A stretch of DNA of 64,000 bases from NCBI GenBank assembly GCA_963798845.1, contig CAWCUS010000003.1, positions 96,001 through 160,000 on the forward strand, written 5' to 3'. Source of the stretch: an uncultured Gemmatimonadales bacterium (lineage in GTDB: Bacteria; Gemmatimonadota; Gemmatimonadetes; Longimicrobiales; RSA9). Below are positions 1 through 64,000 of the stretch, one piece after another. The stretch's first letter is position 1; each line of letters begins with the position of its first letter. Position numbers and translations under genes: made by a program. A model generated the notes under the pieces. That model made no database searches, was not told the origin of the DNA, and was given only the letters and a program-made list of their open reading frames with translations.

Positions 1-810
1 ATGGCCGGGGTACTCGCGGTGGTCGGGCTCTGGGGGTACGCCGGGTCGCGGCGCCTGCGCGTGCAGCGGCTGACTTTTCGCTTCCCCACCCTCCCGCCCG
101 GCCTGGACGGGCTCCGCATCGTCCAGCTTTCGGACCTTCACGTGGGGCCGCACACGCCCCGCCGGCACCTCGAGCGCGTGGCGCGCTCGGTGATGGCCGC
201 AGGGCCGGATCTCGTGGCTTTCACCGGCGACCAGGTCGACGACTACGCCGAGGACGTCGCCCATTTCGCCAGGGCGTTCCGCGGTCTCCGTGCTCCGCTC
301 GGGGTGTACGCGGTTGCCGGCAACCACGACGTCTACGCCGGCTGGTCGGCGGTGCGCCTCGGCATGGAGGCCATGGGCATTCGCGTCCTCGTGAACGAAG
401 CGGTGGCGCTCGAGCGCGACGGCGCGCGGCTGTGGCTCGGCGGGACGGGCGACCCGGCGGGATCGGCCTGGCACCGTGACGGCGGGGCGGCGGCGGCGCC
501 GGATCTCCAGCGGACGCTGGCCGGCGTTCCGCCCGGGGCCTTCGCGGTGGTCCTGGCCCACAATCCGGTGCTCTGGCCTCCGCTGGCGGAGCGCGGGGTG
601 CAGCTGACTTTGAGCGGCCACACCCACCACGGCCAGCTGTCGATTCCACGGCTCCGCTGGAGCCTTGCCTCCCCATTCGTGGAGCACGCCATGGGCACGC
701 ACCGGCGGGGAGATTCCGTACTGTACATTTCGCCCGGCACGAACTACTGGGGGCTGCCCCTCCGGATCGGTGCCCTGCCCGAGGTCACCGTTATCCAGCT
801 GGCGCGCTAG
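1..810 (+). CDS. Metallophosphoesterase (calcineurin-like, YkuE-type), probably 5'-truncated by the window edge
   Basis: Motifs LSDLH, TGDQVD, GNHD, LAHNP and GHTHHGQ. Confidence 0.9.
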   Translation: MAGVLAVVGLWGYAGSRRLRVQRLTFRFPTLPPGLDGLRIVQLSDLHVGPHTPRRHLERVARSVMAAGPDLVAFTGDQVDDYAEDVAHFARAFRGLRAPLGVYAVAGNHDVYAGWSAVRLGMEAMGIRVLVNEAVALERDGARLWLGGTGDPAGSAWHRDGGAAAAPDLQRTLAGVPPGAFAVVLAHNPVLWPPLAERGVQLTLSGHTHHGQLSIPRLRWSLASPFVEHAMGTHRRGDSVLYISPGTNYWGLPLRIGALPEVTVIQLAR

Positions 811-943
811 CTCGCGGCGATTCCCGGCTCACCTCCCGAAAGTACCCGAACCGGGCTACATTTCCGGAATCCCGCCGGCGGTCGGGACGATCCGGGCGCC
901 GGGGCTCCCACGCGGAGCCGAAGACCCCCGAGCCACCGGAGCC

Positions 944-2377
944 ATGCGCCCGTTCTCCCTGATCCCGATCGCGGCCGTCGCCGTGCTTACTGCCGCCTCC
1001 CTGACGGCACAGCAGCCCGCCGGCGACGACGGCGGCGCTCTCACCATCCCGTTCGAGCGGGTGACCCTCGACAACGGGCTGAACGTGATCCTCTCACCTG
1101 ACCACACCACTCCGCAGGTGGTGGTGGACGTGTGGTACCACGTGGGCTCGAAGAACGAGGAGCCGGGGCGGACGGGCTTCGCACACATGTTCGAGCACGT
1201 GATGTTCACCGGCTCCGCCCACGTCCCCTACGGCCTCCACGACAGGCTCACGGAGGGGGTGGGCGGCTACAACAACGGTTCCACCAACAACGACCGGACC
1301 AACTACTTCGAAAGCGTTCCGTCGAACTACCTGGAGTCTGCGCTCTGGCTGGAGTCGGACCGCATGGGATACCTGCTCGACAAGCTGGACGAGGCGAAGT
1401 TCGTGGCGCAGCGGGACATCGTGCAGAACGAGCGTCGCCAGGGGGTGGACAACCAGCCGTACGGCCGGGCGTCGGAGATCCTGACCACAGCGGCCTACCC
1501 GCCGTCCAACCCGTACTCCTGGTCGGTGATCGGCTACATGACCGACCTCCAGGCCGCCACGGTCGACGATGTGAAGAAGTTCTTCCGGCTGTACTACGCG
1601 CCGTCCAACGCGACCGTCGCGATCGTCGGCGACTTCGACCCGGCGCAGGCGAAGGCGTGGGTCGAGCAGTACTTCGACGAGCTTCCGGCGGGCGCCGCGA
1701 TCACCCGCCCGAGCGTGACTCGCCCCGTGCTGCCAGCGGAAAAGCGGCTGGTTTTCGAGGACCACGTGCAGGTGCCGCGGCTGTACATGCAATGGCCCAC
1801 CGTGGGCGTGGACAACCCGGACAACCGCGCCCTCCAGTACCTCGGCGAGATCCTCACCGGCTCGCGCACAGCGCGGCTGACCAAGGCGCTCGTGTACGAC
1901 CTGCAATCGGCCGCCAACGTGATGGCCTACAACGGCGGACGGGAGAACGCGGGTGATTTCAACATCGTCATCACGCCCCGCCCGGGGCATACGCTCACCG
2001 AGCTGAAGTCGGCCACGGACTCGGTGCTGACCGGGATCCTCGAGGATGGGCCGACCGCGGACGAGATGGCGCGCACGGCGGCCGGGCTCCAGTACCAGTT
2101 CGTGTCGTCGCTGCAGTCCAACCTCGGGAAGGCGGAGATGCTGAACACGGGGCTAGTCTTTCACGGCGATCCGGCGTTCTACAAGGCCGAGTTCGCGGCC
2201 ATGAAGGCAGTCACCGCCGCCCAGGTGAGAGCCGCGGCCAGGGAGTACCTGACGCCCGGACGTGTCGTGCTGAGCGTGGTCCCGCTCGGCGAGACGCAGC
2301 TCGCCGCCGACGCGGACCAGAGCATCCCCGTGACCGTGTCGCCCGACGGCGGCCATTACATCATGGAGCCCCGCTGA
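944..2377 (+). CDS. M16 (pitrilysin) family zinc peptidase, catalytic subunit with signal peptide
   Basis: HMFEH inverted zinc motif and WYHVGSKNE. Start moved to ATG 944 (MRPFSLIP..., signal-like, GGAG upstream). Confidence 0.9.
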   Translation: MRPFSLIPIAAVAVLTAASLTAQQPAGDDGGALTIPFERVTLDNGLNVILSPDHTTPQVVVDVWYHVGSKNEEPGRTGFAHMFEHVMFTGSAHVPYGLHDRLTEGVGGYNNGSTNNDRTNYFESVPSNYLESALWLESDRMGYLLDKLDEAKFVAQRDIVQNERRQGVDNQPYGRASEILTTAAYPPSNPYSWSVIGYMTDLQAATVDDVKKFFRLYYAPSNATVAIVGDFDPAQAKAWVEQYFDELPAGAAITRPSVTRPVLPAEKRLVFEDHVQVPRLYMQWPTVGVDNPDNRALQYLGEILTGSRTARLTKALVYDLQSAANVMAYNGGRENAGDFNIVITPRPGHTLTELKSATDSVLTGILEDGPTADEMARTAAGLQYQFVSSLQSNLGKAEMLNTGLVFHGDPAFYKAEFAAMKAVTAAQVRAAAREYLTPGRVVLSVVPLGETQLAADADQSIPVTVSPDGGHYIMEPR

Positions 2378-3879
2378 TGCGCACACAGGCAAAGGCAGTC
2401 CGACTCAGCGGCCGCACCGCTGCGGCATTCGCACCGCTCATTCTGGCCGCCGCGCTCGCGGTCACGCTCGGGGGCGCCTCGCCGGCCGCGGGCCAGAAGC
2501 CGCTCGACCGCACTATCGTTCCGCCGCCCGGCCCAGCGCCCGAGCTGCGCGTCCCGCAGTGGACGCACACCACGCTCGCCAACGGCGCCGAGCTGGTCGT
2601 GGTGGCCAAGCGCGACCTGCCGCTCGTGTCGTTCAGCATCGACTTCATCGGCGGCGCCGCCAATTACGAGCCGGCGGGGAAGACGGGTGTGGCGGCGTTC
2701 ACCGCAGACATGCTGAGCGAAGGCACGGTGAAGCGCACCGCCGATGAGCTGAGCGAAGCAGAGCAGATGCTCGGCACCGAGATCCGCGCCGACGTCGGGA
2801 AGGAGAACGGCTACATCGGCTTCACGGCACTGAGCGATCGCTTCCAGCCCGCACTCGCGCTCCTGGCCGACATGCTGGAGAATCCCACGTTCCCGAGCGA
2901 TGCGCTGGAGCGCCTGCGCGGCCGTACCCTGGTGTCGCTGCGCCAGGCCAAAGACCGCCCGAACGCGATCGCTGCGGACGTGTTCGCCCGCGTCGTGTAC
3001 GGCGCCGGGCATCCGTACGGCCGGGTCATGACCGAAGGCACGGTCGGCGCCATCACCCGCGACGACATCGCCGCCTTCCACCAGACCTATTTCCGCCCGG
3101 GCCACGCGGTCATTACCGTGGCCGGGAATGTGGAGCCGGCGGCCGTGAAGCAGCAGGTGGAGCAAGCCCTCGCGGGGTGGAAGACCGGCGGCGCCGCGCC
3201 GTCGTTCGATTACCCGGCGATGCCAGCACCGAAGCCCACCACCATCTATCTCGTGGACAAGCCGAACGCCGCCCAGTCCGTATTCGCGATCGGGCTCGCC
3301 GGTCCACCCCGCGACACGCCCGACTACTACGCCATCGAAGTCATGAACACCCTGCTCGGCGGGCTCTTCCAGTCCCGGCTCAACCATGAGATCCGCGAAG
3401 TGCGCGGCTGGAGCTACGGCGTGGGCTCCGACTTCCACTTCGGCCGCGGGCCCGGGGCTTTCCAGGCCGGGGGCGGCGTGATCACCGCCAAGAGCGACAG
3501 CGCCCTGATGGCGTTCATGCGCCACCTCCAGGGCGTGCGGGGGGAGATCCCCTTCACCGACGACGAGATGGCGCAGGGCAAGGGCTCACTGGTGCAGTCG
3601 CTCCCCGGCCGCTTCGCGTCTGTACAGGGCACCGCCGACGCCATCGGCACGCTGTACACGGACGCGCTGCCGGAGACGTACTACCAGGACTATGCGGCCA
3701 AGATCGACGCGGTCACCCGCGACGACCTCGTCCGGGTGGCACGCACGTACCTCGACCTCGACCACCTCAGCATCGTCATCGTGGGCGACCGCGCCACGAT
3801 CGAGGCGCCGCTCCGCGCCACGGGCGTCGCACCCATCACCCTCCTCGACGTCGACGGCGACCCCGTCACCGACCAGTAG
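2377..3879 (+). CDS. M16 family peptidase, non-catalytic partner subunit
   Basis: M16 motifs (LGGLFQSRLNHEIRE..GWSYG) without HxxEH. TGATG overlap with the upstream gene. Confidence 0.88.
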   Translation: MRTQAKAVRLSGRTAAAFAPLILAAALAVTLGGASPAAGQKPLDRTIVPPPGPAPELRVPQWTHTTLANGAELVVVAKRDLPLVSFSIDFIGGAANYEPAGKTGVAAFTADMLSEGTVKRTADELSEAEQMLGTEIRADVGKENGYIGFTALSDRFQPALALLADMLENPTFPSDALERLRGRTLVSLRQAKDRPNAIAADVFARVVYGAGHPYGRVMTEGTVGAITRDDIAAFHQTYFRPGHAVITVAGNVEPAAVKQQVEQALAGWKTGGAAPSFDYPAMPAPKPTTIYLVDKPNAAQSVFAIGLAGPPRDTPDYYAIEVMNTLLGGLFQSRLNHEIREVRGWSYGVGSDFHFGRGPGAFQAGGGVITAKSDSALMAFMRHLQGVRGEIPFTDDEMAQGKGSLVQSLPGRFASVQGTADAIGTLYTDALPETYYQDYAAKIDAVTRDDLVRVARTYLDLDHLSIVIVGDRATIEAPLRATGVAPITLLDVDGDPVTDQ

Positions 3880-3889
3880 GCGGCTGGCG

Positions 3890-3922
3890 CCCCTCCGGCC
3901 TCCGGGCCGGAGGGGGCCTTCT
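3890..3922 (+). terminator. Probable intrinsic terminator
   Basis: CCCCTCCGGCC-tccg-GGCCGGAGGGG, an 11-bp stem directly after the stop, with a short pyrimidine tail. Confidence 0.55.
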
Positions 3923-4031
3923 CGCCGGCGACCGCGACGGCAGGCGAGGGTCGCGTGCCGGGCAGAAAGCGATGAAACCTGCGCCTTCGCCCGGCCGTAG
4001 AGCCGCTCCACACCCTCATCCCGGATCGCCC

Positions 4032-6491
4032 ATGCTTCGCGAGCTCCGCCAGAACATCAGGATCCTGTGGAAGGAGAAGGCGTTCACCCTCACGGTCCTG
4101 GTGACGCTCGCGGTCTGCGTCGGCGCCAACGCCGCCATCTTCTCCGTCGTCCACACCGTTCTGCTCGCGCCGCTGCCGTACGCCCACGCGGACCGGCTCG
4201 TCACGGTCTACAACAGCTATCCAGGGGCGGGCGTGCCGCGGGCCTCGAACGGGTCGTTCGACTACTTCGTGCGGCGCGAACGGATCGGGTCGTTCGAGGC
4301 GGTGGCGGAGTACCAGATGGCAGGCGCGACGGTGGGCGACCCGGGCTCTACCGAGCGTCTCACGATCCAGCGCGTGACTCCGTCCTTCTTCCCCCTGTTC
4401 GGTGCGAAGCCGGTCCTGGGACGCGGCTTCACGGAGGAGGAGATGGAGCCCGGGAAGGAACAGGTGGTGGTGCTCTCGAACGGGTACTGGAAGGAGCATT
4501 TCGCCGGTGATCCGGGCGCGGTCGGGCGGGAGCTCCGGGTGGACGGTCGGCAGTATCTGATCGTGGGGGTGATGCCTGCCGAATTCCGCATGCCGCAGGC
4601 CGAGCAGCCGCGCTTCTACGTGCCCATCGTCTTTCCGCCGGAGTCGCGGACCATCGACGCATGGCACAGCAACAACTACTCGATGGCGGCGCGGCTCGCC
4701 CCGGGCGTCACCATCGAGCGCGCGGTGGCGGAGAACGACGAGCTCAACCATGCCCTCATCGCCGACTGGCCGATCCCTGGAGCGGAGCAGATCCTCAAGG
4801 ACGCCGGGTACCATACCGAGGTGCACCCCATGCACGAAGAGCTGGTGCGGGACATCCGCCCGACGCTCTACCTCCTCTGGGGCGGCGTCGTCTTCGTGCT
4901 CCTCATCGGCTGCGTCAACATCGCCAACATCATCCTGGCCCGCTCTCAGGTCCGGCTGCGCGAAGTGGCGACGCGCCTGGCGCTGGGCGCGCCGCGTCGT
5001 CGCCTGGCGAGGGAGATGCTGTTTCACGCCCTCCTCCTGGCGGGGATCGGCGGCGTGCTCGGGATCGGCGTGGGGCTCGCCGGGATCAGGCTGCTGAGCG
5101 CGTTCGGCGCCTCGGACCTCCCGCGCGGCCCCGAAATCGGAATGGACGGGTCGGTGCTGCTCTTCACTATCGGCACCGCGCTCGTGGCGGGGTTCATCTT
5201 CGGCGCCATCCCGACCGCACAGCTGCTGCGCGGCAACCTCCAGGCGGTGCTGCAGACGGAGAGCCGCGGCGGCACGGCGAGCCGGCGGACCCTGTGGGTG
5301 CGCAACGGCCTCGTCACCGCCCAGGTCACCCTCGCCTTCCTCCTCCTCATCGGAGCCGGCCTCATGCTCATGAGCTTCCGGCACGCCGTCGCCGTCAACC
5401 CCGGATTCCAGCCGGACGGCGTGCTCACCGGCAGCCTGGCCCTCCCCACCTCCCGGTACCCGGAAGGCGACGACCGGGAGCACTTCGTGGATGAGCTCCT
5501 CGCCGAGCTCCGGGGCGTGCCCGGAGTGCGCAGCCTCGGATTGACCACGCTTCTCCCCTTCAGCGGCAACAACTCGAGCAGCGTGATCTTCCCCGAGGGC
5601 TACTCTCCCCCGCCCGGCGAGTCGGTCCTGTCGCCCTTCCAGAGCTGGGTGGCCGGCGACTACTTCCAGGTCATGCGGATCCCCCTCGTGGAGGGCCGGA
5701 CCTTCCAGGGCGACGATGGTCGCGACGACCGCCGCGTCATCATCCTCGACCGCTGGCTCGCCCACCGCTACTTCGGTGACGCGAGCCCGCTCGGCAAGCG
5801 CATGATCTGGGGCGCCATCCCCGGCCAGGCCGACCCGGAGGACTACTATACCGTGATCGGCGTGGTGGAGACGGTGAAGCAGAACGACCTCACGGCGCGC
5901 CCGGGGGAGCACGTCGGCGCGTACTACTTCCCTTACCGGTCCAACCGCCAGACCAACGTGACCCTGGTGGTTCGCACCGACGGCGACCCGGAGGCGCTCA
6001 CCCCCGTGATCCGCGACCGGATCCGGAAGCTCGACTCGGAGCTGCCCCTGTACTCCGTGAACACCATGCGTGGCCGCATCGACGAGTCGCTCACCAGCCG
6101 GCGTGCCTCCATGCTCCTCCTCCTGACCTTCGCCGGCGTGGCCCTGTTCCTGGCCGTCCTCGGGATATACGGCGTGCTGGCCTACGCCGTGGCGCAGCGA
6201 ACGCGCGAGATGGGGATCCGCATGGCCCTGGGCAGCACGGCCCGGGAGATCTTCGTGCTGGTGGTCTCCCACGGTGCACGCATCACCCTCATCGGCCTCC
6301 TCGTGGGCGGCGCTGGCGCCGTCGGGCTCGGACGCGTCATCCGCTCGCTGCTCTACGACGTCCAGCCGCTGGATCCCGCCGTCTTCGGCGCCGTCGCCGC
6401 CGTGCTGGCGGTGGTGGCGGTGGCCGCGTGCATGCTCCCGGCCTGGCAGGCCACCAGGGTGGACCCGGTGCGGGCCCTTGTGGGCGAGTAG
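4032..6491 (+). CDS. ADOP-type duplicated ABC permease (MacB_PCD/FtsX repeats)
   Basis: GANAAIFSVV, LLIGCVNIANI..AR, RLALGAPR and QRTREMGIRMALG. Start moved to ATG 4032. Confidence 0.9.
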   Translation: MLRELRQNIRILWKEKAFTLTVLVTLAVCVGANAAIFSVVHTVLLAPLPYAHADRLVTVYNSYPGAGVPRASNGSFDYFVRRERIGSFEAVAEYQMAGATVGDPGSTERLTIQRVTPSFFPLFGAKPVLGRGFTEEEMEPGKEQVVVLSNGYWKEHFAGDPGAVGRELRVDGRQYLIVGVMPAEFRMPQAEQPRFYVPIVFPPESRTIDAWHSNNYSMAARLAPGVTIERAVAENDELNHALIADWPIPGAEQILKDAGYHTEVHPMHEELVRDIRPTLYLLWGGVVFVLLIGCVNIANIILARSQVRLREVATRLALGAPRRRLAREMLFHALLLAGIGGVLGIGVGLAGIRLLSAFGASDLPRGPEIGMDGSVLLFTIGTALVAGFIFGAIPTAQLLRGNLQAVLQTESRGGTASRRTLWVRNGLVTAQVTLAFLLLIGAGLMLMSFRHAVAVNPGFQPDGVLTGSLALPTSRYPEGDDREHFVDELLAELRGVPGVRSLGLTTLLPFSGNNSSSVIFPEGYSPPPGESVLSPFQSWVAGDYFQVMRIPLVEGRTFQGDDGRDDRRVIILDRWLAHRYFGDASPLGKRMIWGAIPGQADPEDYYTVIGVVETVKQNDLTARPGEHVGAYYFPYRSNRQTNVTLVVRTDGDPEALTPVIRDRIRKLDSELPLYSVNTMRGRIDESLTSRRASMLLLLTFAGVALFLAVLGIYGVLAYAVAQRTREMGIRMALGSTAREIFVLVVSHGARITLIGLLVGGAGAVGLGRVIRSLLYDVQPLDPAVFGAVAAVLAVVAVAACMLPAWQATRVDPVRALVGE

Positions 6492-6568
6492 AGGAGCCAT
6501 GCGGCGCGTGCCCTTCCACGGGGTGTCGCCCCCCCGAGGTGGCCGCCGCGCGGCAGCCGACGCGAGGC

Positions 6569-7417
6569 TCAGAAGTTCGCCGGAATCGTCCAGGCCAGGG
6601 AAATCCCGCCGTCGGCCGACGGAAGCACGGCGGTGGAGAGGAGCAGCCGATCGACCGGGTTGTCCGGGTGCGAATAGGCGTACCAAACCACCTTGTTCCC
6701 GCTGAAGGTCCCGATCGCGGCCCCGGCCATGACGTCACTGGCCCAGTGCTTGTCGTGGTACATCCGGGACACCCCGACCAGCGCCGCGCCGCCGTACATC
6801 ACCCCGCCCACCACGTACTTCCACCCCGGCCAGGCGTCCTCCTCGGCGAGCCAGTGGGTCGTCTCGGCGGTCACCGCCGACGCGACGGAGAACGCAGTCG
6901 TGGCATGCCCCGACGGGAATGACTCGTAGTCCGTTCCCTTCAAGCCGCGGAACAACTTGAAGGAGTATGCCGATGTGTCCGCGGTCACGTACGGTCTCGC
7001 ACGGCCTACAACGACCTTCAGGGTCGTCGTGAACACCGTCGCGAGAAGGAAGGACTCCGTGCCGTGGAGCCCGAGCGCCGACAGGTATGGCCAGCCGCCG
7101 ATCCGGCCCACCGCGTACAGCGACGGCCCGATGATCTCCGGCGCCGGCTGACCCATGTAGCGGAAGAAGGAGGCCGCGTTGTGGGCGAAGGTGTTGTCCT
7201 GGAATACCGGCTCCCGGATCTCGCCCGCCAGGCGGTGGTCCAGCGGGAGCATGGCCGCCGTCGCTGCCACGAAACCGGCCGCGAGCCATGCGTCGTGCTT
7301 GGTGAGGAACGGCTTGGCCGCGTCCTCGGTGCTGTCCCGGACCGACTGGGGGCTCTGGGCCGACACCGCGCCCGCGGGCAGGACTACGATCAGAAACGCG
7401 ACAATGGTGCGGCGCAT
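6569..7417 (-). CDS. PAP2 family phosphatase
   Basis: K..VGRARP, SFPSGH and SRMYHDKHWASDV motifs. N-terminal signal. Confidence 0.9.
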   Translation of the reverse strand: MRRTIVAFLIVVLPAGAVSAQSPQSVRDSTEDAAKPFLTKHDAWLAAGFVAATAAMLPLDHRLAGEIREPVFQDNTFAHNAASFFRYMGQPAPEIIGPSLYAVGRIGGWPYLSALGLHGTESFLLATVFTTTLKVVVGRARPYVTADTSAYSFKLFRGLKGTDYESFPSGHATTAFSVASAVTAETTHWLAEEDAWPGWKYVVGGVMYGGAALVGVSRMYHDKHWASDVMAGAAIGTFSGNKVVWYAYSHPDNPVDRLLLSTAVLPSADGGISLAWTIPANF

Positions 7418-7577
7418 GGCTGTCTTCCGGCGGCCGCGGCCATCGCCGCGGCGAGGATTGCATTGTCAGTTCCCGGGCTCGCAATGCAACGCCCGCGCCA
7501 GCCGGGCCGTCACGCCCGCCCGCTCGGTCCGAACGCCATGAATGGGAAAAGAACGAAGGACCGCTTCCGCAGGGCGG

Positions 7578-8534
7578 CTACTTCGGTGCCGCGGCGCCGA
7601 GCGGAACGCTGAGACCGAGCGAGACCCCACCCGAGTCGCTGGCCCCCACGTACGGTCGAACCTCCGTGGTCCAGCGCGACCGCCCGGACACGGCCATGCT
7701 CCGCCCCACCAGCGTACCGATGGCCGCACCCGCGGCCACGTCCGAGAGGAAATGGGCGTCGTGGTAGACCCGCGCGGCCCCGACGCTCCCCGCCAGCCCG
7801 TACGCCAGGAGGTCGACCCAGAGCGACGGCGACTCCGCCGCGATCACCGACGCCACTGCGAACGCCTGCGTCGTATGTCCGGACGGGAACGACTCGTCCC
7901 CCGAGAACGGCACGAACGCTTCAGTCCCCAGCTTCTGCCGCGGCCTCGCTCGCCCGGCCGCCAGCTTGATCAGCGGCGTCACCACCCCTCCCGCCACCAC
8001 GCTCGCAGCCAGCGCCTCCACCGCCGTCCGGCGGAGCGTGGGACGGTGCCACACCATCCCACCGCCGTACAACCCCGCCACCACCCCGAACGAGGCGAGC
8101 TGACCCAGCGGCTCGACCGCGGCGAAATAGACGCTGATTCCCCGGTTCCGACGCCCATCCTCGAAATGCTCCACCGGGCCATCGGCCGCATGCACCAGCA
8201 GCACCGCCGCCAGACCGGAGCCGGGCACCAGCAGCCACTGCGTCGTCGTCCAGCGCGCCGGCGCGGAAAGGCCGTGCAGCACGAGCCCGGCCCCGAAACG
8301 CAGGTCCGCCGAGAGCACCGACTCGCTTTCCCGCGGTCTCGCGGTCGACCCAGGCGAACGGGAGACCGGGACCTGCTGCGTCGCTGACGTGTCGGGAACC
8401 ACGACGGCCGCGGAGGCGGGCGGAATCCCAACCTGTCCGGCGGACGGACTCGCGTTCGCAGCGAAGCCCAGGAGCACGACCAACGGCAACAGGGTTCCCC
8501 GCGCCGGGCGAACGGCGTGCTCGCCCGTTTTCAT
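7578..8534 (-). CDS. PAP2 family phosphatase (tandem paralogue)
   Basis: KLAAGRARP, SFPSGH and RVYHDAHFLSDV. Start uncertain (ATG 8534 chosen). Confidence 0.85.
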   Translation of the reverse strand: MKTGEHAVRPARGTLLPLVVLLGFAANASPSAGQVGIPPASAAVVVPDTSATQQVPVSRSPGSTARPRESESVLSADLRFGAGLVLHGLSAPARWTTTQWLLVPGSGLAAVLLVHAADGPVEHFEDGRRNRGISVYFAAVEPLGQLASFGVVAGLYGGGMVWHRPTLRRTAVEALAASVVAGGVVTPLIKLAAGRARPRQKLGTEAFVPFSGDESFPSGHTTQAFAVASVIAAESPSLWVDLLAYGLAGSVGAARVYHDAHFLSDVAAGAAIGTLVGRSMAVSGRSRWTTEVRPYVGASDSGGVSLGLSVPLGAAAPK

Positions 8535-8632
8535 GCGCGCGCGGCGGGAGGATGAAGCGGGTGCATGACGAAAGATCTCTCCGATTCCGCCCGCCCCGCA
8601 ACCCCCGACGCCTCCGTGCGTCGACAAGCCCC

Positions 8633-8677
8633 TTGCCGACGGAACCGTGAAGCCCTAATCGTGTCTATCATCACGAG
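8633..8677 (+). promoter_or_regulatory. sigma70-like promoter with overlapping Rex-type operator
   Basis: TTGCCG(8633)-N17-TAATCG(8656). TCGTG-tctatcat-CACGA at 8659-8676. GGAGG RBS follows. Confidence 0.65.
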
Positions 8678-8694
8678 ATCGGAGGAAACCGACG

Positions 8695-10023
8695 ATGGTA
8701 ACCGCCTCCCGGCCCCAGGCCCCCACGCTTCCGCGCGAACGGTGGTTCACGAGCGAAGACTGGTGGTCTGTCATTCTGGGCCTTTTCCTGCTGGCCGCCT
8801 GCTGGGCGGCCTTCGTGTTGCGCGCGCCGCTCACCACGCTGGGCAGGGCGAAGCCGACTGCGTGGCCGGCCCACCCGCTCGGCCCCCACTTCGCCGAGAC
8901 CTGGCCGGCGTACGTGGCGATGCTGGCGGTGCTCACCGTTCTGACGACCGGCGCGGTGTACGTCATGACGGGGAAGGCGCGGAACTACGTCCTCGGCTTC
9001 CTCGTGCTGTTCGCGGCGTCCACGCTGGTGATGATCCTGGGGGCGCAGGAGCAGCTGAAGACCTACGGCCTCGAGACCGCGTTCTGGGCGCTGGTGATCG
9101 GCCTCGCCGTGGGCAACACCATCCACCTCCCCGTGTGGTTCCAGGCCGCAGCCGGCCGGACGGAGTTCTTCATCAAGACGGGGATCATCCTGCTCGGCGC
9201 CCAGCTCTCCTTCAACGTCATCATCGCCGGTGGCGTGTGGGGGTTCCTGGAAGCGCTGCTCATCGTCTCCGCCGGCTTCACCACCGCCTTCTTCATCGCC
9301 AAGCGTATGGGCTACGACAACCGCTTCGCCGCCGTGCTGGGCGCCGGCGGCTCGGTATGCGGCGTCTCGGCTGCCATCGCCGTCGGCGGGGCCGTGAAGG
9401 CGAACGAGAAGCAGGTCGGCTACGTCATTTCCCTTGTCGTGCTCTACGCGCTCGTGCTCATCTTCCTCCTCCCCGCCATCTCCCGCGGGATCGGGCTCAG
9501 CGAGGTGGTCGCAGGCGCCTGGATCGGAGGCTCCGAGCTCGCAGACGCCGCCGGCCTCGCCTCCGCCGCCATGATCTCCGAGAAGGCGGTCCAGGCCTTC
9601 ACGCTGGTCAAGCTCAACCGCGACGTCATGATCGGCTTCCTCTGCTTCCTGTTCGCCTACCTCGCCGTCACGCGGTGGGACGTCAAGGAGTCCGGCACCA
9701 AGCCGAGCCCGAGGGTCATCTGGGACCGCTTCCCCAAGTTCGTCCTTGCCTTCCTGGTCACCTCCATCGTGATCACCGCCCTCGACAGCAGCATCGGCCC
9801 GGACGTCGCCACCTACATCGTCGCTCCACTGGGCACCATTCGCGGCTGGCTCTTCACCATCGCCTTCCTCTGCATCGGCCTGAACACCCGTATCGAGGAC
9901 GTCCGCGCCATGGGCGCCAAGCCCATCATCGCGTTCACCACGGTCGTGCTGGTCAACGTCAGCGTCGGCTTCATCCTCGCCAACCTCTTCTTCGGCGGCA
10001 TCATCGCCGCGCCGCTCAAGTAG
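8695..10023 (+). CDS. Putative sulfate exporter family transporter (YeiH/UPF0324)
   Basis: Multi-pass membrane protein with EDWWSV, EFFIKTGIILLGA, GGSVCGVSAAIA, GAWIGGSE and VKLNRD. Confidence 0.85.
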   Translation: MVTASRPQAPTLPRERWFTSEDWWSVILGLFLLAACWAAFVLRAPLTTLGRAKPTAWPAHPLGPHFAETWPAYVAMLAVLTVLTTGAVYVMTGKARNYVLGFLVLFAASTLVMILGAQEQLKTYGLETAFWALVIGLAVGNTIHLPVWFQAAAGRTEFFIKTGIILLGAQLSFNVIIAGGVWGFLEALLIVSAGFTTAFFIAKRMGYDNRFAAVLGAGGSVCGVSAAIAVGGAVKANEKQVGYVISLVVLYALVLIFLLPAISRGIGLSEVVAGAWIGGSELADAAGLASAAMISEKAVQAFTLVKLNRDVMIGFLCFLFAYLAVTRWDVKESGTKPSPRVIWDRFPKFVLAFLVTSIVITALDSSIGPDVATYIVAPLGTIRGWLFTIAFLCIGLNTRIEDVRAMGAKPIIAFTTVVLVNVSVGFILANLFFGGIIAAPLK

Positions 10024-10054
10024 GCGCCGCGACAATACGCTGAAACGGCCTCAC

Positions 10055-10094
10055 GGCACCGGCAACGCCTGCCGCGGGGAGGCGTTGCGGTGCC
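10055..10094 (+). terminator. Stem-loop after the transporter gene
   Basis: GGCACC(g)GCAACGCCT ... AGGCGTTGCGGTGCC, 15 bp with one bulge. No U tract. Confidence 0.45.
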
Positions 10095-10115
10095 ATGGCG
10101 AGGGTGACGTGGGGG

Positions 10116-10160
10116 TTGACGGGGAGCAGCAGCGGCAGTAATCGTGACTTTTGGCACGAT
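10116..10160 (+). promoter_or_regulatory. sigma70-like promoter with overlapping Rex-type operator
   Basis: TTGACG(10116)-N17-TAATCG(10139). Perfect ATCGTG-acttttgg-CACGAT at 10141-10160. Confidence 0.7.
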
Positions 10161-10206
10161 AGACTCCGGCCCGCCCCTGCCGGCTCTGAAAAACGGAAGG
10201 TAGACC

Positions 10207-11742
10207 TTGGAGGCGACGCAGGCGGTTGCGGGGGACGGGAGGGGGAACCCGAGGCCGGCGTCCGAGCGGAAAGCGGACGAAGGGGGTCCCGCGGGCGCGG
10301 AGCGCGCGCTGATGGCGCGTCCGGAGCTGAGCATTCGGACGCGGATCATGGGCGTGTTCGCGCTGCTATTCGTTCTGTGCACCACCATCACGGTGGCGGC
10401 GGTGGTGTTCCTGTCGGCCTTCCAGGCCAAGATCCGGTTCCTGGAGAACGCCGGGAGCTATTCCTTCGAGATCGAGGAAGCGCGGCGCAACGAGAAGAAT
10501 TTCTTCCTGTACGGGACGGGTCTTCCGGAGGCGCTTGCGAGCGCGACGCTGGCGCAGAGCCACCTGGAGCGGAACGTGGACCAGATCCGCTCGGTGGTGG
10601 GTGGTGCGAAGTACGAGGAGATGGAGCGAAGTCTCGCGCGCTACCGAAGCCTGCTGGAGGAGCTGGTCCGACTGGAGGAAGGCGCGGAGAGGGCGACGGC
10701 GTCGTCGTCCCGGGGGATCGAGGTGAGACTGCGGACCGAAGGCGCGCAGCTGCTGAACGACGCCGAGGAAATGATCGCCGGCGAGCGGTCGGCGGTGTCT
10801 GCGATGCTGCACACCTCCATGCTCGCGGCGTTCGCTTTCCTGGGGTTGATGCTGCTTCTGATGGTGGTGTTCGCGGGGTTCGTGATCCGGACGGTGGTGC
10901 ACCCGCTGGAGCGGTTCATGGATTACATCGAGCGGATCGGCGCCGGGAACTACGAGCCGATCCAGCCGGTGCGGCGGTTCCGGGACGAGTTCTCCTCCCT
11001 GGCGCTGGCGTTCAACCGGATGCTGGGGGAGTTCGTGACGCACCAGGAGCAACTGGTGCAGTCGGCGAAAATGGCTGCGGTGGGGACGCTGACGTCGGGG
11101 ATCGCGCACGAGCTGAACAACCCGCTGAACAACATCGGGCTCACGGTGGAGGCGCTGCTGGACGACCTCGACGCCTACCCGGAGGAGGACAAGCGGCGCA
11201 TGCTGGAGCAGGCGTACACGCAGGTGGAGCGGGCGAGCACCACCGTGCGGAACCTGCTGGACTTCACGCGCAAGGACCGCTCCGCCTTCACCACGGTGTC
11301 GGTGGCGAAGGTGGTGGCTTCGGTGCTGCGACTGGTGCAGAACGAGGCGCTGCTGGGCGGCGTGGAGTTCGAGAGCTCGATCCCCGGTGACCTTCCCCCG
11401 GTGCGGGGCAACCCGCACGACCTCGAGCAGGTGTTCCTGAACCTCTGCCTCAACGCGATCCAGGCGATGCCGGACGGCGGCCGGGCGGAGGTCACGGCCG
11501 TGGCGGAGGGCGAGGAGGTGAGGGTGGATGTCGCCGATACCGGTGCCGGGATCGCGCCGGAGCACCTGGATGAGATCTTCGATCCGTTCTTCACGACGAA
11601 GGAGCCGGGAGAGGGCACGGGCCTGGGACTGTCCGTGAGCCACAGCATCATCGAGCAGCACCGGGGCCGGATCACCGTGGCCAGCGAGGTCGGGAAGGGA
11701 ACGACGTTCTCCGTATACCTGCCGGCGGCGGTCGGGAAGTGA
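10207..11742 (+). CDS. Membrane sensor histidine kinase (2 TM, HAMP, HisKA, HATPase)
   Basis: H-box GIAHELNNPL, N-box QVFLNLCLNA, DTGAGI, FDPFFTTK and GTGLGL. Alternative start ATG 10312. Confidence 0.92.
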   Translation: MEATQAVAGDGRGNPRPASERKADEGGPAGAERALMARPELSIRTRIMGVFALLFVLCTTITVAAVVFLSAFQAKIRFLENAGSYSFEIEEARRNEKNFFLYGTGLPEALASATLAQSHLERNVDQIRSVVGGAKYEEMERSLARYRSLLEELVRLEEGAERATASSSRGIEVRLRTEGAQLLNDAEEMIAGERSAVSAMLHTSMLAAFAFLGLMLLLMVVFAGFVIRTVVHPLERFMDYIERIGAGNYEPIQPVRRFRDEFSSLALAFNRMLGEFVTHQEQLVQSAKMAAVGTLTSGIAHELNNPLNNIGLTVEALLDDLDAYPEEDKRRMLEQAYTQVERASTTVRNLLDFTRKDRSAFTTVSVAKVVASVLRLVQNEALLGGVEFESSIPGDLPPVRGNPHDLEQVFLNLCLNAIQAMPDGGRAEVTAVAEGEEVRVDVADTGAGIAPEHLDEIFDPFFTTKEPGEGTGLGLSVSHSIIEQHRGRITVASEVGKGTTFSVYLPAAVGK

Positions 11743-11765
11743 ATCTGCAGCTTGAGTGAAGCGAT

Positions 11766-12692
11766 ATGAATCATCTGGCGATCTATCTCCCCGTTGCGGG
11801 GAGCGCGGTGAGCATCCCGCTCCTGATCGGTCTCGGGGCCGTGGTGGGGTTCATGTCCGGGCTGTTCGGGGTGGGCGGCGGCTTCCTGATGACGCCGCTG
11901 CTCATCATGATCGGGATCCCACCCACGGTGGCGGCCGCCTCGGACTCGAACCAGATCGTGGCCGCGTCGTCGTCGGGGACGTACGCCCACGCCCGCGCGG
12001 GATCCGTGGACACGCCAATGGGGCTGCTGCTCCTCGTGGGGGGCATCGCGGGTGGCTCGCTGGGCGTCGTGCTGATCAAGTTCCTGCGGGCCATGGGGAA
12101 CGCCGACTTCGTGATCACGGTGACATACGTGGTGATGCTCGGCGGGATCGGCGCCTACATGTTCGTGGAGAGCCTGCGCAGCATGCGGACGGGCCCCGAC
12201 GTACGGGAGGTCGCGGCGAAGCCGTCGATGTACGCTCGGGTGGTCCAGGCGCTGCCGTGGAGGATCCGATTCCGCCGCTCGAACGTGCAGCTGTCGGTGC
12301 TGATGCCTCTGCTGCTCGGCGTTCTGGTGGGCACCCTGGCCGCGATCATGGGTGTGGGAGGCGGCTTCATCATGGTCCCGGTCATGGTATACCTGCTTCG
12401 CATGCCGATGCACGTGGTGGTCGGAACCAGCCTCTTCCAGATCCTCTTCACGTGCATCAACGTCACGGTCCTCCAGGCGACGCTCAACCACACGGTGGAC
12501 TTCATCCTCGCCCTCTTTCTCCTCATTGGCTCCGTGGTGGGCGCGCAGCTCGGAGCGCTGGTGAGCAAGCGGCTGAAGGCGGACCAGCTCAAGATCCTCA
12601 TGGCCATCATCGTCCTGGTCGTCACGGGCAAGATGCTCCTGGGGCTGGTCCTGCCGCCGGAGTTCCTGGTCAGTTACGCGGGAGGCCACTGA
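11766..12692 (+). CDS. TauE/SafE (TSUP) family sulfite/sulfate transporter
   Basis: Repeated GLFGVGGGFLMTP / IMGVGGGFIMVP motifs and VVGTSLFQI. Confidence 0.9.
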   Translation: MNHLAIYLPVAGSAVSIPLLIGLGAVVGFMSGLFGVGGGFLMTPLLIMIGIPPTVAAASDSNQIVAASSSGTYAHARAGSVDTPMGLLLLVGGIAGGSLGVVLIKFLRAMGNADFVITVTYVVMLGGIGAYMFVESLRSMRTGPDVREVAAKPSMYARVVQALPWRIRFRRSNVQLSVLMPLLLGVLVGTLAAIMGVGGGFIMVPVMVYLLRMPMHVVVGTSLFQILFTCINVTVLQATLNHTVDFILALFLLIGSVVGAQLGALVSKRLKADQLKILMAIIVLVVTGKMLLGLVLPPEFLVSYAGGH

Positions 12693-13582
12693 TGCCTGGC
12701 CAACGGATGTCCACGGCCGCGGGCGTGCTCGCCGCCTGCTGCGTGGCCGTCGCGATCGTCGTCCCCGCCCCCTCGCGGGTGTCGGCGCAGGAGCCGGGCG
12801 CGACGGCGGCGCCCGACCAGGACACGACCCGCGGGCCGGTGGTGGAACGGGCGCACGAGCTGCCCGGGGAGACGGCTGCCGCCGCGGTCGGTTCCGGCGC
12901 GGTCGTGGTGGAGCCGGCCGAGATCGTGGCCGGGATGTTCTACGCCGGGGCCACCATCCACGTGAGCGCGGTGGTCCCGCAGGGTGCGGCCGTGACGGTA
13001 CTCTGCCACAGCGAAGGTCACCCGCTGACCCTGAAGCGGAAGGGCAAGGCGCTCGGGCTGCTCTGGTTGAACGTGGGCGACGTGTCCTTCGAGGATGTCC
13101 CGACCGCGTACCTGCTGGCCACGTCGCGGCCCCTGACGTCGCTGGCGCCGGATTCCGTGCTCGAGCAGCTCGACCTCGGGTTCGTGGCGCTCGCCTCGCG
13201 CTGCGACGCGGACGCCTCGGACCCTGTACTTTTCAGCGAGCTGGTACGTCTGAAGCAGAAGGAGCGGTTGTGGACGGTGGCGGAGAACACGGTGGCAGTC
13301 CAGCCGGCAGAAGGCGACGCCGGGCTGGCCACGACCGACATCACCCTGCCCCCCAAGGCGGGCCCAGGCGAGTACGAAGTGCTGGTGTACGCCTTCCAGG
13401 ACGAGCGGCCGGAGCTCATCGGGAGCGCGCGGCTCCGCATCCGGCAGGCGGGCGTGACTGGGTTCATCACCGACCTCGCTACGGACCACGGGCTTCTGTA
13501 CGGAATCCTCGCGGCGACCGTGGCGATCGCCGTGGGCCTGCTCACGGGTCTCGTCTTCGGGATGGGCTCGAAGGGGCACTGA
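12692..13582 (+). CDS. TIGR02186-like periplasmic protein with C-terminal TM anchor (TauE partner)
   Basis: Signal peptide, LKRKGKALGLLWLN, LP.KA.PGEYEV and a C-terminal TM helix. TGATG coupling to the TauE gene. Confidence 0.75.
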   Translation: MPGQRMSTAAGVLAACCVAVAIVVPAPSRVSAQEPGATAAPDQDTTRGPVVERAHELPGETAAAAVGSGAVVVEPAEIVAGMFYAGATIHVSAVVPQGAAVTVLCHSEGHPLTLKRKGKALGLLWLNVGDVSFEDVPTAYLLATSRPLTSLAPDSVLEQLDLGFVALASRCDADASDPVLFSELVRLKQKERLWTVAENTVAVQPAEGDAGLATTDITLPPKAGPGEYEVLVYAFQDERPELIGSARLRIRQAGVTGFITDLATDHGLLYGILAATVAIAVGLLTGLVFGMGSKGH

Positions 13583-13589
13583 GAAGGAG

Positions 13590-16574
13590 ATGATGCTGGG
13601 GAGCGTGCGCGCGCTGTTCGGCCGCCGCGGGGCGGATTCCGCCGAGAGGATCCGGAAGAAGCTGACGACCTTCCGGGACCTGGTGGAGAAGAACGACCGC
13701 GTGCTGGAGCTCATCGCCGACGCAGGCGAGAAGCTGGGCGGCGAGTACGTGTTCGACACGAAGTATCTGGACGACCTCGTCCGGGACCTGAAGAGCGCCG
13801 TCCACGGGGTGGTCGAGGACCTCAACACCCTCACCGGCAACCGCTACCCGGAACTGCTCCAGGTCGTGGCGTCCCTCGACGCACGCGTCCGCGCGGCGCT
13901 GGAATGCCGCACCCGAATTCCCGACGGCCCCTACATCGTCCCGGTGGAGGAAGCCGGCTTCGAGCAGGTGGAGGTCGTGGGGGAGAAGCTCGGCCGACTG
14001 GGCGAGATGCAGACCCGGCTGGACTGCCGGATCCCGGATGGGTTCGTGGTCACGACGCGCGGCTGTCGGGACCTGCTCGAACAGGCGGGGGTCCTCGACG
14101 CCGCGGAGTCGCTCCGCTCGCGCCTGGGCGAAGACGGAGCGGCGCTGGAGTCGGAAGCGCTGGAGCTGCAGGCCCGCGTCCTTTCCGCCTCGGTTCCGCG
14201 TGACGTGGCCCGGAGCATCCGGCGCGAGGTGGACCGGCTCCAGGCTCGCCAGCCCGGAGCGCTCTTCGCCGTGCGCTCCAGCGCGGCGGAGGAGGACGGA
14301 GCGCTCACGTTCGCCGGCCAGTACGAGACGGTGCTCGGCGTCGATGCCGACGACGTGGTCGACGCGTACCAGCAGGTGGTGGCGAGCCTCTTCTCGCCCA
14401 ACGTGATCCGCTATCAGCAGCACCACCGTCTTCCGCCCGGCTGCGGTCTGATGGCGGTCGGCTGCCTTTGCATGGTCCCGGCGCGGGCGAGCGGCGTCGT
14501 CTACACCCTGAACCCTTCGGCCGCGGCCGCCCGGGTCCAACTCGTGACCTCAACCTGGGGCCTCGGCAAGGCCGTCGTCGAGGGCGAGGCGCCCGTGGAC
14601 CGGTTCGAGGTGCTGCGGGAGCCGGGCTACCCGGTGGCCGAGACCCGCCTGGCTTACAAGTCGTGGAAGTACGTGGCCCGTCCGGGCCGTGGGACGGTGC
14701 GGGAGCCGGTGCCGGAAGAGCAGCGCGGAGCGCCGTCGCTCACGCCGGCCCAGGTTTCGGAGCTGGCGGACATCGCCTGCCGGATCGAGCGCTACATGAA
14801 GGCGGCCCAGGACATCGAGTGGGCCATCGACGACGAAGGCCGCCTGTTCATCCTCCAGGCGAGGCCGCTCAGCATCCCGGCCGACCGGGACCACGAGCGT
14901 CAGGACCTGTCCGACGTCGTCGCCCGCTACCCCGTCCTGCTGCGCGGGCGAGGAGACGTGGCCTGCCGCGGGATCGGGATCGGCCGCGTCCACGTGGTCG
15001 AGCACGAGGCGACCCCCGGCGACGTCCCTCCCGGCGCCGTGCTGGTGGCACGGACCGCGACGCCCCGGCTCGGCGGGGCGCTGGCAGGGGTGAGCGCGGT
15101 CGTCACCGACCTCGGCAGCGCCACCGGCCATTTCGCAGCCGTCGCCCGCGATTTCCGCGTCCCCACCATCGTCTCCACCGGGGTCGCGACGCGCACGCTG
15201 CTGGAGGGGATGGAGGTGACGGTCGACGCCGAAGAGAACGTGGTCTACGAGGGCCGAATCGACGAGCTGCTCCGGCACCAGCTGCTCATGCGCTCGTCCT
15301 TCGAGGACACGAACGAGTTCCGTCTCCTGCGCCGCGTGCTGCGGACCATTGCCCCGCTCGGACTTCGCGACCCGCAGAGCTCCGGGTTCTCGACCTCCCA
15401 GTGCCGCACCTACCACGACGTGATCCGCTTCGCCCACGAGAAGGCCATCGCGGAGCTCACGGACATCGGGTGGGTCAAGGCGACCGGCGACCAGTCGCAC
15501 CTCCGCCGACTCGACCTGCCGATCCCGCTCGACCTGATCCTCATCGATCTCGGGGGGGGGTTCCGCGTCCGCGCCGGCCACGATACCGCGAGCCTCGATG
15601 ACCTCACCTCACGCCCGCTGCTGCCGCTCCTCGAAGCCCTCACGGCCGAGGGCATCTGGGAGACCGCCCCCGCCGACATGGACATGGACGGCTTCATGTC
15701 CAGCGCGACCCGCTCCATGGCACTCACCGGGCCGCTGGCGAGCCGGCCGACCCAGAACCTCGCCATCGTGGGCGGACGCTACCTGCACCTCAGCCTCCGC
15801 CTGGGCTACCACTTCAACATCGTCGACGCCCACCTCGGGGACACCCCGGCGGACAACTACATCTATTTCCGCTTCGCCGGCGGCGTGACGGAGCTGACCC
15901 GGCGCTCGCGCCGCGCAACACTGCTCAAACAGATCCTCGAGGACCACGGCTTCGTGACCGAGGGAGGCGAGGATCTGGTCATCGGACGCGTGAAGGGCCT
16001 CGCCCCCGACATCATGGAAGAGCGCATGCGCATGCTGGGGCGGCTCATCGGTTTCACGCGGCAGCTGGACGTGTTCCTCAGAAACGACACGCTCGTGGAC
16101 CGCTACGTGGAGCGGTTCATGGGCCGGGCAACACCCCTGGACGACGGGACTTCCGAAAACGGAATGGAGAACGCCATGAGCAGCACTGCCGACGTGTTGG
16201 TGCTGGACGACGAGCCGATGGTGGCTGAGCGTCTGAAGGACCACCTGGACCGGAAGGGCTATCAGGTCGAGGTGTTCACCGATAGCCAGACCGCCATCGA
16301 TCGCCTCGCCGTGCAGCGCTTCGACGTGGTCATCACGGATCTCAAGATGGCCGGGCCGACCGGGCTGGACGTCCTTCGGTTCGTGCGGGACAACAGCTTC
16401 GGGACACAGGTCATCATCATCACCGGATACGGCTCGATGGACGCGGCGAGGAAGGCGGAATACACCGGCGCCTTCGATTTCGTGAACAAGCCGTTCAGCA
16501 TGAAGACGCTCGAAACCATGACCCGCAAGGCCGCCAGGAAGGCCCGGAAGCTCCACGCCAAGGAGCCTCTGTGA
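13590..16574 (+). CDS. PEP-synthase-like protein (ATP-grasp + phospho-His swivel domain + unknown domain) fused to a C-terminal receiver domain
   Basis: VGEKLGRLGE, FAVRSSA.EED..FAGQYET, QDIEWA and LQARP. Swivel motif GSATGHFAAVARDF. REC motifs LDDE, ITDLKM, IITG and NKP. Confidence 0.88.
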   Translation: MMLGSVRALFGRRGADSAERIRKKLTTFRDLVEKNDRVLELIADAGEKLGGEYVFDTKYLDDLVRDLKSAVHGVVEDLNTLTGNRYPELLQVVASLDARVRAALECRTRIPDGPYIVPVEEAGFEQVEVVGEKLGRLGEMQTRLDCRIPDGFVVTTRGCRDLLEQAGVLDAAESLRSRLGEDGAALESEALELQARVLSASVPRDVARSIRREVDRLQARQPGALFAVRSSAAEEDGALTFAGQYETVLGVDADDVVDAYQQVVASLFSPNVIRYQQHHRLPPGCGLMAVGCLCMVPARASGVVYTLNPSAAAARVQLVTSTWGLGKAVVEGEAPVDRFEVLREPGYPVAETRLAYKSWKYVARPGRGTVREPVPEEQRGAPSLTPAQVSELADIACRIERYMKAAQDIEWAIDDEGRLFILQARPLSIPADRDHERQDLSDVVARYPVLLRGRGDVACRGIGIGRVHVVEHEATPGDVPPGAVLVARTATPRLGGALAGVSAVVTDLGSATGHFAAVARDFRVPTIVSTGVATRTLLEGMEVTVDAEENVVYEGRIDELLRHQLLMRSSFEDTNEFRLLRRVLRTIAPLGLRDPQSSGFSTSQCRTYHDVIRFAHEKAIAELTDIGWVKATGDQSHLRRLDLPIPLDLILIDLGGGFRVRAGHDTASLDDLTSRPLLPLLEALTAEGIWETAPADMDMDGFMSSATRSMALTGPLASRPTQNLAIVGGRYLHLSLRLGYHFNIVDAHLGDTPADNYIYFRFAGGVTELTRRSRRATLLKQILEDHGFVTEGGEDLVIGRVKGLAPDIMEERMRMLGRLIGFTRQLDVFLRNDTLVDRYVERFMGRATPLDDGTSENGMENAMSSTADVLVLDDEPMVAERLKDHLDRKGYQVEVFTDSQTAIDRLAVQRFDVVITDLKMAGPTGLDVLRFVRDNSFGTQVIIITGYGSMDAARKAEYTGAFDFVNKPFSMKTLETMTRKAARKARKLHAKEPL

Positions 16575-16614
16575 TCACTCGAAGTCGCGAAGCGCACGGA
16601 GGGGGAGCAACCCC

Positions 16615-16992
16615 ATGACCAAGACCCCCAAAAAGGTGCTGCTGCTGGACGACGAGCCCGTGGTCTGCGAACGCCTGAAGCCCGCCCTCGAGAAGCTCGG
16701 CTTCTACGTGGAGTCCTACACCGAGAGCCAACCGGTGGTCGACCGCGTCCTCGAGGAGAGGTTCGACGTCCTGGTCACGGACCTGAAGATGCAGAAGCCC
16801 GATGGCCTGGAGATCATGAACTTCGTCCGCGAGCACTCGCCGGCCACCAAGGTGATCATCATCACCGGCTTCGCCACCGTCGAGACGGCGACGGAGACCC
16901 TCAAGGGCGGGGCCGTGGACTTCATCGCCAAGCCGTTCAAGATCCGGACGCTCTGCGACCGGATCGTTCAGCTCACCCGGGAAGAGGCGTGA
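16615..16992 (+). CDS. Stand-alone response regulator receiver protein
   Basis: LLDDE, VTDLKM, IITGF and IAKPF. 125 aa. Confidence 0.92.
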   Translation: MTKTPKKVLLLDDEPVVCERLKPALEKLGFYVESYTESQPVVDRVLEERFDVLVTDLKMQKPDGLEIMNFVREHSPATKVIIITGFATVETATETLKGGAVDFIAKPFKIRTLCDRIVQLTREEA

Positions 16993-17017
16993 ACGGGGGC
17001 CTCAAGGCCACGCGGGC

Positions 17018-17830
17018 TCAGACCGTGTAGTCCGGCGCCGCCAGGTTCTCGCGGTCCACCCGCTCGACGCCGGGCACGCTCCCCGCGACCTCGATCACCG
17101 CGTCCACCAGCGACGGAGGCCGCAGCCGGCCCCGCAGGTACACCGCCCCGTCCTGTGCGCGCAGCCGAACCTCGGCGGAGAACGTCCGCTCGTCCGCCGC
17201 CAGCGCCGCCTGCACGCGGCTCGCCAGACCCAGGTCCGCCATTGCCTTCCGGCTCTCGGACGTCGGCTTGAACCGCGGCGACCGCGACGCCAGTACCACC
17301 AGCGCGACCGCGTCCTCCACCTCCAGCGTACGCAGGTTGATGCACAGGTCGTACAGCCGAGGGTCGAGCCAGTCCACGCCGTACAGGAAGCGCGTCCACT
17401 TCTCCCGCTGCCGGTCCAGCTTCTCGATCCGCTCCTCGGCTTCTTCCTCGCTGAGATCCGAGCGCTCCTGCAGCACTCGGTCCCGGAAGTCCGCCGGCGC
17501 GATCAGCCGCACCCGCACGACGTGCGAAATCCCGGGCAGCAGCAGGTGCCCCGCGTTGCCGTGGTACACCAGACGACCCGCCTGCGCGCGCTCCACCAGC
17601 GCCGCCTGCACGTAGGCGATGTACCGCCGCCGCTCGTGCTGCACCCGGTCCCACAGCCGCGGCGGCTCCAGCAGCGCCTTCCGCAGCGCATCCTCCGAGG
17701 CACCGAAGCGCGTCGCTTCATGCACCACTTCCTCACGGCTCACCACCGTATAGCCGAGCTCGGCAGCCACCGCCTCCGCCAGCTCCTGCCCTCCGCTCCC
17801 AGAGCCCCGGGATATCGTAATGATCGACAT
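17018..17830 (-). CDS. Cytidylate-kinase-like family protein with C-terminal BON-like domain
   Basis: MSIITISRGSGSGG, VYHG, VRLIAP and YDLCIN. C-terminal DGAVYLRG...VPGVERV. Confidence 0.8.
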   Translation of the reverse strand: MSIITISRGSGSGGQELAEAVAAELGYTVVSREEVVHEATRFGASEDALRKALLEPPRLWDRVQHERRRYIAYVQAALVERAQAGRLVYHGNAGHLLLPGISHVVRVRLIAPADFRDRVLQERSDLSEEEAEERIEKLDRQREKWTRFLYGVDWLDPRLYDLCINLRTLEVEDAVALVVLASRSPRFKPTSESRKAMADLGLASRVQAALAADERTFSAEVRLRAQDGAVYLRGRLRPPSLVDAVIEVAGSVPGVERVDRENLAAPDYTV

Positions 17831-17929
17831 AGCGCTTCGTTGCCGCGGCCTCCCTGCCGGCCCCCGATCGGGGCCGGGCCAATTCGTTCCTGCGTTCACG
17901 AATCACTGTGGCCGCTGCCGCGCCCCGCG

Positions 17930-18370
17930 TCAAGACGCGGCAGGCGCGGCGGACAGCAGCTTCTCCACGGCGGCCAGGAGCTGGTCGCGGTCGATGGGCT
18001 TGGGGAAGAAGCCGTCCGGCGGCGGGACGGCGTCGCTCTTCCGGATGAACTTTTCATAGCCGTACGGGTCGCCGCCATAGCCGGTGACGGCGGTGATGAT
18101 GACCACGGGAACTCCGCTGAGGGCGGGGTCGTTCTTCACAGTCCGGTAGAAGCGTGTTCCCGAGGCCCTGGGCATGGAGATGTCCAGGGTGACGAGGTCG
18201 GGCTTGTGGCTGCGCAACATCTCCAGCGCCGCCTCGCCGTCGCCGGCGATGAGCGTCTCGTAGCCGGTGTCGCGGAAAAGCATGTCTAGATAGTCGACGA
18301 CATCCTGCTCGTCATCGACGATGAGGATCTTCCTGGCCGGCCCTTGCGCGGCCTGGTCCGGTGCGGGCAT
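17930..18370 (-). CDS. Stand-alone receiver protein (Rrf1-like position downstream of the hmc-like genes)
   Basis: IVDDE, LDISMP, IITA and PKP. Confidence 0.9.
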   Translation of the reverse strand: MPAPDQAAQGPARKILIVDDEQDVVDYLDMLFRDTGYETLIAGDGEAALEMLRSHKPDLVTLDISMPRASGTRFYRTVKNDPALSGVPVVIITAVTGYGGDPYGYEKFIRKSDAVPPPDGFFPKPIDRDQLLAAVEKLLSAAPAAS

Positions 18371-18413
18371 GGCTCGCCTCCTTGCTGCGGTATCCAAGCG
18401 ACCCGGTCCGCCG

Positions 18414-18944
18414 TCAGGCGCCGGGCGTGGTGCGTTTCAGCGCCTCCAGGGCGCGTCTGAGGGCGTGGGGCTCCGCCTGGGTGAGCTGGCGGCGCACCTC
18501 GTCCTGGAGGGTGATGCGATCCTCGTCGCCGGGGCTCTCTTCGAGGCCGAGGGCGCGCTGGACGCAGCGGACGTAGTCCAGCGGCTTGACGGGCTTCTCG
18601 AGGTAGACGCCGGGCCCCGATATGACGCGGCTCTCGACAATGTCCTCGAGCTCGGCGCGTCCGAGCTCATCGCGGGCGTGGGCGGTGACGATGAGGACGG
18701 GGATGCGGGAGAGCGCGTGGTCCTTTCGGAGCTCGTAGAGGAGCTTGTGGCCGCTCTTCCCGGGCATGACGAGGTCGAGGGAAATGAAGTCGGGTGGCTG
18801 CTGGCGGATGAGGTCGAGGGCCTCGTCGCCGTCCGAGGCGGTTCGGACCTGAAATCCTGCGTCCCTCAGGATCTGAGCGAGGTAATCGCGGACGTCCGGC
18901 TCATCATCCACCACCAGCACGGTCCTGTCCTGTGGCCGCTCCAT
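18414..18944 (-). CDS. Receiver protein with short helical C-terminal extension
   Basis: VVDDE, LDLVMP, IVTA and EKP. Confidence 0.9.
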   Translation of the reverse strand: MERPQDRTVLVVDDEPDVRDYLAQILRDAGFQVRTASDGDEALDLIRQQPPDFISLDLVMPGKSGHKLLYELRKDHALSRIPVLIVTAHARDELGRAELEDIVESRVISGPGVYLEKPVKPLDYVRCVQRALGLEESPGDEDRITLQDEVRRQLTQAEPHALRRALEALKRTTPGA

Positions 18945-18948
18945 GGCG

Positions 18949-20088
18949 TCATCCCTTCGTGTGGTTCTGCCCGTCGGCCCCGTCGGCCTGTTCGGCGGCC
19001 GCGGAGGTGGGCAGCGTGTTGCGAGGCAGCTCGATCCGGAACACCGATCCTTCTCCCTCGTGAGAGGTGAAGGAGATCCGACCCCCGTGCTGGTGCACGA
19101 GGCGGCGTGTGGTCAGGAGCCCGAGGCCGGTGCCACGGTCCGAGCCTTTCGTCGTGAAGAACTTGGAAAACACCTTCCGGCTCAGCTCGTAGTCCATGCC
19201 CTTGCCGTTGTCCGCCACCTCGTAGACCAGGACGCCGTCGTTCTCGGAGACGGTCACGCGGACCACGAACTCGCGGTCCTTGTCGGCCACGGTGCACGCG
19301 TCGATGGCGTTGGAAACCAGGTTGGCCAGGGACGTATGGATCCCGGCCTCGTCCAGCAGCGCCGGGGCGATGCCGTCCTGCGGCTCGAAGTCGAGGCGGA
19401 TGCCGGCGCGGGCGGCACCATCGCGGAACAGATCGACAGCGTTCCTCGCCGGCAGTACCGGGTCGGTGAGGGCGACCACGGCGGGGCGTCCCTTGGCGAA
19501 GTCCAGGAACTCCTTCATGAAGGCGGAGATCCGGTTGACGTTCTGCTCCAGGGTGGTCCAGCCGCGGGCGATGCGCTCGTCGTCGCCGAGCTGGATACCG
19601 GTGTTCACGGCATACATGCCGCCTTCCAGGCCCATGAGGATGTTCTTCACCCCGTGGGCGACGCCGGCCACGGTCTCGCCCACGGCGGCGAGGCGCTCGG
19701 CTTCCCGCTTCTCCCGCTCGAGGCGCTTCACGACGGAGATGTCGGTGGACATCTCAATGACGTAGGGGATGTCGCCGTTGGGTCGGACCAGGGGGACCAT
19801 ATGGACCAGGTAGTCGATCTCCCGGCCATTTCCCATCACGCCCTCCTCCTCCTGCTCCCGGATGGAGCCGTCCGCGAAGGTGGCCAGGGCGGCGCACCGA
19901 AGGCAGGGCTCGTCGCGCCCCTTGTAGACCTGGTAGCAGGGCCGCCCCTGCCAGTCCCCGAACTCCGACTCGAAAGCCAGGTTCGCGTCCACGATCCCGT
20001 AATTGCGCCCGATGACGCTGATGGCGACGGGCACCTCGTCGTAGAGGTGCGTGTGGAGCCAGTCCCGGATCTCGTCCGTGTCCATCAT
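18949..20088 (-). CDS. Cytoplasmic PAS histidine kinase
   Basis: PAS domain with CY.VYKGRDEPCLRC. H-box GVAHGVKN, NLVSNA, DNGKGM, FFTTK and GTGLGL. Start ATG 20088. Confidence 0.9.
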   Translation of the reverse strand: MMDTDEIRDWLHTHLYDEVPVAISVIGRNYGIVDANLAFESEFGDWQGRPCYQVYKGRDEPCLRCAALATFADGSIREQEEEGVMGNGREIDYLVHMVPLVRPNGDIPYVIEMSTDISVVKRLEREKREAERLAAVGETVAGVAHGVKNILMGLEGGMYAVNTGIQLGDDERIARGWTTLEQNVNRISAFMKEFLDFAKGRPAVVALTDPVLPARNAVDLFRDGAARAGIRLDFEPQDGIAPALLDEAGIHTSLANLVSNAIDACTVADKDREFVVRVTVSENDGVLVYEVADNGKGMDYELSRKVFSKFFTTKGSDRGTGLGLLTTRRLVHQHGGRISFTSHEGEGSVFRIELPRNTLPTSAAAEQADGADGQNHTKG

Positions 20089-22193
20089 GGCAGCGATCCT
20101 CCTTCCGTGCCGGGCTGCCGCTCGCGCGTGGCGGCGCGTGCCACGTCCGTGGCTGTCGGGCCGGGCGAGCGCAGGGGCGTGGATGCGGCTGTGGTCCGGG
20201 CGGGCTCGAGCTGCTGGAGGGCGCCGGAACGGTCCGCGTCGTGGCACGTTTCGCAGCGTGCCAGATTCTCGGGATGCTCCCCCGGCTCCGAGCGCAGGGC
20301 CTCCTCGTGGCACGCGATGCACACGCCGTGCATGGCGTCCATGTAGCCCGGGGCGGCGCGCCACCGCTCCTGCGCCGCCGGGATGATCGCGCTCTGCCCC
20401 GCGTCGCGAGCGTGGCACTCCATGCACGCCGTCGACGTGGCGTAGGTCCTGGTCGCGATGCCCGGGGCGTGGCACTGCTGGCAGCCGTCGTTCCCTGCCA
20501 GCGCCTCCACGTGCGACGCATGGTCGAAGACGGCGGTGCTGTCGTACATGTCCCGGTGGCACGCGCCACAGCGGCTCGCTTCCTCGAGCGGGAGATTCAG
20601 GTGATGGCAGGTTCCGCAGCCGTCGTCGCCGCCAGCGCGCTCCACGTGGGCGTCGTGGTCGAACAGGACGGCGTTGCGGTCCCGACCCCCATCGATGAGC
20701 AGCAGCACGGCCTCGCCCGGATCCATCATCCCCGGTCCACCCGTGCCGCCAGCCGCCTCCGTTTCACCCGCTCCGCCGGGGACGTTCGATGCCGGCGATA
20801 CCGCGTGCGCGTGCAGCGTCTCGCTCGCGGCGCCGGCCAGCGCCAGCAGCCTCGCCTGCCCCGGCCGCTCCGAAATGGTCCCGGCCACGGAGCGCGCGTC
20901 CGCCACGGGTACCGGGCGCGGGCGCGCCCCCGAAAGCGGAAGGAACAGGAGCGCGATCACGAAGCCGGCGAGCGCCATCCCGCTGTTCAGGTGGGGGCCC
21001 GCGAGGCGCGGCGGGAGGAGCCCGTGCACGGTGGTGGGCTCGAAGCTCCGAGGCCTGGCGCGGACGGTGTCGGCGGAAACGTCGTCGTACACGCGCAGGT
21101 GCTCGACGAAGAAGATGAAGACCAGCATGAACGCCGACACGATCCCGACGCTCACGGCGAGCTCTTCCCAGCTGGGGAAGTACGGCATGTCCGCAGGCCT
21201 CGCGAACGCCACGACGGAAACGTCCAGCCGGTACAGGATCATGCCGGCCACGGTCATGGCGCCCGCCACGCCCACGCCGCGGATGCTGTTCCGGACCCGC
21301 GGGATGGCCATGAGCACCACGGGGATCCCGGCACTGAGGGCGAGCTCGGCCACGAACAGCACCCCGTGCCAGGACGGCTGAAGCGCACTGACCAGCACGC
21401 CGCGGGCCGCCAGGTCGCCCAGCCGCAGGGCCAGGTACAGCGTGAGCACCACGGCCGCCGCGGCGCCCAGGCCGGACATCTGGCGCCGGTGAAGCGCGTG
21501 GCCGAGGAACCGGTGGGCGAACATGGACTCTGTCACCACCATCGACAGACCCAGAGCTACGGCGGAGACGAAGAAGAGCACGTAGATGATCGGCGAGTAC
21601 CAGAGCGGGTGCAGCCGGTAGGGCGTGATCAGGAAGAGGGAGCCCAGCGACGACTGGTGCAGCGTGGAAAGCATGATCCCCAGGATGACCAGCGGGATCG
21701 TCACCTTCCGGAGCGCGGCCAGAGTCGTGCGGAACGGCCGCCAGCGGAAGAGGGGGTGCTCCAGGATCGCGGGAGCGAACTCCAGCGCCAGGACGGTCAG
21801 GTAGAGCATGACGCACATGGCGACTTCGAACAGCACGGAGTGGTGCTGCCAGTGGAACAGCGGGTGCCAGATGCGCCAGGGGAGACCGAGGTCGTAGAGG
21901 AGCCCCACCGCCACGGCCGCGTAGCCGAGGAACGCCGTGAGCACCGCGGGGCGCGCGAAGGCGTGGTAGCGCTCCAGGTGGAAGATGTACACGGTGGCGG
22001 CCATGACGAACCCGCCAGCCGCCAGCGCAACGCCGGACATGACGTCGAAGCCGATCCAGAGGCCCCACGGGGTCGCGTCGGACAGGTGGGTCACCGCCCC
22101 GAGCCCCCGGGTGTAGCGCACCATGCTGACGGCGACGAGCACGCCGACCAGCGTCCACAATACCAGCTTCAGCCGCACCAGCCGCTCACGCAT
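20085..22193 (-). CDS. HmcC/HybB (NrfD-type) membrane subunit fused to a C-terminal multiheme cytochrome c (6 CxxCH)
   Basis: PWGLWIGFDV..GVALAAGGF, DLGLPWRI, SVLFEV and STLHQSSLG. Then CGTCH, CGACH, CQQCH, CMECH, CIACH and CETCH, with c3-like FDH..H motifs. Confidence 0.88.
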   Translation of the reverse strand: MRERLVRLKLVLWTLVGVLVAVSMVRYTRGLGAVTHLSDATPWGLWIGFDVMSGVALAAGGFVMAATVYIFHLERYHAFARPAVLTAFLGYAAVAVGLLYDLGLPWRIWHPLFHWQHHSVLFEVAMCVMLYLTVLALEFAPAILEHPLFRWRPFRTTLAALRKVTIPLVILGIMLSTLHQSSLGSLFLITPYRLHPLWYSPIIYVLFFVSAVALGLSMVVTESMFAHRFLGHALHRRQMSGLGAAAAVVLTLYLALRLGDLAARGVLVSALQPSWHGVLFVAELALSAGIPVVLMAIPRVRNSIRGVGVAGAMTVAGMILYRLDVSVVAFARPADMPYFPSWEELAVSVGIVSAFMLVFIFFVEHLRVYDDVSADTVRARPRSFEPTTVHGLLPPRLAGPHLNSGMALAGFVIALLFLPLSGARPRPVPVADARSVAGTISERPGQARLLALAGAASETLHAHAVSPASNVPGGAGETEAAGGTGGPGMMDPGEAVLLLIDGGRDRNAVLFDHDAHVERAGGDDGCGTCHHLNLPLEEASRCGACHRDMYDSTAVFDHASHVEALAGNDGCQQCHAPGIATRTYATSTACMECHARDAGQSAIIPAAQERWRAAPGYMDAMHGVCIACHEEALRSEPGEHPENLARCETCHDADRSGALQQLEPARTTAASTPLRSPGPTATDVARAATRERQPGTEGGSLP

Positions 22194-23076
22194 TGGGACC
22201 TCCATCGGTCTCTGGCGACGGGGGCGACGCCGGCGCACCGCCGCGATCCACCTCGGTCGCGTCCTCCGCTCCCACCTCCGCCACGCCGACCGGGTCGACT
22301 CCGGCCACCGGGATGCCCGCCGCCGTCGCGTCCATGGCCAGACGCATGCGCCGCTGGATTACCCAGTAGATCCCCGTCATCAGCGTCCCCATGCCCAGGA
22401 ACACACCGGGCACCTTGTCGAGGGAAGCCCAGGAGAGGAGCGGCAGGGAGCCATCGCCCACGTGCCCTCCCCAACCGAGGAAGCCCAGCGACGCGTCCGA
22501 GATGTAGAGCACCGAGGTGCCGCCCACTTCCGTCTCGCCCCACACGTGGTCGAGGTAGCGGTGCGGATGCGCGGCGACCCGGGCGTGTGCTTCCCGCAGC
22601 AGGTCGTCGCGGGTGCCGAAGAGCAGCGCCTCCTCGGGGCACGCCTCCACACACGCCGGCTGCTTCCCTTCCTTCAGTCGCGGATAGCACATCTCGCACT
22701 TCCGCACGTACGGCACTGCCTCGTCCCAGTCGTAGCGCGGGATGCCGTACGGGCATGCCACCATGCAGTAGCGGCAGCCTATGCAGAGGGAGGAGTCATA
22801 GAGCACCGGCCCTTCCGGCGACTTCTGCATGGCCCCCACGAGGCACGCGCTCACGCACGCCGGCTCGAGGCAGTGACGGCACTGCTGCTTGACGTACAGG
22901 TCACCCGGACGTCGAAGCACGGTGGAGAAGCGGCGGGCGGAAAGGTCGTCCACCGCCTGCTGCCCGGGCCCCATGCCGTCCGGCGGAAGATCGTTCACGT
23001 CCTTGCACGCCAGCACGCACGACTCGCAGCCGACGCAACGTGTGGTGTCCACCAGAATGGCAGGCGAGCGGATCAT
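22186..23076 (-). CDS. HmcB/HybA-like 4x[4Fe-4S] protein with C-terminal TM helix
   Basis: CVGCESCVLAC, CRHCLEPACVSAC, CIGCRYCMVACP and KCEMC...PACVEACP. Confidence 0.88.
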   Translation of the reverse strand: MIRSPAILVDTTRCVGCESCVLACKDVNDLPPDGMGPGQQAVDDLSARRFSTVLRRPGDLYVKQQCRHCLEPACVSACLVGAMQKSPEGPVLYDSSLCIGCRYCMVACPYGIPRYDWDEAVPYVRKCEMCYPRLKEGKQPACVEACPEEALLFGTRDDLLREAHARVAAHPHRYLDHVWGETEVGGTSVLYISDASLGFLGWGGHVGDGSLPLLSWASLDKVPGVFLGMGTLMTGIYWVIQRRMRLAMDATAAGIPVAGVDPVGVAEVGAEDATEVDRGGAPASPPSPETDGGPNA

Positions 23077-23774
23077 ATCGGTTCACCCTCCTTCCCCAGC
23101 GCTGCGGCGACGCGGGTCCCGGCATCCGGGGGCCAGTGCCAGGCCGCTTCGGACACCAGCTGGGCCAGGGGCAGCAGGAGCATGTGGCTGAGCTTGCTGA
23201 GCGGGACGAGCAGGAAGAGCAGGTCCCCGGCGAGCACGTGAGCGAGAAAGACCGGCTGGAACGCGAAGGGGTTCCAGGCGGGGTGCATGGTCATGAAGCC
23301 TGTGACGAACGTGACGCCGATCATGACCGGGAGCGCATAGTCCTGGAAGCGCCCCAGCGCGCGGGCGGCTCGGATCGTCGCCCGCTGGATGATGACGGCG
23401 AGGGCGGCGAGCACCACGGCCACGGTGAGAGCCGTGGCCACGGCGTTCGGCAGTGCGGGCCAGGACAGGCCGATGGCCCGGTCCCAGAGCGCGATGTGGC
23501 CGGCCAGGAAGAGCGGCACGAGGATCACCGCCACATGAAAGACCATGGTGGTGACGCTGTACGGCCACCGCCGCAACAGCCGGCGGGCGGGGAAGAGCCA
23601 GCCGGCCGTGGTCGCCGCCACCTTGCGGACGGGGAGGTTCTTGTCACCTGCCAGGCGACGCACACGGGCCAGCTCCCACGCCACCAGGGCGAGCTCCCGG
23701 AGCAGCCCCAGGACCATGAACGCCAGCGCCGCCCAGAAGAGCGGACCGCGGGCCCAGCTCAGCCATTCCTGCAT
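23073..23774 (-). CDS. HmcE/NarI-like heme b membrane subunit
   Basis: ARGPLF, FHV..ILVPLFLAGHI, AHVLAG and PLSKLSH. Confidence 0.82.
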   Translation of the reverse strand: MQEWLSWARGPLFWAALAFMVLGLLRELALVAWELARVRRLAGDKNLPVRKVAATTAGWLFPARRLLRRWPYSVTTMVFHVAVILVPLFLAGHIALWDRAIGLSWPALPNAVATALTVAVVLAALAVIIQRATIRAARALGRFQDYALPVMIGVTFVTGFMTMHPAWNPFAFQPVFLAHVLAGDLLFLLVPLSKLSHMLLLPLAQLVSEAAWHWPPDAGTRVAAALGKEGEPI

Positions 23775-23777
23775 GGG

Positions 23778-25166
23778 TCAGCCCTCCCCGTTGCCGTGGC
23801 CGTTGCCGTCGCGGCCGCCGAAGTCGATGACGCGGAGCAGGAGGTCGTGCAGACCCACCACCTCCACCTCGTCCAGGCCGTTGTCCTGGCACAGCTCCCG
23901 GAGCTGCTTCTTGCAGTTGGCGCACGGCGCCACCACGTACTTCGCACCCGTCTCCCGGATCTGGTCCGCCTTGCGCTTGCCCAGCGGCCCCGTGCGGAAG
24001 GCCCGGATCTCGTCGATGGAGACGGTCCCGCCCCCACCACCGCAGCAGTAGTTTCGGGTCCGGTTTGGCGTCATCTCGGCGTAGTCCGCGCAGATCGCGG
24101 CAAGGATCTCCCGCGGCTGCTCCGTGATGCGCCCCACCCGGGCGATGTTGCAGGGGTCGTGATAGGTGACCCGCTCCAGGATCTTCTCGTCCTTCAGCGG
24201 GATCCTGCCGGCTTCCAGCTGCTGGTGCGTGTACTCCATGCAGTTCACCACCTGCGGCGCGTCCGGCCCGCAGAAGGTCGGGACGAACCAGGCCGAGCGG
24301 GTGGCGTGGCCGCACTCCCCGACCATGATCTTCTTCGCCCCCAGCCGCTCCGCCTCCGCCACCACGTTCCGGACGATGCGCTCCATTATCCGGTCGCTGT
24401 AGAACAGGCCGTAGTTGATCCCGTCGTAGTTGTGCGTCCCGATGGTCCAGGAGCCCCCGGTGACATGCATCACGGCCGCGTTCCCCATGAGCGTGTCCGC
24501 TTCCATGATGAAGTCGGAGACGGCGGGGAAGAACGCGAACTCGGCCCCCTCCACGTCGAACGGGTACTTCACGTCCACACCGTAGATGTCGTGGAGCTCC
24601 TCCTCCAGGAACTCGCACGTGTCCTTCAGCGCCGGGAGCGGAATCGCCGACGTGTTCCCCGTCTTTCCGTCCAGCTGCTCGCGCACGGACACGAGCAGGG
24701 CTCGCGGGATGATCCCCACCTCGGCCAGGACCCAGCGCGCCAGGTGCGTGACCAGCCCGTGGTCCAGCCCCATGGGGCAGCTGTCCTTGCACCGGCGGCA
24801 CGCCGTGCAGCGATAGTAGTCCTCCGCCATCCGGTCGATGTACTCGTCCGTGAGCGTGAAGCCACCCCCCAGGCGCGCCTTCAGGATCCCCCACGACGTG
24901 AAGTAGCGGCGGTACACCCGCAGCAGCAGCTCCGAGCGCTCGCAAGGGATGTCACGGTCCTCGCCCGTCGCCTCGTAGAGCTGGCACTCCGCCGCGCACC
25001 GACCGCAACGGGCACTCAACCGCGCGTAAGTCTCCAGCGCCACCTGGTAGCTCCCGTGCTCCAGGATCGCCGAGAACGCCTCAAGGAACCGCCGCGGACG
25101 CTCCGTCAGCCCCAGCGCCCGCTGCTCCACGTGATAGCTGTACTTCGTCGGTGTCGGCACCTTCAC
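23778..25166 (-). CDS. HmcF/HdrD-like (Fe-S)-binding CCG-domain protein
   Basis: SARCGRCAAEC, CTACRRCKDSCP, GECGH, YHDPC, YCCGGGGG and PCANC. GTG start with GGAG RBS. Confidence 0.85.
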   Translation of the reverse strand: MKVPTPTKYSYHVEQRALGLTERPRRFLEAFSAILEHGSYQVALETYARLSARCGRCAAECQLYEATGEDRDIPCERSELLLRVYRRYFTSWGILKARLGGGFTLTDEYIDRMAEDYYRCTACRRCKDSCPMGLDHGLVTHLARWVLAEVGIIPRALLVSVREQLDGKTGNTSAIPLPALKDTCEFLEEELHDIYGVDVKYPFDVEGAEFAFFPAVSDFIMEADTLMGNAAVMHVTGGSWTIGTHNYDGINYGLFYSDRIMERIVRNVVAEAERLGAKKIMVGECGHATRSAWFVPTFCGPDAPQVVNCMEYTHQQLEAGRIPLKDEKILERVTYHDPCNIARVGRITEQPREILAAICADYAEMTPNRTRNYCCGGGGGTVSIDEIRAFRTGPLGKRKADQIRETGAKYVVAPCANCKKQLRELCQDNGLDEVEVVGLHDLLLRVIDFGGRDGNGHGNGEG

Positions 25167-25181
25167 CGCTCCATGATCGGG

Positions 25182-25532
25182 TCAGCCCCGTGACGGCGGC
25201 GCTTCGGCCCGCGGCATCTCCATGCCCGGCACCAGCTGCCCCCGGATGTACATTTCGAGCAGATCCTCCACGCGCCCCGCCACCCACGAGATCACCTGGA
25301 ACCCACTCGCCCGCACCAGCTCCTCGTAGTGGCCTTCCATCCCGCCGCAAATCAGCGTGTCCACTTCCTGGTCCCGCAGCAGACGCACACGGTCGAACGG
25401 GTCCCGACTGCGCAGCGGGAAGTCCGTCTGGTCCACGACGCCAAGTCCCGAGACGGTGAACACCGCCATCGTGGCGCAGTACTCGAAGCACGGCGCCACC
25501 GTCTCACCCATCCTCGGAATCGCGATCTTCAT
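25182..25532 (-). CDS. NifB/NifX family (Nitro_FeMo-Co-like) small protein
   Basis: MKIAIP....VAPCFE, VDTLICGG and G.VE.LL..Y..GQL. Confidence 0.8.
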   Translation of the reverse strand: MKIAIPRMGETVAPCFEYCATMAVFTVSGLGVVDQTDFPLRSRDPFDRVRLLRDQEVDTLICGGMEGHYEELVRASGFQVISWVAGRVEDLLEMYIRGQLVPGMEMPRAEAPPSRG

Positions 25533-25568
25533 GGTTGCAGGCCTCCCGATGCCTGCCCCGATCCAGGG

Positions 25569-25731
25569 GCAAGCGCCGGACCCGCTGCGGCACGGGCGGG
25601 GAAAATATCGTTAAGTAGTTGGGATACAGCGCGTTGGCGGCACGCCTGTGATCCGGGATGGGGCGCGGCTGCGCGGCCTTTGGTGCAACAGTGGAATGAT
25701 CGGTTGTTTCAGGTGTTACAGACCTGGAACA
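25569..25731 (-). promoter_or_regulatory. Putative sigma54 promoter with IHF-like site and upstream activator sequence for the hmc-like operon
   Basis: Minus strand GG-TCCGGCGCTT-GC (25582-25569). AT-rich CAA-N4-TTA near 25612-25624. Inverted repeat TGTTTCAGGT-N7-ACCTGGAACA at 25705-25731. Confidence 0.55.
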
Positions 25732-27092
25732 TGCCCGGGCGGTGCGCTGCGGAAGCCGCCTCCCTCGATCCCGTACTTCTTCATCTTGCGCCAGAGGGTG
25801 GTGCGGCTGATGCGGAGTTCGTGGGCGGTTCGCCCCTGGTGTCCGTGGTTGCGGCTGAGGGCGAGGCGAATGGCGTCGGCCTCGCTGTCTTCGAGGGGGC
25901 GGGCGGGGCGGTGCTGGGTGGCGGTTTCGCCCTGGATGTCCTCGGGGAGGTGGCGGACGTCGATGAAGCGGTTGTGGCAGAGGACGAACGCGTACTCGAT
26001 GATGTTCTCGAGCTCGCGCACGTTGCCGGGGAAGTCGTGGCGCATGAGGATCTCCATGACCGCCGGCGTGACGCCCTGGATGCTCTTGGCCTGCTTGGCG
26101 TTGAAGCGTTCGACGAAGTGGGCGACGAGGTGAGGGATGTCCTCGCGGCGCTTCAGGAGCGGCGGTATGGAGAGGCGGACGACGGCGAGGCGGAAGTAGA
26201 GGTCGTCGCGGAACTGCGAGTCGGCGACGAGGCGGGCGAGGTCCTGGTTGGTGGCGGCGACGATGCGGATGTCGGCGCGGATGGTCTGGACGCTGCCCAG
26301 GGGGCTGTACTCCCGCTGCTGCACGAGCCGGAGCAGCTTCACCTGAGTCTCGTGGGGGAGCTCCCCGATCTCGTCGAAGAAGATGGTGCCGCCCTGCGCC
26401 TGCGTGATCCGCCCCGGCTTGTCCTGACGGGCGTCGGTGAAGGCGCCACGCTTGTAGCCGAAGAGCTCCGACTCGAAGAGGTTGGTCGGGAGCGTTCCGC
26501 AGTTCACGACGACGTACGGCCGGTCGCGACGAGGGCTGAGGTTGTGGATCGCGCGGGCGAGCAGCTCTTTCCCGGACCCGCTCGGCCCCTCGATGAGTAC
26601 CGTGCTGTCGCTGGCGGCGATGTCGGGGAGGAGCGCGAAGATCTTCTGGAACGCCTCGCTTCGCCCGATGATGTCCTCGAACGTGTAGCGGCCGTGGATC
26701 TCGCGGCGCAGCTGCTCGAGGGTGGACATGTCGCGGAACGTCTCGACGGCCCCCAGCAACGTGCCGTCGCGGGCACGGAGCACCGCACTGCTCACCGCGA
26801 TGGGAACGGAGCGGCCGCGCCGTGTGAGGATGCGGGCTGGCCGGTCGATGACCTCGTGGTCCTGCTCGAGGGACTCACGGAGCGGACACGCGCACTCGCA
26901 CAGGTCGGAGTGGAACACGTCGGAGCAGCGCCGTCCGACGGCGCGCTCGGCGGACACGCCCGTGATGCGGGCGGCGGCCGGGTTGAACGACGTGATCCGC
27001 CATTCCCGGTCGACCGTGAAAACGCCCTCCGTGACGCAGCGGAGGACCGTCTCGAAGAACCGGTTCTCGTCTCCCAGGTCCTGTTTGGCCAT
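25716..27092 (-). CDS. PAS-domain sigma54-dependent enhancer-binding protein (OrpR-like)
   Basis: GPSGSGKEL, ESELFG..RGAFTDA, FFDEIGE, FPGNVREL and a Fis-type HTH. PAS has C-x8-C-x3-C. Start ATG 27092. Confidence 0.92.
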   Translation of the reverse strand: MAKQDLGDENRFFETVLRCVTEGVFTVDREWRITSFNPAAARITGVSAERAVGRRCSDVFHSDLCECACPLRESLEQDHEVIDRPARILTRRGRSVPIAVSSAVLRARDGTLLGAVETFRDMSTLEQLRREIHGRYTFEDIIGRSEAFQKIFALLPDIAASDSTVLIEGPSGSGKELLARAIHNLSPRRDRPYVVVNCGTLPTNLFESELFGYKRGAFTDARQDKPGRITQAQGGTIFFDEIGELPHETQVKLLRLVQQREYSPLGSVQTIRADIRIVAATNQDLARLVADSQFRDDLYFRLAVVRLSIPPLLKRREDIPHLVAHFVERFNAKQAKSIQGVTPAVMEILMRHDFPGNVRELENIIEYAFVLCHNRFIDVRHLPEDIQGETATQHRPARPLEDSEADAIRLALSRNHGHQGRTAHELRISRTTLWRKMKKYGIEGGGFRSAPPGHVPGL

Positions 27093-27196
27093 CGGCGCCT
27101 CCCCGGCCGCTACGGCCCCCGCTCCCCGCTCCACCTCCGACTCGGTCCCCGTTGCCGGCGCGAATCGCCAGGCCGCGCCGGCGGGGTGCCCGCCGC

Positions 27197-28798
27197 TCAG
27201 TGCATCTCCCAGTGAATGAACGGCTCCTTGACGTCCACCATGGCGTTGACGATGAGCTCCACCAGTCCGCCGTAGGTGATGCCGCTCTTCTCGAGCGCGC
27301 CGTAGTACTCCAGCATGTCCCGGATCTGCCCCTTGCAGTTGGAGCACGGGGCACACACGTACTTCTTCACGTCCGGCCCGGGCTGGTCCGCGAAGGCGTC
27401 CAGGAACTGCTTGAACTTCATGCGCCCGCCCACGCTCACGCGCCAGTCCGTGAAGTTGTTCGGGCTCATCACCGCGAAGCCGCTCCCGCCGCCGCAGCAG
27501 TAGTTGTCCACGCCGTGAGGCGTCATCTCCCGGAACTGCGGGCAGAGGTAGCGCAGGATTCGCCGCTGTGGCTCCACGATCCCGAGGTTGCGGACGATGT
27601 TGCACGGGTCGTGGAGGGTGACGGGGAAATCGTTCTTGGACGGGTCGAACTGGATCTTCCCGCTGAACACGATCTGCTCCAGCAACGTGAAGCAGCTCTC
27701 GCGCGGCACCGACAGCTCGCCGGTTAGGACGCGGTCCGCGATGGTCACCAGTGCCTTGTGCTGGTGGCCGCACTCGCCCATGACGATGCGGTTCACCTTC
27801 AGCTTTCTCGCCGTCTGCGCGTGGCGCAGGGCGATGCGGGCGAGCTGCATGTCGTCGTAGAAGAGGCCGTAGTTCACGCCGTCGTAGCCCACCGTGTCGG
27901 ACGCCAGCGTCCAGCTGATGCCTGCCGCGTTCAGGACAATCGCGAACGCCCCGGGGTTCTCCGGCCACGCGAGGATCTCGCCCGCGTTGTGGATCAGCAG
28001 GACATCCGCCTCTTCCTCGTCGAAGGGCGTGTGCGCGTTCTGCCCCGTGGCCTCCTCCATGTCCTCGTCGATGAACTCGATGTTGTCCTTCACCACCACC
28101 GGATTCATCCCCGTGGAGCTCCCCACTTCGAGCTGCAGCACGGTCCCCTTCTCGTGCAGCTCCTTCGGGGCCCAGCCCAGCTCCTGGCTGAACAGCTTGC
28201 GCAGCTCGTGCGTGATCAGCCCGTTGTCCACTCCGATGGGACACGCCTGCGCGCATCGCCGGCACATCGTGCACCGGTACGCGAGCTCGTACAGGCGCGT
28301 GATCGTCGCCCAGTTCAGCTCAATGTCCTCCCCCTTCAGCTTCGCCAGCGCCGCGCTCCCCGGCTTCACGTACTTCCGCACCAGCCGGCGCAGGACCTCG
28401 GACCGGTAGGTGGGGCGGTAGATGTCGTTGCGCCCGCTCATCACGTAAACGGGGCACGACTCGTTGCACGTCTGGCAGCTCACGCAGTACTCGGCCGACA
28501 GGATCAACGGCTGGAGGAAGGTCCAGTTGTTCTCCTTCGAGAAGAGCTTCTTCATGCCCGACTCGAAACGGTCCACGCACGCCTGCTTCTCCTCCTCCGT
28601 AGCGGGCTGCGGAATGCTCACCCCCACGAAGCCGTCCAGGTTGCAGACCATCCGCTCCCGGGCCTCCGGCTTGATCTCCTTCCACGCCGGATCCTTGTCG
28701 TAGGGCGGCGGCAGCGGCGGCAGATCCTCCACCGACACGGGGGACAGCACTTCGTTCTCACGCCGACTGATATCCTTCACACTCACGGGGATCTTCAT
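27197..28798 (-). CDS. Second DsrK-like (HdrD-type) Fe-S/CCG protein
   Basis: CVSCQTCNESCP, CTMCRRCAQACP, GECGH, HDPCN, YCCGGGSG and PCSNC. Start ATG 28798. Confidence 0.85.
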   Translation of the reverse strand: MKIPVSVKDISRRENEVLSPVSVEDLPPLPPPYDKDPAWKEIKPEARERMVCNLDGFVGVSIPQPATEEEKQACVDRFESGMKKLFSKENNWTFLQPLILSAEYCVSCQTCNESCPVYVMSGRNDIYRPTYRSEVLRRLVRKYVKPGSAALAKLKGEDIELNWATITRLYELAYRCTMCRRCAQACPIGVDNGLITHELRKLFSQELGWAPKELHEKGTVLQLEVGSSTGMNPVVVKDNIEFIDEDMEEATGQNAHTPFDEEEADVLLIHNAGEILAWPENPGAFAIVLNAAGISWTLASDTVGYDGVNYGLFYDDMQLARIALRHAQTARKLKVNRIVMGECGHQHKALVTIADRVLTGELSVPRESCFTLLEQIVFSGKIQFDPSKNDFPVTLHDPCNIVRNLGIVEPQRRILRYLCPQFREMTPHGVDNYCCGGGSGFAVMSPNNFTDWRVSVGGRMKFKQFLDAFADQPGPDVKKYVCAPCSNCKGQIRDMLEYYGALEKSGITYGGLVELIVNAMVDVKEPFIHWEMH

Positions 28799-29718
28799 TT
28801 CCCCACCTCCGACGTCGCGATGTCCACCCAGTTCTTCGATCCGTCCGCGCCGACGTGCTTGGCCGACCACGTCACCTTCTGCTGAAGCAGCTCGAGCACT
28901 TCCGCTTCCAGCTTCCCGCCCACTTCCAGCGGATGGTCCTCCCACCGCACCTGGTGGTACGTGAAGTACTTCGCCACGAAATGCATCATCTGGCTGAACG
29001 GCAGGTACGCCAGGAACACACCGGTCAGCACCACGTGCGCCGCCAGCGGCCCCGGAACCGGCGTGGATGCGTCCCCGGTCAGGAGCGCCCCGGCCACGCC
29101 GAGCGCCCGCATCCCGAACGATGGGACGGTCACAACCGCCCAGACGCCCGTGCCGAACAGCGCCAGCAGGAGCACCAGGTTGAAGTACGCCACCCGGCTC
29201 GTCATCACCCTCAGGTCCCGCATCGCGACCCGACTCACCAGCAGTCCCAGTGCCCCCACGCCGCCGAGAACGAAGGCGACGCCCGCCAGAACGGTCAGCG
29301 CCGTCCCGACCACCGGAGCCGTCGCCGACGCCACGCCCAGCAGCCCCAGCACCGCCGCGAGCAGCGCCAGCCCGGTCAGCCCCATCAGCACGTACAGCCC
29401 CACGTGGAACGGGTACGACGACCACCACAGCTTCCGGTTGTGCTCCCACAGCGCCTTCAGGAACAGAATCTCGGTCAGCATGTAGGACAACTCTCCCCAG
29501 AGCGACTCCTCGCGCGGCTTCTTCCACCACTCGTACTCTTCCAGATACGAGCCGCCGTAGCGGCTTCGGCCCTTCTCCTTCGGCACCGGGGCCAGCTCCC
29601 AACGCAGGTGAACCGGCAGCCTCGCCAGTCGTACCGAGCGGATCACGAACGCGAGGACGAACGTGCCGAAGAGGACGTAACCAACAGCTAGCAGAACGGG
29701 ACCGGACATCGTGTTCAT
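28795..29718 (-). CDS. Second DsrM-like (NarI gamma family) membrane cytochrome b
   Basis: PVHLRWELAPVP.E, GGSYLEE.EWW, YPFHVG and AYLPFSQMMH. Start ATG 29718. Confidence 0.85.
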   Translation of the reverse strand: MNTMSGPVLLAVGYVLFGTFVLAFVIRSVRLARLPVHLRWELAPVPKEKGRSRYGGSYLEEYEWWKKPREESLWGELSYMLTEILFLKALWEHNRKLWWSSYPFHVGLYVLMGLTGLALLAAVLGLLGVASATAPVVGTALTVLAGVAFVLGGVGALGLLVSRVAMRDLRVMTSRVAYFNLVLLLALFGTGVWAVVTVPSFGMRALGVAGALLTGDASTPVPGPLAAHVVLTGVFLAYLPFSQMMHFVAKYFTYHQVRWEDHPLEVGGKLEAEVLELLQQKVTWSAKHVGADGSKNWVDIATSEVGK

Positions 29719-29803
29719 CTCCGGAGCGCAGTGATCGTGGCGCCTGCTGAACGCCCGCGCCGCCTCTGTTCTCGACATCGCGGGCGTGCGCGCGCGTGCC
29801 CAA

Positions 29804-29821
29804 TCGTGGCAAACGTCACGA
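29804..29821. promoter_or_regulatory. Rex-type operator near the dsrM2K2-like promoter
   Basis: TCGTG-gcaaacgt-CACGA. Minus-strand TTGACG at 29854-29849. Confidence 0.65.
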
Positions 29822-29895
29822 ATAGAGCTTGCGCTGATCTCTCTCCGGCGTCAAGTCCCTCGTCCGGCGGGTGGGCGCCGGCGCAGGGCGCGCAA

Positions 29896-29913
29896 TCGTG
29901 CCAAGTGTCACGA
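29896..29913. promoter_or_regulatory. Rex-type operator upstream of rex (possible autoregulation)
   Basis: TCGTG-ccaagtgt-CACGA, adjacent to TTGACC(29917)-N17-CAGCAT. Confidence 0.65.
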
Positions 29914-30021
29914 GGGTTGACCTTTCGGCGAACAGGCACCAGCATTCACGTTGAATGGCAGAAGTCGGCCGCACGGCCGCCGGGTGGTCGCGCGGCCCTT
30001 TCACGGGAGGCTGTTTCCACA

Positions 30022-30732
30022 GTGGCACGCTTGCGCAGGGTCGTCCTCGAGCGCCTCATCCGGTACTACCGGTACCTGACCGAAGTCACGGCGAAGCGGC
30101 CGCTCCAGACGATCACGAGCGGACAGCTTGCCACGGTGCTGGACGTGGACGCGAGCCAGGTGCGGAAGGACTTCAGCGCGGTGGGACTGGTCGGCGTGAG
30201 CCGCGTCGGTTACGACGTGTGCGAGGTCTGCCGCACCATCCGGAGCGAGCTTGGATTCGACAACACGTACGAGGCCGTGGTGGTCGGCGCCGGCCACCTC
30301 GGCGTGGCGCTGGCGAACTATGGTGGGTTCGACCGATACGGGCTGCGCGTGGTGGCGGCGTTCGACAGCAACCCCGACGTCATAGGCGAGCGGTTCGGCC
30401 AGGTGGCGGTTCGCTCGGTCCACGACCTGAAGGGGTTCGTGGAGGAGCGCCGGATCCCGGCGGCGATCCTGACCACCCCCGCGAGCGTGGCGCAGTCCCT
30501 GGCCGATCTCCTCGTCATGGCCGGGGTGAAGGCCATCTGGAACTTCACCCCCACTCGCCTGAACGTCCCCGATCACGTCCTGGCCCGGAACGAACACATC
30601 TCCGTCGGCCTCGCCGAGATCTCCTTCCACCTCAGCGGCGTTCTCGACCGCGACCGACCCGGCAACACGGTCGGGCTCTGCTGCGCGGAGAACAACGTCG
30701 CCCCTTCCCTGGCGGGCCGCCGCCGCCGCTAG
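30022..30732 (+). CDS. rex: Redox-sensing transcriptional repressor Rex
   Basis: RL..YYRYL, SQVRKDFS..G..G....GY, VGAGHLG.AL, AAFD and GVKAIWNFTP. GTG start after GGGAGG. Confidence 0.93.
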   Translation: MARLRRVVLERLIRYYRYLTEVTAKRPLQTITSGQLATVLDVDASQVRKDFSAVGLVGVSRVGYDVCEVCRTIRSELGFDNTYEAVVVGAGHLGVALANYGGFDRYGLRVVAAFDSNPDVIGERFGQVAVRSVHDLKGFVEERRIPAAILTTPASVAQSLADLLVMAGVKAIWNFTPTRLNVPDHVLARNEHISVGLAEISFHLSGVLDRDRPGNTVGLCCAENNVAPSLAGRRRR

Positions 30733-30890
30733 CCCGCGAAACGCCGGGCGCCGCCTCGTCGACGAGCCCCGCCCGGCACCGCCAGTGAGCGCACGCCCCC
30801 GATCCCCCGCAACCCCCCGCCGGCCAGGCGCATCCCTCTGGCAACGCGGGACTTCCGCTCCCCGGTCCTCAACCCCCATCAAGGACCCTC

Positions 30891-30944
30891 TTGACAACCT
30901 GCAGTCCTCCCCCCTATAGATCGATTCGTGATTCTTATCTCGAA
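30891..30944 (+). promoter_or_regulatory. Near-consensus sigma70 promoter of the apr-qmo-sat-dsr unit, with a Rex-type operator at the start site
   Basis: TTGACA(30891)-N18-TATAGA(30915). TTCGTG-attcttat-CTCGAA at 30925-30944. Confidence 0.7.
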
Positions 30945-31102
30945 TTCGTCGCTGGCCCCCTACCTCGCGGCCAATCGGGATGAATCGCGGGCCCGCCGGC
31001 CGCTTCGGCGCCGGGCCCGATGTTCACTTTCGACCCCCGCGCCGGGCGCGCAGGGTCCACGGAGGAAGCAGGAGTTGGAGCAGGGTGTTTTTTTTGTGGT
31101 TT

Positions 31103-31122
31103 TTCGTGATTGCTTTCACAGA
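31103..31122. promoter_or_regulatory. Second Rex-type operator in the aprB leader
   Basis: TTCGTG-attgcttt-CACAGA. Confidence 0.6.
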
Positions 31123-31168
31123 TCACGACCCCTCTGGCGCGCTGGCCCGCGCGGAAAGGACGGAAGAC

Positions 31169-31636
31169 ATGCCGAGCTTCGTGATCCCGGACAAATGTGA
31201 CGGCTGCAAGGCGCTCGACAAGACTGCCTGTCAGTACATTTGCCCGAACGACCTCATGGTGCTGAACAAGGACACCATGAAGGCCTACAACCAGGACCCG
31301 TCGATGTGCTGGGAGTGCTACAGCTGCGTGAAGATCTGCCCGAACCAGGCGATCGAGGTGCGCGGCTACGCCGATTTCGTGCCCATGGGCGCGAAGGTGT
31401 CGGCGATGCGGAGCTCCGAGGACATCATGTGGACGATCCAGTTCCGCGACTCTCAGATCCGGCCGAAGCGGTTCAAGTTCCCGATCCGCAGGGGCGTGGC
31501 CGAGGGTCAGGCGGATCCGTTCGGTCACTATTCCACCGGCGACAACGACATCAAGAGCCCCACCCTCATGTCCGAGCCGGAGGGGCTGAACACGGAGCGT
31601 GGTCCGCTGAAGTTCGACGCGGTCCCGACGCTGTGA
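31169..31636 (+). CDS. aprB: Adenylylsulfate reductase beta subunit
   Basis: MPSFV..KCDGCK..DKTACQYICPNDLM, CWECYSCVKICP and RFKFPIR. Confidence 0.97.
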   Translation: MPSFVIPDKCDGCKALDKTACQYICPNDLMVLNKDTMKAYNQDPSMCWECYSCVKICPNQAIEVRGYADFVPMGAKVSAMRSSEDIMWTIQFRDSQIRPKRFKFPIRRGVAEGQADPFGHYSTGDNDIKSPTLMSEPEGLNTERGPLKFDAVPTL

Positions 31637-31691
31637 TCGGGAGCGGTTTGCGACGCGGGAATCGACAGCGAATCCAAGGAGACAAGGGACA

Positions 31692-33620
31692 ATGGCGGAC
31701 TTCGAGACTGTAGTCGTCGACACCGACCTCCTGATCTGCGGGGGCGGGATGGCCGCGTGTGGCGCGGCCGTGGAGGCGTCGTACTGGGCGCAGCAGAACG
31801 GTCTGAAGGTGACCGTTGTGGACAAGGCGGCCATGGACCGCTCTGGCGCGGTGGCCATGGGGCTGAGCGCGATCAACCAGTACGTGGATCTGAACAGCGG
31901 GAAGAACACCCTGAAGGACTACTGCGACTACGTGCGCAACGACCTGATGGGGATCACGCGCGAGGACCTGGTGGCGAGCATCGCGCGGCACGTGGATGAC
32001 ACGGTGCACCTGTTCGAGAAGTGGGGCCTTCCGATCTGGAAGGACCAGGAAGGGAACTACGTGCACGAGGGCCGCTGGCAGCTGATGATCAACGGCGAGT
32101 CGTACAAGATCATCGTGGCCGAGGCGGCGAAGAACGCGCTGGCGAAGGCGAACGGGGAGTACTTCGAGCGGATCTTCATCACGCACCCGCTGATGGACGG
32201 CAACAAGTGCGTGGGGGCGATCGGCTTCAGCGTGCGCGAGAACAAGGTGTACGTGTTCCGAGCGAAGGCCGTGCTGGCCTCGATGGGCGGCGCGGTGCAC
32301 GTGTTCAAGCCGCGCAGCACGGGCGAGGGCTTCGGCCGCAGCTGGTACCCGCCCTTCAACTCGGGGGCGAGCACGTTCTTCACGCTGTACGCGGGCGCCG
32401 AGCAGACGTGTCAGGAAGTGCGCTTCATCCCCGTGCGCTTCAAGGACGCGTACGGCCCGGTGGGCGCGTGGTTCCTGCTCTTCAAGTCGATCGCGACGAA
32501 CGCGTACGGCGGCAACTACATGAAGGACAACGCCGCCGAGCTGGAGAAGTGGATGCCGTACGGCAGCGTGAAGCCGAGCCCGGCGAACATCCGGAACTGG
32601 CTCATGATGCTGGATGTGATGGAGGGCAAGGGCCCGATCTACATGCAGACGGCCGAAGCGATCAAGCGCATCGCCGACACGGCGGCGGACGAGAAGGCGG
32701 CGGCGCGGAAGCTGAAGGAGCTGGAGGCGGAGGCGTGGGAGGACTTCCTGGACATGACGATCTCGCAGGCGATCCTGTGGGCCGCGTCGAACGTGGAGCC
32801 GGAGAAGAAGCCTTCCGAGATCATGGCGTGCGACCCGTACTTCATCGGCTCGCACTCCGGCGCCTCGGGCGCATGGGTTTCCGGTCCTGAGGACCTCCAG
32901 ACGGCCGAGACGAAGGACGAGTACTTCTGGGGCTACGCCAACATGACGACCGTCGACGGGCTGTTCGCCGCCGGCGACGCGTCGGGCGCCTCCAGCCACA
33001 AGTTCTCCTCGGGTTCGTTCACCGAGGGACGGATCGCCGGCAAGGCGGCGGTCGCCTACATCCTGGATCACAACCAGGCGCCGGAGGTGGACGCCGGCCA
33101 GGTCGAGGCCCTGAAGGACAAGATCCTCAAGCCGCTCAAGCTGTTCGAGGAACACAAGGGCGCCACGACGGACCCGGAGGTCAACCCGAACTACATCCGA
33201 CCGCGTCAGTTCATGTATCGGCTGCAGAAGATCATGGACGAGTACGCGGGCGGCGTGTCGTCTCAGTTCAAGACGAACGACAAGCTCCTGGAGAAGGGGC
33301 AGGAGCTGCTGGACTTCCTGAAGGAGGACGCGGAGAACCTGGCCGCGCCCAACCTGCATGAGCTCATGCGGGCGTGGGAGGCGGTCCACCGGATGTATCA
33401 GGGCGAGGCGCACGTGCGCTCGATCCTGTTCCGGGAGGAGACCCGCTGGCCGGGCTACTACTTCCGTGCGGACAAGCCGTCGATGGACAACGAGAACTGG
33501 CTGGCCTTCTGTAACTGCCAGTTCGACCGCACGACGGGCGAATGGAAGATGATCAAGCGCCCGGTGAAGTACATCACGCAGGCCTCACCGGCTGTGAAGC
33601 CGGAGACAGTGCACGCCTGA
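31692..33620 (+). CDS. aprA: Adenylylsulfate reductase alpha subunit
   Basis: RSGAVAMGLSAIN, WQLMINGESYK, RFKDAYGPVGAWF, HKFSSGS and REETRWPGYY. Confidence 0.98.
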   Translation: MADFETVVVDTDLLICGGGMAACGAAVEASYWAQQNGLKVTVVDKAAMDRSGAVAMGLSAINQYVDLNSGKNTLKDYCDYVRNDLMGITREDLVASIARHVDDTVHLFEKWGLPIWKDQEGNYVHEGRWQLMINGESYKIIVAEAAKNALAKANGEYFERIFITHPLMDGNKCVGAIGFSVRENKVYVFRAKAVLASMGGAVHVFKPRSTGEGFGRSWYPPFNSGASTFFTLYAGAEQTCQEVRFIPVRFKDAYGPVGAWFLLFKSIATNAYGGNYMKDNAAELEKWMPYGSVKPSPANIRNWLMMLDVMEGKGPIYMQTAEAIKRIADTAADEKAAARKLKELEAEAWEDFLDMTISQAILWAASNVEPEKKPSEIMACDPYFIGSHSGASGAWVSGPEDLQTAETKDEYFWGYANMTTVDGLFAAGDASGASSHKFSSGSFTEGRIAGKAAVAYILDHNQAPEVDAGQVEALKDKILKPLKLFEEHKGATTDPEVNPNYIRPRQFMYRLQKIMDEYAGGVSSQFKTNDKLLEKGQELLDFLKEDAENLAAPNLHELMRAWEAVHRMYQGEAHVRSILFREETRWPGYYFRADKPSMDNENWLAFCNCQFDRTTGEWKMIKRPVKYITQASPAVKPETVHA

Positions 33621-33753
33621 CCGGTATACCCGGGTCGCGCGCCTGCGCGGCCCGGGGCCGGCTAGGGGGGACAGGCAACAGGGAGGCTCTCTCCGGGCGG
33701 CGCATCGGTCGCCCGGGGGGTGCGCCCGGGAAAAGAGAAGAGCGAGGCCGCTT

Positions 33754-34041
33754 ATGCTGGACACTCCATGGACCTGCCCGTATTGCGGTTCGCGCATGAA
33801 AAAGTGGCGCGTGCCCGATGGGGCGAGCTGGGATGCGGAGTTCTTCATGGTCTGTTTCGACGATGAGTGCTCCTACTACCGGGACGGATGGACCTGGATG
33901 CGCGAGCAGTTCCAGCAGGAGGCCTCCTATCGCTACGCCGTCGACCCGCGCGAGGGTCAGCGCTGGATGATCCCCGTATGGTCGCCGTCCGCCACGAAGG
34001 AGATGATCGTGGACGAGAGCGTGGAAGGGGCGGCGCAATGA
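33754..34041 (+). CDS. Small zinc-ribbon protein (CPYC...CFDDEC)
   Basis: 95-aa ORF with four Cys and an RBS, overlapping the next start (ATGA). Confidence 0.75.
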   Translation: MLDTPWTCPYCGSRMKKWRVPDGASWDAEFFMVCFDDECSYYRDGWTWMREQFQQEASYRYAVDPREGQRWMIPVWSPSATKEMIVDESVEGAAQ

Positions 34042-34931
34042 CCCCGACCACGATGTCCACGGCCGAAAGGGAGCACGCCAAGCTCCGGGAGCAGATCCTG
34101 GCGGAGCGTCCGCGCCTCGGCCCGGACGACAGCTTCCGCTTCGGTTGCCACGCGGGCGTGGCCTGCTTCAATCGCTGCTGCAACGACGTCAACATCTTCC
34201 TCTCGCCCTACGACGTGCTGCGGATGCGCGAGCGTCTGGGGCTGGGCTCCACCGAGTTCCTGGAGAAGCACACGCTGCTCCCGGTGCAGAAGGACATGAC
34301 GACCCCGGTCGTCGTGCTCCGGATGCGCGACGACGACGGACATCCGTGTCCGTTCGTGGAGGCGGCGGGGTGCGGCATCTACGCGGACCGGCCATGGCCG
34401 TGCCGCATGTACCCGCTGGGGCTGGCAGCGTCGAAGGACACGTCGGACGGCTGGAGGGGGGAGCGCTTCTACTTCCTGCTGGAGGAAGAGAAGTGTCTTG
34501 GCCGTCGCGAGGGGACGGAGTGGACGGTCGACGGTTGGCTCGAGAACCAGGGTGTGGAGGAGTTCGACCGCTGGGGCGAGGCGTACAAGGAGCTGGCGCT
34601 GCACGACTACTTCGAGAAGGGCGGCGTCCTCAGCCCCGAGAAGATGGAGATGTTCTACACCGCCTGCTACGACCTGGACAAGTTCCGCACGTTCGTCTTC
34701 GAGACCTCTCTGCTGAAGAAGTTCGAGGTGGACGAGGACTTCATCGACGAGATGCGAGACAGCGACGAGGCACTGCTTCGCTTCGGCTTCCTCTGGCTCC
34801 GCTTCAGCCTGTTCGGCGAGGCGACCATGAAGATGCGCGAGGAGGCGGTCCGTGAGGCGCAGGACCGATTGGAGCGGCGCGTCATCCAGGACAGCAGGCG
34901 CACGCGCGCGGCGCAGGAAGGGGTGCGATGA
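34038..34931 (+). CDS. YkgJ family cysteine-cluster protein
   Basis: CHAGVACFNRCC, CPF....CGIYADRPWPCRMYP and CLG. Start ATG 34038. Confidence 0.85.
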   Translation: MTPTTMSTAEREHAKLREQILAERPRLGPDDSFRFGCHAGVACFNRCCNDVNIFLSPYDVLRMRERLGLGSTEFLEKHTLLPVQKDMTTPVVVLRMRDDDGHPCPFVEAAGCGIYADRPWPCRMYPLGLAASKDTSDGWRGERFYFLLEEEKCLGRREGTEWTVDGWLENQGVEEFDRWGEAYKELALHDYFEKGGVLSPEKMEMFYTACYDLDKFRTFVFETSLLKKFEVDEDFIDEMRDSDEALLRFGFLWLRFSLFGEATMKMREEAVREAQDRLERRVIQDSRRTRAAQEGVR

Positions 34932-36229
34932 AAGGCAACGGCACGCGCGGTCGGATCCTGGTGGTCGGAGGTGGGATCAGCGGGATCACGGCGGCCGTGG
35001 AAGCGTCGGAGGCCGGCGCAGAGGTGGTCCTGGTGGAGCGGGAGGCGTTCCTCGGCGGGCGCGTGGCCGCGCTCAACGAGTACTTCCCGAAGCTCTGCCC
35101 CCCCACGTGCGGCCTCGAGATCAACATGCGGCGGATCAAGAGCAGCCCCCGCATCCGCGTTCTGACGCTCTCACAGGTTGAGAGGGTCACGGGTGAGCCC
35201 GGGAGCTATCACGCCACCATCCGGCGCGAGCCCCGCTTCGTGCGAGAGAACTGCACGGCGTGCGGCGCGTGCGTGGACGCATGCCCCGTGGACCGGCCCG
35301 ACGCCTACAACCTGGGCATGGCCACCACGAAGGCGGTGTACCTGCCGTTCGAGATGGCATACCCGTTCCGGTTCGCCATCGACGGCGGCGTCTGCCCCGG
35401 CGAGAGCTGCGGCAAGTGCGTCCCCGCCTGCCCGTTCGATGCCATCGACCTGGGCATGGAGACCGAGACTGTCGAGCTGGACGTGAACGCCGTGGTCTGG
35501 GCCACCGGCTGGTCGCCTCCGGATGCGGAGATGATCGAGGGGCTCGGATTCGGCACGCACCCGGACATCATCACCAACGTCATGATGGAGCGCCTGGCCG
35601 CGCCCGCCGGCCCCACCGGCGGCGCCATCCGGAAGCGCTCCGACGGCGAGCCGATCTCGTCGGTGGCCTTCGTCCAGTGCGCCGGCTCCCGCGACGACAA
35701 CTACATGCGCCAGTGCTCCGGGGTCTGCTGCATGGGCTCGCTGAAGCAGACGCGCTACGTCCGCGAGCAGTACCCGGAGGCCGAGATCTACGTCTTCTAC
35801 ATCGACATCCGTGCCCCGGGCCGCCTCGAGGACTTCTACCAGGCAGCGCAGGAGGACGCGAAGCTCCACATGGTGAAGGGGAAGGTCGCCAAAGTCACGC
35901 CTCACCCCGAGGGCGGTCTGGAAGTGATGGCGGAGGACACGCTCGCCGGCGGCCGCGTGCACCAGAAGGTGGACATGGTCGTGCTGGCCACCGGCATGGC
36001 GCCCCAGGGTGCGGCCGGCGCCGAGGTGGAGGGCGGCCTCCGCACCGATGACTTCGGGTTCCTCACCGTCCAGCAGCCCCAGGCCGGGATGCTGGCCGCA
36101 GGGTGTGCGAAGCAGCCTCTGGACGTGGCGGCGTGCGTCCGGGACGCGACGGGAGTGGCGCTGAAGGCGCTCCGTTTCTGTGAAGCCGACACCGATGCTC
36201 TCGCGTTCGCGGAGGCGAGCCGTGGATAA
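34928..36229 (+). CDS. qmoA: QmoA (HdrA-like flavoprotein, with an internal 2x[4Fe-4S] insert)
   Basis: VVGGGISG, YFPKLCPPTCG, CTACGACVDACP and QCAGSRD...CSGVCC. Confidence 0.93.
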   Translation: MKGNGTRGRILVVGGGISGITAAVEASEAGAEVVLVEREAFLGGRVAALNEYFPKLCPPTCGLEINMRRIKSSPRIRVLTLSQVERVTGEPGSYHATIRREPRFVRENCTACGACVDACPVDRPDAYNLGMATTKAVYLPFEMAYPFRFAIDGGVCPGESCGKCVPACPFDAIDLGMETETVELDVNAVVWATGWSPPDAEMIEGLGFGTHPDIITNVMMERLAAPAGPTGGAIRKRSDGEPISSVAFVQCAGSRDDNYMRQCSGVCCMGSLKQTRYVREQYPEAEIYVFYIDIRAPGRLEDFYQAAQEDAKLHMVKGKVAKVTPHPEGGLEVMAEDTLAGGRVHQKVDMVVLATGMAPQGAAGAEVEGGLRTDDFGFLTVQQPQAGMLAAGCAKQPLDVAACVRDATGVALKALRFCEADTDALAFAEASRG

Positions 36230-38468
36230 GAAAGCTGCCGTATACGTCTGTCGCGGGTGCGACATTGGGAAATCGCTGGATCTGGCGTCCCTGGCCGGCG
36301 TGGCCACGGGGGAGCTCGGGATCAGCACGTGCCGCGAGCACGACTGCCTGTGCGGAGACGAGGGGCGTGAGCTGATCGCCGCAGACATCCGTGACGGGGG
36401 CGTGAACACGGCCGTGGTGGCCGCGTGCTCACCCAGGGTGATGTCCGACGTGTTCACCTTCGACGGCGTCTACACCGAGCGGGTGAACCTGCGCGAGCAC
36501 GTGGTGTGGAGCCACGAGCCGAACGACGAGGACACGCAGATGCTGGCGGAGGACTATCTCCGCATGGGCATCGCCCGGGCGCAGAAGGCCGAGCTCCCGG
36601 AGCCGTTCGACGTGGAGATCGAACGTACCATGCTGGTCGTGGGCGGCGGCGTGGCGGGGATGGGGGCGGCGCTGGACGCCGCGAACGCCGGGTACTCGGT
36701 GGTCCTCGTGGAAAAGGAGCCGGAGCTGGGCGGCTGGATGGGGCACTTCGCCCGCCAGATCCCCCACGCCCCGCCCTACCGCGAGCCGCAGCCGTCGGAC
36801 GTGAACGACCGTGTAGCGCTCGTGCGCGCGCACGCGCGCATAACCGTCCACACCGGCGCCACCGTCGGCAGGATCACCGGGCAGCCGGGGCAGTTCGACG
36901 TGGCGCTCTCCGCCAACGGCTCCAGCACGGAACTGCGCGTGGGCGCCATCGTCCAGGCCACGGGCTGGCAGCCGTACGACGCGAACAGGCTGGGCCACCT
37001 GGGCTACGGCAGGTCCCCGGACGTGATCACCAACGTCCAGATGGAGGAGATGATCGCGGCGGGCGCGATCAAGCGGCCCAGTGACGGACAGGTCCCGAAC
37101 AAGATCGCGTTCATCCAGTGCGCCGGCTCGCGGGACAAGGAGCACCTGCCGTACTGCTCGGCCGTGTGCTGCCGCGTGAGCATCAAGCAGGCGCTGGTGG
37201 CGCGGGAGATGGCCCCGGAGGCCGAGGTCTTCGTCCTCTACAAGGACATCCGGACACCGGGCCAGTATGAGGAGCTGTACCGCCGGGCCCAGGAGGACAG
37301 CGGCATCTTCTTCACCAAGGTGGACGTCACCGGGGTGGAGACCAACGGCAAGCTGGTGGTGAAGGGCGAGCACTCGCTCCTGGGCGAGGGTGTGGACGTG
37401 GAGGCGGACCTGGTGGTCCTGGCCACGGGAATGGTGCCACGCTCCGCCGATGGCGAGGCGCTCCGACGTTACACGGACGCGAAGGCGGTGGTGGCGAAGG
37501 ACGAGGCCGGCGCCCAGCTGGACGCGGCCAGAGCCACCGTGGAGGAGATGGCGCATCTGGAGGGCACCTCCGTGCTGAACCTGGGCTACCGACAGGGGCC
37601 GGACCTGCCCACGCTCCGCCATGACTTCCCGGACTCCCATTTCATTTGCTTCCCCTACGAGACGCGGCGCACCGGCATCTACGCCGCCGGCTGCCTGCGT
37701 GCGCCCGAGGACGCGCAGATGGCCGCGGATGACGGCGCCGGCGCGGCCCTCAAGGCCATCCAGACGATGGAGCTCGCCACGCGGGGCGAGGCGGTGCACC
37801 CGCGCTGGGGCGACATGTCGTACCCGTCCTTCTTCCTCCAGCGCTGCACCCAGTGCAAGCGCTGCACGGAGGAGTGCCCGTTCGGCACGCTGAACGAGGA
37901 CATGAAGGGGACGCCGCAGCTCAACCTCACGCGCTGCCGCCGCTGCGGCATCTGCATGGGGGCATGCCCGGAGCGGATCATCTCCTTCAAGGACTACTCG
38001 GTCGACATCGTCAGCTCGATGATCAAGGCGGTGAACATCCCCGACGAGTTCGAGGAGAAGCCCCGCCTGCTGGGGCTCATCTGCGAGAACGACGCGTATC
38101 CGGCGCTGGACACGGCGGGACTCAAGCGAATCCGGCACTCTGCCAACATCCGCTTCGTCCCGGTCCGCTGCCTGGGGAGCGTGAACGTGGTGTGGGTGGC
38201 GGACGCGCTGGCGCGCGGCTTCGACGGCGTGCTGCTCGTCGGCTGCCGCTCGGGCTCCGAGTACCAGTGCCACTACATCCGCGGCAGCGAGCTCATGGAG
38301 ACGCGCAGCAAGAACGTGCGCGAGAAGCTTCAGCAGCTCGCCCTCGAGGAAGAGCGGGTGCGTCTTGAGCAGCTGCCCATCGACCAGTTCGCGCGACTCC
38401 CGGAAATCATCGACGAGTTCGCCGCGCAGATCGATGAGATCGGCCTGAATCCGTTCAAGGGAATGTGA
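36222..38468 (+). CDS. qmoB: QmoB (HdrA-MvhD fusion)
   Basis: VAACSPR, QCAGSRD, DSHFICFPYETRRTGIY, CTQCKRCTEECP and MvhD CENDAYPA..VRCLGS..CHY. GTG start 36222. Confidence 0.95.
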   Translation: MDKKAAVYVCRGCDIGKSLDLASLAGVATGELGISTCREHDCLCGDEGRELIAADIRDGGVNTAVVAACSPRVMSDVFTFDGVYTERVNLREHVVWSHEPNDEDTQMLAEDYLRMGIARAQKAELPEPFDVEIERTMLVVGGGVAGMGAALDAANAGYSVVLVEKEPELGGWMGHFARQIPHAPPYREPQPSDVNDRVALVRAHARITVHTGATVGRITGQPGQFDVALSANGSSTELRVGAIVQATGWQPYDANRLGHLGYGRSPDVITNVQMEEMIAAGAIKRPSDGQVPNKIAFIQCAGSRDKEHLPYCSAVCCRVSIKQALVAREMAPEAEVFVLYKDIRTPGQYEELYRRAQEDSGIFFTKVDVTGVETNGKLVVKGEHSLLGEGVDVEADLVVLATGMVPRSADGEALRRYTDAKAVVAKDEAGAQLDAARATVEEMAHLEGTSVLNLGYRQGPDLPTLRHDFPDSHFICFPYETRRTGIYAAGCLRAPEDAQMAADDGAGAALKAIQTMELATRGEAVHPRWGDMSYPSFFLQRCTQCKRCTEECPFGTLNEDMKGTPQLNLTRCRRCGICMGACPERIISFKDYSVDIVSSMIKAVNIPDEFEEKPRLLGLICENDAYPALDTAGLKRIRHSANIRFVPVRCLGSVNVVWVADALARGFDGVLLVGCRSGSEYQCHYIRGSELMETRSKNVREKLQQLALEEERVRLEQLPIDQFARLPEIIDEFAAQIDEIGLNPFKGM

Positions 38469-38476
38469 GGAGAGCC

Positions 38477-39695
38477 ATGTCCCAGACCCTGCTCCTCGAG
38501 CCCGACCGCGCGTTCATCGACGCCGTACTGGCGTCCGGGGGTGGCGACCTGAAGAAGTGCATGCAGTGCGCCACGTGCTCCGCCGTCTGCGGCCTCTCCA
38601 TGGACGGGGATCCGTTCCCGCGCAAGGAGATGCACTGGGCGCAGTGGGGGCTCAAGGACCGTCTCATGGCGGACCCGGACATTCTGGCTCTGCCACCAGT
38701 GCAACGACTGCTCCCGCCGGTGTCCGCGACAGGCTCGCCCGGGAGACGTGCTGGCCGCAGTGCGACAGCAGGCGGTGCAGCACTATGCGTTTCCGCGCTT
38801 TCTCGGGCGCTGGGTGAATCACCTGCCCACGCTCCCGCTCATGCTCTTCATCCCGTCCGTGCTCCTCGCCCTGGCGCTCCTGGTACGCGACCCCCTCGCC
38901 CAGTCGCTCAGGGTCGGGGAGCCGGACGGGTTTTACGCTGAATTCTTCCCGCACTGGCTGCTCATTGGCTTCTTCTCCCTGTTCGTGGGCCTTGCCCTCG
39001 TCGGGGCGGCGGTCGGCGCTGTGCGATTCTGGGGGGCGATGAAGGCGGCCGACGCCGGCAACGACGTGGTCCGCAACGGCGCGACCGTGCCCGCCAGCAT
39101 CGGCCGGGCCGTCGCATCCATTTTCCGCCACGACCGTTTCGCCGAATGCGAGGCGCGGCGGTCGCGGCGCTGGACGCACCTGCTGGCATTCTACGGCTTC
39201 CTCGCCCTGTTCGTGACCACTGTCTGGGCGGTGATCGACCTGTACGCCTTCCCGCTGATGGGGCTGGAGTCGGGTTACCCGTTCGGCCTCACTCACCCGG
39301 TGAAGTTCCTGGCCAACGCCGGGGCGCTGCTCCTGGTGGCGGGCGCCGGGAAGGCGCTGTGGGACCGGGCGAGGGCGGGCGGTGGGGTCGAGACCAGCAC
39401 GTCTTTCGACTGGATCTTCGCCTGGCTGCTCCTGACCATCGGCGTCACCGGTCTGGTGACCGAGGCGCTGCGGTTCGTGGCCGATCCAGGCGCGGGCGCC
39501 ACGCTCACGGCGACGGCGTACTCGCTGTACTACGTGCACCTGGTGCTGGTGTTCGCGCTCCTGGTCTACCTCCCGTACTCGAAGTTCGCCCACGTGCTCT
39601 ACCGCACCGTGGCGCTCGTGTATGCGGAGCATACGGGTCGTACGCGGGGGCCGGGCCGCGCGGCGGTGGCGGCTCCGGCGGTAATCAATGCATAG
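38477..39695 (+). pseudogene. qmoC: QmoC membrane subunit interrupted by a +1 frameshift (pseudogene or sequencing error)
   Basis: CMQCATCSAVC..PFPRKEM.WAQWG in one frame. WLCHQCNDCSRRCPR and the TM domain (YLPYSKFAH) are in the next frame. One extra base in GAC ATT C TGG at 38678-38687. Confidence 0.9.
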
Positions 39696-39742
39696 CCCCA
39701 CCGGGGGCGAACGGGGACTCCTAACGCGATGAGGGAACGGAC

Positions 39743-40969
39743 ATGAGCCAGCTCGTGAATCCGCACGGCAAGGAAAAGAAGCTCAAGCCCCTCCTGCTGG
39801 AGGGCGAGGAGCTCAAGGACGCGCAGCAGAAGGTCCCGACGCTGAAGAAGATCCCCATCACGTCGAGGGAGGCGGGCGACGCCATCATGCTGGGCATCGG
39901 CGGCTTCACCCCCCTGGACGGGTTCATGGGGAAGGCCGACTGGAAGGGCGTCGTCACGGACATGCAGATGACGGACGGCACGTTCTGGCCGATCCCGATC
40001 ACGCTGTCCGCGTCGAAGGCGGACTCGGACACGATCCGGGAGGGCGAGGAAGTCGTCCTGCTGGACGTGGAGACGGGGACCGACCTGGCGATCCTGAAGG
40101 TCACGGAGAAGTACACGATCGACAAGGAGCTGGAGTGCAAGGAGGTCTTCAGGACCGCCGATCCGGAGCACCCCGGCGTGGCGCAGGTGATGGCGCAGAA
40201 GGAAGTCAACCTGGCCGGCACGCTCCAGGTGCTGAGCGAGAGCTACTTCCCCGTCGAGTTCGGCGACGTCTACATGCGTCCGGCGGAATCGCGGAAGCTG
40301 TTCGAGGAGCGCGGGTGGCGGACCGTGGCAGCGCTGCAGCTGCGCAACCCGATGCACCGCTCCCACGAGTACCTGGCGAAGATCGCGCTGGAGGTCCTGG
40401 ACGGGCTCTTCATCGACCAGCTCGTGGGCAAGCTCAAGCCCGGCGACATCCCGGCGGACGTGCGCGTGAGGTGCATCGACACGCTGGTGGAGAACTACTT
40501 CGTCAAGAACTCGGCCATCCAGGGCGGCTACCCGCTGGACATGCGCTACGCCGGTCCGCGTGAGGCGCTGCTCCATGCCCTGTTCCGCCAGAACTACGGC
40601 TGCAGCCACCTCATCGTCGGCCGGGACCATGCCGGCGTGGGCGACTACTACGGGCCGTTCGACGCGCAGGAGATCTTCAACCAGATCCCCGAGGGCGCGC
40701 TGGAGACGCAGCCGCTGAAGATCGACTGGACGTTCTACTGCCACAAGTGCCGCGGCATGGCTTCGATGAAGACCTGCCCCCACGGCAAGGAAGACCGGCT
40801 GCTGCTGAGTGGCACCGTGCTGCGGAAGACGCTCTCCGAGGGCGGCGATCCGCCGGCGGATTTCAGCCGTCCCGAGGTGCTGGCGATCCTGAAGGAGTAC
40901 TACGCCAACCTCGAGGAGAAGGTGGAAGTGAAGCTGCACGGCGCCGCTACGGGCGCGGCGGCGAAGTAG
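39743..40969 (+). CDS. sat: Sulfate adenylyltransferase
   Basis: [41 protein letters not shown] and CHKC...CPH. Confidence 0.97.
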
Positions 40970-40997
40970 GACAACGGCGACGGGTGAGGGTGAGGCA

Positions 40998-41384
40998 ATG
41001 GACCTGATCACAGTCTCCAGGCAGTCCGGACTGCAGTTCGAGATCCGGGTGCGGAGCCATTCGGTGCGGAGCGACTTCTCGGTGGATGACGGCGGCGAGG
41101 ATGCCGGCCCGTCGCCGTCGGAGCTCTTCGCCGGCTCGCTGGGGGCGTGCATCGCGATGATGGTCCAGGGCTACTGCGACCGTCACGGCCACGGCGACGT
41201 GGAAGTGGCGATGACAGTGGAGCTGGGCACGGATCCGAAGCGGATCGCGGCCATCGCGGTGGACGTGGAGCTACCCCGGGAAGTCCCGGAGGCGGAGCTC
41301 CCGGTCCTGCGCCGGATCGCGGAAACCTGCGTGATCCATCACACCCTCGCCCGGCCGCCCCGGGTTGACATCGAGTTCGTGTAG
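40998..41384 (+). CDS. OsmC family protein
   Basis: GG.DAGPSPSEL..SLGAC and ETCVIHHTL. Confidence 0.85.
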   Translation: MDLITVSRQSGLQFEIRVRSHSVRSDFSVDDGGEDAGPSPSELFAGSLGACIAMMVQGYCDRHGHGDVEVAMTVELGTDPKRIAAIAVDVELPREVPEAELPVLRRIAETCVIHHTLARPPRVDIEFV

Positions 41385-41437
41385 CGCGCCTGCGGCCGAC
41401 GGGCGGCGGCAACGCGGCACGTAAAACAGGAGGAATC

Positions 41438-41752
41438 ATGGAGACGCAGCTCGGCGGTAAGACGATGGAGATCGACGAGGACGGGTTCATCCAGGACCCG
41501 ACCCAGTGGGACGAGGCGGTGGCCGCGGACCTCGCGAAGACCGAGGGCGTGGATCAGCTGACCGACCAGCACTGGAAGCTCGTGAACTATCTGCGGCAGT
41601 ACTACCTGGACTACAACATGGCTCCGATGATCCGGAAGCTGTGCAAGGAGACCGGGTTGAAGCTGAAGGACGTGTACGACCTGTTCCCCAGCGGCCCGGC
41701 CAAGGGCGCGTGCAAGGTGGCCGGGCTGCCGAAGCCCACCGGCTGCGTCTGA
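41438..41752 (+). CDS. dsrC: Sulfur carrier DsrC
   Basis: LFPSGPAKGACKVAGLPKPTGCV, with both C-terminal Cys. Confidence 0.97.
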   Translation: METQLGGKTMEIDEDGFIQDPTQWDEAVAADLAKTEGVDQLTDQHWKLVNYLRQYYLDYNMAPMIRKLCKETGLKLKDVYDLFPSGPAKGACKVAGLPKPTGCV

Positions 41753-41816
41753 GGGAGGATCCCCCCGGCGGCGCGGGGCCGAACGGCCCCGCAGCCGTCG
41801 GAAGGAGCGAATTGCG

Positions 41817-42395
41817 ATGAGCACGATGCGACAGGTCCTGGAAACGAAGAAGGACGCCGTCCTCGAGCGCTGGCTCGACGACGTGGTCGCCGCGTACCCC
41901 AACGAAGGGGGAGCCTTCTTCCGCGTCCGGCGCAACCAGTTCGCGAACCCGGTGGGGCACAGTATCCGGGAAGGCACGCGGGCGGTGCTCGACGGCGTGC
42001 TGACGGGAGCGGCCCTGGACGCGTTCCGGGTACCGCTCGCCGCCATGCTGCGGGTCCGCGCCGTTCAGGAGATGTCGGCGTCACAGGCGGTGGGCTTCGT
42101 TCTGGGGCTGAAGCGGGCGATCCGTGCGGAAGCGGGTGAGCCGGAGAACTGCGCCCGGGCGGAGGAGCTGGTGGCGCTGGAGGAGGCGGTGGACCGGGTC
42201 GCCCTGCTGGGGTTCGACCTGTTCACCGAGGTGCGCGAAGAGCTGGCCCGGGTCCGCATCCGGGAGATGGAGCGACACGTGTCCTGGATCACGAGCCGGC
42301 TCAACGCCAGTGACACCCGCCCGCGCGGGGAATGGGGCGAGGCCGACGAGGACGCACCCGAAGACACGAAAGTGAGGCGAGGGACTCTCCCATGA
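41817..42395 (+). CDS. dsrT: DsrT (RsbRD N-terminal domain)
   Basis: QFANPVG and RVRAVQE..SQAVGF. Located directly before dsrM. Confidence 0.9.
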   Translation: MSTMRQVLETKKDAVLERWLDDVVAAYPNEGGAFFRVRRNQFANPVGHSIREGTRAVLDGVLTGAALDAFRVPLAAMLRVRAVQEMSASQAVGFVLGLKRAIRAEAGEPENCARAEELVALEEAVDRVALLGFDLFTEVREELARVRIREMERHVSWITSRLNASDTRPRGEWGEADEDAPEDTKVRRGTLP

Positions 42396-43381
42396 AGGTG
42401 ATTCTTCCCCTGCTGGTCGTGGCGGCCCTGTTCGTGACGGGCCTGCTCGGCGCATCGGTGGCGTCCGGCTGGGTCTTCGGCGTGGTGATCCCGTACGTGG
42501 CGGTCACCATCCTGTTCACCGGGCTCATCTACCGGGTCCTCGCCTGGGCCGCGGTGCCCGTGCCGTTCCGGATCACGACGACGAGCGGACAGCAGAAGTC
42601 GCTCCCATGGATCCGTCGGAACGCGCTGGACAACCCCAGCGGCAGGGCGGGCGTGATCGGCCGGATGGTGCTCGAGGTCTGCTGCTTCCGCTCGCTGCTC
42701 AAGAACACCCGGACCGAGATGGTGCCCGGGAAGGGGCTGGTCTACGCCACGTCGCTCACGCTCTGGCTGGCGGCGATGGCCATGCACTGGTCGCTGCTCG
42801 TGATCGTGACTCGCCACCTGCGCCTGTTCACGGAGCCGGTCCCCGGCTTCGTGCCGGCGATCGAGGGTCTCGACGGGTTCCTCGAGGTGGGTCTGCCGGT
42901 GTTCTACCTCACGAGCGTGCTCTTCCTGCTGGCGGCCGGCTACCTGCTCTACCGGCGCCTCTCGGATCCGCGCGTGCGGTACATCTCTCTGTTCGGCGAC
43001 TACTTCCCGCTCTTCCTTCTCCTGGGGATCGGCCTCAGCGGATTCTGGCTGCGCCACCTGGGCCGCACCGACGTGCGCGCCATCAAGGAGCTCGCGCTGG
43101 GCCTGGTCAACTTCGCCCCCGCCGTGCCGCACGGGATCGCGCCGCTCTTCTTCGGCCACCTGTTCCTCGTGTCCGTGCTGGTGGCCTACTTCCCGTTCAG
43201 CAAGCTGGTCCACGCCCCCGGCGTGTTCCTGAGCCCGACGCGCAACCTGGCGAACACCAACCGCCGCGTCCGGCACGTGAACCCGTGGGATTATCCGGTC
43301 CCCGTGCACACCTACGAGGAGTACGAGGACGAGTTCAGGGAGAAGATGATCGCTGCCGGTATCCCGGTGGAGAAATCATAG
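42392..43381 (+). CDS. dsrM: DsrM membrane cytochrome b
   Basis: PVPFRITTT.GQQKSL, FRSLLKNT, HWS...RHLR and YFPFSKLVH....SPTRN. Confidence 0.95.
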   Translation: MKVILPLLVVAALFVTGLLGASVASGWVFGVVIPYVAVTILFTGLIYRVLAWAAVPVPFRITTTSGQQKSLPWIRRNALDNPSGRAGVIGRMVLEVCCFRSLLKNTRTEMVPGKGLVYATSLTLWLAAMAMHWSLLVIVTRHLRLFTEPVPGFVPAIEGLDGFLEVGLPVFYLTSVLFLLAAGYLLYRRLSDPRVRYISLFGDYFPLFLLLGIGLSGFWLRHLGRTDVRAIKELALGLVNFAPAVPHGIAPLFFGHLFLVSVLVAYFPFSKLVHAPGVFLSPTRNLANTNRRVRHVNPWDYPVPVHTYEEYEDEFREKMIAAGIPVEKS

Positions 43382-43383
43382 CC

Positions 43384-45069
43384 ATGTCGCGCTTCGACGA
43401 TCCGGAACACTACGAGAAGGACGAGCTCCTGGGGGTGGACTGGACCCCACCCTCGTCGCCCTGGATGGACACGCCCGTCCAGATCCAGCCGGGCCGCTTC
43501 ATCTACCCCGGGAAAGCCAAGAACCTGGAGGCGCTGGGCCTGCCCAACGCCCGGGAGTGGGCGGTCACGGACGTGGACTGGAAGCTCCCGCACGACTGGC
43601 AGCGGATCATCCTGGAAGGGATGGCCGAACGGCTCAAGAAGTACCGCAGTTTCAAGCTATACATGGACATCTGCGTCCGCTGCGGTGCCTGCGCCGACAA
43701 GTGCCACTTCTTCATCGGCGGCGGGGACCCCAAGAACATGCCCGTGCTCCGGGCCGAGCTGCTGCGCTCCATCTATCGCCACGACTTCACGGCAATGGGG
43801 AAGGTGTTCGGGAAGATGGCGGGCGCGCGGCCGCTCACGGAGGACGTGATCAAGGAGTGGTTCTACTACTTCTTCCAGTGTACGGAGTGCCGGCGCTGCT
43901 CGGTCTTCTGTCCGTACGGCATCGACACGGCCGAGATCACCATGATGGGGCGCGAGCTGCTGGGGCTGCTCGGGCTGTACGTGAACTGGGTGATCGAGCC
44001 CGTGGCCAACTGCTCGCGCACCGGCAACCACCTGGGCATCCCGCCGCACGGCCTGGTGGACACCCTCGAGTTCATGCGGGACGACATTGAGGAGGCCACC
44101 GGGATCCGCGTGGACCTGCCCATCAACAAGAAGGGCGCCGAGATCCTCTTCGTCACGCCCTCGGGCGACTACGTGGCGGCGCCGGGCATCTACACGTGCA
44201 TGTCGTACATGCTCCTCTTCCACGAGCTGGGCATCGACTACACGTGGAGCACCTACGCGTCGGAGGGCGGGAACTTCGGGCTGTTCACGTCGCACGAGAT
44301 GATCAAGCGCCTCAACGCGAAGATGTACCGGGAGGCCAAGCGGCTCGGGGTGAAGTGGATCCTGGGCGGCGAGTGCGGCCACATGTGGCGCGTCGTCAAC
44401 CAGTACATGGACACCGTCAACGGGCCGGCCGATTTCCTGGAAGTCCCGAAGTCGCCCGTCACGGGAACCGTGTTCGAGAACGCCCGCTCGACCAAGATGG
44501 TCCACCTGATGGAGTTTCTGGCGGACGTGATCCGGCACGACAAGCTCGAGCTCGACCCATCGAGGAACGACCACATCCGGGTCACCTTCCACGACTCCTG
44601 CAACCCCGCCCGGGCGATGGGGATCTTCGAGGAGCCGCGTTACGTGATCCGAAACGTGTGCAACCACTTCTACGAGATGCCGGCCAACACGATCCGCGAG
44701 CAGACCTTCTGCTGCGGCGGCGGCGCCGGTCTGGGCACGGACGAGAACATGGAGATGCGGCTCCGCGGCGGCATGCCGCGGGGGCTGGCCGTCCGCCACG
44801 TCCAGGAGAAGCACGGCGTGAACCAGCTGGCGGCCATGTGTGCCATCGACCGGGCCACGTTGAGCACCGTTTGCGACTACTGGGCTCCGGGCGTCCAGGT
44901 CACCGGGATCAGCGAGCTGGTGGCCAACGCCACCGTGTTCAAGGGCGAGAAGCGCCGCCCCATCAATCTCCGCCTCGAGCCGATTCCGGGGATGGAGGAG
45001 GAGCCGGAAATCGACGAGCCGCGCGCCGAGCCAGTCCCGGTCGCGGCGGGAGGTGCCGTCCATGGGTGA
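43384..45069 (+). CDS. dsrK: DsrK
   Basis: CVRCGACADKC, CTECRRCSVFCP, GECGHMWR, FHDSCN and FCCGGGAG. Start ATG 43384. Confidence 0.96.
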   Translation: MSRFDDPEHYEKDELLGVDWTPPSSPWMDTPVQIQPGRFIYPGKAKNLEALGLPNAREWAVTDVDWKLPHDWQRIILEGMAERLKKYRSFKLYMDICVRCGACADKCHFFIGGGDPKNMPVLRAELLRSIYRHDFTAMGKVFGKMAGARPLTEDVIKEWFYYFFQCTECRRCSVFCPYGIDTAEITMMGRELLGLLGLYVNWVIEPVANCSRTGNHLGIPPHGLVDTLEFMRDDIEEATGIRVDLPINKKGAEILFVTPSGDYVAAPGIYTCMSYMLLFHELGIDYTWSTYASEGGNFGLFTSHEMIKRLNAKMYREAKRLGVKWILGGECGHMWRVVNQYMDTVNGPADFLEVPKSPVTGTVFENARSTKMVHLMEFLADVIRHDKLELDPSRNDHIRVTFHDSCNPARAMGIFEEPRYVIRNVCNHFYEMPANTIREQTFCCGGGAGLGTDENMEMRLRGGMPRGLAVRHVQEKHGVNQLAAMCAIDRATLSTVCDYWAPGVQVTGISELVANATVFKGEKRRPINLRLEPIPGMEEEPEIDEPRAEPVPVAAGGAVHG

Positions 45070-45430
45070 CCGCAAGTGGATCTACACGGGCCTCGGCCTC
45101 TTCCTGGCCGTGGCGCTCCTCCCGATCTGGCGCGCCGTCGCGTCGGACACCGACCGCACGCCGCCCGTGCTGGAGCTGCCGGACTCGGCGGCCTGCGTGG
45201 AGGACACGGCGTTCATGATCCCGAACCACCCCGCGCTGCTGAACGAGTGGCGCACGCGCGTGGTGCGGAACGGAGAGAAGGAGTACACGGCGTCGGACGG
45301 GAAGACCTACACCATGAGCCTGACCGGCACGTGCATGGGGTGTCACGAAAACCGCGGAACGTTCTGCCAGCGCTGTCACGACTACGCGGACGTTCAGCCC
45401 ACTTGCTGGAACTGCCATGTCGAACCGTGA
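45062..45430 (+). CDS. dsrJ: DsrJ triheme cytochrome c
   Basis: N-terminal anchor, CVE, WR..VVR, CMGCH, CQRCH and CWNCH. Confidence 0.92.
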   Translation: MGDRKWIYTGLGLFLAVALLPIWRAVASDTDRTPPVLELPDSAACVEDTAFMIPNHPALLNEWRTRVVRNGEKEYTASDGKTYTMSLTGTCMGCHENRGTFCQRCHDYADVQPTCWNCHVEP

Positions 45431-46280
45431 TCGCGAGGAAGGGCCCCGGAGCGGGACGGACCGGCGCACCTTCCTGAAAGAGGCGGGGTCCGCGGCGCTC
45501 GGCCTGGGCTGGGGCCTGCCCATCCTCACGGCTGCATGCACCCGGGCCGGAGCCACGCAGGCGACGGAGGCCGGGGCCGCCCGTGCGGGCGCCGAGGCCG
45601 GCGCCGCCCATCAGCTGGCCATGGTGGTGGACGTGGAGAAGTGCCGCGCGGACGCGGTGCGGGAGGCGGCGACGGAAGCGTGCCGCCGCGCGCACAACAT
45701 CCCCCGGATTCCCGACCCCGATGACGAGGTCAAGTGGGTCTGGAGCGAGAAGTACGAGAGGGTTTTCGAGGACCGCGTCCACGCTCACATGGGGGAGGAG
45801 CGACTCGAGACGCCGGTCCTGGTGATGTGCAACCAATGCACCAACCCGCCGTGCGTCCGGGTGTGCCCCACGCAGGCGACCTACAAGCGCGAGTCCGACG
45901 GCATCGTGATGATGGACATGCACCGGTGCATCGGCTGCCGGTACTGCATGGCCGCGTGCCCGTTCGGGGCGCGCAGCTTCAACTGGCGCGATCCCCGTCC
46001 GTACGTCGAAACGGACGCCAATGGGAAGTACCTCTCCGACTACCCGACGCGCACGCGGGGCGTGGTGGAGAAGTGCGACCTGTGTGCGGAGCGGCTTCGT
46101 GACGGTCAGCTGCCGGCGTGCGTGGCGGCGGCGGCCACCGTGCCGGGCGGCGAGGGCGCGCTGCTGTTCGGGGACGTGGCCGACCCGTCGTCCGAGGTCA
46201 GCCGCGTTCTGAGGGAGAGGGAGAGCGCAGTCCGGCGTGCCGAGCTGGGCACCGGTCCCAACGTCTACTACCTGGTCTGA
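45417..46280 (+). CDS. dsrO: DsrO Fe-S protein with Tat signal
   Basis: DRRTFLK, CNQCTNPPCVRVCP, CIGCRYCMAACP, GVVEKC and LGTGPNVYY. Confidence 0.93.
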   Translation: MSNRDREEGPRSGTDRRTFLKEAGSAALGLGWGLPILTAACTRAGATQATEAGAARAGAEAGAAHQLAMVVDVEKCRADAVREAATEACRRAHNIPRIPDPDDEVKWVWSEKYERVFEDRVHAHMGEERLETPVLVMCNQCTNPPCVRVCPTQATYKRESDGIVMMDMHRCIGCRYCMAACPFGARSFNWRDPRPYVETDANGKYLSDYPTRTRGVVEKCDLCAERLRDGQLPACVAAAATVPGGEGALLFGDVADPSSEVSRVLRERESAVRRAELGTGPNVYYLV

Positions 46281-46287
46281 GGCGAAC

Positions 46288-47448
46288 ATGCTGGAAGCCG
46301 CATTTCGCGGGGGCAGGCGATACTGGCTGCTGATGGCAGTGTGGGTGATCCTCGTTGCCATCGGCGTGCTGGCCTACACCCGGCAGTTCACCGAGGGGCT
46401 CACCATCACGGGCATGAGCCGGGACGTCAGCTGGGGGCTCTACATCGCCCAGTTCACGTTCCTGGTGGGCGTGGCCGCCTCCGCCGTCATGGTGGTGCTC
46501 CCGTACTACCTGCACGACTACAAGACCTTCGGGAAGCTCGTGATCCTGGGCGAGTTCCTGGCCGTGTCCGCCGTGCTCATGTGCATGGCGTTCATCTTCG
46601 TGGACATGGGCCAGCCGACCCGCGTGCTCAACATCTTCCTCCACCCCACGCCGAATTCGGTGATGTTCTGGGACAGCATGGTCCTGTTCGGCTATCTGCT
46701 CCTCAACCTGGTCATCGGAACGACCACGTTCGACGCCGAGCGGAAGGGCGGACCGCCGCCCCGGTGGGTGAAGCCGCTCATCTACCTGTCCATTCCTTGG
46801 GCGGTGAGCATCCACACGGTCACGGCGTTCCTGTACTCCGGCCTCGAGGCCCGCACCTTCTGGATGACGGCGATCCTGGCGCCGCGTTTCCTGGCGTCCG
46901 CCTTCGCCTCGGGTCCGAGCCTGCTCATCCTCCTGGCCGTCCTGCTCCGGCACACCACGAAGTTCGATGCGGGGCAGAAGGCCATCGGGAAGCTGGCCGT
47001 GATCGTCACCTATGCCATGACCATCAACCTGTTTTTCGTGGTCGTGGAGCTCTTCACCGGGCTGTACAGCGACATGCCCGGCCACATGCGCGCGTTCCAG
47101 TACCTGTACACCGGTCTCGAAGGGCACCAGGCCCTCGTCCCGTGGATGTGGACCAACGCGCTGCTGACCCTCGCCTGCGTGAGCCTGCTGCTGGTGCCGG
47201 CCGTGCGCCGCCGCGAGGGCTTGCTGGCCGCCACGGCAGCGGCGGTGATCGTCGCCGTGTGGATCGAGAAGGGTATGGGCCTCGTGATCGGGGGCTTTAT
47301 CCCCAACCCCCTCGGACACGTGACGGAGTACACTCCCACCCTTCCGGAGATCGCCATCACCGTGGGCGTCTACGCGATGGGATTCATGATCCTGACCCTG
47401 CTGGTCCGGATCGTCGTGAACGTGAGAGAGGCACTCGAAGCGGCCTGA
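46288..47448 (+). CDS. dsrP: DsrP (NrfD family)
   Basis: TGMSRDVSWGLYIAQFTF, AVSIHTVTAFLY and LAPRFLASAF. Confidence 0.94.
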   Translation: MLEAAFRGGRRYWLLMAVWVILVAIGVLAYTRQFTEGLTITGMSRDVSWGLYIAQFTFLVGVAASAVMVVLPYYLHDYKTFGKLVILGEFLAVSAVLMCMAFIFVDMGQPTRVLNIFLHPTPNSVMFWDSMVLFGYLLLNLVIGTTTFDAERKGGPPPRWVKPLIYLSIPWAVSIHTVTAFLYSGLEARTFWMTAILAPRFLASAFASGPSLLILLAVLLRHTTKFDAGQKAIGKLAVIVTYAMTINLFFVVVELFTGLYSDMPGHMRAFQYLYTGLEGHQALVPWMWTNALLTLACVSLLLVPAVRRREGLLAATAAAVIVAVWIEKGMGLVIGGFIPNPLGHVTEYTPTLPEIAITVGVYAMGFMILTLLVRIVVNVREALEAA

Positions 47449-47494
47449 CACGGGGGTGTCAGAGGACCGCCCCGATACCTGAAAGGAGATCAGG

Positions 47495-48736
47495 ATGGCA
47501 GACGCCAAGCGCACCGGCACCCCGCTCCTCGATGAGCTGGACAAGGGCCCGTGGCCTTCGTTCGTCCGGCAGATCAAGGAGATGGCCAATGAAAAGGAGC
47601 AGTGCCAGCAGTTGCTGGAGCTGCTCGAGCGCTCCTACGAGGAGAAGAAAGGCCACTGGAAGCACGGCGGCATCGTCGGCGTGATGGGGTACGGCGGTGG
47701 CGTCATCGGGCGCTACAACGACGACCCCGAGACCTACCCGGCCATCGCGCACTTCCACACGCTGCGCGTGAACCAGCCGAGCGGCTGGTTCTACACCGCG
47801 GACGTGCTGAAGAAGATCTGCGACATCTGGGACGAGCACGGCTCCGGTCTGACCAACATGCACGGCTCCACGGGTGACATGGTGCTCCTGGGCACCACGA
47901 CCGACGAGCTCGAGCCCACCTTCGCCGCGCTGTCGGAGATCGACTTCGACCTGGGCGGGAGCGGCTCGGACGTGCGCACGCCGAGCGCGTGCGTGGGCCC
48001 GGCCCGTTGTGAGTGGGCGTGCTACGACACGCTCGACCTGTGCAACGACCTGACGCAGACGTATCAGGACGAGCTGCACCGGCCTGCGTTCCCGTACAAG
48101 TGGAAGTTCAAGTGCTCGGGCTGCCCGAACGACTGCGTGGCGTCGATCGCCCGCAGCGACATGTCCATCATCGGGACGTGGCGGGACGACATCCGCATCG
48201 ATGCCGACGCGGTGACGGCCTATGCCGCCTCCGGGATGAACATCGAGCGGGACGTGTGCGGCAACTGCCCGACCAAGTGCATGGACTGGGACGGCGAGAA
48301 GCTGGAGATCGACAACAGCAACTGCGTCAAGTGCATGCACTGCATCAACGCAATGCCGAAGGCGCTGCGGCCCGGGGTGGACACGGGTGCCACGATCCTG
48401 GTCGGCGCGAAGGCGCCCATCGTGGAGGGAGCGCAGCTCGCGTCGGTGATGGTGCCGTTCATGAAGATGGAGCCGCCGTACGAGGAGCTGAAGGACCTCA
48501 CCGAGCGGATCTGGGACTTCTGGGGCGAGAACGGAAAGAACCGCGAGCGCGTGGGCGAGCTGATCCAGCGCGTGGGCCTCGGCAACTTCCTGGAGGCCAT
48601 CGAGGTGGAGCCGATCCCGCAGATGATCGCCCACCCGAGGGACAACCCGTACGTGTTCTACGACGAATACTACGAGGAAGAAGAAGAGGAAGAGGTGGAG
48701 GAAGCGCCGGAAGCCGTGCCCGCGGGAGGGGCGTGA
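47495..48736 (+). CDS. dsrA: Dissimilatory sulfite reductase alpha subunit
   Basis: [31 protein letters not shown] and [11 protein letters not shown]. Confidence 0.98.
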
Positions 48737-48793
48737 GCACCCGGGTCATCACCGTCAACCGCGCGTTGAACCACAGAACTTGAGGAGAAATCG

Positions 48794-49873
48794 ATGTCGA
48801 CGGTACAAAGAAGGACCGATTTCGGGCCCCCCGATTTCCGGCGCTTCCTCCCGCCCGTGATCAAGGAGAACTACGGGAAGTGGAAGTACCACGAGATCCT
48901 GAGGCCCGGCGTGATGGTGCACGTGGCCGAGTCCGGCGACGAACTCATCACCGTCCGCGCGGGCTCGCCGCGGCTGCTGAGCACGAAGCGGATCCGGATG
49001 TATTCGGATCTGGCCGAGAAGTACTGTGACGGCTTCCTCCGCTTCACCAGCCGCCACAACGTGGAGTTCCTGCTCACGAAGCGGGAGAACATCGAGCCGC
49101 TGATCGCGGACCTGGCGGCGATCGGGCATCCGGTGGGCGGGATCGGCCCGGCGATCTCGAGCATCGTGCACACGCAGGGATGGGTGCACTGCCACTCGGC
49201 GGCGACGGACGCCAGTGGTGTCGTGAAGGCCGTGATGGATGACCTGCACGAGTTCTTCGACGGGACCCGGCCGATCCCCGGGAAGCTGCGCGTCGCTCTG
49301 GCGTGCTGCCTGAACATGTGCGGTGCCGTGCACTGCTCGGACATCGCGATCCTCGGCGTGCACCGTCGCCCGCCGAAGGTGCAGGACGACAACCTCAACA
49401 AGCTGTGCGAGATCCCGAACGTCATCGCGGCCTGCCCGACGGCGGCCATTCGCCCGGCGACGAAGAACGGGAAGCCGACGGTGGAGATCGATGAAGAGAA
49501 CTGCATGTTCTGCGCGAACTGCTTCTCGGTCTGCCCGGCGCTGCCGATCGCCGACCCGCTCAACGACGGTGTGAGCATCTGGGTGGGCGGCAAGGTGTCG
49601 AACGCGCGGCGTGAGCCGATGTTCTCCAAGCTCGCGATCCCCTTCATCGAGAACGAGCCGCCGCGTTGGCCCTCGGTGGTGAAGGCCGTCCGCAAGATCG
49701 TGGAGGTGTGGGCGGACGGCGCCCGGCCTTACGAGCGTGTGGGCGAGTTCATCGAGCGGATCGGCTGGCCGAAGTTCTTCGAGCTGGCGGAGATCGAGTT
49801 CACCAAGCAGCACATCGATGATTACCGCTACGCCGGCCTGACGTACAAGCGCTCTGCGCAACTCAGGCACTAG
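48794..49873 (+). CDS. dsrB: Dissimilatory sulfite reductase beta subunit
   Basis: [31 protein letters not shown] and CMFCANC. Confidence 0.98.
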
Positions 49874-49882
49874 GAGGAAGCA

Positions 49883-50134
49883 ATGGCTGTCACCACTGAA
49901 CAGGTCGCCGACGCCATGTACCAGCTGGTGAGCGAATACCAGGGGAAGAAGAAGTTCAAGGCCCTGGACCTCACCAAGGCGATGAAGGAGAAGTTCGGCG
50001 CCGAGGCCGACCGGAACGTGTGCAAGAACGCCATCCGCAGCCTGATCGACTCGGGCCGGTGCGTCTACACGTACTTCGGCGGCAGCTACATCGAGGTTCC
50101 GCACACGGAAGGGGCAGCAGAAGGCGCCTCCTGA
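49883..50134 (+). CDS. dsrD: DsrD
   Basis: 83-aa winged-helix-like protein (GKKKFK..DL, LIDSGRCVYTYFGGSY) directly after dsrB. Confidence 0.9.
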   Translation: MAVTTEQVADAMYQLVSEYQGKKKFKALDLTKAMKEKFGAEADRNVCKNAIRSLIDSGRCVYTYFGGSYIEVPHTEGAAEGAS

Positions 50135-50272
50135 CCCTTCGGGGCCGGGCCCGTGCGGGAAACCGCGCGGGGCTTCCGGGCGCGGGAATCGGACACCGGG
50201 GCCGCCGTCCGACGTCGGGCGGCGGCGACCGGATAGAACTGAACGATCGTAACCGGTCGCGTGAGGTGACGT

Positions 50273-51949
50273 ATGGCGTTGAAGAAAGTGGTGAAGACGA
50301 AGAAGTCGTTCGGGTCCCGCGGAGGGGGCGGACGCGAGCAGTCACCGCTGCGGCCGAAGCACGTGGAGAAGCGCCCGCCGTGCCAGGACACGTGTCCGAG
50401 CGGCAACCGCATCCGCGAGTTTCTGACCACACTGGCGCAGGCGGAGAAGCTCGGCAAAACCCGGGAGCAGGCGCTCACGGAGGCGTGGGAGATCTACACG
50501 GACACGAGCCCGTTCCCGAGCGTGTGCGGGCGGGTGTGCCCGGCGCCGTGCGAGAGCGAGTGCAACCGCAAGGAGCTGGACGGCGCGCTGAGCGTGAACA
50601 AGGTGGAGCGCGCCATCGGTCAGTGGGGCCTGGAGCAGAACCTCGGTCTCAAGCGGCTGTCGGAGGAAGCCAGGCCGCAGAAGGTGGCGGTGGTGGGGGG
50701 CGGGCCCAGCGGCCTGTCCTGCGCCTATCAGCTGGCACGCCGCGGCTACGCCGTGACGGTGTTCGAAGGCATGGAGAAGGCGGGCGGGATGCTCCGCTAC
50801 GGCATCCCGGGCTACCGGCTGCCGGAGGACGTGCTGGACTCGGAGATCCAGCGGATCCTGGACCTGGGCGTGGAGCTGGAGACGGGGGTGAAGATCGGGC
50901 AGCAGATCACGATGGCCGAGCTGCGCGAGCGCTTCGACGCCGTCTACGTGGCGCTGGGGGCGCAGCAGGGCGTGCGCCTGGGGGTGGAGGGGGAGGACGC
51001 CCCAAACGTGTTCAGCGGCGTGGACTTCCTGAACCGGTTCCATCACGGCGAGAAGCTGGATCTGGGCCCGGATGTCGTCGCCATCGTGGTCGGCGGCGGT
51101 GACACGGCCATCGACGCGGCGCGCATCGCGAAGCGGCTCGGCGCCAACGTCACGGTCCTCTACCGCCGCACGCTGGCCGAGATGCCGGCGGTGAAGGAGG
51201 AGGTCGAGGAGGCCATCGCCGAGGGCGTGAAGGTGGAGTTCCTGGCCGCGCCGCTGGGATTCGTGAAGGAGAACGGCCGGGTGGTGGCCATGCGGGCGAT
51301 CCGGATGGAGCTGGGTGAGCCGGACGCATCCGGCCGCCGGCGCCCCGTGCCCATCGACGGCTCGGAGTTCCAGATCCCGGCCAGCGCGGTGATCTCCGCG
51401 GTGAGCCAGGCCCCGGACTTCACGGGGTTCGAGGACCTCATCGAGGGGAAGGACTGGGTCAAGGTGGACGAGCGCGGCGCAACGAAGGTGGACGGCGTGT
51501 GGGCGGGCGGCGATGTGACGCGCCTGGCGCTGGTCACGGACGCCATCGGCCAGGGCCGTCGCGCGGCGGAGTCCATCGACAGCGCGTTCACGGGCACCCC
51601 GGTGCCGACGGACACGCGCAGGGTGATCCGCACCGACAAGATGCACCTGGACCACTACGCGAAGCAGGTGAGGAACGAGCCGGCCGTGCTCGAGGTGGAC
51701 AAGCGCTTCGAGGCCGTGGACCGGGAAGTGAACCTCGGCCTCACCCTGGACCAGGCCTTCGACGAGGCCACGCGCTGCATGAGCTGCGGCTACTGCTTCG
51801 ACTGCGAGAAGTGCTGGATGTACTGCTCGGAGGCGGGCATCGAAAAGCCGATGACGAAGGGGCAGCTCTACATCTTCAAGCTCGGCACGTGCACCGGCTG
51901 CGCGAAGTGCGCGGACATCTGCCCCTGCGGGTTCATCGAGATGGCATAG
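50273..51949 (+). CDS. dsrL: DsrL NAD(P)H iron-sulfur flavoprotein (short, DsrL-2-like)
   Basis: SPLRP....PPCQ..CPSG, CGRVCPAPCE, GGGPSG, GGGDTA, YRR, RCMSCG.CFDC.KC and CTGC.KC..ICP. Confidence 0.92.
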   Translation: MALKKVVKTKKSFGSRGGGGREQSPLRPKHVEKRPPCQDTCPSGNRIREFLTTLAQAEKLGKTREQALTEAWEIYTDTSPFPSVCGRVCPAPCESECNRKELDGALSVNKVERAIGQWGLEQNLGLKRLSEEARPQKVAVVGGGPSGLSCAYQLARRGYAVTVFEGMEKAGGMLRYGIPGYRLPEDVLDSEIQRILDLGVELETGVKIGQQITMAELRERFDAVYVALGAQQGVRLGVEGEDAPNVFSGVDFLNRFHHGEKLDLGPDVVAIVVGGGDTAIDAARIAKRLGANVTVLYRRTLAEMPAVKEEVEEAIAEGVKVEFLAAPLGFVKENGRVVAMRAIRMELGEPDASGRRRPVPIDGSEFQIPASAVISAVSQAPDFTGFEDLIEGKDWVKVDERGATKVDGVWAGGDVTRLALVTDAIGQGRRAAESIDSAFTGTPVPTDTRRVIRTDKMHLDHYAKQVRNEPAVLEVDKRFEAVDREVNLGLTLDQAFDEATRCMSCGYCFDCEKCWMYCSEAGIEKPMTKGQLYIFKLGTCTGCAKCADICPCGFIEMA

Positions 51950-51953
51950 CGCC

Positions 51954-53387
51954 ATGACGACGCCCCGGGTTCTCGTGGCGGGACTGCGCGGCGGGAGCGG
52001 CAAGACGCTCCTCGCCGTGGGGCTCGAGGACGCGTGGCGTCGCCAGGGGCTGCAGGTGGCTCCTTTCAAGAAGGGGCCCGACTACATCGATGCGGCATGG
52101 TCCTCCTCAGCCGCGGGGAGGCCATGTCGCAATCTCGACCTCTTCCTCCACTCGCCGGACGCAGCGGTGCGCTCTTTCGTGGATGGCGCGGCCGGCGCGG
52201 ACGTGGCCGTGATCGAGGGGAACCGCGGGCTTTTCGACGGCGCCGATGCACGGGGCTCGTACAGCAGCGCGGAGCTGGCGAAGCTGCTGAACGCACCCGT
52301 CGTGCTGGTGGTGGACTGCACAAAGGCGACGCGCACGGTCGCCGCGGCGGTGCTCGGCTGTCGGCATCTCGACCCTGAAGTGGACATCCGGGGCGTGGTG
52401 CTGAACCAGATCTCGGGGCTCCGCCACGAGGAGGTGGTGCGAGCGGCCATTGCGGACGCCACGGGTCTCCCCGTGCTCGGCGCCCTGCCCCGGATCAACG
52501 GCGACATCCTTCCCGAACGTCACCTCGGGCTTCTCCCGCCCGCCGAACACGGGGCACGGGAGGAGGCCGTACGGGAGGTCGGGGAGTTGGCCGAGCGATA
52601 CATGGACCTGGACGAGATCCTCGCCATCGCCCGGCGCGCGCCCGCCCTCGACCGGCCGCTGGAGGTGAGGGCGGCACCGGGACCCGGCCAGGGGGCGGCG
52701 GAGGCGGAGGAAGCTCCGTTCGCCGGCGTTCGGATCGGGGTCTTCCGGGATGCGGCGTTTCAGTTCTACTACCCTGAGAACCTGGAAGCCCTGGAGCGCG
52801 CAGGCGCGGAGCTGGTGGAGATTTCGCCTTTGCGGGACCGGTCCCTGCCGGAGGTGAACGGGTTGTATCTCGGCGGCGGGTTCCCGGAGACGCAGGCGGA
52901 GGGACTGTCGGCGAACCGGACGTTCCGGAGCGCCGTGCGTGACGCGGCGATGGCGGGGATGCCGATGTACGCGGAGTGCGGCGGCGCCGTCTACCTGGGC
53001 CAGGATCTGGACTACCGGGGGGGCCGGTATCCGATGGTGGGCGTGTTCCCGGTGGCGTTCGGATTTCAGGAGCGCCCTCGTGGTCACGGCTATGCGGTCC
53101 TGGAAGCGGTCGAGCAGAACCCGTACTACGGCGTGGGGGACGAACTCCGCGGCCACGAGTTCCACTACACCTTCATGCGCGCGGCGCCGGTGATGGAGCT
53201 CACGTTCGCTTTCCGGGTGCGCCGAGGGTACGGCTTCGATGGCGAGCATGACGGGCTCTGCCGCCACAACGTGATGGCCTGCTACACCCACATTCACGCG
53301 CTCACGGTGCCGCAGTGGGCTCCCGCACTGGTGCGGGCGGCCGGGCAGTTCCGGTGGGCTTCGATCGCGGCCGTCGCGGCGCGATGA
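51954..53387 (+). CDS. dsrN: Siroheme a-amide synthase DsrN (CbiA/CobB family)
   Basis: GGSGKT, FKKGPDYID, IEGNRGLFDG, ERHLGL, YAECGG and GHEFHY. Confidence 0.92.
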   Translation: MTTPRVLVAGLRGGSGKTLLAVGLEDAWRRQGLQVAPFKKGPDYIDAAWSSSAAGRPCRNLDLFLHSPDAAVRSFVDGAAGADVAVIEGNRGLFDGADARGSYSSAELAKLLNAPVVLVVDCTKATRTVAAAVLGCRHLDPEVDIRGVVLNQISGLRHEEVVRAAIADATGLPVLGALPRINGDILPERHLGLLPPAEHGAREEAVREVGELAERYMDLDEILAIARRAPALDRPLEVRAAPGPGQGAAEAEEAPFAGVRIGVFRDAAFQFYYPENLEALERAGAELVEISPLRDRSLPEVNGLYLGGGFPETQAEGLSANRTFRSAVRDAAMAGMPMYAECGGAVYLGQDLDYRGGRYPMVGVFPVAFGFQERPRGHGYAVLEAVEQNPYYGVGDELRGHEFHYTFMRAAPVMELTFAFRVRRGYGFDGEHDGLCRHNVMACYTHIHALTVPQWAPALVRAAGQFRWASIAAVAAR

Positions 53388-53400
53388 GTGGAGACGCAGC

Positions 53401-54054
53401 ATGGCGATCATCACCATCTCGCGTGGATCTCTCAGCGGTGGCCGAATCGTGGCAGAGTGCCTTGCCGAGCACCTGGGCTACCCGTGCGTGGCCCACGAAG
53501 TCCTGCGCGGCGCCGCCCGGCGGCTGGGGCTCGCGGAAGACGTGGTCCGCGAGAAGTTCGAGACCCCTCCTCGCCTCTGGTCGCGGCTGAGCCGCGACCG
53601 GGAGGTCTACCTGCTGGCCGTCAAAACGGCCCTCGCCGACAAGTGCCTGGACGGCTGCCTGGTGTACCACGGCCCCGCTGGACAGTTCTTCCTCGCCGGG
53701 GTCCCCTGCGTGCTCTCCGTCCGGCTGATCGCTCCGCTGCAGCAGCGGGTGCGGGCGCTGACCGGCCCGCATCACCGGCTCACGCGCAAAGCCGCCCTCG
53801 AGTTCATCGAGAACGTGGACGAGGAGCGGCGGCGCTGGGCGCGGTTGATGTTCGGGGCGGACGTCGAGGATCCGTCGCTGTACGACCTCACGGTGAACCA
53901 GCGCTTCCTCTCGGTGGAGACCGCGTGCGTCGCGGTCGCCGAGGCCGCGGGTCAGCCGGAGTTTCAGGTCACCGACGAGGCGCTCTCCGAGCTCACTTCG
54001 TTCGCGGCATCGTGTCACGACCGGCTGGACGCTCTCCTGGACGGAGAGGAGTGA
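53401..54054 (+). CDS. Cytidylate-kinase-like family protein
   Basis: MAIITISRGSLSGG, VYHG, VRLIAP and YDLTVN. Confidence 0.8.
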   Translation: MAIITISRGSLSGGRIVAECLAEHLGYPCVAHEVLRGAARRLGLAEDVVREKFETPPRLWSRLSRDREVYLLAVKTALADKCLDGCLVYHGPAGQFFLAGVPCVLSVRLIAPLQQRVRALTGPHHRLTRKAALEFIENVDEERRRWARLMFGADVEDPSLYDLTVNQRFLSVETACVAVAEAAGQPEFQVTDEALSELTSFAASCHDRLDALLDGEE

Positions 54055-54057
54055 GCC

Positions 54058-54876
54058 ATGGCCATCATCGCCATCTGCCGGGGCAGCAAGAGCGGTGGGG
54101 GGGCCATGGCCCGCTGCCTGGCGGACGGCCTCGGCTATCCGATCCTCGGGCGGGAGATCGTGCAGGACGCCGCCGCAGAGCTGGGGGTGCCGGCGCAGCT
54201 GCTGGAGCAGCGGATGGACGCCCGTCCCACGCTCTGGAGCCGGTTCTCGAGCCTGAGGCGGACGTACATGGTGGCCGTACAGGCCGCGATGGCGGAGTAC
54301 GTGGTGGAGGGCGATCTGGTCTACCACGGGCTGGCGGGAGGTCTCCTGCTGCGCGGACTTCCGGCCACGCTGTCGCTGCGCCTGATCGCGCCCCTGGAGT
54401 ACAGGAAGCGGGCGGTCGTCGCGGCATCCGAAATGGATGACGCCATGGCCGAGGCCTACGTCCGGGAGCTGGACGAGACGCGTGGGCAATGGGTGAAGGT
54501 GATGTACGGAGAGGACATCGCCGATCCGAGGCTTTTCGACATGGTGGTGAGCCTGGGCAAGCTGACCATCGAGGGGGCGTGCGCAGTGGTGGTGAAGACC
54601 ATCCAGCGTCCCGAGTACCAGATCACCGAGGAGGTCCGGGCGCGGCTGATGGACTTCCGGTCCGCCTGCCGGGTGAAGCTCGCCCTGGTTCGTGACAGCG
54701 AGCTGAGCGGGCTGGACCTGGACGCCGCCGTGGAGGACGGCGCGGTGGTGATCACCGGAGAAGCACCGCTGCTGAAGGGTGGACGGACGGGGAACCGCAT
54801 CGTGGAGCTGGCCCGCTCGGTCCCGGGCGTGGACGAGGTCCGGCTCAAGGTGGAGTGGTTCGACCCTTACCCGTAG
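54058..54876 (+). CDS. Cytidylate-kinase-like family protein with BON-like domain
   Basis: MAIIAICRGSKSGG, VYHG and LRLIAP. C-terminal DGAVVITG...VPGVDEV. Confidence 0.8.
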   Translation: MAIIAICRGSKSGGGAMARCLADGLGYPILGREIVQDAAAELGVPAQLLEQRMDARPTLWSRFSSLRRTYMVAVQAAMAEYVVEGDLVYHGLAGGLLLRGLPATLSLRLIAPLEYRKRAVVAASEMDDAMAEAYVRELDETRGQWVKVMYGEDIADPRLFDMVVSLGKLTIEGACAVVVKTIQRPEYQITEEVRARLMDFRSACRVKLALVRDSELSGLDLDAAVEDGAVVITGEAPLLKGGRTGNRIVELARSVPGVDEVRLKVEWFDPYP

Positions 54877-54934
54877 GCGAACAATGTTCCGGCCCGTCCG
54901 CCGCAGGAGCGGCGAGCGGCCAGGAGTGAGCGAT

Positions 54935-55933
54935 ATGTCGTACCAGCGCTACGTTTGCGCCGCAGGGAGCGTCATTCCGGTCACGCTCGCGCTCCTGCTC
55001 TGTGCCGTTGCGCCCGTGGTCGCACAGCACGCGGCGCAGGACGCCACGGAGCTCGCCGCCATGCAGGCTGCGGTGAGCGAGCACGCCTGGTGGTTCTGGC
55101 CGGCCGTGCTGTTCGGGATGACGTTCGTCATGGGCATACTGGCGGCAGTGGCCGGCGTGGGCGGCGGCGTGCTCTTCGTCCCCATCGTCAGCGGCTTCTG
55201 CCCGTTCCACCTGGACTTCGTGCGCGGCACCGGTCTGCTGGTGGCGATGTCCGGTGCGCTGGCGGCGGGCCCCGGTTTCCTGCGCATGAATCTGGCCAGC
55301 CTGCGCCTGGCCATGCCCGTGGCGCTCATCGCCTCCGCGTGCGCCATAGCGGGCGCCATGGTGGGGCTGGCACTCCCAACCAACGTGGTCCAGACTGCGC
55401 TGGGGGCGTCCATTCTCGGCATCGTGGTGATCATGATCCGGGCGAAGAAGTCCGCATTCCCCGTGGTGGCGCGTGCGGACCGGCTGTCCACGGCGCTGGG
55501 CATCTCGGGCGTCTACATGGAGGCAAGCCTCGGGCGCGAAGTGGACTGGAAGATCCATCGCACGCTGCCGGGGCTGATCCTGTTCATCGCCATCGGCTTC
55601 ATGGCCGGCATGTTCGGCCTGGGCGCGGGGTGGGCCAACGTCCCCGTGCTGAACCTGCTGCTGGGCGCGCCGCTCAAGGTGAGCGTGGCCACCAGCAAGT
55701 TCCTCCTGTCCATCACAGACACGTCCGCCGCCTGGATCTACCTGAACCAGGGGTGCGTCATCCCCCTGCTCGTGGTTCCCTCTCTCGTCGGGATCATGCT
55801 CGGGTCCTTCGTGGGCGTGCGCGTGCTCAAGGTGGCGAAGCCGGCTTTCGTTCGCTGGATGGTCATCGCGCTCCTGATCTTCTCGGGAGCAAAGGCGATG
55901 ACGAAGGGTCTCGGACTTCCGTTCTTCTTCTGA
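54935..55933 (+). CDS. TauE/SafE family transporter
   Basis: AGVGGGVLFVP, GLGAGWANVP and VATSKF. Start ATG 54935 after AGGAG. Confidence 0.88.
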   Translation: MSYQRYVCAAGSVIPVTLALLLCAVAPVVAQHAAQDATELAAMQAAVSEHAWWFWPAVLFGMTFVMGILAAVAGVGGGVLFVPIVSGFCPFHLDFVRGTGLLVAMSGALAAGPGFLRMNLASLRLAMPVALIASACAIAGAMVGLALPTNVVQTALGASILGIVVIMIRAKKSAFPVVARADRLSTALGISGVYMEASLGREVDWKIHRTLPGLILFIAIGFMAGMFGLGAGWANVPVLNLLLGAPLKVSVATSKFLLSITDTSAAWIYLNQGCVIPLLVVPSLVGIMLGSFVGVRVLKVAKPAFVRWMVIALLIFSGAKAMTKGLGLPFFF

Positions 55934-55958
55934 CCCGGGACAAGCGGGAGGTGCAGCG

Positions 55959-56408
55959 ATGAGCGAACCGACACGGAGCGCCCGGCCGAGCGAAGAGCAG
56001 CGCCTCTACGCCACGATCCTGGCCGCCGGCATGTACACGGGGCTGGCGCTGCTGCTGATCACCTTCGCCCTCTACATCTTCGGCGTGATCGAGCCGGCCG
56101 TGCCGGTGGACCGGCTGGAGACGTACTGGACGCTGAGCGTGGACCGCTTCAACGAAGTGATCAACGCGGAGTACCTGCACCGCGACCACGCGCTGAGCGG
56201 CTGGTGGTGGCTGTCGGCGCTGGGACGGGGCGACTACCTGAACCTCGTCGGTATCGCCGTCCTCTCCGGCGTGACGGTGCTCTGCTTCATCGGCATCATC
56301 CCGGTCCTCATCCGGAAGCGGGACTGGGTCTACGCCGCCATCGCGGTCGTCGAGGTGCTGATCCTCGTGCTGGCGGCCAGCGGCATCCTGGCCGTGGGCG
56401 GGCACTGA
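55959..56408 (+). CDS. DUF1634-like membrane protein (TauE partner)
   Basis: Three TM segments, EQ..YA, GW.WL...GDYLN..GIA.L and C-terminal LAASGIL..GH. Confidence 0.75.
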   Translation: MSEPTRSARPSEEQRLYATILAAGMYTGLALLLITFALYIFGVIEPAVPVDRLETYWTLSVDRFNEVINAEYLHRDHALSGWWWLSALGRGDYLNLVGIAVLSGVTVLCFIGIIPVLIRKRDWVYAAIAVVEVLILVLAASGILAVGGH

Positions 56409-57253
56409 TGCGCTTCCTCCCCGTCGGCCTGGACCTGCGCGACCGGCCCTGCGTGGTGGTGGGCGGCGGCGCCGTGGGGACGCGCAAGGCGCGCACCCTG
56501 GCCCGGGTGGGTGCCCGTGTCACCATCGTCTCTCCGGAGATCGGCGAGGAGCTGGCGGGCGACGTGAAAGCCGGGCGGATCCGCTGGCTACGCGAGCCGT
56601 TCCGCCCCGAGCACCTCGAAGGCGCGCGCGTGGCGGTGCTGGCGACGGACGACGCGGCGCTGAACGCGCGCGCGGCACGGGAGGCGTCGGCCCGGGGGAT
56701 CCTGGCGTGCGATGCCTCCTCGGCCGACGGAACGGAGCTGATCTTCGGCGCGCTCGTGGAGCACGATGGCGTCACTCTGGGCGCGTTCACGGACGGGCGC
56801 GATCCCGCCCGGGCGAGGCGGATCCGGGACGCCGTGGCGCTCTGGCTGGGCGCGCCGCGGCCGAACGGCTCGCCATCCGCGCCCACCGACGCACTGCTGG
56901 TGCTGGCGGCGCACGGTAGCCGGGACCCCGCGTGGGGCCGACCCCTGGAAGCGCTGGCGGAGGCGCTGCGCAAGCGCACCGGCGACCAGCGCGTGCGCCT
57001 CGCATACGTGCAGTTCGCATCCCCTTCCCTGGAGGACGTGGTGGCGGACGCCGCCCGCTCCGGCATCCGGCGCGTCCGCGTGCTGCCGCTGTTCATGACG
57101 GCGGAAGGGCACGTGGAGCGCGACATCCGACCGGCGGTGGATGCGCTCCGCCGGATCCATGCAGAGATCGAGGTGACGCTGCTCCCACCCGTGGGACAGC
57201 TCCCTTCGTTTGAACGGCTTCTGGCCGATATCGCTTTGGAGGCAACCCGATGA
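56408..57253 (+). CDS. Precorrin-2 dehydrogenase (SirC/CysG-N) fused to a CbiX/SirB-type chelatase
   Basis: VVGGGAVGTRK and ATDD..LN, then AHGSRDP and PLFM..GHVERDI. Confidence 0.85.
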   Translation: MRFLPVGLDLRDRPCVVVGGGAVGTRKARTLARVGARVTIVSPEIGEELAGDVKAGRIRWLREPFRPEHLEGARVAVLATDDAALNARAAREASARGILACDASSADGTELIFGALVEHDGVTLGAFTDGRDPARARRIRDAVALWLGAPRPNGSPSAPTDALLVLAAHGSRDPAWGRPLEALAEALRKRTGDQRVRLAYVQFASPSLEDVVADAARSGIRRVRVLPLFMTAEGHVERDIRPAVDALRRIHAEIEVTLLPPVGQLPSFERLLADIALEATR

Positions 57254-57287
57254 GTCCTGTCCTCGACCCCCGGCTCCGGAGGAACGC

Positions 57288-58844
57288 ATGATCACCCCGG
57301 CGCGCCCGAAACCCGGAACGGTGTACCTCGTCGGAGCGGGCCCGGGGCATCCAGGGCTGCTCACGCTGCGAGCGGTGGAGTGCCTGAAGAAGGCCGACCT
57401 GGTCATGTACGACTATCTGGCCAACGCCTCCCTGGTGGAGCACGCCAGGCCGGACGCGGAGCTGATGCGGCTCGGCCACCACAACGGCGGTCCCCGCCTC
57501 TCCCCCGCCGAGATCATCGCGCTCATGGTGAAGGAAGCGGCCGCGGGGAAGTGCGTGGTGCGGCTGAAGGGAGGCGACCCGAGCATTTTCGCCCGGGGCG
57601 GCGACGAGGCGACGGCATTGCGCGAGGCCGGCCTTCCCTTCGAGATCGTCCCCGGCATCACCTCCGGGCTGGCGCTGGCGGCGTTCGCCGAGATCCCGCT
57701 CACGCACTTCGAGGACGCATCGGCCGTGGCGCTGGTGACCGGACGGGAGCGGGATGCCAAGCTGGCCAACGACGACTGTCACCTCGACTACGCCGGGCTG
57801 GCCGCTTTCCCGGGCACGCTCGTGTTCTACATGGCGGTAAAGGGGACGCAGTCGTGGAGCAGTGCGCTGATGGCCGAGGGGAAGTCACCGGACACGCCAG
57901 TGGCGATCGTGCGCTGGTGCAGCAGGGCCTGGCAACAGACCGTGCGCTGCACGCTGGGCACCGTGGCGGAGGTGGTGGAAAGCACGGGACTCCGTCCACC
58001 CGCGCTGTTCGTCGTGGGGAAGGTGGTGGCGCGCACGCCTCGCCTGAGCTGGTTCGAGTCGCGCCCGCTGTTCGGCTCGACGGTCCTGGTGGCGGGGTCC
58101 GCCAGCACGGCGGGCCGCCTGCGCGAGCGGCTGGCGGAGGCGGGAGCGGAGGTGATCACGCAGCCGGCGATCCGGATCACGCCACCTGAGACATGGGTGC
58201 CGGTGGACGACACACTGGGGCGCATCGCGACGTACGACTGGCTGGTGCTCTCGACGCCCAACGCCGTGGACTCGCTCCTCGACCACATCGACGCGCGGGG
58301 CGGCGACGCGCGCTGGCTGGGCGGAGTGAAGATCGTGGCGCTGGGCTCGGGGACGGTCGATCGCCTCACGGCGCACCGGCTGAAGCCGGACCTGACCCCC
58401 GAAGGCTACCGCCCCGCCATCCTGGCCCGCACGCTGACTCAAACCGGCGCGGGGCGCGTCCTTCTGGCCCGCTCGCACGGCGAGCGACCGATCTTGGCGG
58501 CCGAGCTCGAGAAAGCGGGTGCGACGGTGGGTGAGATCGTCGTCTACGGGACGGCGGAAGTGCTGGAGCCGGACCCGGACGTCGCGATGTCGCTGGTGGA
58601 GGAGGAGATCGACTGGGTGGCCGTGACCAGCCCGGCCACCGCCCGATCGCTGGACCGTTTGTACGGGAGCGCCCTGCGCACTGCGCGCATCGCCTCCATC
58701 AGCCCGCTCACGTCGGCAGCGCTGCGCGAGCTCGGGCTGGAGCCGGACGTGGAAGCCGCCCCGGCCACGGTGGCCGGGCTCGTGGACGCCATAGCCGCGG
58801 CGGTCCCCCGCCTTGCCGTGGCCGAGACCGCGGGAGTTCCGTAA
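57288..58844 (+). CDS. cobA: Uroporphyrinogen-III C-methyltransferase/synthase fusion (CobA-HemD)
   Basis: VYLVGAGPG, RLKGGDP and VPGITS. HemD motifs LSTPNAV, VTSPAT and SISPLTS. Confidence 0.92.
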   Translation: MITPARPKPGTVYLVGAGPGHPGLLTLRAVECLKKADLVMYDYLANASLVEHARPDAELMRLGHHNGGPRLSPAEIIALMVKEAAAGKCVVRLKGGDPSIFARGGDEATALREAGLPFEIVPGITSGLALAAFAEIPLTHFEDASAVALVTGRERDAKLANDDCHLDYAGLAAFPGTLVFYMAVKGTQSWSSALMAEGKSPDTPVAIVRWCSRAWQQTVRCTLGTVAEVVESTGLRPPALFVVGKVVARTPRLSWFESRPLFGSTVLVAGSASTAGRLRERLAEAGAEVITQPAIRITPPETWVPVDDTLGRIATYDWLVLSTPNAVDSLLDHIDARGGDARWLGGVKIVALGSGTVDRLTAHRLKPDLTPEGYRPAILARTLTQTGAGRVLLARSHGERPILAAELEKAGATVGEIVVYGTAEVLEPDPDVAMSLVEEEIDWVAVTSPATARSLDRLYGSALRTARIASISPLTSAALRELGLEPDVEAAPATVAGLVDAIAAAVPRLAVAETAGVP

Positions 58845-60457
58845 TGCAGATCGTCTGCGTATCCAGGGGCTCGCTGTCAGCGGGCCGGGAGCTGGCCGAC
58901 AATCTCGCCGCCAAGCTCGGCTACCCGGTTCTGAGCCGGGAGAAGCTGATCGAGGAGGCGACGCACGAGGGCATCCAGGTGGGGAAGCTCGAGACCGCCA
59001 TGATGAACCCGCGTGCGTTCACCGAGCGGCTCGCGAGGGAGCGGGATCACTATCTCGCCTTCTGCACGTCGTACCTGTGCGACCGCCTGGAGGAAGGGCC
59101 GCTGGTCTACCATGGCCGGACGGGTCACCTCCTGCTGAGAGGGATCAGCCACGTGCTGCGGGTGCGGGTCGTGGCGGACGAGGAATACCGGATCGCGAGC
59201 GTGATGCGCGAGCTCGGGCTGGAGCGGGAGAAGGCCCGGGCGTACCTGAAGGCGGTGGAAGAGGACCGTCGCAACTGGACGCGTGCGATGTACGGCGCCT
59301 CTTCCGAGGAGGCGGAGCAGTACGACGTGGTGGTGAACATCGAGCGCATGAGCGTGGGGAACGCCGCTGCGTCGCTGGTGGACATGTGCCAGCTCCCGGA
59401 CTTCCAGGCGACGCCGGCATCCCGCCGGGCGATGGAGGACCTGCGGGTCTCGGCACGAGCCCGTCTGCTCCTGGCCCGCGACCCGCGCACCAACCGCTTC
59501 GGCTTCTCGGTCGGCACGCACGACGGCGTCCTGACCGTCACCTTCCTTCCGCACGACGCCGAGGTCGCCCCTCACATCGAGCCCGTGCTCCAGCCGCTGG
59601 CGGGCGTGGACGAGATCCGGGCGACCATGGCTGCCACGACCATCCTGTGGGTGCAGGAGGCGTTCGATCCGGCCTCCGACACCTTCAGGGACGTGGTGGA
59701 GATCGCGGGCAAGTGGAACGCGGCCGTCGAGCTGGTTCGCTACACGGCCGACGCCGCGGGGCGAGGAGGCCACGGCCCGGGAGCCGCCGCACCGGTGCGG
59801 GAAGCCGTGGCGGCGGGCGGGGTGGTGGACTCTGCGGCCACGGCCGCAACCGCGGCGGGAGCGGGCGGCGCGGGAGCGGCGACGATCGTCGCGCCGCCGA
59901 TCATCGCGGCAGCCCCCGGCGGAATCGAGGAGGACGTGGACGAAGAGCCCGCCGTGGACGAAGGGCTCAAGGCCACGTTGGACGCGCTGGCGCGGCTCGG
60001 TCGCGCGGGCGGTGCCCGCCACGTCCGCGGCTCCCGGGGAAGCCTGATCGCGTCGTGCTGCGGAGGGGTTCCGCACTCGATGGTGGTGCTGGGCGAGCTG
60101 TTCCTGGGCAGCCCGCACGCCGCGAGGCTGCGGCTGACGCGCGAGCTGCGCGGCTCCATCTCGGACCGGGTCAAGGTGCCGGTCGTGACGACGGACGAGC
60201 TGCGCACGCAGTACCTGTTCGGTCACCGTGACCTGTTCCGGCTCCTGGGGTGGGTCGCAGTCGTGCTCGCGCTTTACGTGGTGGCCTTCACCCACCAGCC
60301 GGCCATGCTCCGCTTCCTGGCGAGCGGGGGCGACGCGCTCAGCGGGACCGTGGGAAGGCTGCTGGTCTCAGCGGCCGTGTTCGTGTTCGTGCCCATCGTC
60401 GCCTTCTCCTACGGGACGGTGGCGCGGCTGCTCATGAAGCTGATCCGGATGGAGTAG
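58844..60457 (+). CDS. Multidomain cytidylate-kinase-like / BON-like / USP-like protein with two C-terminal TM helices
   Basis: VSRGSLSAG, VYHG and YDVVVN. DGVLTV..GVDEI. USP-like ILW...AVELV...MVVLG...VPVVT. Two hydrophobic helices at the C terminus. Confidence 0.75.
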   Translation: MQIVCVSRGSLSAGRELADNLAAKLGYPVLSREKLIEEATHEGIQVGKLETAMMNPRAFTERLARERDHYLAFCTSYLCDRLEEGPLVYHGRTGHLLLRGISHVLRVRVVADEEYRIASVMRELGLEREKARAYLKAVEEDRRNWTRAMYGASSEEAEQYDVVVNIERMSVGNAAASLVDMCQLPDFQATPASRRAMEDLRVSARARLLLARDPRTNRFGFSVGTHDGVLTVTFLPHDAEVAPHIEPVLQPLAGVDEIRATMAATTILWVQEAFDPASDTFRDVVEIAGKWNAAVELVRYTADAAGRGGHGPGAAAPVREAVAAGGVVDSAATAATAAGAGGAGAATIVAPPIIAAAPGGIEEDVDEEPAVDEGLKATLDALARLGRAGGARHVRGSRGSLIASCCGGVPHSMVVLGELFLGSPHAARLRLTRELRGSISDRVKVPVVTTDELRTQYLFGHRDLFRLLGWVAVVLALYVVAFTHQPAMLRFLASGGDALSGTVGRLLVSAAVFVFVPIVAFSYGTVARLLMKLIRME

Positions 60458-60461
60458 CGAA

Positions 60462-61562
60462 ATGGATCCAACCCTTCTGTTCCAGCACTTCGTGACCATC
60501 GATGCAGGCATAGCGGTGAAGGTGGTGCTGCTGGGCTTCATCGGCGGCATCCTGTCCGGCTTCATCGGAAGCGGCGGCGCCTTCTTCATGACGCCCGGGA
60601 TGATGAACCTGGGCGTGCCCGGCGTGGTTGCGGTGGGCAGCAACATCACGCACAAGTTCGGCAAGGCGATGGTGGGCTCGCGCAAGCACAGCGAGCTCGG
60701 GAACGTCGACAAGCGACTGGGCGTGTACCTGATCCTGACATCCTTCATCGGCATCCGCATCGCCGTGTGGATCAACAGCGCGCTGTTCGGAGCCGGCGGA
60801 GACGGACACGGCGCCGGCGGCTCGGCGGCGGCCGACCTGTACATCAGCGCGGTCTTCATCTTCATTCTCTCGCTGGTGGCCGTCTCAATGCTCCGGGACG
60901 TGCTCCGCCCGACCGGGAAGGGTGAGGACGAGGGCGGCCCGTCGCAGCGCATCGCGAACTTCATCGGCTCTCTCAAGCTCCCGCCCTACGCCTCGTTCGA
61001 GGTTGCGGACGTGAAGGTCTCGATCTGGGTGCTGGCGGTGGTGGGCCTGGCAACGGGGTACCTGGCCGGGACCATCGGGGTGGGCGGCTTCATCGGCGTT
61101 CCGTGCATGATCTACGTCTTCGGCGTGCCGACCGCCGTGGCTGCGGGGACCGAGCTGTACCTGGCCATGTTCATGGGCGGGTGGGGCGCCCTCAACTACG
61201 CGTTCGAAGGTTTCGTCGATCTGCGCCTGACCATGCTCCTCTACCTGGGCTCCCTCCTGGGCATCTACGTGGGGGTGTACGGGACGAAGGTGGTGAAGGA
61301 GCAACTGATCCGGCTGGTGACCGGCGTCGTGATCCTGCTGTGCGTCGTTAGCCGCGCGGTGGCAGCGCCGGCCTACATGCGCCAGCTGGGCTGGATCCAG
61401 CTCGATCCCGCATGGGACGCCCATTTCAACATGGCGAGCGAGGTGATGCTGTTCGCGGCCGGGATCTCCGGCTCCGGGCTGATCCTCTACCACGTGGTCC
61501 GGTCGTACCGGCAGAGGCTGCGGGTCCAGAAGCGTCTGGTGGAAGCGAGACTCGCGGGATGA
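60462..61562 (+). CDS. TauE/SafE family transporter
   Basis: SGFIGSGGAFFMTP, HKFGKAMVG, GTIGVGGFIGVP and AAGTEL. Confidence 0.88.
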   Translation: MDPTLLFQHFVTIDAGIAVKVVLLGFIGGILSGFIGSGGAFFMTPGMMNLGVPGVVAVGSNITHKFGKAMVGSRKHSELGNVDKRLGVYLILTSFIGIRIAVWINSALFGAGGDGHGAGGSAAADLYISAVFIFILSLVAVSMLRDVLRPTGKGEDEGGPSQRIANFIGSLKLPPYASFEVADVKVSIWVLAVVGLATGYLAGTIGVGGFIGVPCMIYVFGVPTAVAAGTELYLAMFMGGWGALNYAFEGFVDLRLTMLLYLGSLLGIYVGVYGTKVVKEQLIRLVTGVVILLCVVSRAVAAPAYMRQLGWIQLDPAWDAHFNMASEVMLFAAGISGSGLILYHVVRSYRQRLRVQKRLVEARLAG

Positions 61563-61626
61563 GCCCCGGGCGCGTGAAACCCGGCTCGCGGCGAGGCAAG
61601 GGCGGTCGGCGGACAAGGAGGGCCGA

Positions 61627-62232
61627 ATGGCGGACATGAAGAAGAAGATCGAGGACTGGATGGTCCGGGTCTCGTTCGCGGAAGCCAATGCGGACGAGGA
61701 AGGATTTCGGGTCACGGGGGAGCCGGTGGACCGGAAAACGACCCTGGCGCTGGACCGGATCCGCATGGTGCGGAACGAGCGGGCGTCTGAGCGCGGCACG
61801 GAGGATGACATGGCCGAGACGGGCGAGACATTCGCGGGGCTTCCCGGAGGCGACCTGAGCGTCATGGTGATCGATGACGAGCCGATCGTCGGGAAGCGGC
61901 TGAAGCCCGCGCTGGAGAAGGCGGGATTCACCGTGGAGTGCTACGAACACCCGGCCGCGGCGGTGTCCAGGCTGGCGGAGAAGGAGTTCGATATCGTCGT
62001 GACAGACCTCCGGATGGAGGGGATGGACGGTATCGAGATACTCGAGCACGTGATGGCGCACTGCGAGCACACGCGCGTGATCCTGATCACCGGCTACGCC
62101 ACGGTGGAAGTGGCGCGGGAAGCGCTGGTGAAGGGAGCGTTCGACTTCATTTCGAAGCCGTTCAAGCCCCGGGACCTGCGGGCGGTGATCAACAAGGCGG
62201 CGCTTTCACTCGGATACCAGGGGATCATCTAG
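61627..62232 (+). CDS. Receiver-domain protein with N-terminal extension
   Basis: IDDE, VTDLRM, LITGY and ISKPF. In-frame internal RBS and ATG at 61810. Confidence 0.88.
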   Translation: MADMKKKIEDWMVRVSFAEANADEEGFRVTGEPVDRKTTLALDRIRMVRNERASERGTEDDMAETGETFAGLPGGDLSVMVIDDEPIVGKRLKPALEKAGFTVECYEHPAAAVSRLAEKEFDIVVTDLRMEGMDGIEILEHVMAHCEHTRVILITGYATVEVAREALVKGAFDFISKPFKPRDLRAVINKAALSLGYQGII

Positions 62233-62241
62233 GAGGCCACC

Positions 62242-63786
62242 GTGCCTTCGTCAAATCCGGGTGCCGAGGGCGCCTCTCCGCTGGACGCGATGGCGGACGA
62301 GGCGCAGCGCGCGTTCCAGGCGAGGCGGAGCCTGTCGATCCGCACGCGTCTCACGCTCGGGCTGCTGCTGTGGCTGGCCCTGAGCCTCGGCGTGACCGTG
62401 GTGTCGATCCTCATCCTCGGGCGGGTCCAGACCAAGCTCGACTCCGTGGGCGCGGTCGAGCGGTACGCGTTCGAGATCCAGCAGGCCAGGCGCTTCGAGA
62501 AGAACTACTTCCTCTACGGCACGAACCTCCCGGATGCGCTGGACGGCGTGCACACGGCGGGCGGGCTGCTGGAGCGGGAGCGTGGGAGCATCGCGTCGGT
62601 GCTCGGGCAGGCGGCGCTGGACACCATGCGTCTGCACGTGCAGCGCTACGAGGAGCTGCTGGCGCGGCTGCCGGCGCTGCGGGCGGAAGCGGACGCGCGG
62701 CGGCTCGCGACGATCGAGGCGGAGCTTCGGGTGCACGGCGCCGAGATGGTGCTCATGTCGGAGGAGCTGTCGACGCGTGAGCGGCGCAGTGTCGAGTCGC
62801 TGCTGGTGACGTCCCAGCGGATGGCGGTGGCGTTCCTGGTGCTCCTCCTCTTCGTGATCGGGCTGTTCGGCGTGTTCGTGGTGCGCCAGATCCTGGCGCC
62901 GCTCGACCGGATCATGCGCGCGACGCGCCGGATCGCAGAAGGCGACCTCACGCCGATCACTCCCCGGCGGCGCTACCACGACGAGTTCAGCGAGCTGGCC
63001 GGAGCGATCAACTACATGATGAGCGAGCTGGTGCGGCGGCAGCAGCTGCTGGTGCAGACGCACAAGCTGCAGGCCATCGGGACGCTGACGGCAGGGGTGG
63101 CGCACGAGCTGAACAACCCGATCAACAACATCATGCTCACGGCCGACAGCCTGCAGGAGGACTACCAGGAGCTGACGGACGGGGATCGGCTGGACATGGT
63201 GGCCGATCTGGTGCACGAGTCGGAGCGCGCGCGCGGCATCGTCCGCAATCTCCTCGACTTCGCACGTCAGACGGAGACGGAGCTGACGCCGCTGGACGTG
63301 GAGCAGATCGTGGGCGAGACGCTCCAGCTGGCGAGCAACCAGGTGAAGATCGCGAAGGTCAAGGTGCAGGGCGAGGTGGAGGAGAACGTGCCGCCGGTTT
63401 TCGGGGACCGGCAGCAGCTGATCCAGGTGTTCCTGAACCTGGTGCTCAATGCGCTCCACGCCATGCCGGGAGGTGGCATCCTCACGATTGGCGTGGAGAA
63501 GTCGGAGGACCGGAACTTCGTCGACATCTCGTTCGCGGACACGGGTACCGGGATCGCGTCGCAGCACCTTTCACGCATTTTCGACCCGTTCTTCAGCACG
63601 AAGAAGCAGGCGCGGGGCACGGGGCTCGGGTTGAGCGTGTCGCTGGGGATCATCAAGCAGCACGGCGGGGACATCCGGGTGAAGAGCGCGGAAGGCGAGG
63701 GGGCGGTCTTCACAGTCTCGCTCCCGGTAGCGCGGGTACCCGCGTCGATGGAGAGCGCGGAGGCGGCGCTGGCGGCGGAGACCTGA
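62242..63786 (+). CDS. Membrane sensor histidine kinase (paralogue of 10207..11742)
   Basis: GVAHELNNP, QVFLNLVLNA, DTGTGI and GTGLGL. Periplasmic EIQQARRFEKNYFLYGT. Confidence 0.92.
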   Translation: MPSSNPGAEGASPLDAMADEAQRAFQARRSLSIRTRLTLGLLLWLALSLGVTVVSILILGRVQTKLDSVGAVERYAFEIQQARRFEKNYFLYGTNLPDALDGVHTAGGLLERERGSIASVLGQAALDTMRLHVQRYEELLARLPALRAEADARRLATIEAELRVHGAEMVLMSEELSTRERRSVESLLVTSQRMAVAFLVLLLFVIGLFGVFVVRQILAPLDRIMRATRRIAEGDLTPITPRRRYHDEFSELAGAINYMMSELVRRQQLLVQTHKLQAIGTLTAGVAHELNNPINNIMLTADSLQEDYQELTDGDRLDMVADLVHESERARGIVRNLLDFARQTETELTPLDVEQIVGETLQLASNQVKIAKVKVQGEVEENVPPVFGDRQQLIQVFLNLVLNALHAMPGGGILTIGVEKSEDRNFVDISFADTGTGIASQHLSRIFDPFFSTKKQARGTGLGLSVSLGIIKQHGGDIRVKSAEGEGAVFTVSLPVARVPASMESAEAALAAET

Positions 63787-63873
63787 TGTTGGTGGGCGGG
63801 GGCGAGAGTCCGGGAAGGTTCCGGTCGCGAGACAGGGGCAATGATCTCCCTCCAGGAGGGGGACGGAGGTAGA

Positions 63874-64000
63874 ATGACGATCATGACCGAATCGACCGGC
63901 GCTTCGGCCGGCGCTCCGCCGGCGCCCGGCGTGTGTGCCCGCGGGCCGCAGGATGCCGCGTCCGCGGCGTTTTTGGGCCGGATCACGGCAGGCGCGACGC
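63874..64000 (+). CDS. 5' fragment of a probable further histidine kinase, running off the window
   Basis: GGAGG RBS. MTIMTES...FLGRITAGAT followed by C (possible His codon), which resembles the run-up to an H-box. Confidence 0.45.
   Translation, partial: MTIMTESTGASAGAPPAPGVCARGPQDAASAAFLGRITAGAT

Follow-up and report, generated by a model that had tools for sequence, protein, structure and literature searches.

A conserved membrane-anchored protein with kinase-like, BON-like and USP-fold domains is a probable accessory subunit of the adjacent TauE/TSUP permease

On balance, we favour the view that the target protein described here is an accessory subunit of the TSUP/TauE permease encoded directly downstream (TauE2), without catalytic activity and probably with a regulatory role, and that their cassette belongs to dissimilatory sulfate/sulfite metabolism. 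The cassette would comprise four genes, encoding the target, TauE2, a receiver-only response regulator and a HAMP histidine kinase. The C-terminal TM hairpin of the target would pack on conserved permease helices and so keep the three cytoplasmic domains of the protein, which are NMP-kinase-like (with a degenerate P-loop), BON-like and USP-fold, on the inner side of the membrane. These domains may respond to a small ligand or to the phosphorylated receiver protein by opening or closing the permease, which would carry a sulfur oxyanion (sulfate or sulfite). Computation yielded the domain architecture and the folds, the pairing of the genes, the phyletic association with dsrA and the predicted complex; what the permease transports and in which direction, how it is gated and what the receiver does are what we infer.

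The target ORF is located in a window of 64,000 nucleotides, which is the whole stretch of DNA analyzed. It is open throughout, and its GC3 of 0.91 resembles that of the adjacent genes. The target ATG shares one base with the TAA stop of the cobA-hemD gene that lies upstream (TAATG). The target TAG stop (60455-60457) is followed, after a gap of 4 nt, by the TauE2 ATG at 60462, so that the spacing given in the initial annotation is confirmed by the coordinates. The full-length model has a pLDDT of 84.4 and a pTM of 0.80. Invariant residues in the alignment are R32, Y89, G91, R92, G94, R108, D141, W145, W291, E296, R430 and R433.

Features of the target protein and of the downstream cassette genes, with positions in the window
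Feature	Coordinates	Strand	Description or evidence
Whole target ORF, 537 aa	58844..60457	+	Membrane-anchored CMK-like/BON-like/USP-fold protein
PF13189 cytidylate-kinase-like (NMP-kinase fold) domain, residues 1-182	58844..59389	+	Pfam, Foldseek, P-loop column counts
BON-like domain, residues 191-262	59414..59629	+	OsmY profile match, paralogue homology, model topology
USP-fold domain, first half (beta1-alpha1-beta2), residues 263-302	59630..59749	+	Structure model, fold searches
Ala/Gly-rich disordered linker of variable length, residues 303-372	59750..59959	+	pLDDT, composition, alignment gaps
USP-fold domain, second half, residues 373-457, with invariant R430 and R433	59960..60214	+	Alignment, fold search
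TM helix 1, residues 461-483	60224..60292	+	Hydropathy, model; part of predicted interface
TM helix 2, residues 502-533	60347..60442	+	Hydropathy, model, alignment; part of predicted interface
TauE/TSUP permease (TauE2), 366 aa	60462..61562	+	PF01925, E 9.9e-36; synteny, complex
Receiver-only response regulator, REC residues 79-188, 75-aa N-terminal extension	61627..62232	+	Pfam
Membrane histidine kinase, HAMP-HisKA-HATPase	62242..63786	+	Pfam

The four-part architecture with a membrane tether, proposed earlier from the letters of this DNA, is borne out by a profile search, in which at least 478 protein clusters possess the whole architecture at E<=1e-30. A total of 182 target relatives were found in species-representative genomes. 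None of the best 120 of the at least 478 profile matches comes from a named cultured carrier, and all of these 120 are metagenomic or MAG proteins. The target family is thus a conserved one and not a one-off fusion, and the label of a 'Rosetta stone' fusion was overstated. By phmmer, residues 263-537 have 166 matches among 1.84 billion representatives, all of them to the target's own family and none to USPs, and no separate gene for the USP-fold part or the TM hairpin was found among them. The short matches are apparent fragments. Nine of them were inspected, and they begin inside one of three parts (BON-like domain, linker, USP-fold domain) or immediately ahead of the hairpin; judged by their sequences, they look like cut fragments or proteins with mis-called starts.

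The N-terminal domain matches PF13189 (Cytidylate_kin2) over residues 3-167 with an E value of 1.6e-30 and 107 bits, against a gathering cut-off of 28. Foldseek with the full-length model retrieved 3hdt_A (E 1.9e-9) and 3fdi, together with CMP, shikimate, adenylate and dephospho-CoA kinases (E 8e-5 to 2.5e-3), all matches being confined to the N-terminal kinase fold. P-loop NMP kinases carry the Walker A motif G-x4-G-K-[ST]. This pattern is absent from the target, where the motif has degenerated to G9-SLSA-G14-R15-E16, and the motif of the family reads G-x4-G-[K/R/E]-E. Among 46 sequences, the lysine position is occupied by K in 29, R in 9 and E in 4, and the following residue is E in 33 and S or T in none. 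No NCBIfam family, including the curated kinase equivalogs, matches the target at E<=0.01, and the soluble paralogues reach just 27-33 bits against the TIGR02173 cut-off of 102. The GR.G motif (G91, R92, G94), R108 and D141 are all invariant in the alignment.

Pfam BON (PF04972) gave no match at E<=10, either in residues 173-276 or in the whole C-terminal part. The tentative assignment of the BON-like domain is based on a match of the family profile to OsmY (8rjx, E 0.0083, positions 196-259), on the alpha-beta-beta-alpha-beta topology of the model, and on homology to the CMK-like + BON paralogue at 54058-54876 (31% identity to the target over residues 1-276, E 6e-34). The two CMK-like + BON paralogues of the window score 23.2 bits and 33.2 bits against Pfam BON, below and above the cut-off of 27, respectively.

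The USP region (residues 263-460) was folded alone, because the Foldseek search with the full-length model returned kinase-fold matches only. VIA-align of this region against 48,161 chains placed USPs at all of ranks 1-10, with Z scores of 9.3-10.6 and 117-132 residues aligned at an rmsd of 3.6-5.2 A; other Rossmann-like folds follow close behind, at Z of about 8-9. The best Foldseek matches of the domain model are likewise USPs, the top one being 1jmv_C with an E value of 3.1e-3 and none reaching E<=1e-3. The USP fold is a five-stranded parallel alpha/beta one, and the fold search upholds the USP-like segment that had been suspected from its sequence pattern. Pfam Usp (PF00582) has no match in the target at E<=10. 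The ATP-binding motif of USPs is G-x2-G-x9-G-[ST]. At this position the target has G417-x2-F420, then K423 and R430, and the G-[ST] is absent. As the canonical ATP motifs of both domains are degenerate, the claim of two nucleotide-sensing domains is unsupported and no ligand can be named.

The two halves of the USP fold are separated by a stretch that accounts for the Ala/Gly-rich insert noted at about 59745-59920. Residues 303-362 contain 22 Ala and 13 Gly of 60, pLDDT falls below 50 at residues 306-362, the stretch varies in length among homologues, and the linker (residues 303-372) terminates in a conserved GGIEED motif. Two TM helices were also foreseen, and here hydropathy and model agree: windows of at least 1.6 occur only around residues 471-480 and 507-522, and both fall within modelled helices. 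TM helix 2 possesses the conserved residues P517, A520, Y523 and G524 and is followed by a KLIKME-type C-terminal tail. Pfam searches of the C-terminal 365 residues, undivided or cut into three pieces (E<=10), matched the TM part only with DUF6814 (E 0.011, from the C-terminal 86 residues) and DUF5345 (E 0.27), both below their cut-offs.

A complex of TauE2 with target residues 263-537 was predicted in three runs with ipSAE values of 0.64, 0.67 and 0.70 (median 0.67), a score that expresses the model's own confidence only, and the best of three controls gave 0.00. Of 157 solved complexes 116 attained this ipSAE mark, as did 2 of 215 mismatched pairs, a benchmark that serves as a rough guide only since our own alignments were used. 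The runs have at least 68% of their contacts in common, and the partner pLDDT is at least 62. On the target side the interface covers residues 477-536, including the conserved Q485, L489, V512, P517, A520, Y523 and G524. On the TauE2 side it covers residues 6-13, 63-71 and 240-273, including the invariant H64, G67, G250, D253, R255 and Y273. The confident interface is formed by the TM hairpin alone, and the prediction does not place the cytoplasmic domains with respect to the permease. A sequence search for solved relatives of TauE2 gave no match at E<=0.01, and the complex score is therefore unlikely to come from a remembered structure. According to the model, the target very probably docks onto the adjacent permease, and the physical link to TauE that had been claimed gains support from the predicted complex and from the gene pairing described below.

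The target gene is followed by a TauE2 orthologue in 79 of 80 loci, which come from more than ten phyla; in 78 of the 80 kept loci it is found on the same strand within 600 nt downstream, and locus L021 was added by inspection. The only locus without a downstream TauE (L029) encodes a relative of 480 aa, and its downstream ORFs have no informative Pfam match except ATP_bind_1. The spacer between the target and TauE2 has a median of about 29 nt, based on projected starts. TauE2 itself matches PF01925 with 124 bits (gathering cut-off 32.6) and has a mean column identity of 71% across phyla. Its conservation exceeds that of the target in 77 of 78 loci (median identity 68.6% against 46.3%).

The unit extends further than the initial annotation had noticed, through TauE2 to the REC-only regulator and the HAMP kinase, and the cassette tracks genomes with dsrAB. 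The REC-only regulator is found in 66 of 78 loci and the HAMP histidine kinase in 49 of 78, many loci being cut short. The regulator of the window has no output domain and must therefore work through protein contacts. A stretch of about 130 residues between two hydrophobic segments of the histidine kinase could serve the kinase as its own sensor domain.

In the window, the cassette closes a sat-aprBA-qmoABC-dsrC-dsrMKJOP-dsrAB-dsrL-dsrN island: sat, aprBA, qmoABC, dsrC, dsrMKJOP, dsrAB, dsrL-like and dsrN-like genes are present directly upstream. In the sample of the window's phylum, dsrA was found in 4 of 5 genomes with a full-length target versus 4 of 396 without, and in the Acidobacteriota-centred sample in 22 of 24 carriers versus 20 of 377 non-carriers, although such contingency counts overstate the support because kin within the genome samples are not independent. 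The latter is the phylum sample around genome G403, whose locus (L046) is titled Acidobacteriota. Carriers from other phyla have dsrA in 9 of 10 genomes. Four carriers without a detected dsrA (G018, G731, G740 and G407) are assemblies that are incomplete or of unknown completeness, and in genome G059 the target gene lies about 578 kb from dsrA. The cassette is absent from about half of the dsrA genomes (20 of 42 and 4 of 8 in the two samples), which denotes that it is not essential to the pathway. A TauE-family protein is reported to have complemented an E. coli delta-cysA strain in sulfate uptake (PMC11535334). According to Marietou et al., a highly conserved TSUP clade is the sole candidate for sulfate transport in two sulfate reducers, and the route of sulfate entry in sulfate reducers without known carrier families is left open there (PMC5840216).

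The closest known systems each share only part of the target. The N-terminal 170 residues match the solved PF13189 members 3hdt and 3fdi, which are soluble proteins of about 200 aa and unknown function; the target adds the BON-like, USP-fold and TM parts and the pairing with a permease. USP modules with regulatory roles are known from TeaD, KdpD and KCC. The fold is shared with TeaD of the TeaABC TRAP transporter (3hgm, Z 9.4, among the ten top-ranked chains), a USP module that also goes with a transporter, with the USP domain of KdpD (7ji4, Z 8.4) and with the C-terminal regulatory domain of KCC-1 (6vw9, Z 8.7). In contrast to these, the target has neither a sequence relationship to USPs nor their ATP motif, and its USP fold, interrupted by a disordered linker of 60-70 residues, is part of one polypeptide with a kinase-like domain and a TM hairpin. 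The CMK-like + BON paralogues at 54058-54876 and 17018-17899 also lie next to TauE genes, the former (272 aa) upstream of its TauE gene as the target is, but they contain neither a USP-fold domain nor a TM hairpin. The TauE that goes with them (TauE1) is distant from TauE2 (32% over 90 residues) and is followed by a DUF1634-like gene. DUF1634 proteins resemble the target hairpin as small membrane elements beside TauE; however, no similarity between the two is detectable, and DUF1634 genes follow the permease whereas the target gene precedes it.

The DVU2957-DVU2964 genes of D. vulgaris Hildenborough may be orthologues of the cassette genes. The sigma-54 operon DVU2956/DVU2957-DVU2964(67) is assigned to 'transmembrane transport' and contains a putative membrane protein and regulators (PMC4641369, PMC8359166); the cassette here encodes no sigma-54 activator. 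TSUP 'clade B' (DVU2958, Adeg_0175, Dret_2118) is highly conserved and has been proposed as a sulfate transporter of sulfate reducers (PMC5840216); TauE2 may belong to it. A literature search retrieved no paper linking cytidylate-kinase-like proteins to TauE/TSUP or dsr. One paper contains both 'TauE' and 'cytidylate kinase', in passages that have no connection with each other.

Several other explanations were weighed against an accessory subunit. That an unrelated stress-type membrane protein stands beside a TauE gene by chance is hardly credible: the L029 relative would fit this, but the pair is kept in all other loci over more than ten phyla with short spacers, and the complex prediction beats its controls. 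It is very improbable that the protein is an active membrane-bound nucleotide kinase, acting for example on AMP, CMP or APS-related nucleotides beside the permease. The NMP-kinase fold with its kinase matches in Foldseek and the invariant GR.G motif, R108 and D141 would suit such an enzyme; against it are the Walker A lysine position, which holds R in the target and K in just 29 of 46 sequences, the S/T that never follows it, the lack of any NCBIfam kinase model at E<=0.01, and the nearest structures (3hdt and 3fdi), which are structural-genomics entries of unknown function.

A purely structural subunit, whose hairpin serves the folding, stability or oligomerisation of this TSUP subfamily and whose cytoplasmic domains have no gating role, appears improbable to us as well. 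It conforms to a confident interface made of the hairpin alone, to the small DUF1634-like membrane protein (E 0.0019, below the Pfam cut-off) encoded after TauE1 in the window, and to a Dissulfuribacter 'transmembrane protein co-occurring with TauE/SafE', which is reported to be co-regulated with a TauE protein (PMC13490349). However, conservation extends over about 460 cytoplasmic residues in more than ten phyla, each of the three domains has invariant residues, and a mere anchor hardly explains this. Transporter/kinase pairs that sense together exist in other systems. The permease and its anchored partner might accordingly be the input to the kinase and receiver as a 'trigger transporter', reporting flux or the cytoplasmic sulfur or energy state. 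We regard this as rather unlikely. The frequent presence of the output-less regulator and the HAMP kinase after TauE2 speaks for it, as would the regulators in the D. vulgaris operon DVU2957-DVU2964 (PMC4641369) if its genes are orthologous to those of the cassette. On the other hand, the kinase may use the stretch of about 130 residues between its own hydrophobic segments for sensing, and the conservation of TauE2 goes far beyond what a mere sensor scaffold would require.

An accessory, probably regulatory, subunit thus remains our preferred reading. What stands of the earlier interpretation is the architecture, the USP fold, the predicted contact with TauE and the pairing, while nucleotide sensing by two domains is unsupported and the 'Rosetta stone' label goes too far; regulation of the transporter by the target may still hold. 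A more specific form, unlikely as a whole, is that the cassette is a dedicated signal-gated sulfate/sulfite gate, in which the pseudo-kinase/USP partner senses AMP/APS or sulfite and receives the phospho-receiver. TauE2 would then be the main sulfur-oxyanion permease, sensing would take place in the remnant NMP pocket (G91-R92-x-G94, R108, D141) or at the arginine-rich USP loop (R430, R433), and transport would be tuned to the state of the sat-apr-dsr pathway.

If true, such a gate would represent transporter control of a new type, exerted by a pseudo-kinase/USP subunit. TauE2 is among the most conserved TSUP permeases seen here and has an obligatory anchored partner and a signalling pair of its own, in a cassette found almost only in dsrA genomes. 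The findings would also give a first functional context to the PF13189 'cytidylate kinase-like' proteins, which databases name kinases despite their degenerate P-loop. For sulfate reducers that lack the known carrier families, the cassette is a concrete and testable candidate for sulfate entry.

The target gene is a real ORF with a third-position GC of 0.91, similar to that of its neighbours. Its start codon shares a base with the TAA that ends cobA-hemD upstream (TAATG), and its TAG stop is followed by 4 bases and then the ATG of the TauE/TSUP permease gene, here TauE2; the coordinates and the 4-nt gap in the initial annotation are correct. The sole Pfam match is PF13189 (Cytidylate_kin2, CMK-like), at residues 3-167 with an E-value of 1.6e-30, and the other 365 residues gave nothing above noise in Pfam even at E<=10. 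An AlphaFold2 model made with an alignment of 46 homologues is confident (mean pLDDT 84.4, pTM 0.80) except at residues 306-362 (pLDDT <50). Hydropathy windows of at least 1.6 occur only around residues 471-480 and 507-522. The disordered stretch, with 22 Ala and 13 Gly per 60 residues, is where the family alignment varies in length, and it runs about 35 residues longer in the window's copy than in most others. The proposed layout of CMK-like, BON-like, USP-like and two-TM parts with an Ala/Gly-rich insert is confirmed.

Features of the window and of the target protein (residue numbers refer to the target, domains to its AlphaFold2 model)
Feature	Position	Content
YeiH-like gene region	8695-11742	gene with a weak YeiH match, next to another histidine kinase
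Putative signalling locus	13590-18944	994-aa PPDK_N + PEP-utilizers + receiver fusion; three receiver-only genes
Fourth CMK-like+BON gene	17018-17899 (-)	within the putative signalling locus
Hmc/Tmc-like membrane redox complex	20085-25166 (-)	HmcC-, HmcB-, TmcC-, DsrK/TmcB-like genes
Sulfur island, one strand	29731-53387	Rex, aprB, aprA, qmoA/B/C-like, sat, dsrC, dsrM, dsrK, dsrJ, dsrO, dsrP, dsrA, dsrB, DsrL-like NAD(P)-binding protein, DsrN-like amidase
Second permease module	53401-56408	two tandem CMK-like genes (second with sub-threshold BON), TauE1 (distant TauE paralogue), DUF1634-like membrane gene
CMK-like paralogue	54058-54876	272 aa
sirC/cbiX	56408-57253	siroheme gene, between island and target
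cobA-hemD	57285-58844	siroheme gene, between island and target
Target	58844..60457 (+)	537 aa
TauE2	60462..61562 (+)	366 aa
Receiver-only regulator	61627..62232	
HAMP histidine kinase	62242..63786	
NMP-kinase-like domain	residues 1-182	
BON-like unit	residues 191-262	alpha-beta-beta-alpha-beta
Alpha/beta domain	residues 265-457	broken by disordered stretch
C-terminal helices (hairpin)	residues 461-483 + 502-533	two long helices

Homologues place the target in a widespread family and speak against a chance fusion. Residues 170-537, used in a word-indexed search, matched 103 clusters, nearly all of about 500 aa with PF13189 in front, and searching with a profile extended this to at least 478 clusters at E<=1e-30. 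Of these, the top 120 all come from metagenomes; any names they bear are 'cytidylate kinase', 'cytidylate kinase-like family protein' or 'hypothetical protein'. Relatives are encoded in 182 stretches of species-representative genomes, of which 80 loci were kept, with titles covering Gemmatimonadota, Latescibacterota, Armatimonadetes, Acidobacteriota, Elusimicrobiota, Ignavibacteriaceae, Fibrobacteraceae, Planctomycetota, Thermodesulfobacteriota/Desulfobacterales, Pseudomonadota, Anaeromyxobacter, Abyssobacteria and Eiseniibacteriota. A phmmer search of residues 263-537 against 1.84 billion representatives gave 166 proteins, each a complete or fragmentary member of the family, and by sequence the USP-fold domain stands alone. 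No split form, with the USP-fold domain or the hairpin as its own small gene before TauE, was found among these matches; the nine short ones inspected start within the BON-like domain, the linker or the USP-fold domain, or right before the hairpin, and look like truncated gene calls.

The whole model matched 3hdt and 3fdi best in Foldseek (E 1.9e-9 to 5.9e-8), followed by CMP, shikimate, adenylate and dephospho-CoA kinases, and no NCBIfam kinase model matched the target. The P-loop of the family is degenerate: the glycines of G-x4-G are mostly retained (G9 in 43 and G14 in 39 of 46 sequences), the lysine position holds K in 29, R in 9, including the target, and E in 4, and the next residue is E in 33 and Ser/Thr in none. 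G91, R92, G94, R108 and D141 are invariant, and the NMP site may thus survive in part. For the following unit, the family profile matches OsmY (8rjx) at positions 196-259 with an E-value of 0.0083. Residues 1-276 share 31% identity (E 6e-34) with the 272-aa paralogue, which has a sub-threshold Pfam BON match of 23.2 bits, and the paralogue at 17018-17899 scores 33.2 bits, over the cut-off. These matches make 'BON-like' a reasonable label, though short of proof for the target's copy, which has no Pfam BON match.

Residues 263-460, folded separately with the family alignment (pLDDT 80.6), were compared with 48,161 representative chains by VIA-align. Ranks 1-10 are all USPs (1jmv, 1mjh, 3s3t, 3tnj, 4wny, 3fg9, 4r2l, 3hgm, 1q77 and 3qtb; Z 9.3-10.6, 117-132 residues, rmsd 3.6-5.2 A). 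Just 22 chains reach Z>=8, with other Rossmann-like folds close behind the USPs. Foldseek also placed USPs best (1jmv_C at E 3.1e-3, then 5ahw), none at E<=1e-3. The predicted fold is USP-like, and the fold proposed from sequence has held in its main test, structure prediction with fold search. Nucleotide-binding USPs carry the ATP motif G-x2-G-x9-G-[ST]. The family does not retain it, having G417-x2-F420, K423 and the invariant R430 and R433 instead. With this motif lost and the P-loop degenerate, the two nucleotide-sensing domains of the initial annotation are unsupported in either case, though the kinase-like or the USP-fold domain may hold a ligand site.

To map synteny, the proteins of the window were searched by tblastn in the 80 kept loci. 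A TauE2 orthologue lies within 600 nt downstream on the same strand in 78 of them, counting partial TauE genes at contig ends, with projected spacers mostly of 4-100 nt. L021 also has TauE2, behind a broken target match, and L029 is the sole kept locus without TauE. The relative there (L029:147-1589, titled Chromatiaceae MAG) has 480 aa, a divergent C-terminus and 83% coverage. In 77 of 78 loci TauE2 shows higher conservation than the target (median identity 68.6% versus 46.3%), and its mean column identity across phyla is 71%. The receiver-only regulator follows in 66/78 loci and the HAMP histidine kinase in 49/78, many of these loci ending early. In the window the regulator has a 75-residue N-terminal extension (61627-61860); the whole protein is matched in Gemmatimonadota-type loci, and only the receiver part (57-63% coverage) in many other phyla.

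A physical link to the TauE product had also been proposed, and it passed in complex prediction. TauE2 and target residues 263-537, each with its own alignment, gave ipSAE values of 0.64, 0.67 and 0.70 (median 0.67) in three runs, while the highest of three controls scored 0.00. This mark is reached by 116/157 solved complexes and 2/215 mismatched pairs, counts that are only approximate here because own alignments were used. The runs agree on at least 68% of contacts, with partner pLDDT of at least 62. The confident interface joins hairpin residues 477-536 to TauE2 residues 6-13, 63-71 and 240-273, and the USP-fold domain lies outside it. Family-conserved interface residues are Q485, L489, V512, P517, A520, Y523 and G524 in the target and H64, G67, G250, D253, R255 and Y273 in TauE2. 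No solved structure related to TauE2 by sequence was found, so the model is unlikely to have reproduced a known complex. The prediction supports binding of the hairpin to TauE2.

Upstream of the target lies an almost complete dissimilatory sulfur island, whose dsrA scores 584 bits against a cut-off of 393. It is followed by two CMK-like genes, TauE1, the DUF1634-like gene, the siroheme genes and the target cassette, and many Gemmatimonadota loci conserve the second permease module ahead of the target. Among 401 genomes of the window's own phylum, 8 have dsrA over the cut-off: 4/5 carriers of the target (G000, G059, G167 and G116, not G018) versus 4/396 non-carriers. Among 401 genomes of the phylum of G403 (L046, titled Acidobacteriota), 24 match the target at E<=1e-100 and 42 match dsrA at E<=1e-60, that is, 22/24 carriers (not G731 and G740) versus 20/377 non-carriers; related genomes in these samples are not independent. 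Carriers from other phyla, chosen by having the target feature itself, have dsrA in 9/10 (not G407). The cassette is absent from roughly half of dsrA genomes, and in G059 some 578 kb separate the target from dsrA. In the Acidobacteriota-centred sample, one internal stop (TAG, TAA or TGA) is reported for many dsrA matches, among them those of G502, G693, G561, G490, G572, G463, G477, G623, G473, G653 and G442, which may be read-through at the gene end or a real feature.

Elsewhere in the window, the locus at 13590-18944 looks from its gene content like another signalling module using the same pseudo-kinase family. The region 8695-11742 holds a gene that weakly matches YeiH, a family of putative sulfate exporters (96.6 bits against a cut-off of 232.6), and every gene of the Hmc/Tmc-like complex is under its equivalog cut-off.

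A literature search returned nothing connecting PF13189 proteins to TauE/TSUP or dsr. The nearest described case is the D. vulgaris DVU2956/DVU2957-DVU2964 operon, which may be orthologous to the window's cassette. This operon depends on sigma-54 and bears the label 'transmembrane transport' (PMC4641369), and DVU2958 is annotated as a putative membrane protein (PMC8359166). Sulfate import by TauE-family proteins has experimental support in another organism (PMC11535334), and for some sulfate reducers a highly conserved TSUP clade has been put forward as sulfate carrier (PMC5840216).

The initial interpretation is partly supported: the USP fold and a predicted TauE contact stand, and nucleotide sensing does not. 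The known kind nearest to the target is that of regulatory subunits or domains of secondary transporters. The target has no signal peptide and its two TM helices lie at the very end, so its three domains, together with the conserved tail at the C-terminus, would be cytoplasmic, and the hairpin would hold them against the permease. The signal could come from a small ligand, from the output-less receiver (encoded two genes downstream) in its phosphorylated state, or from the two together. The most economical reading would make the target an accessory subunit, probably with a regulatory role, of a permease dedicated to sulfur oxyanions, and the family is probably a widespread, so far unstudied TSUP-permease accessory subunit in a dsr-linked four-gene cassette.
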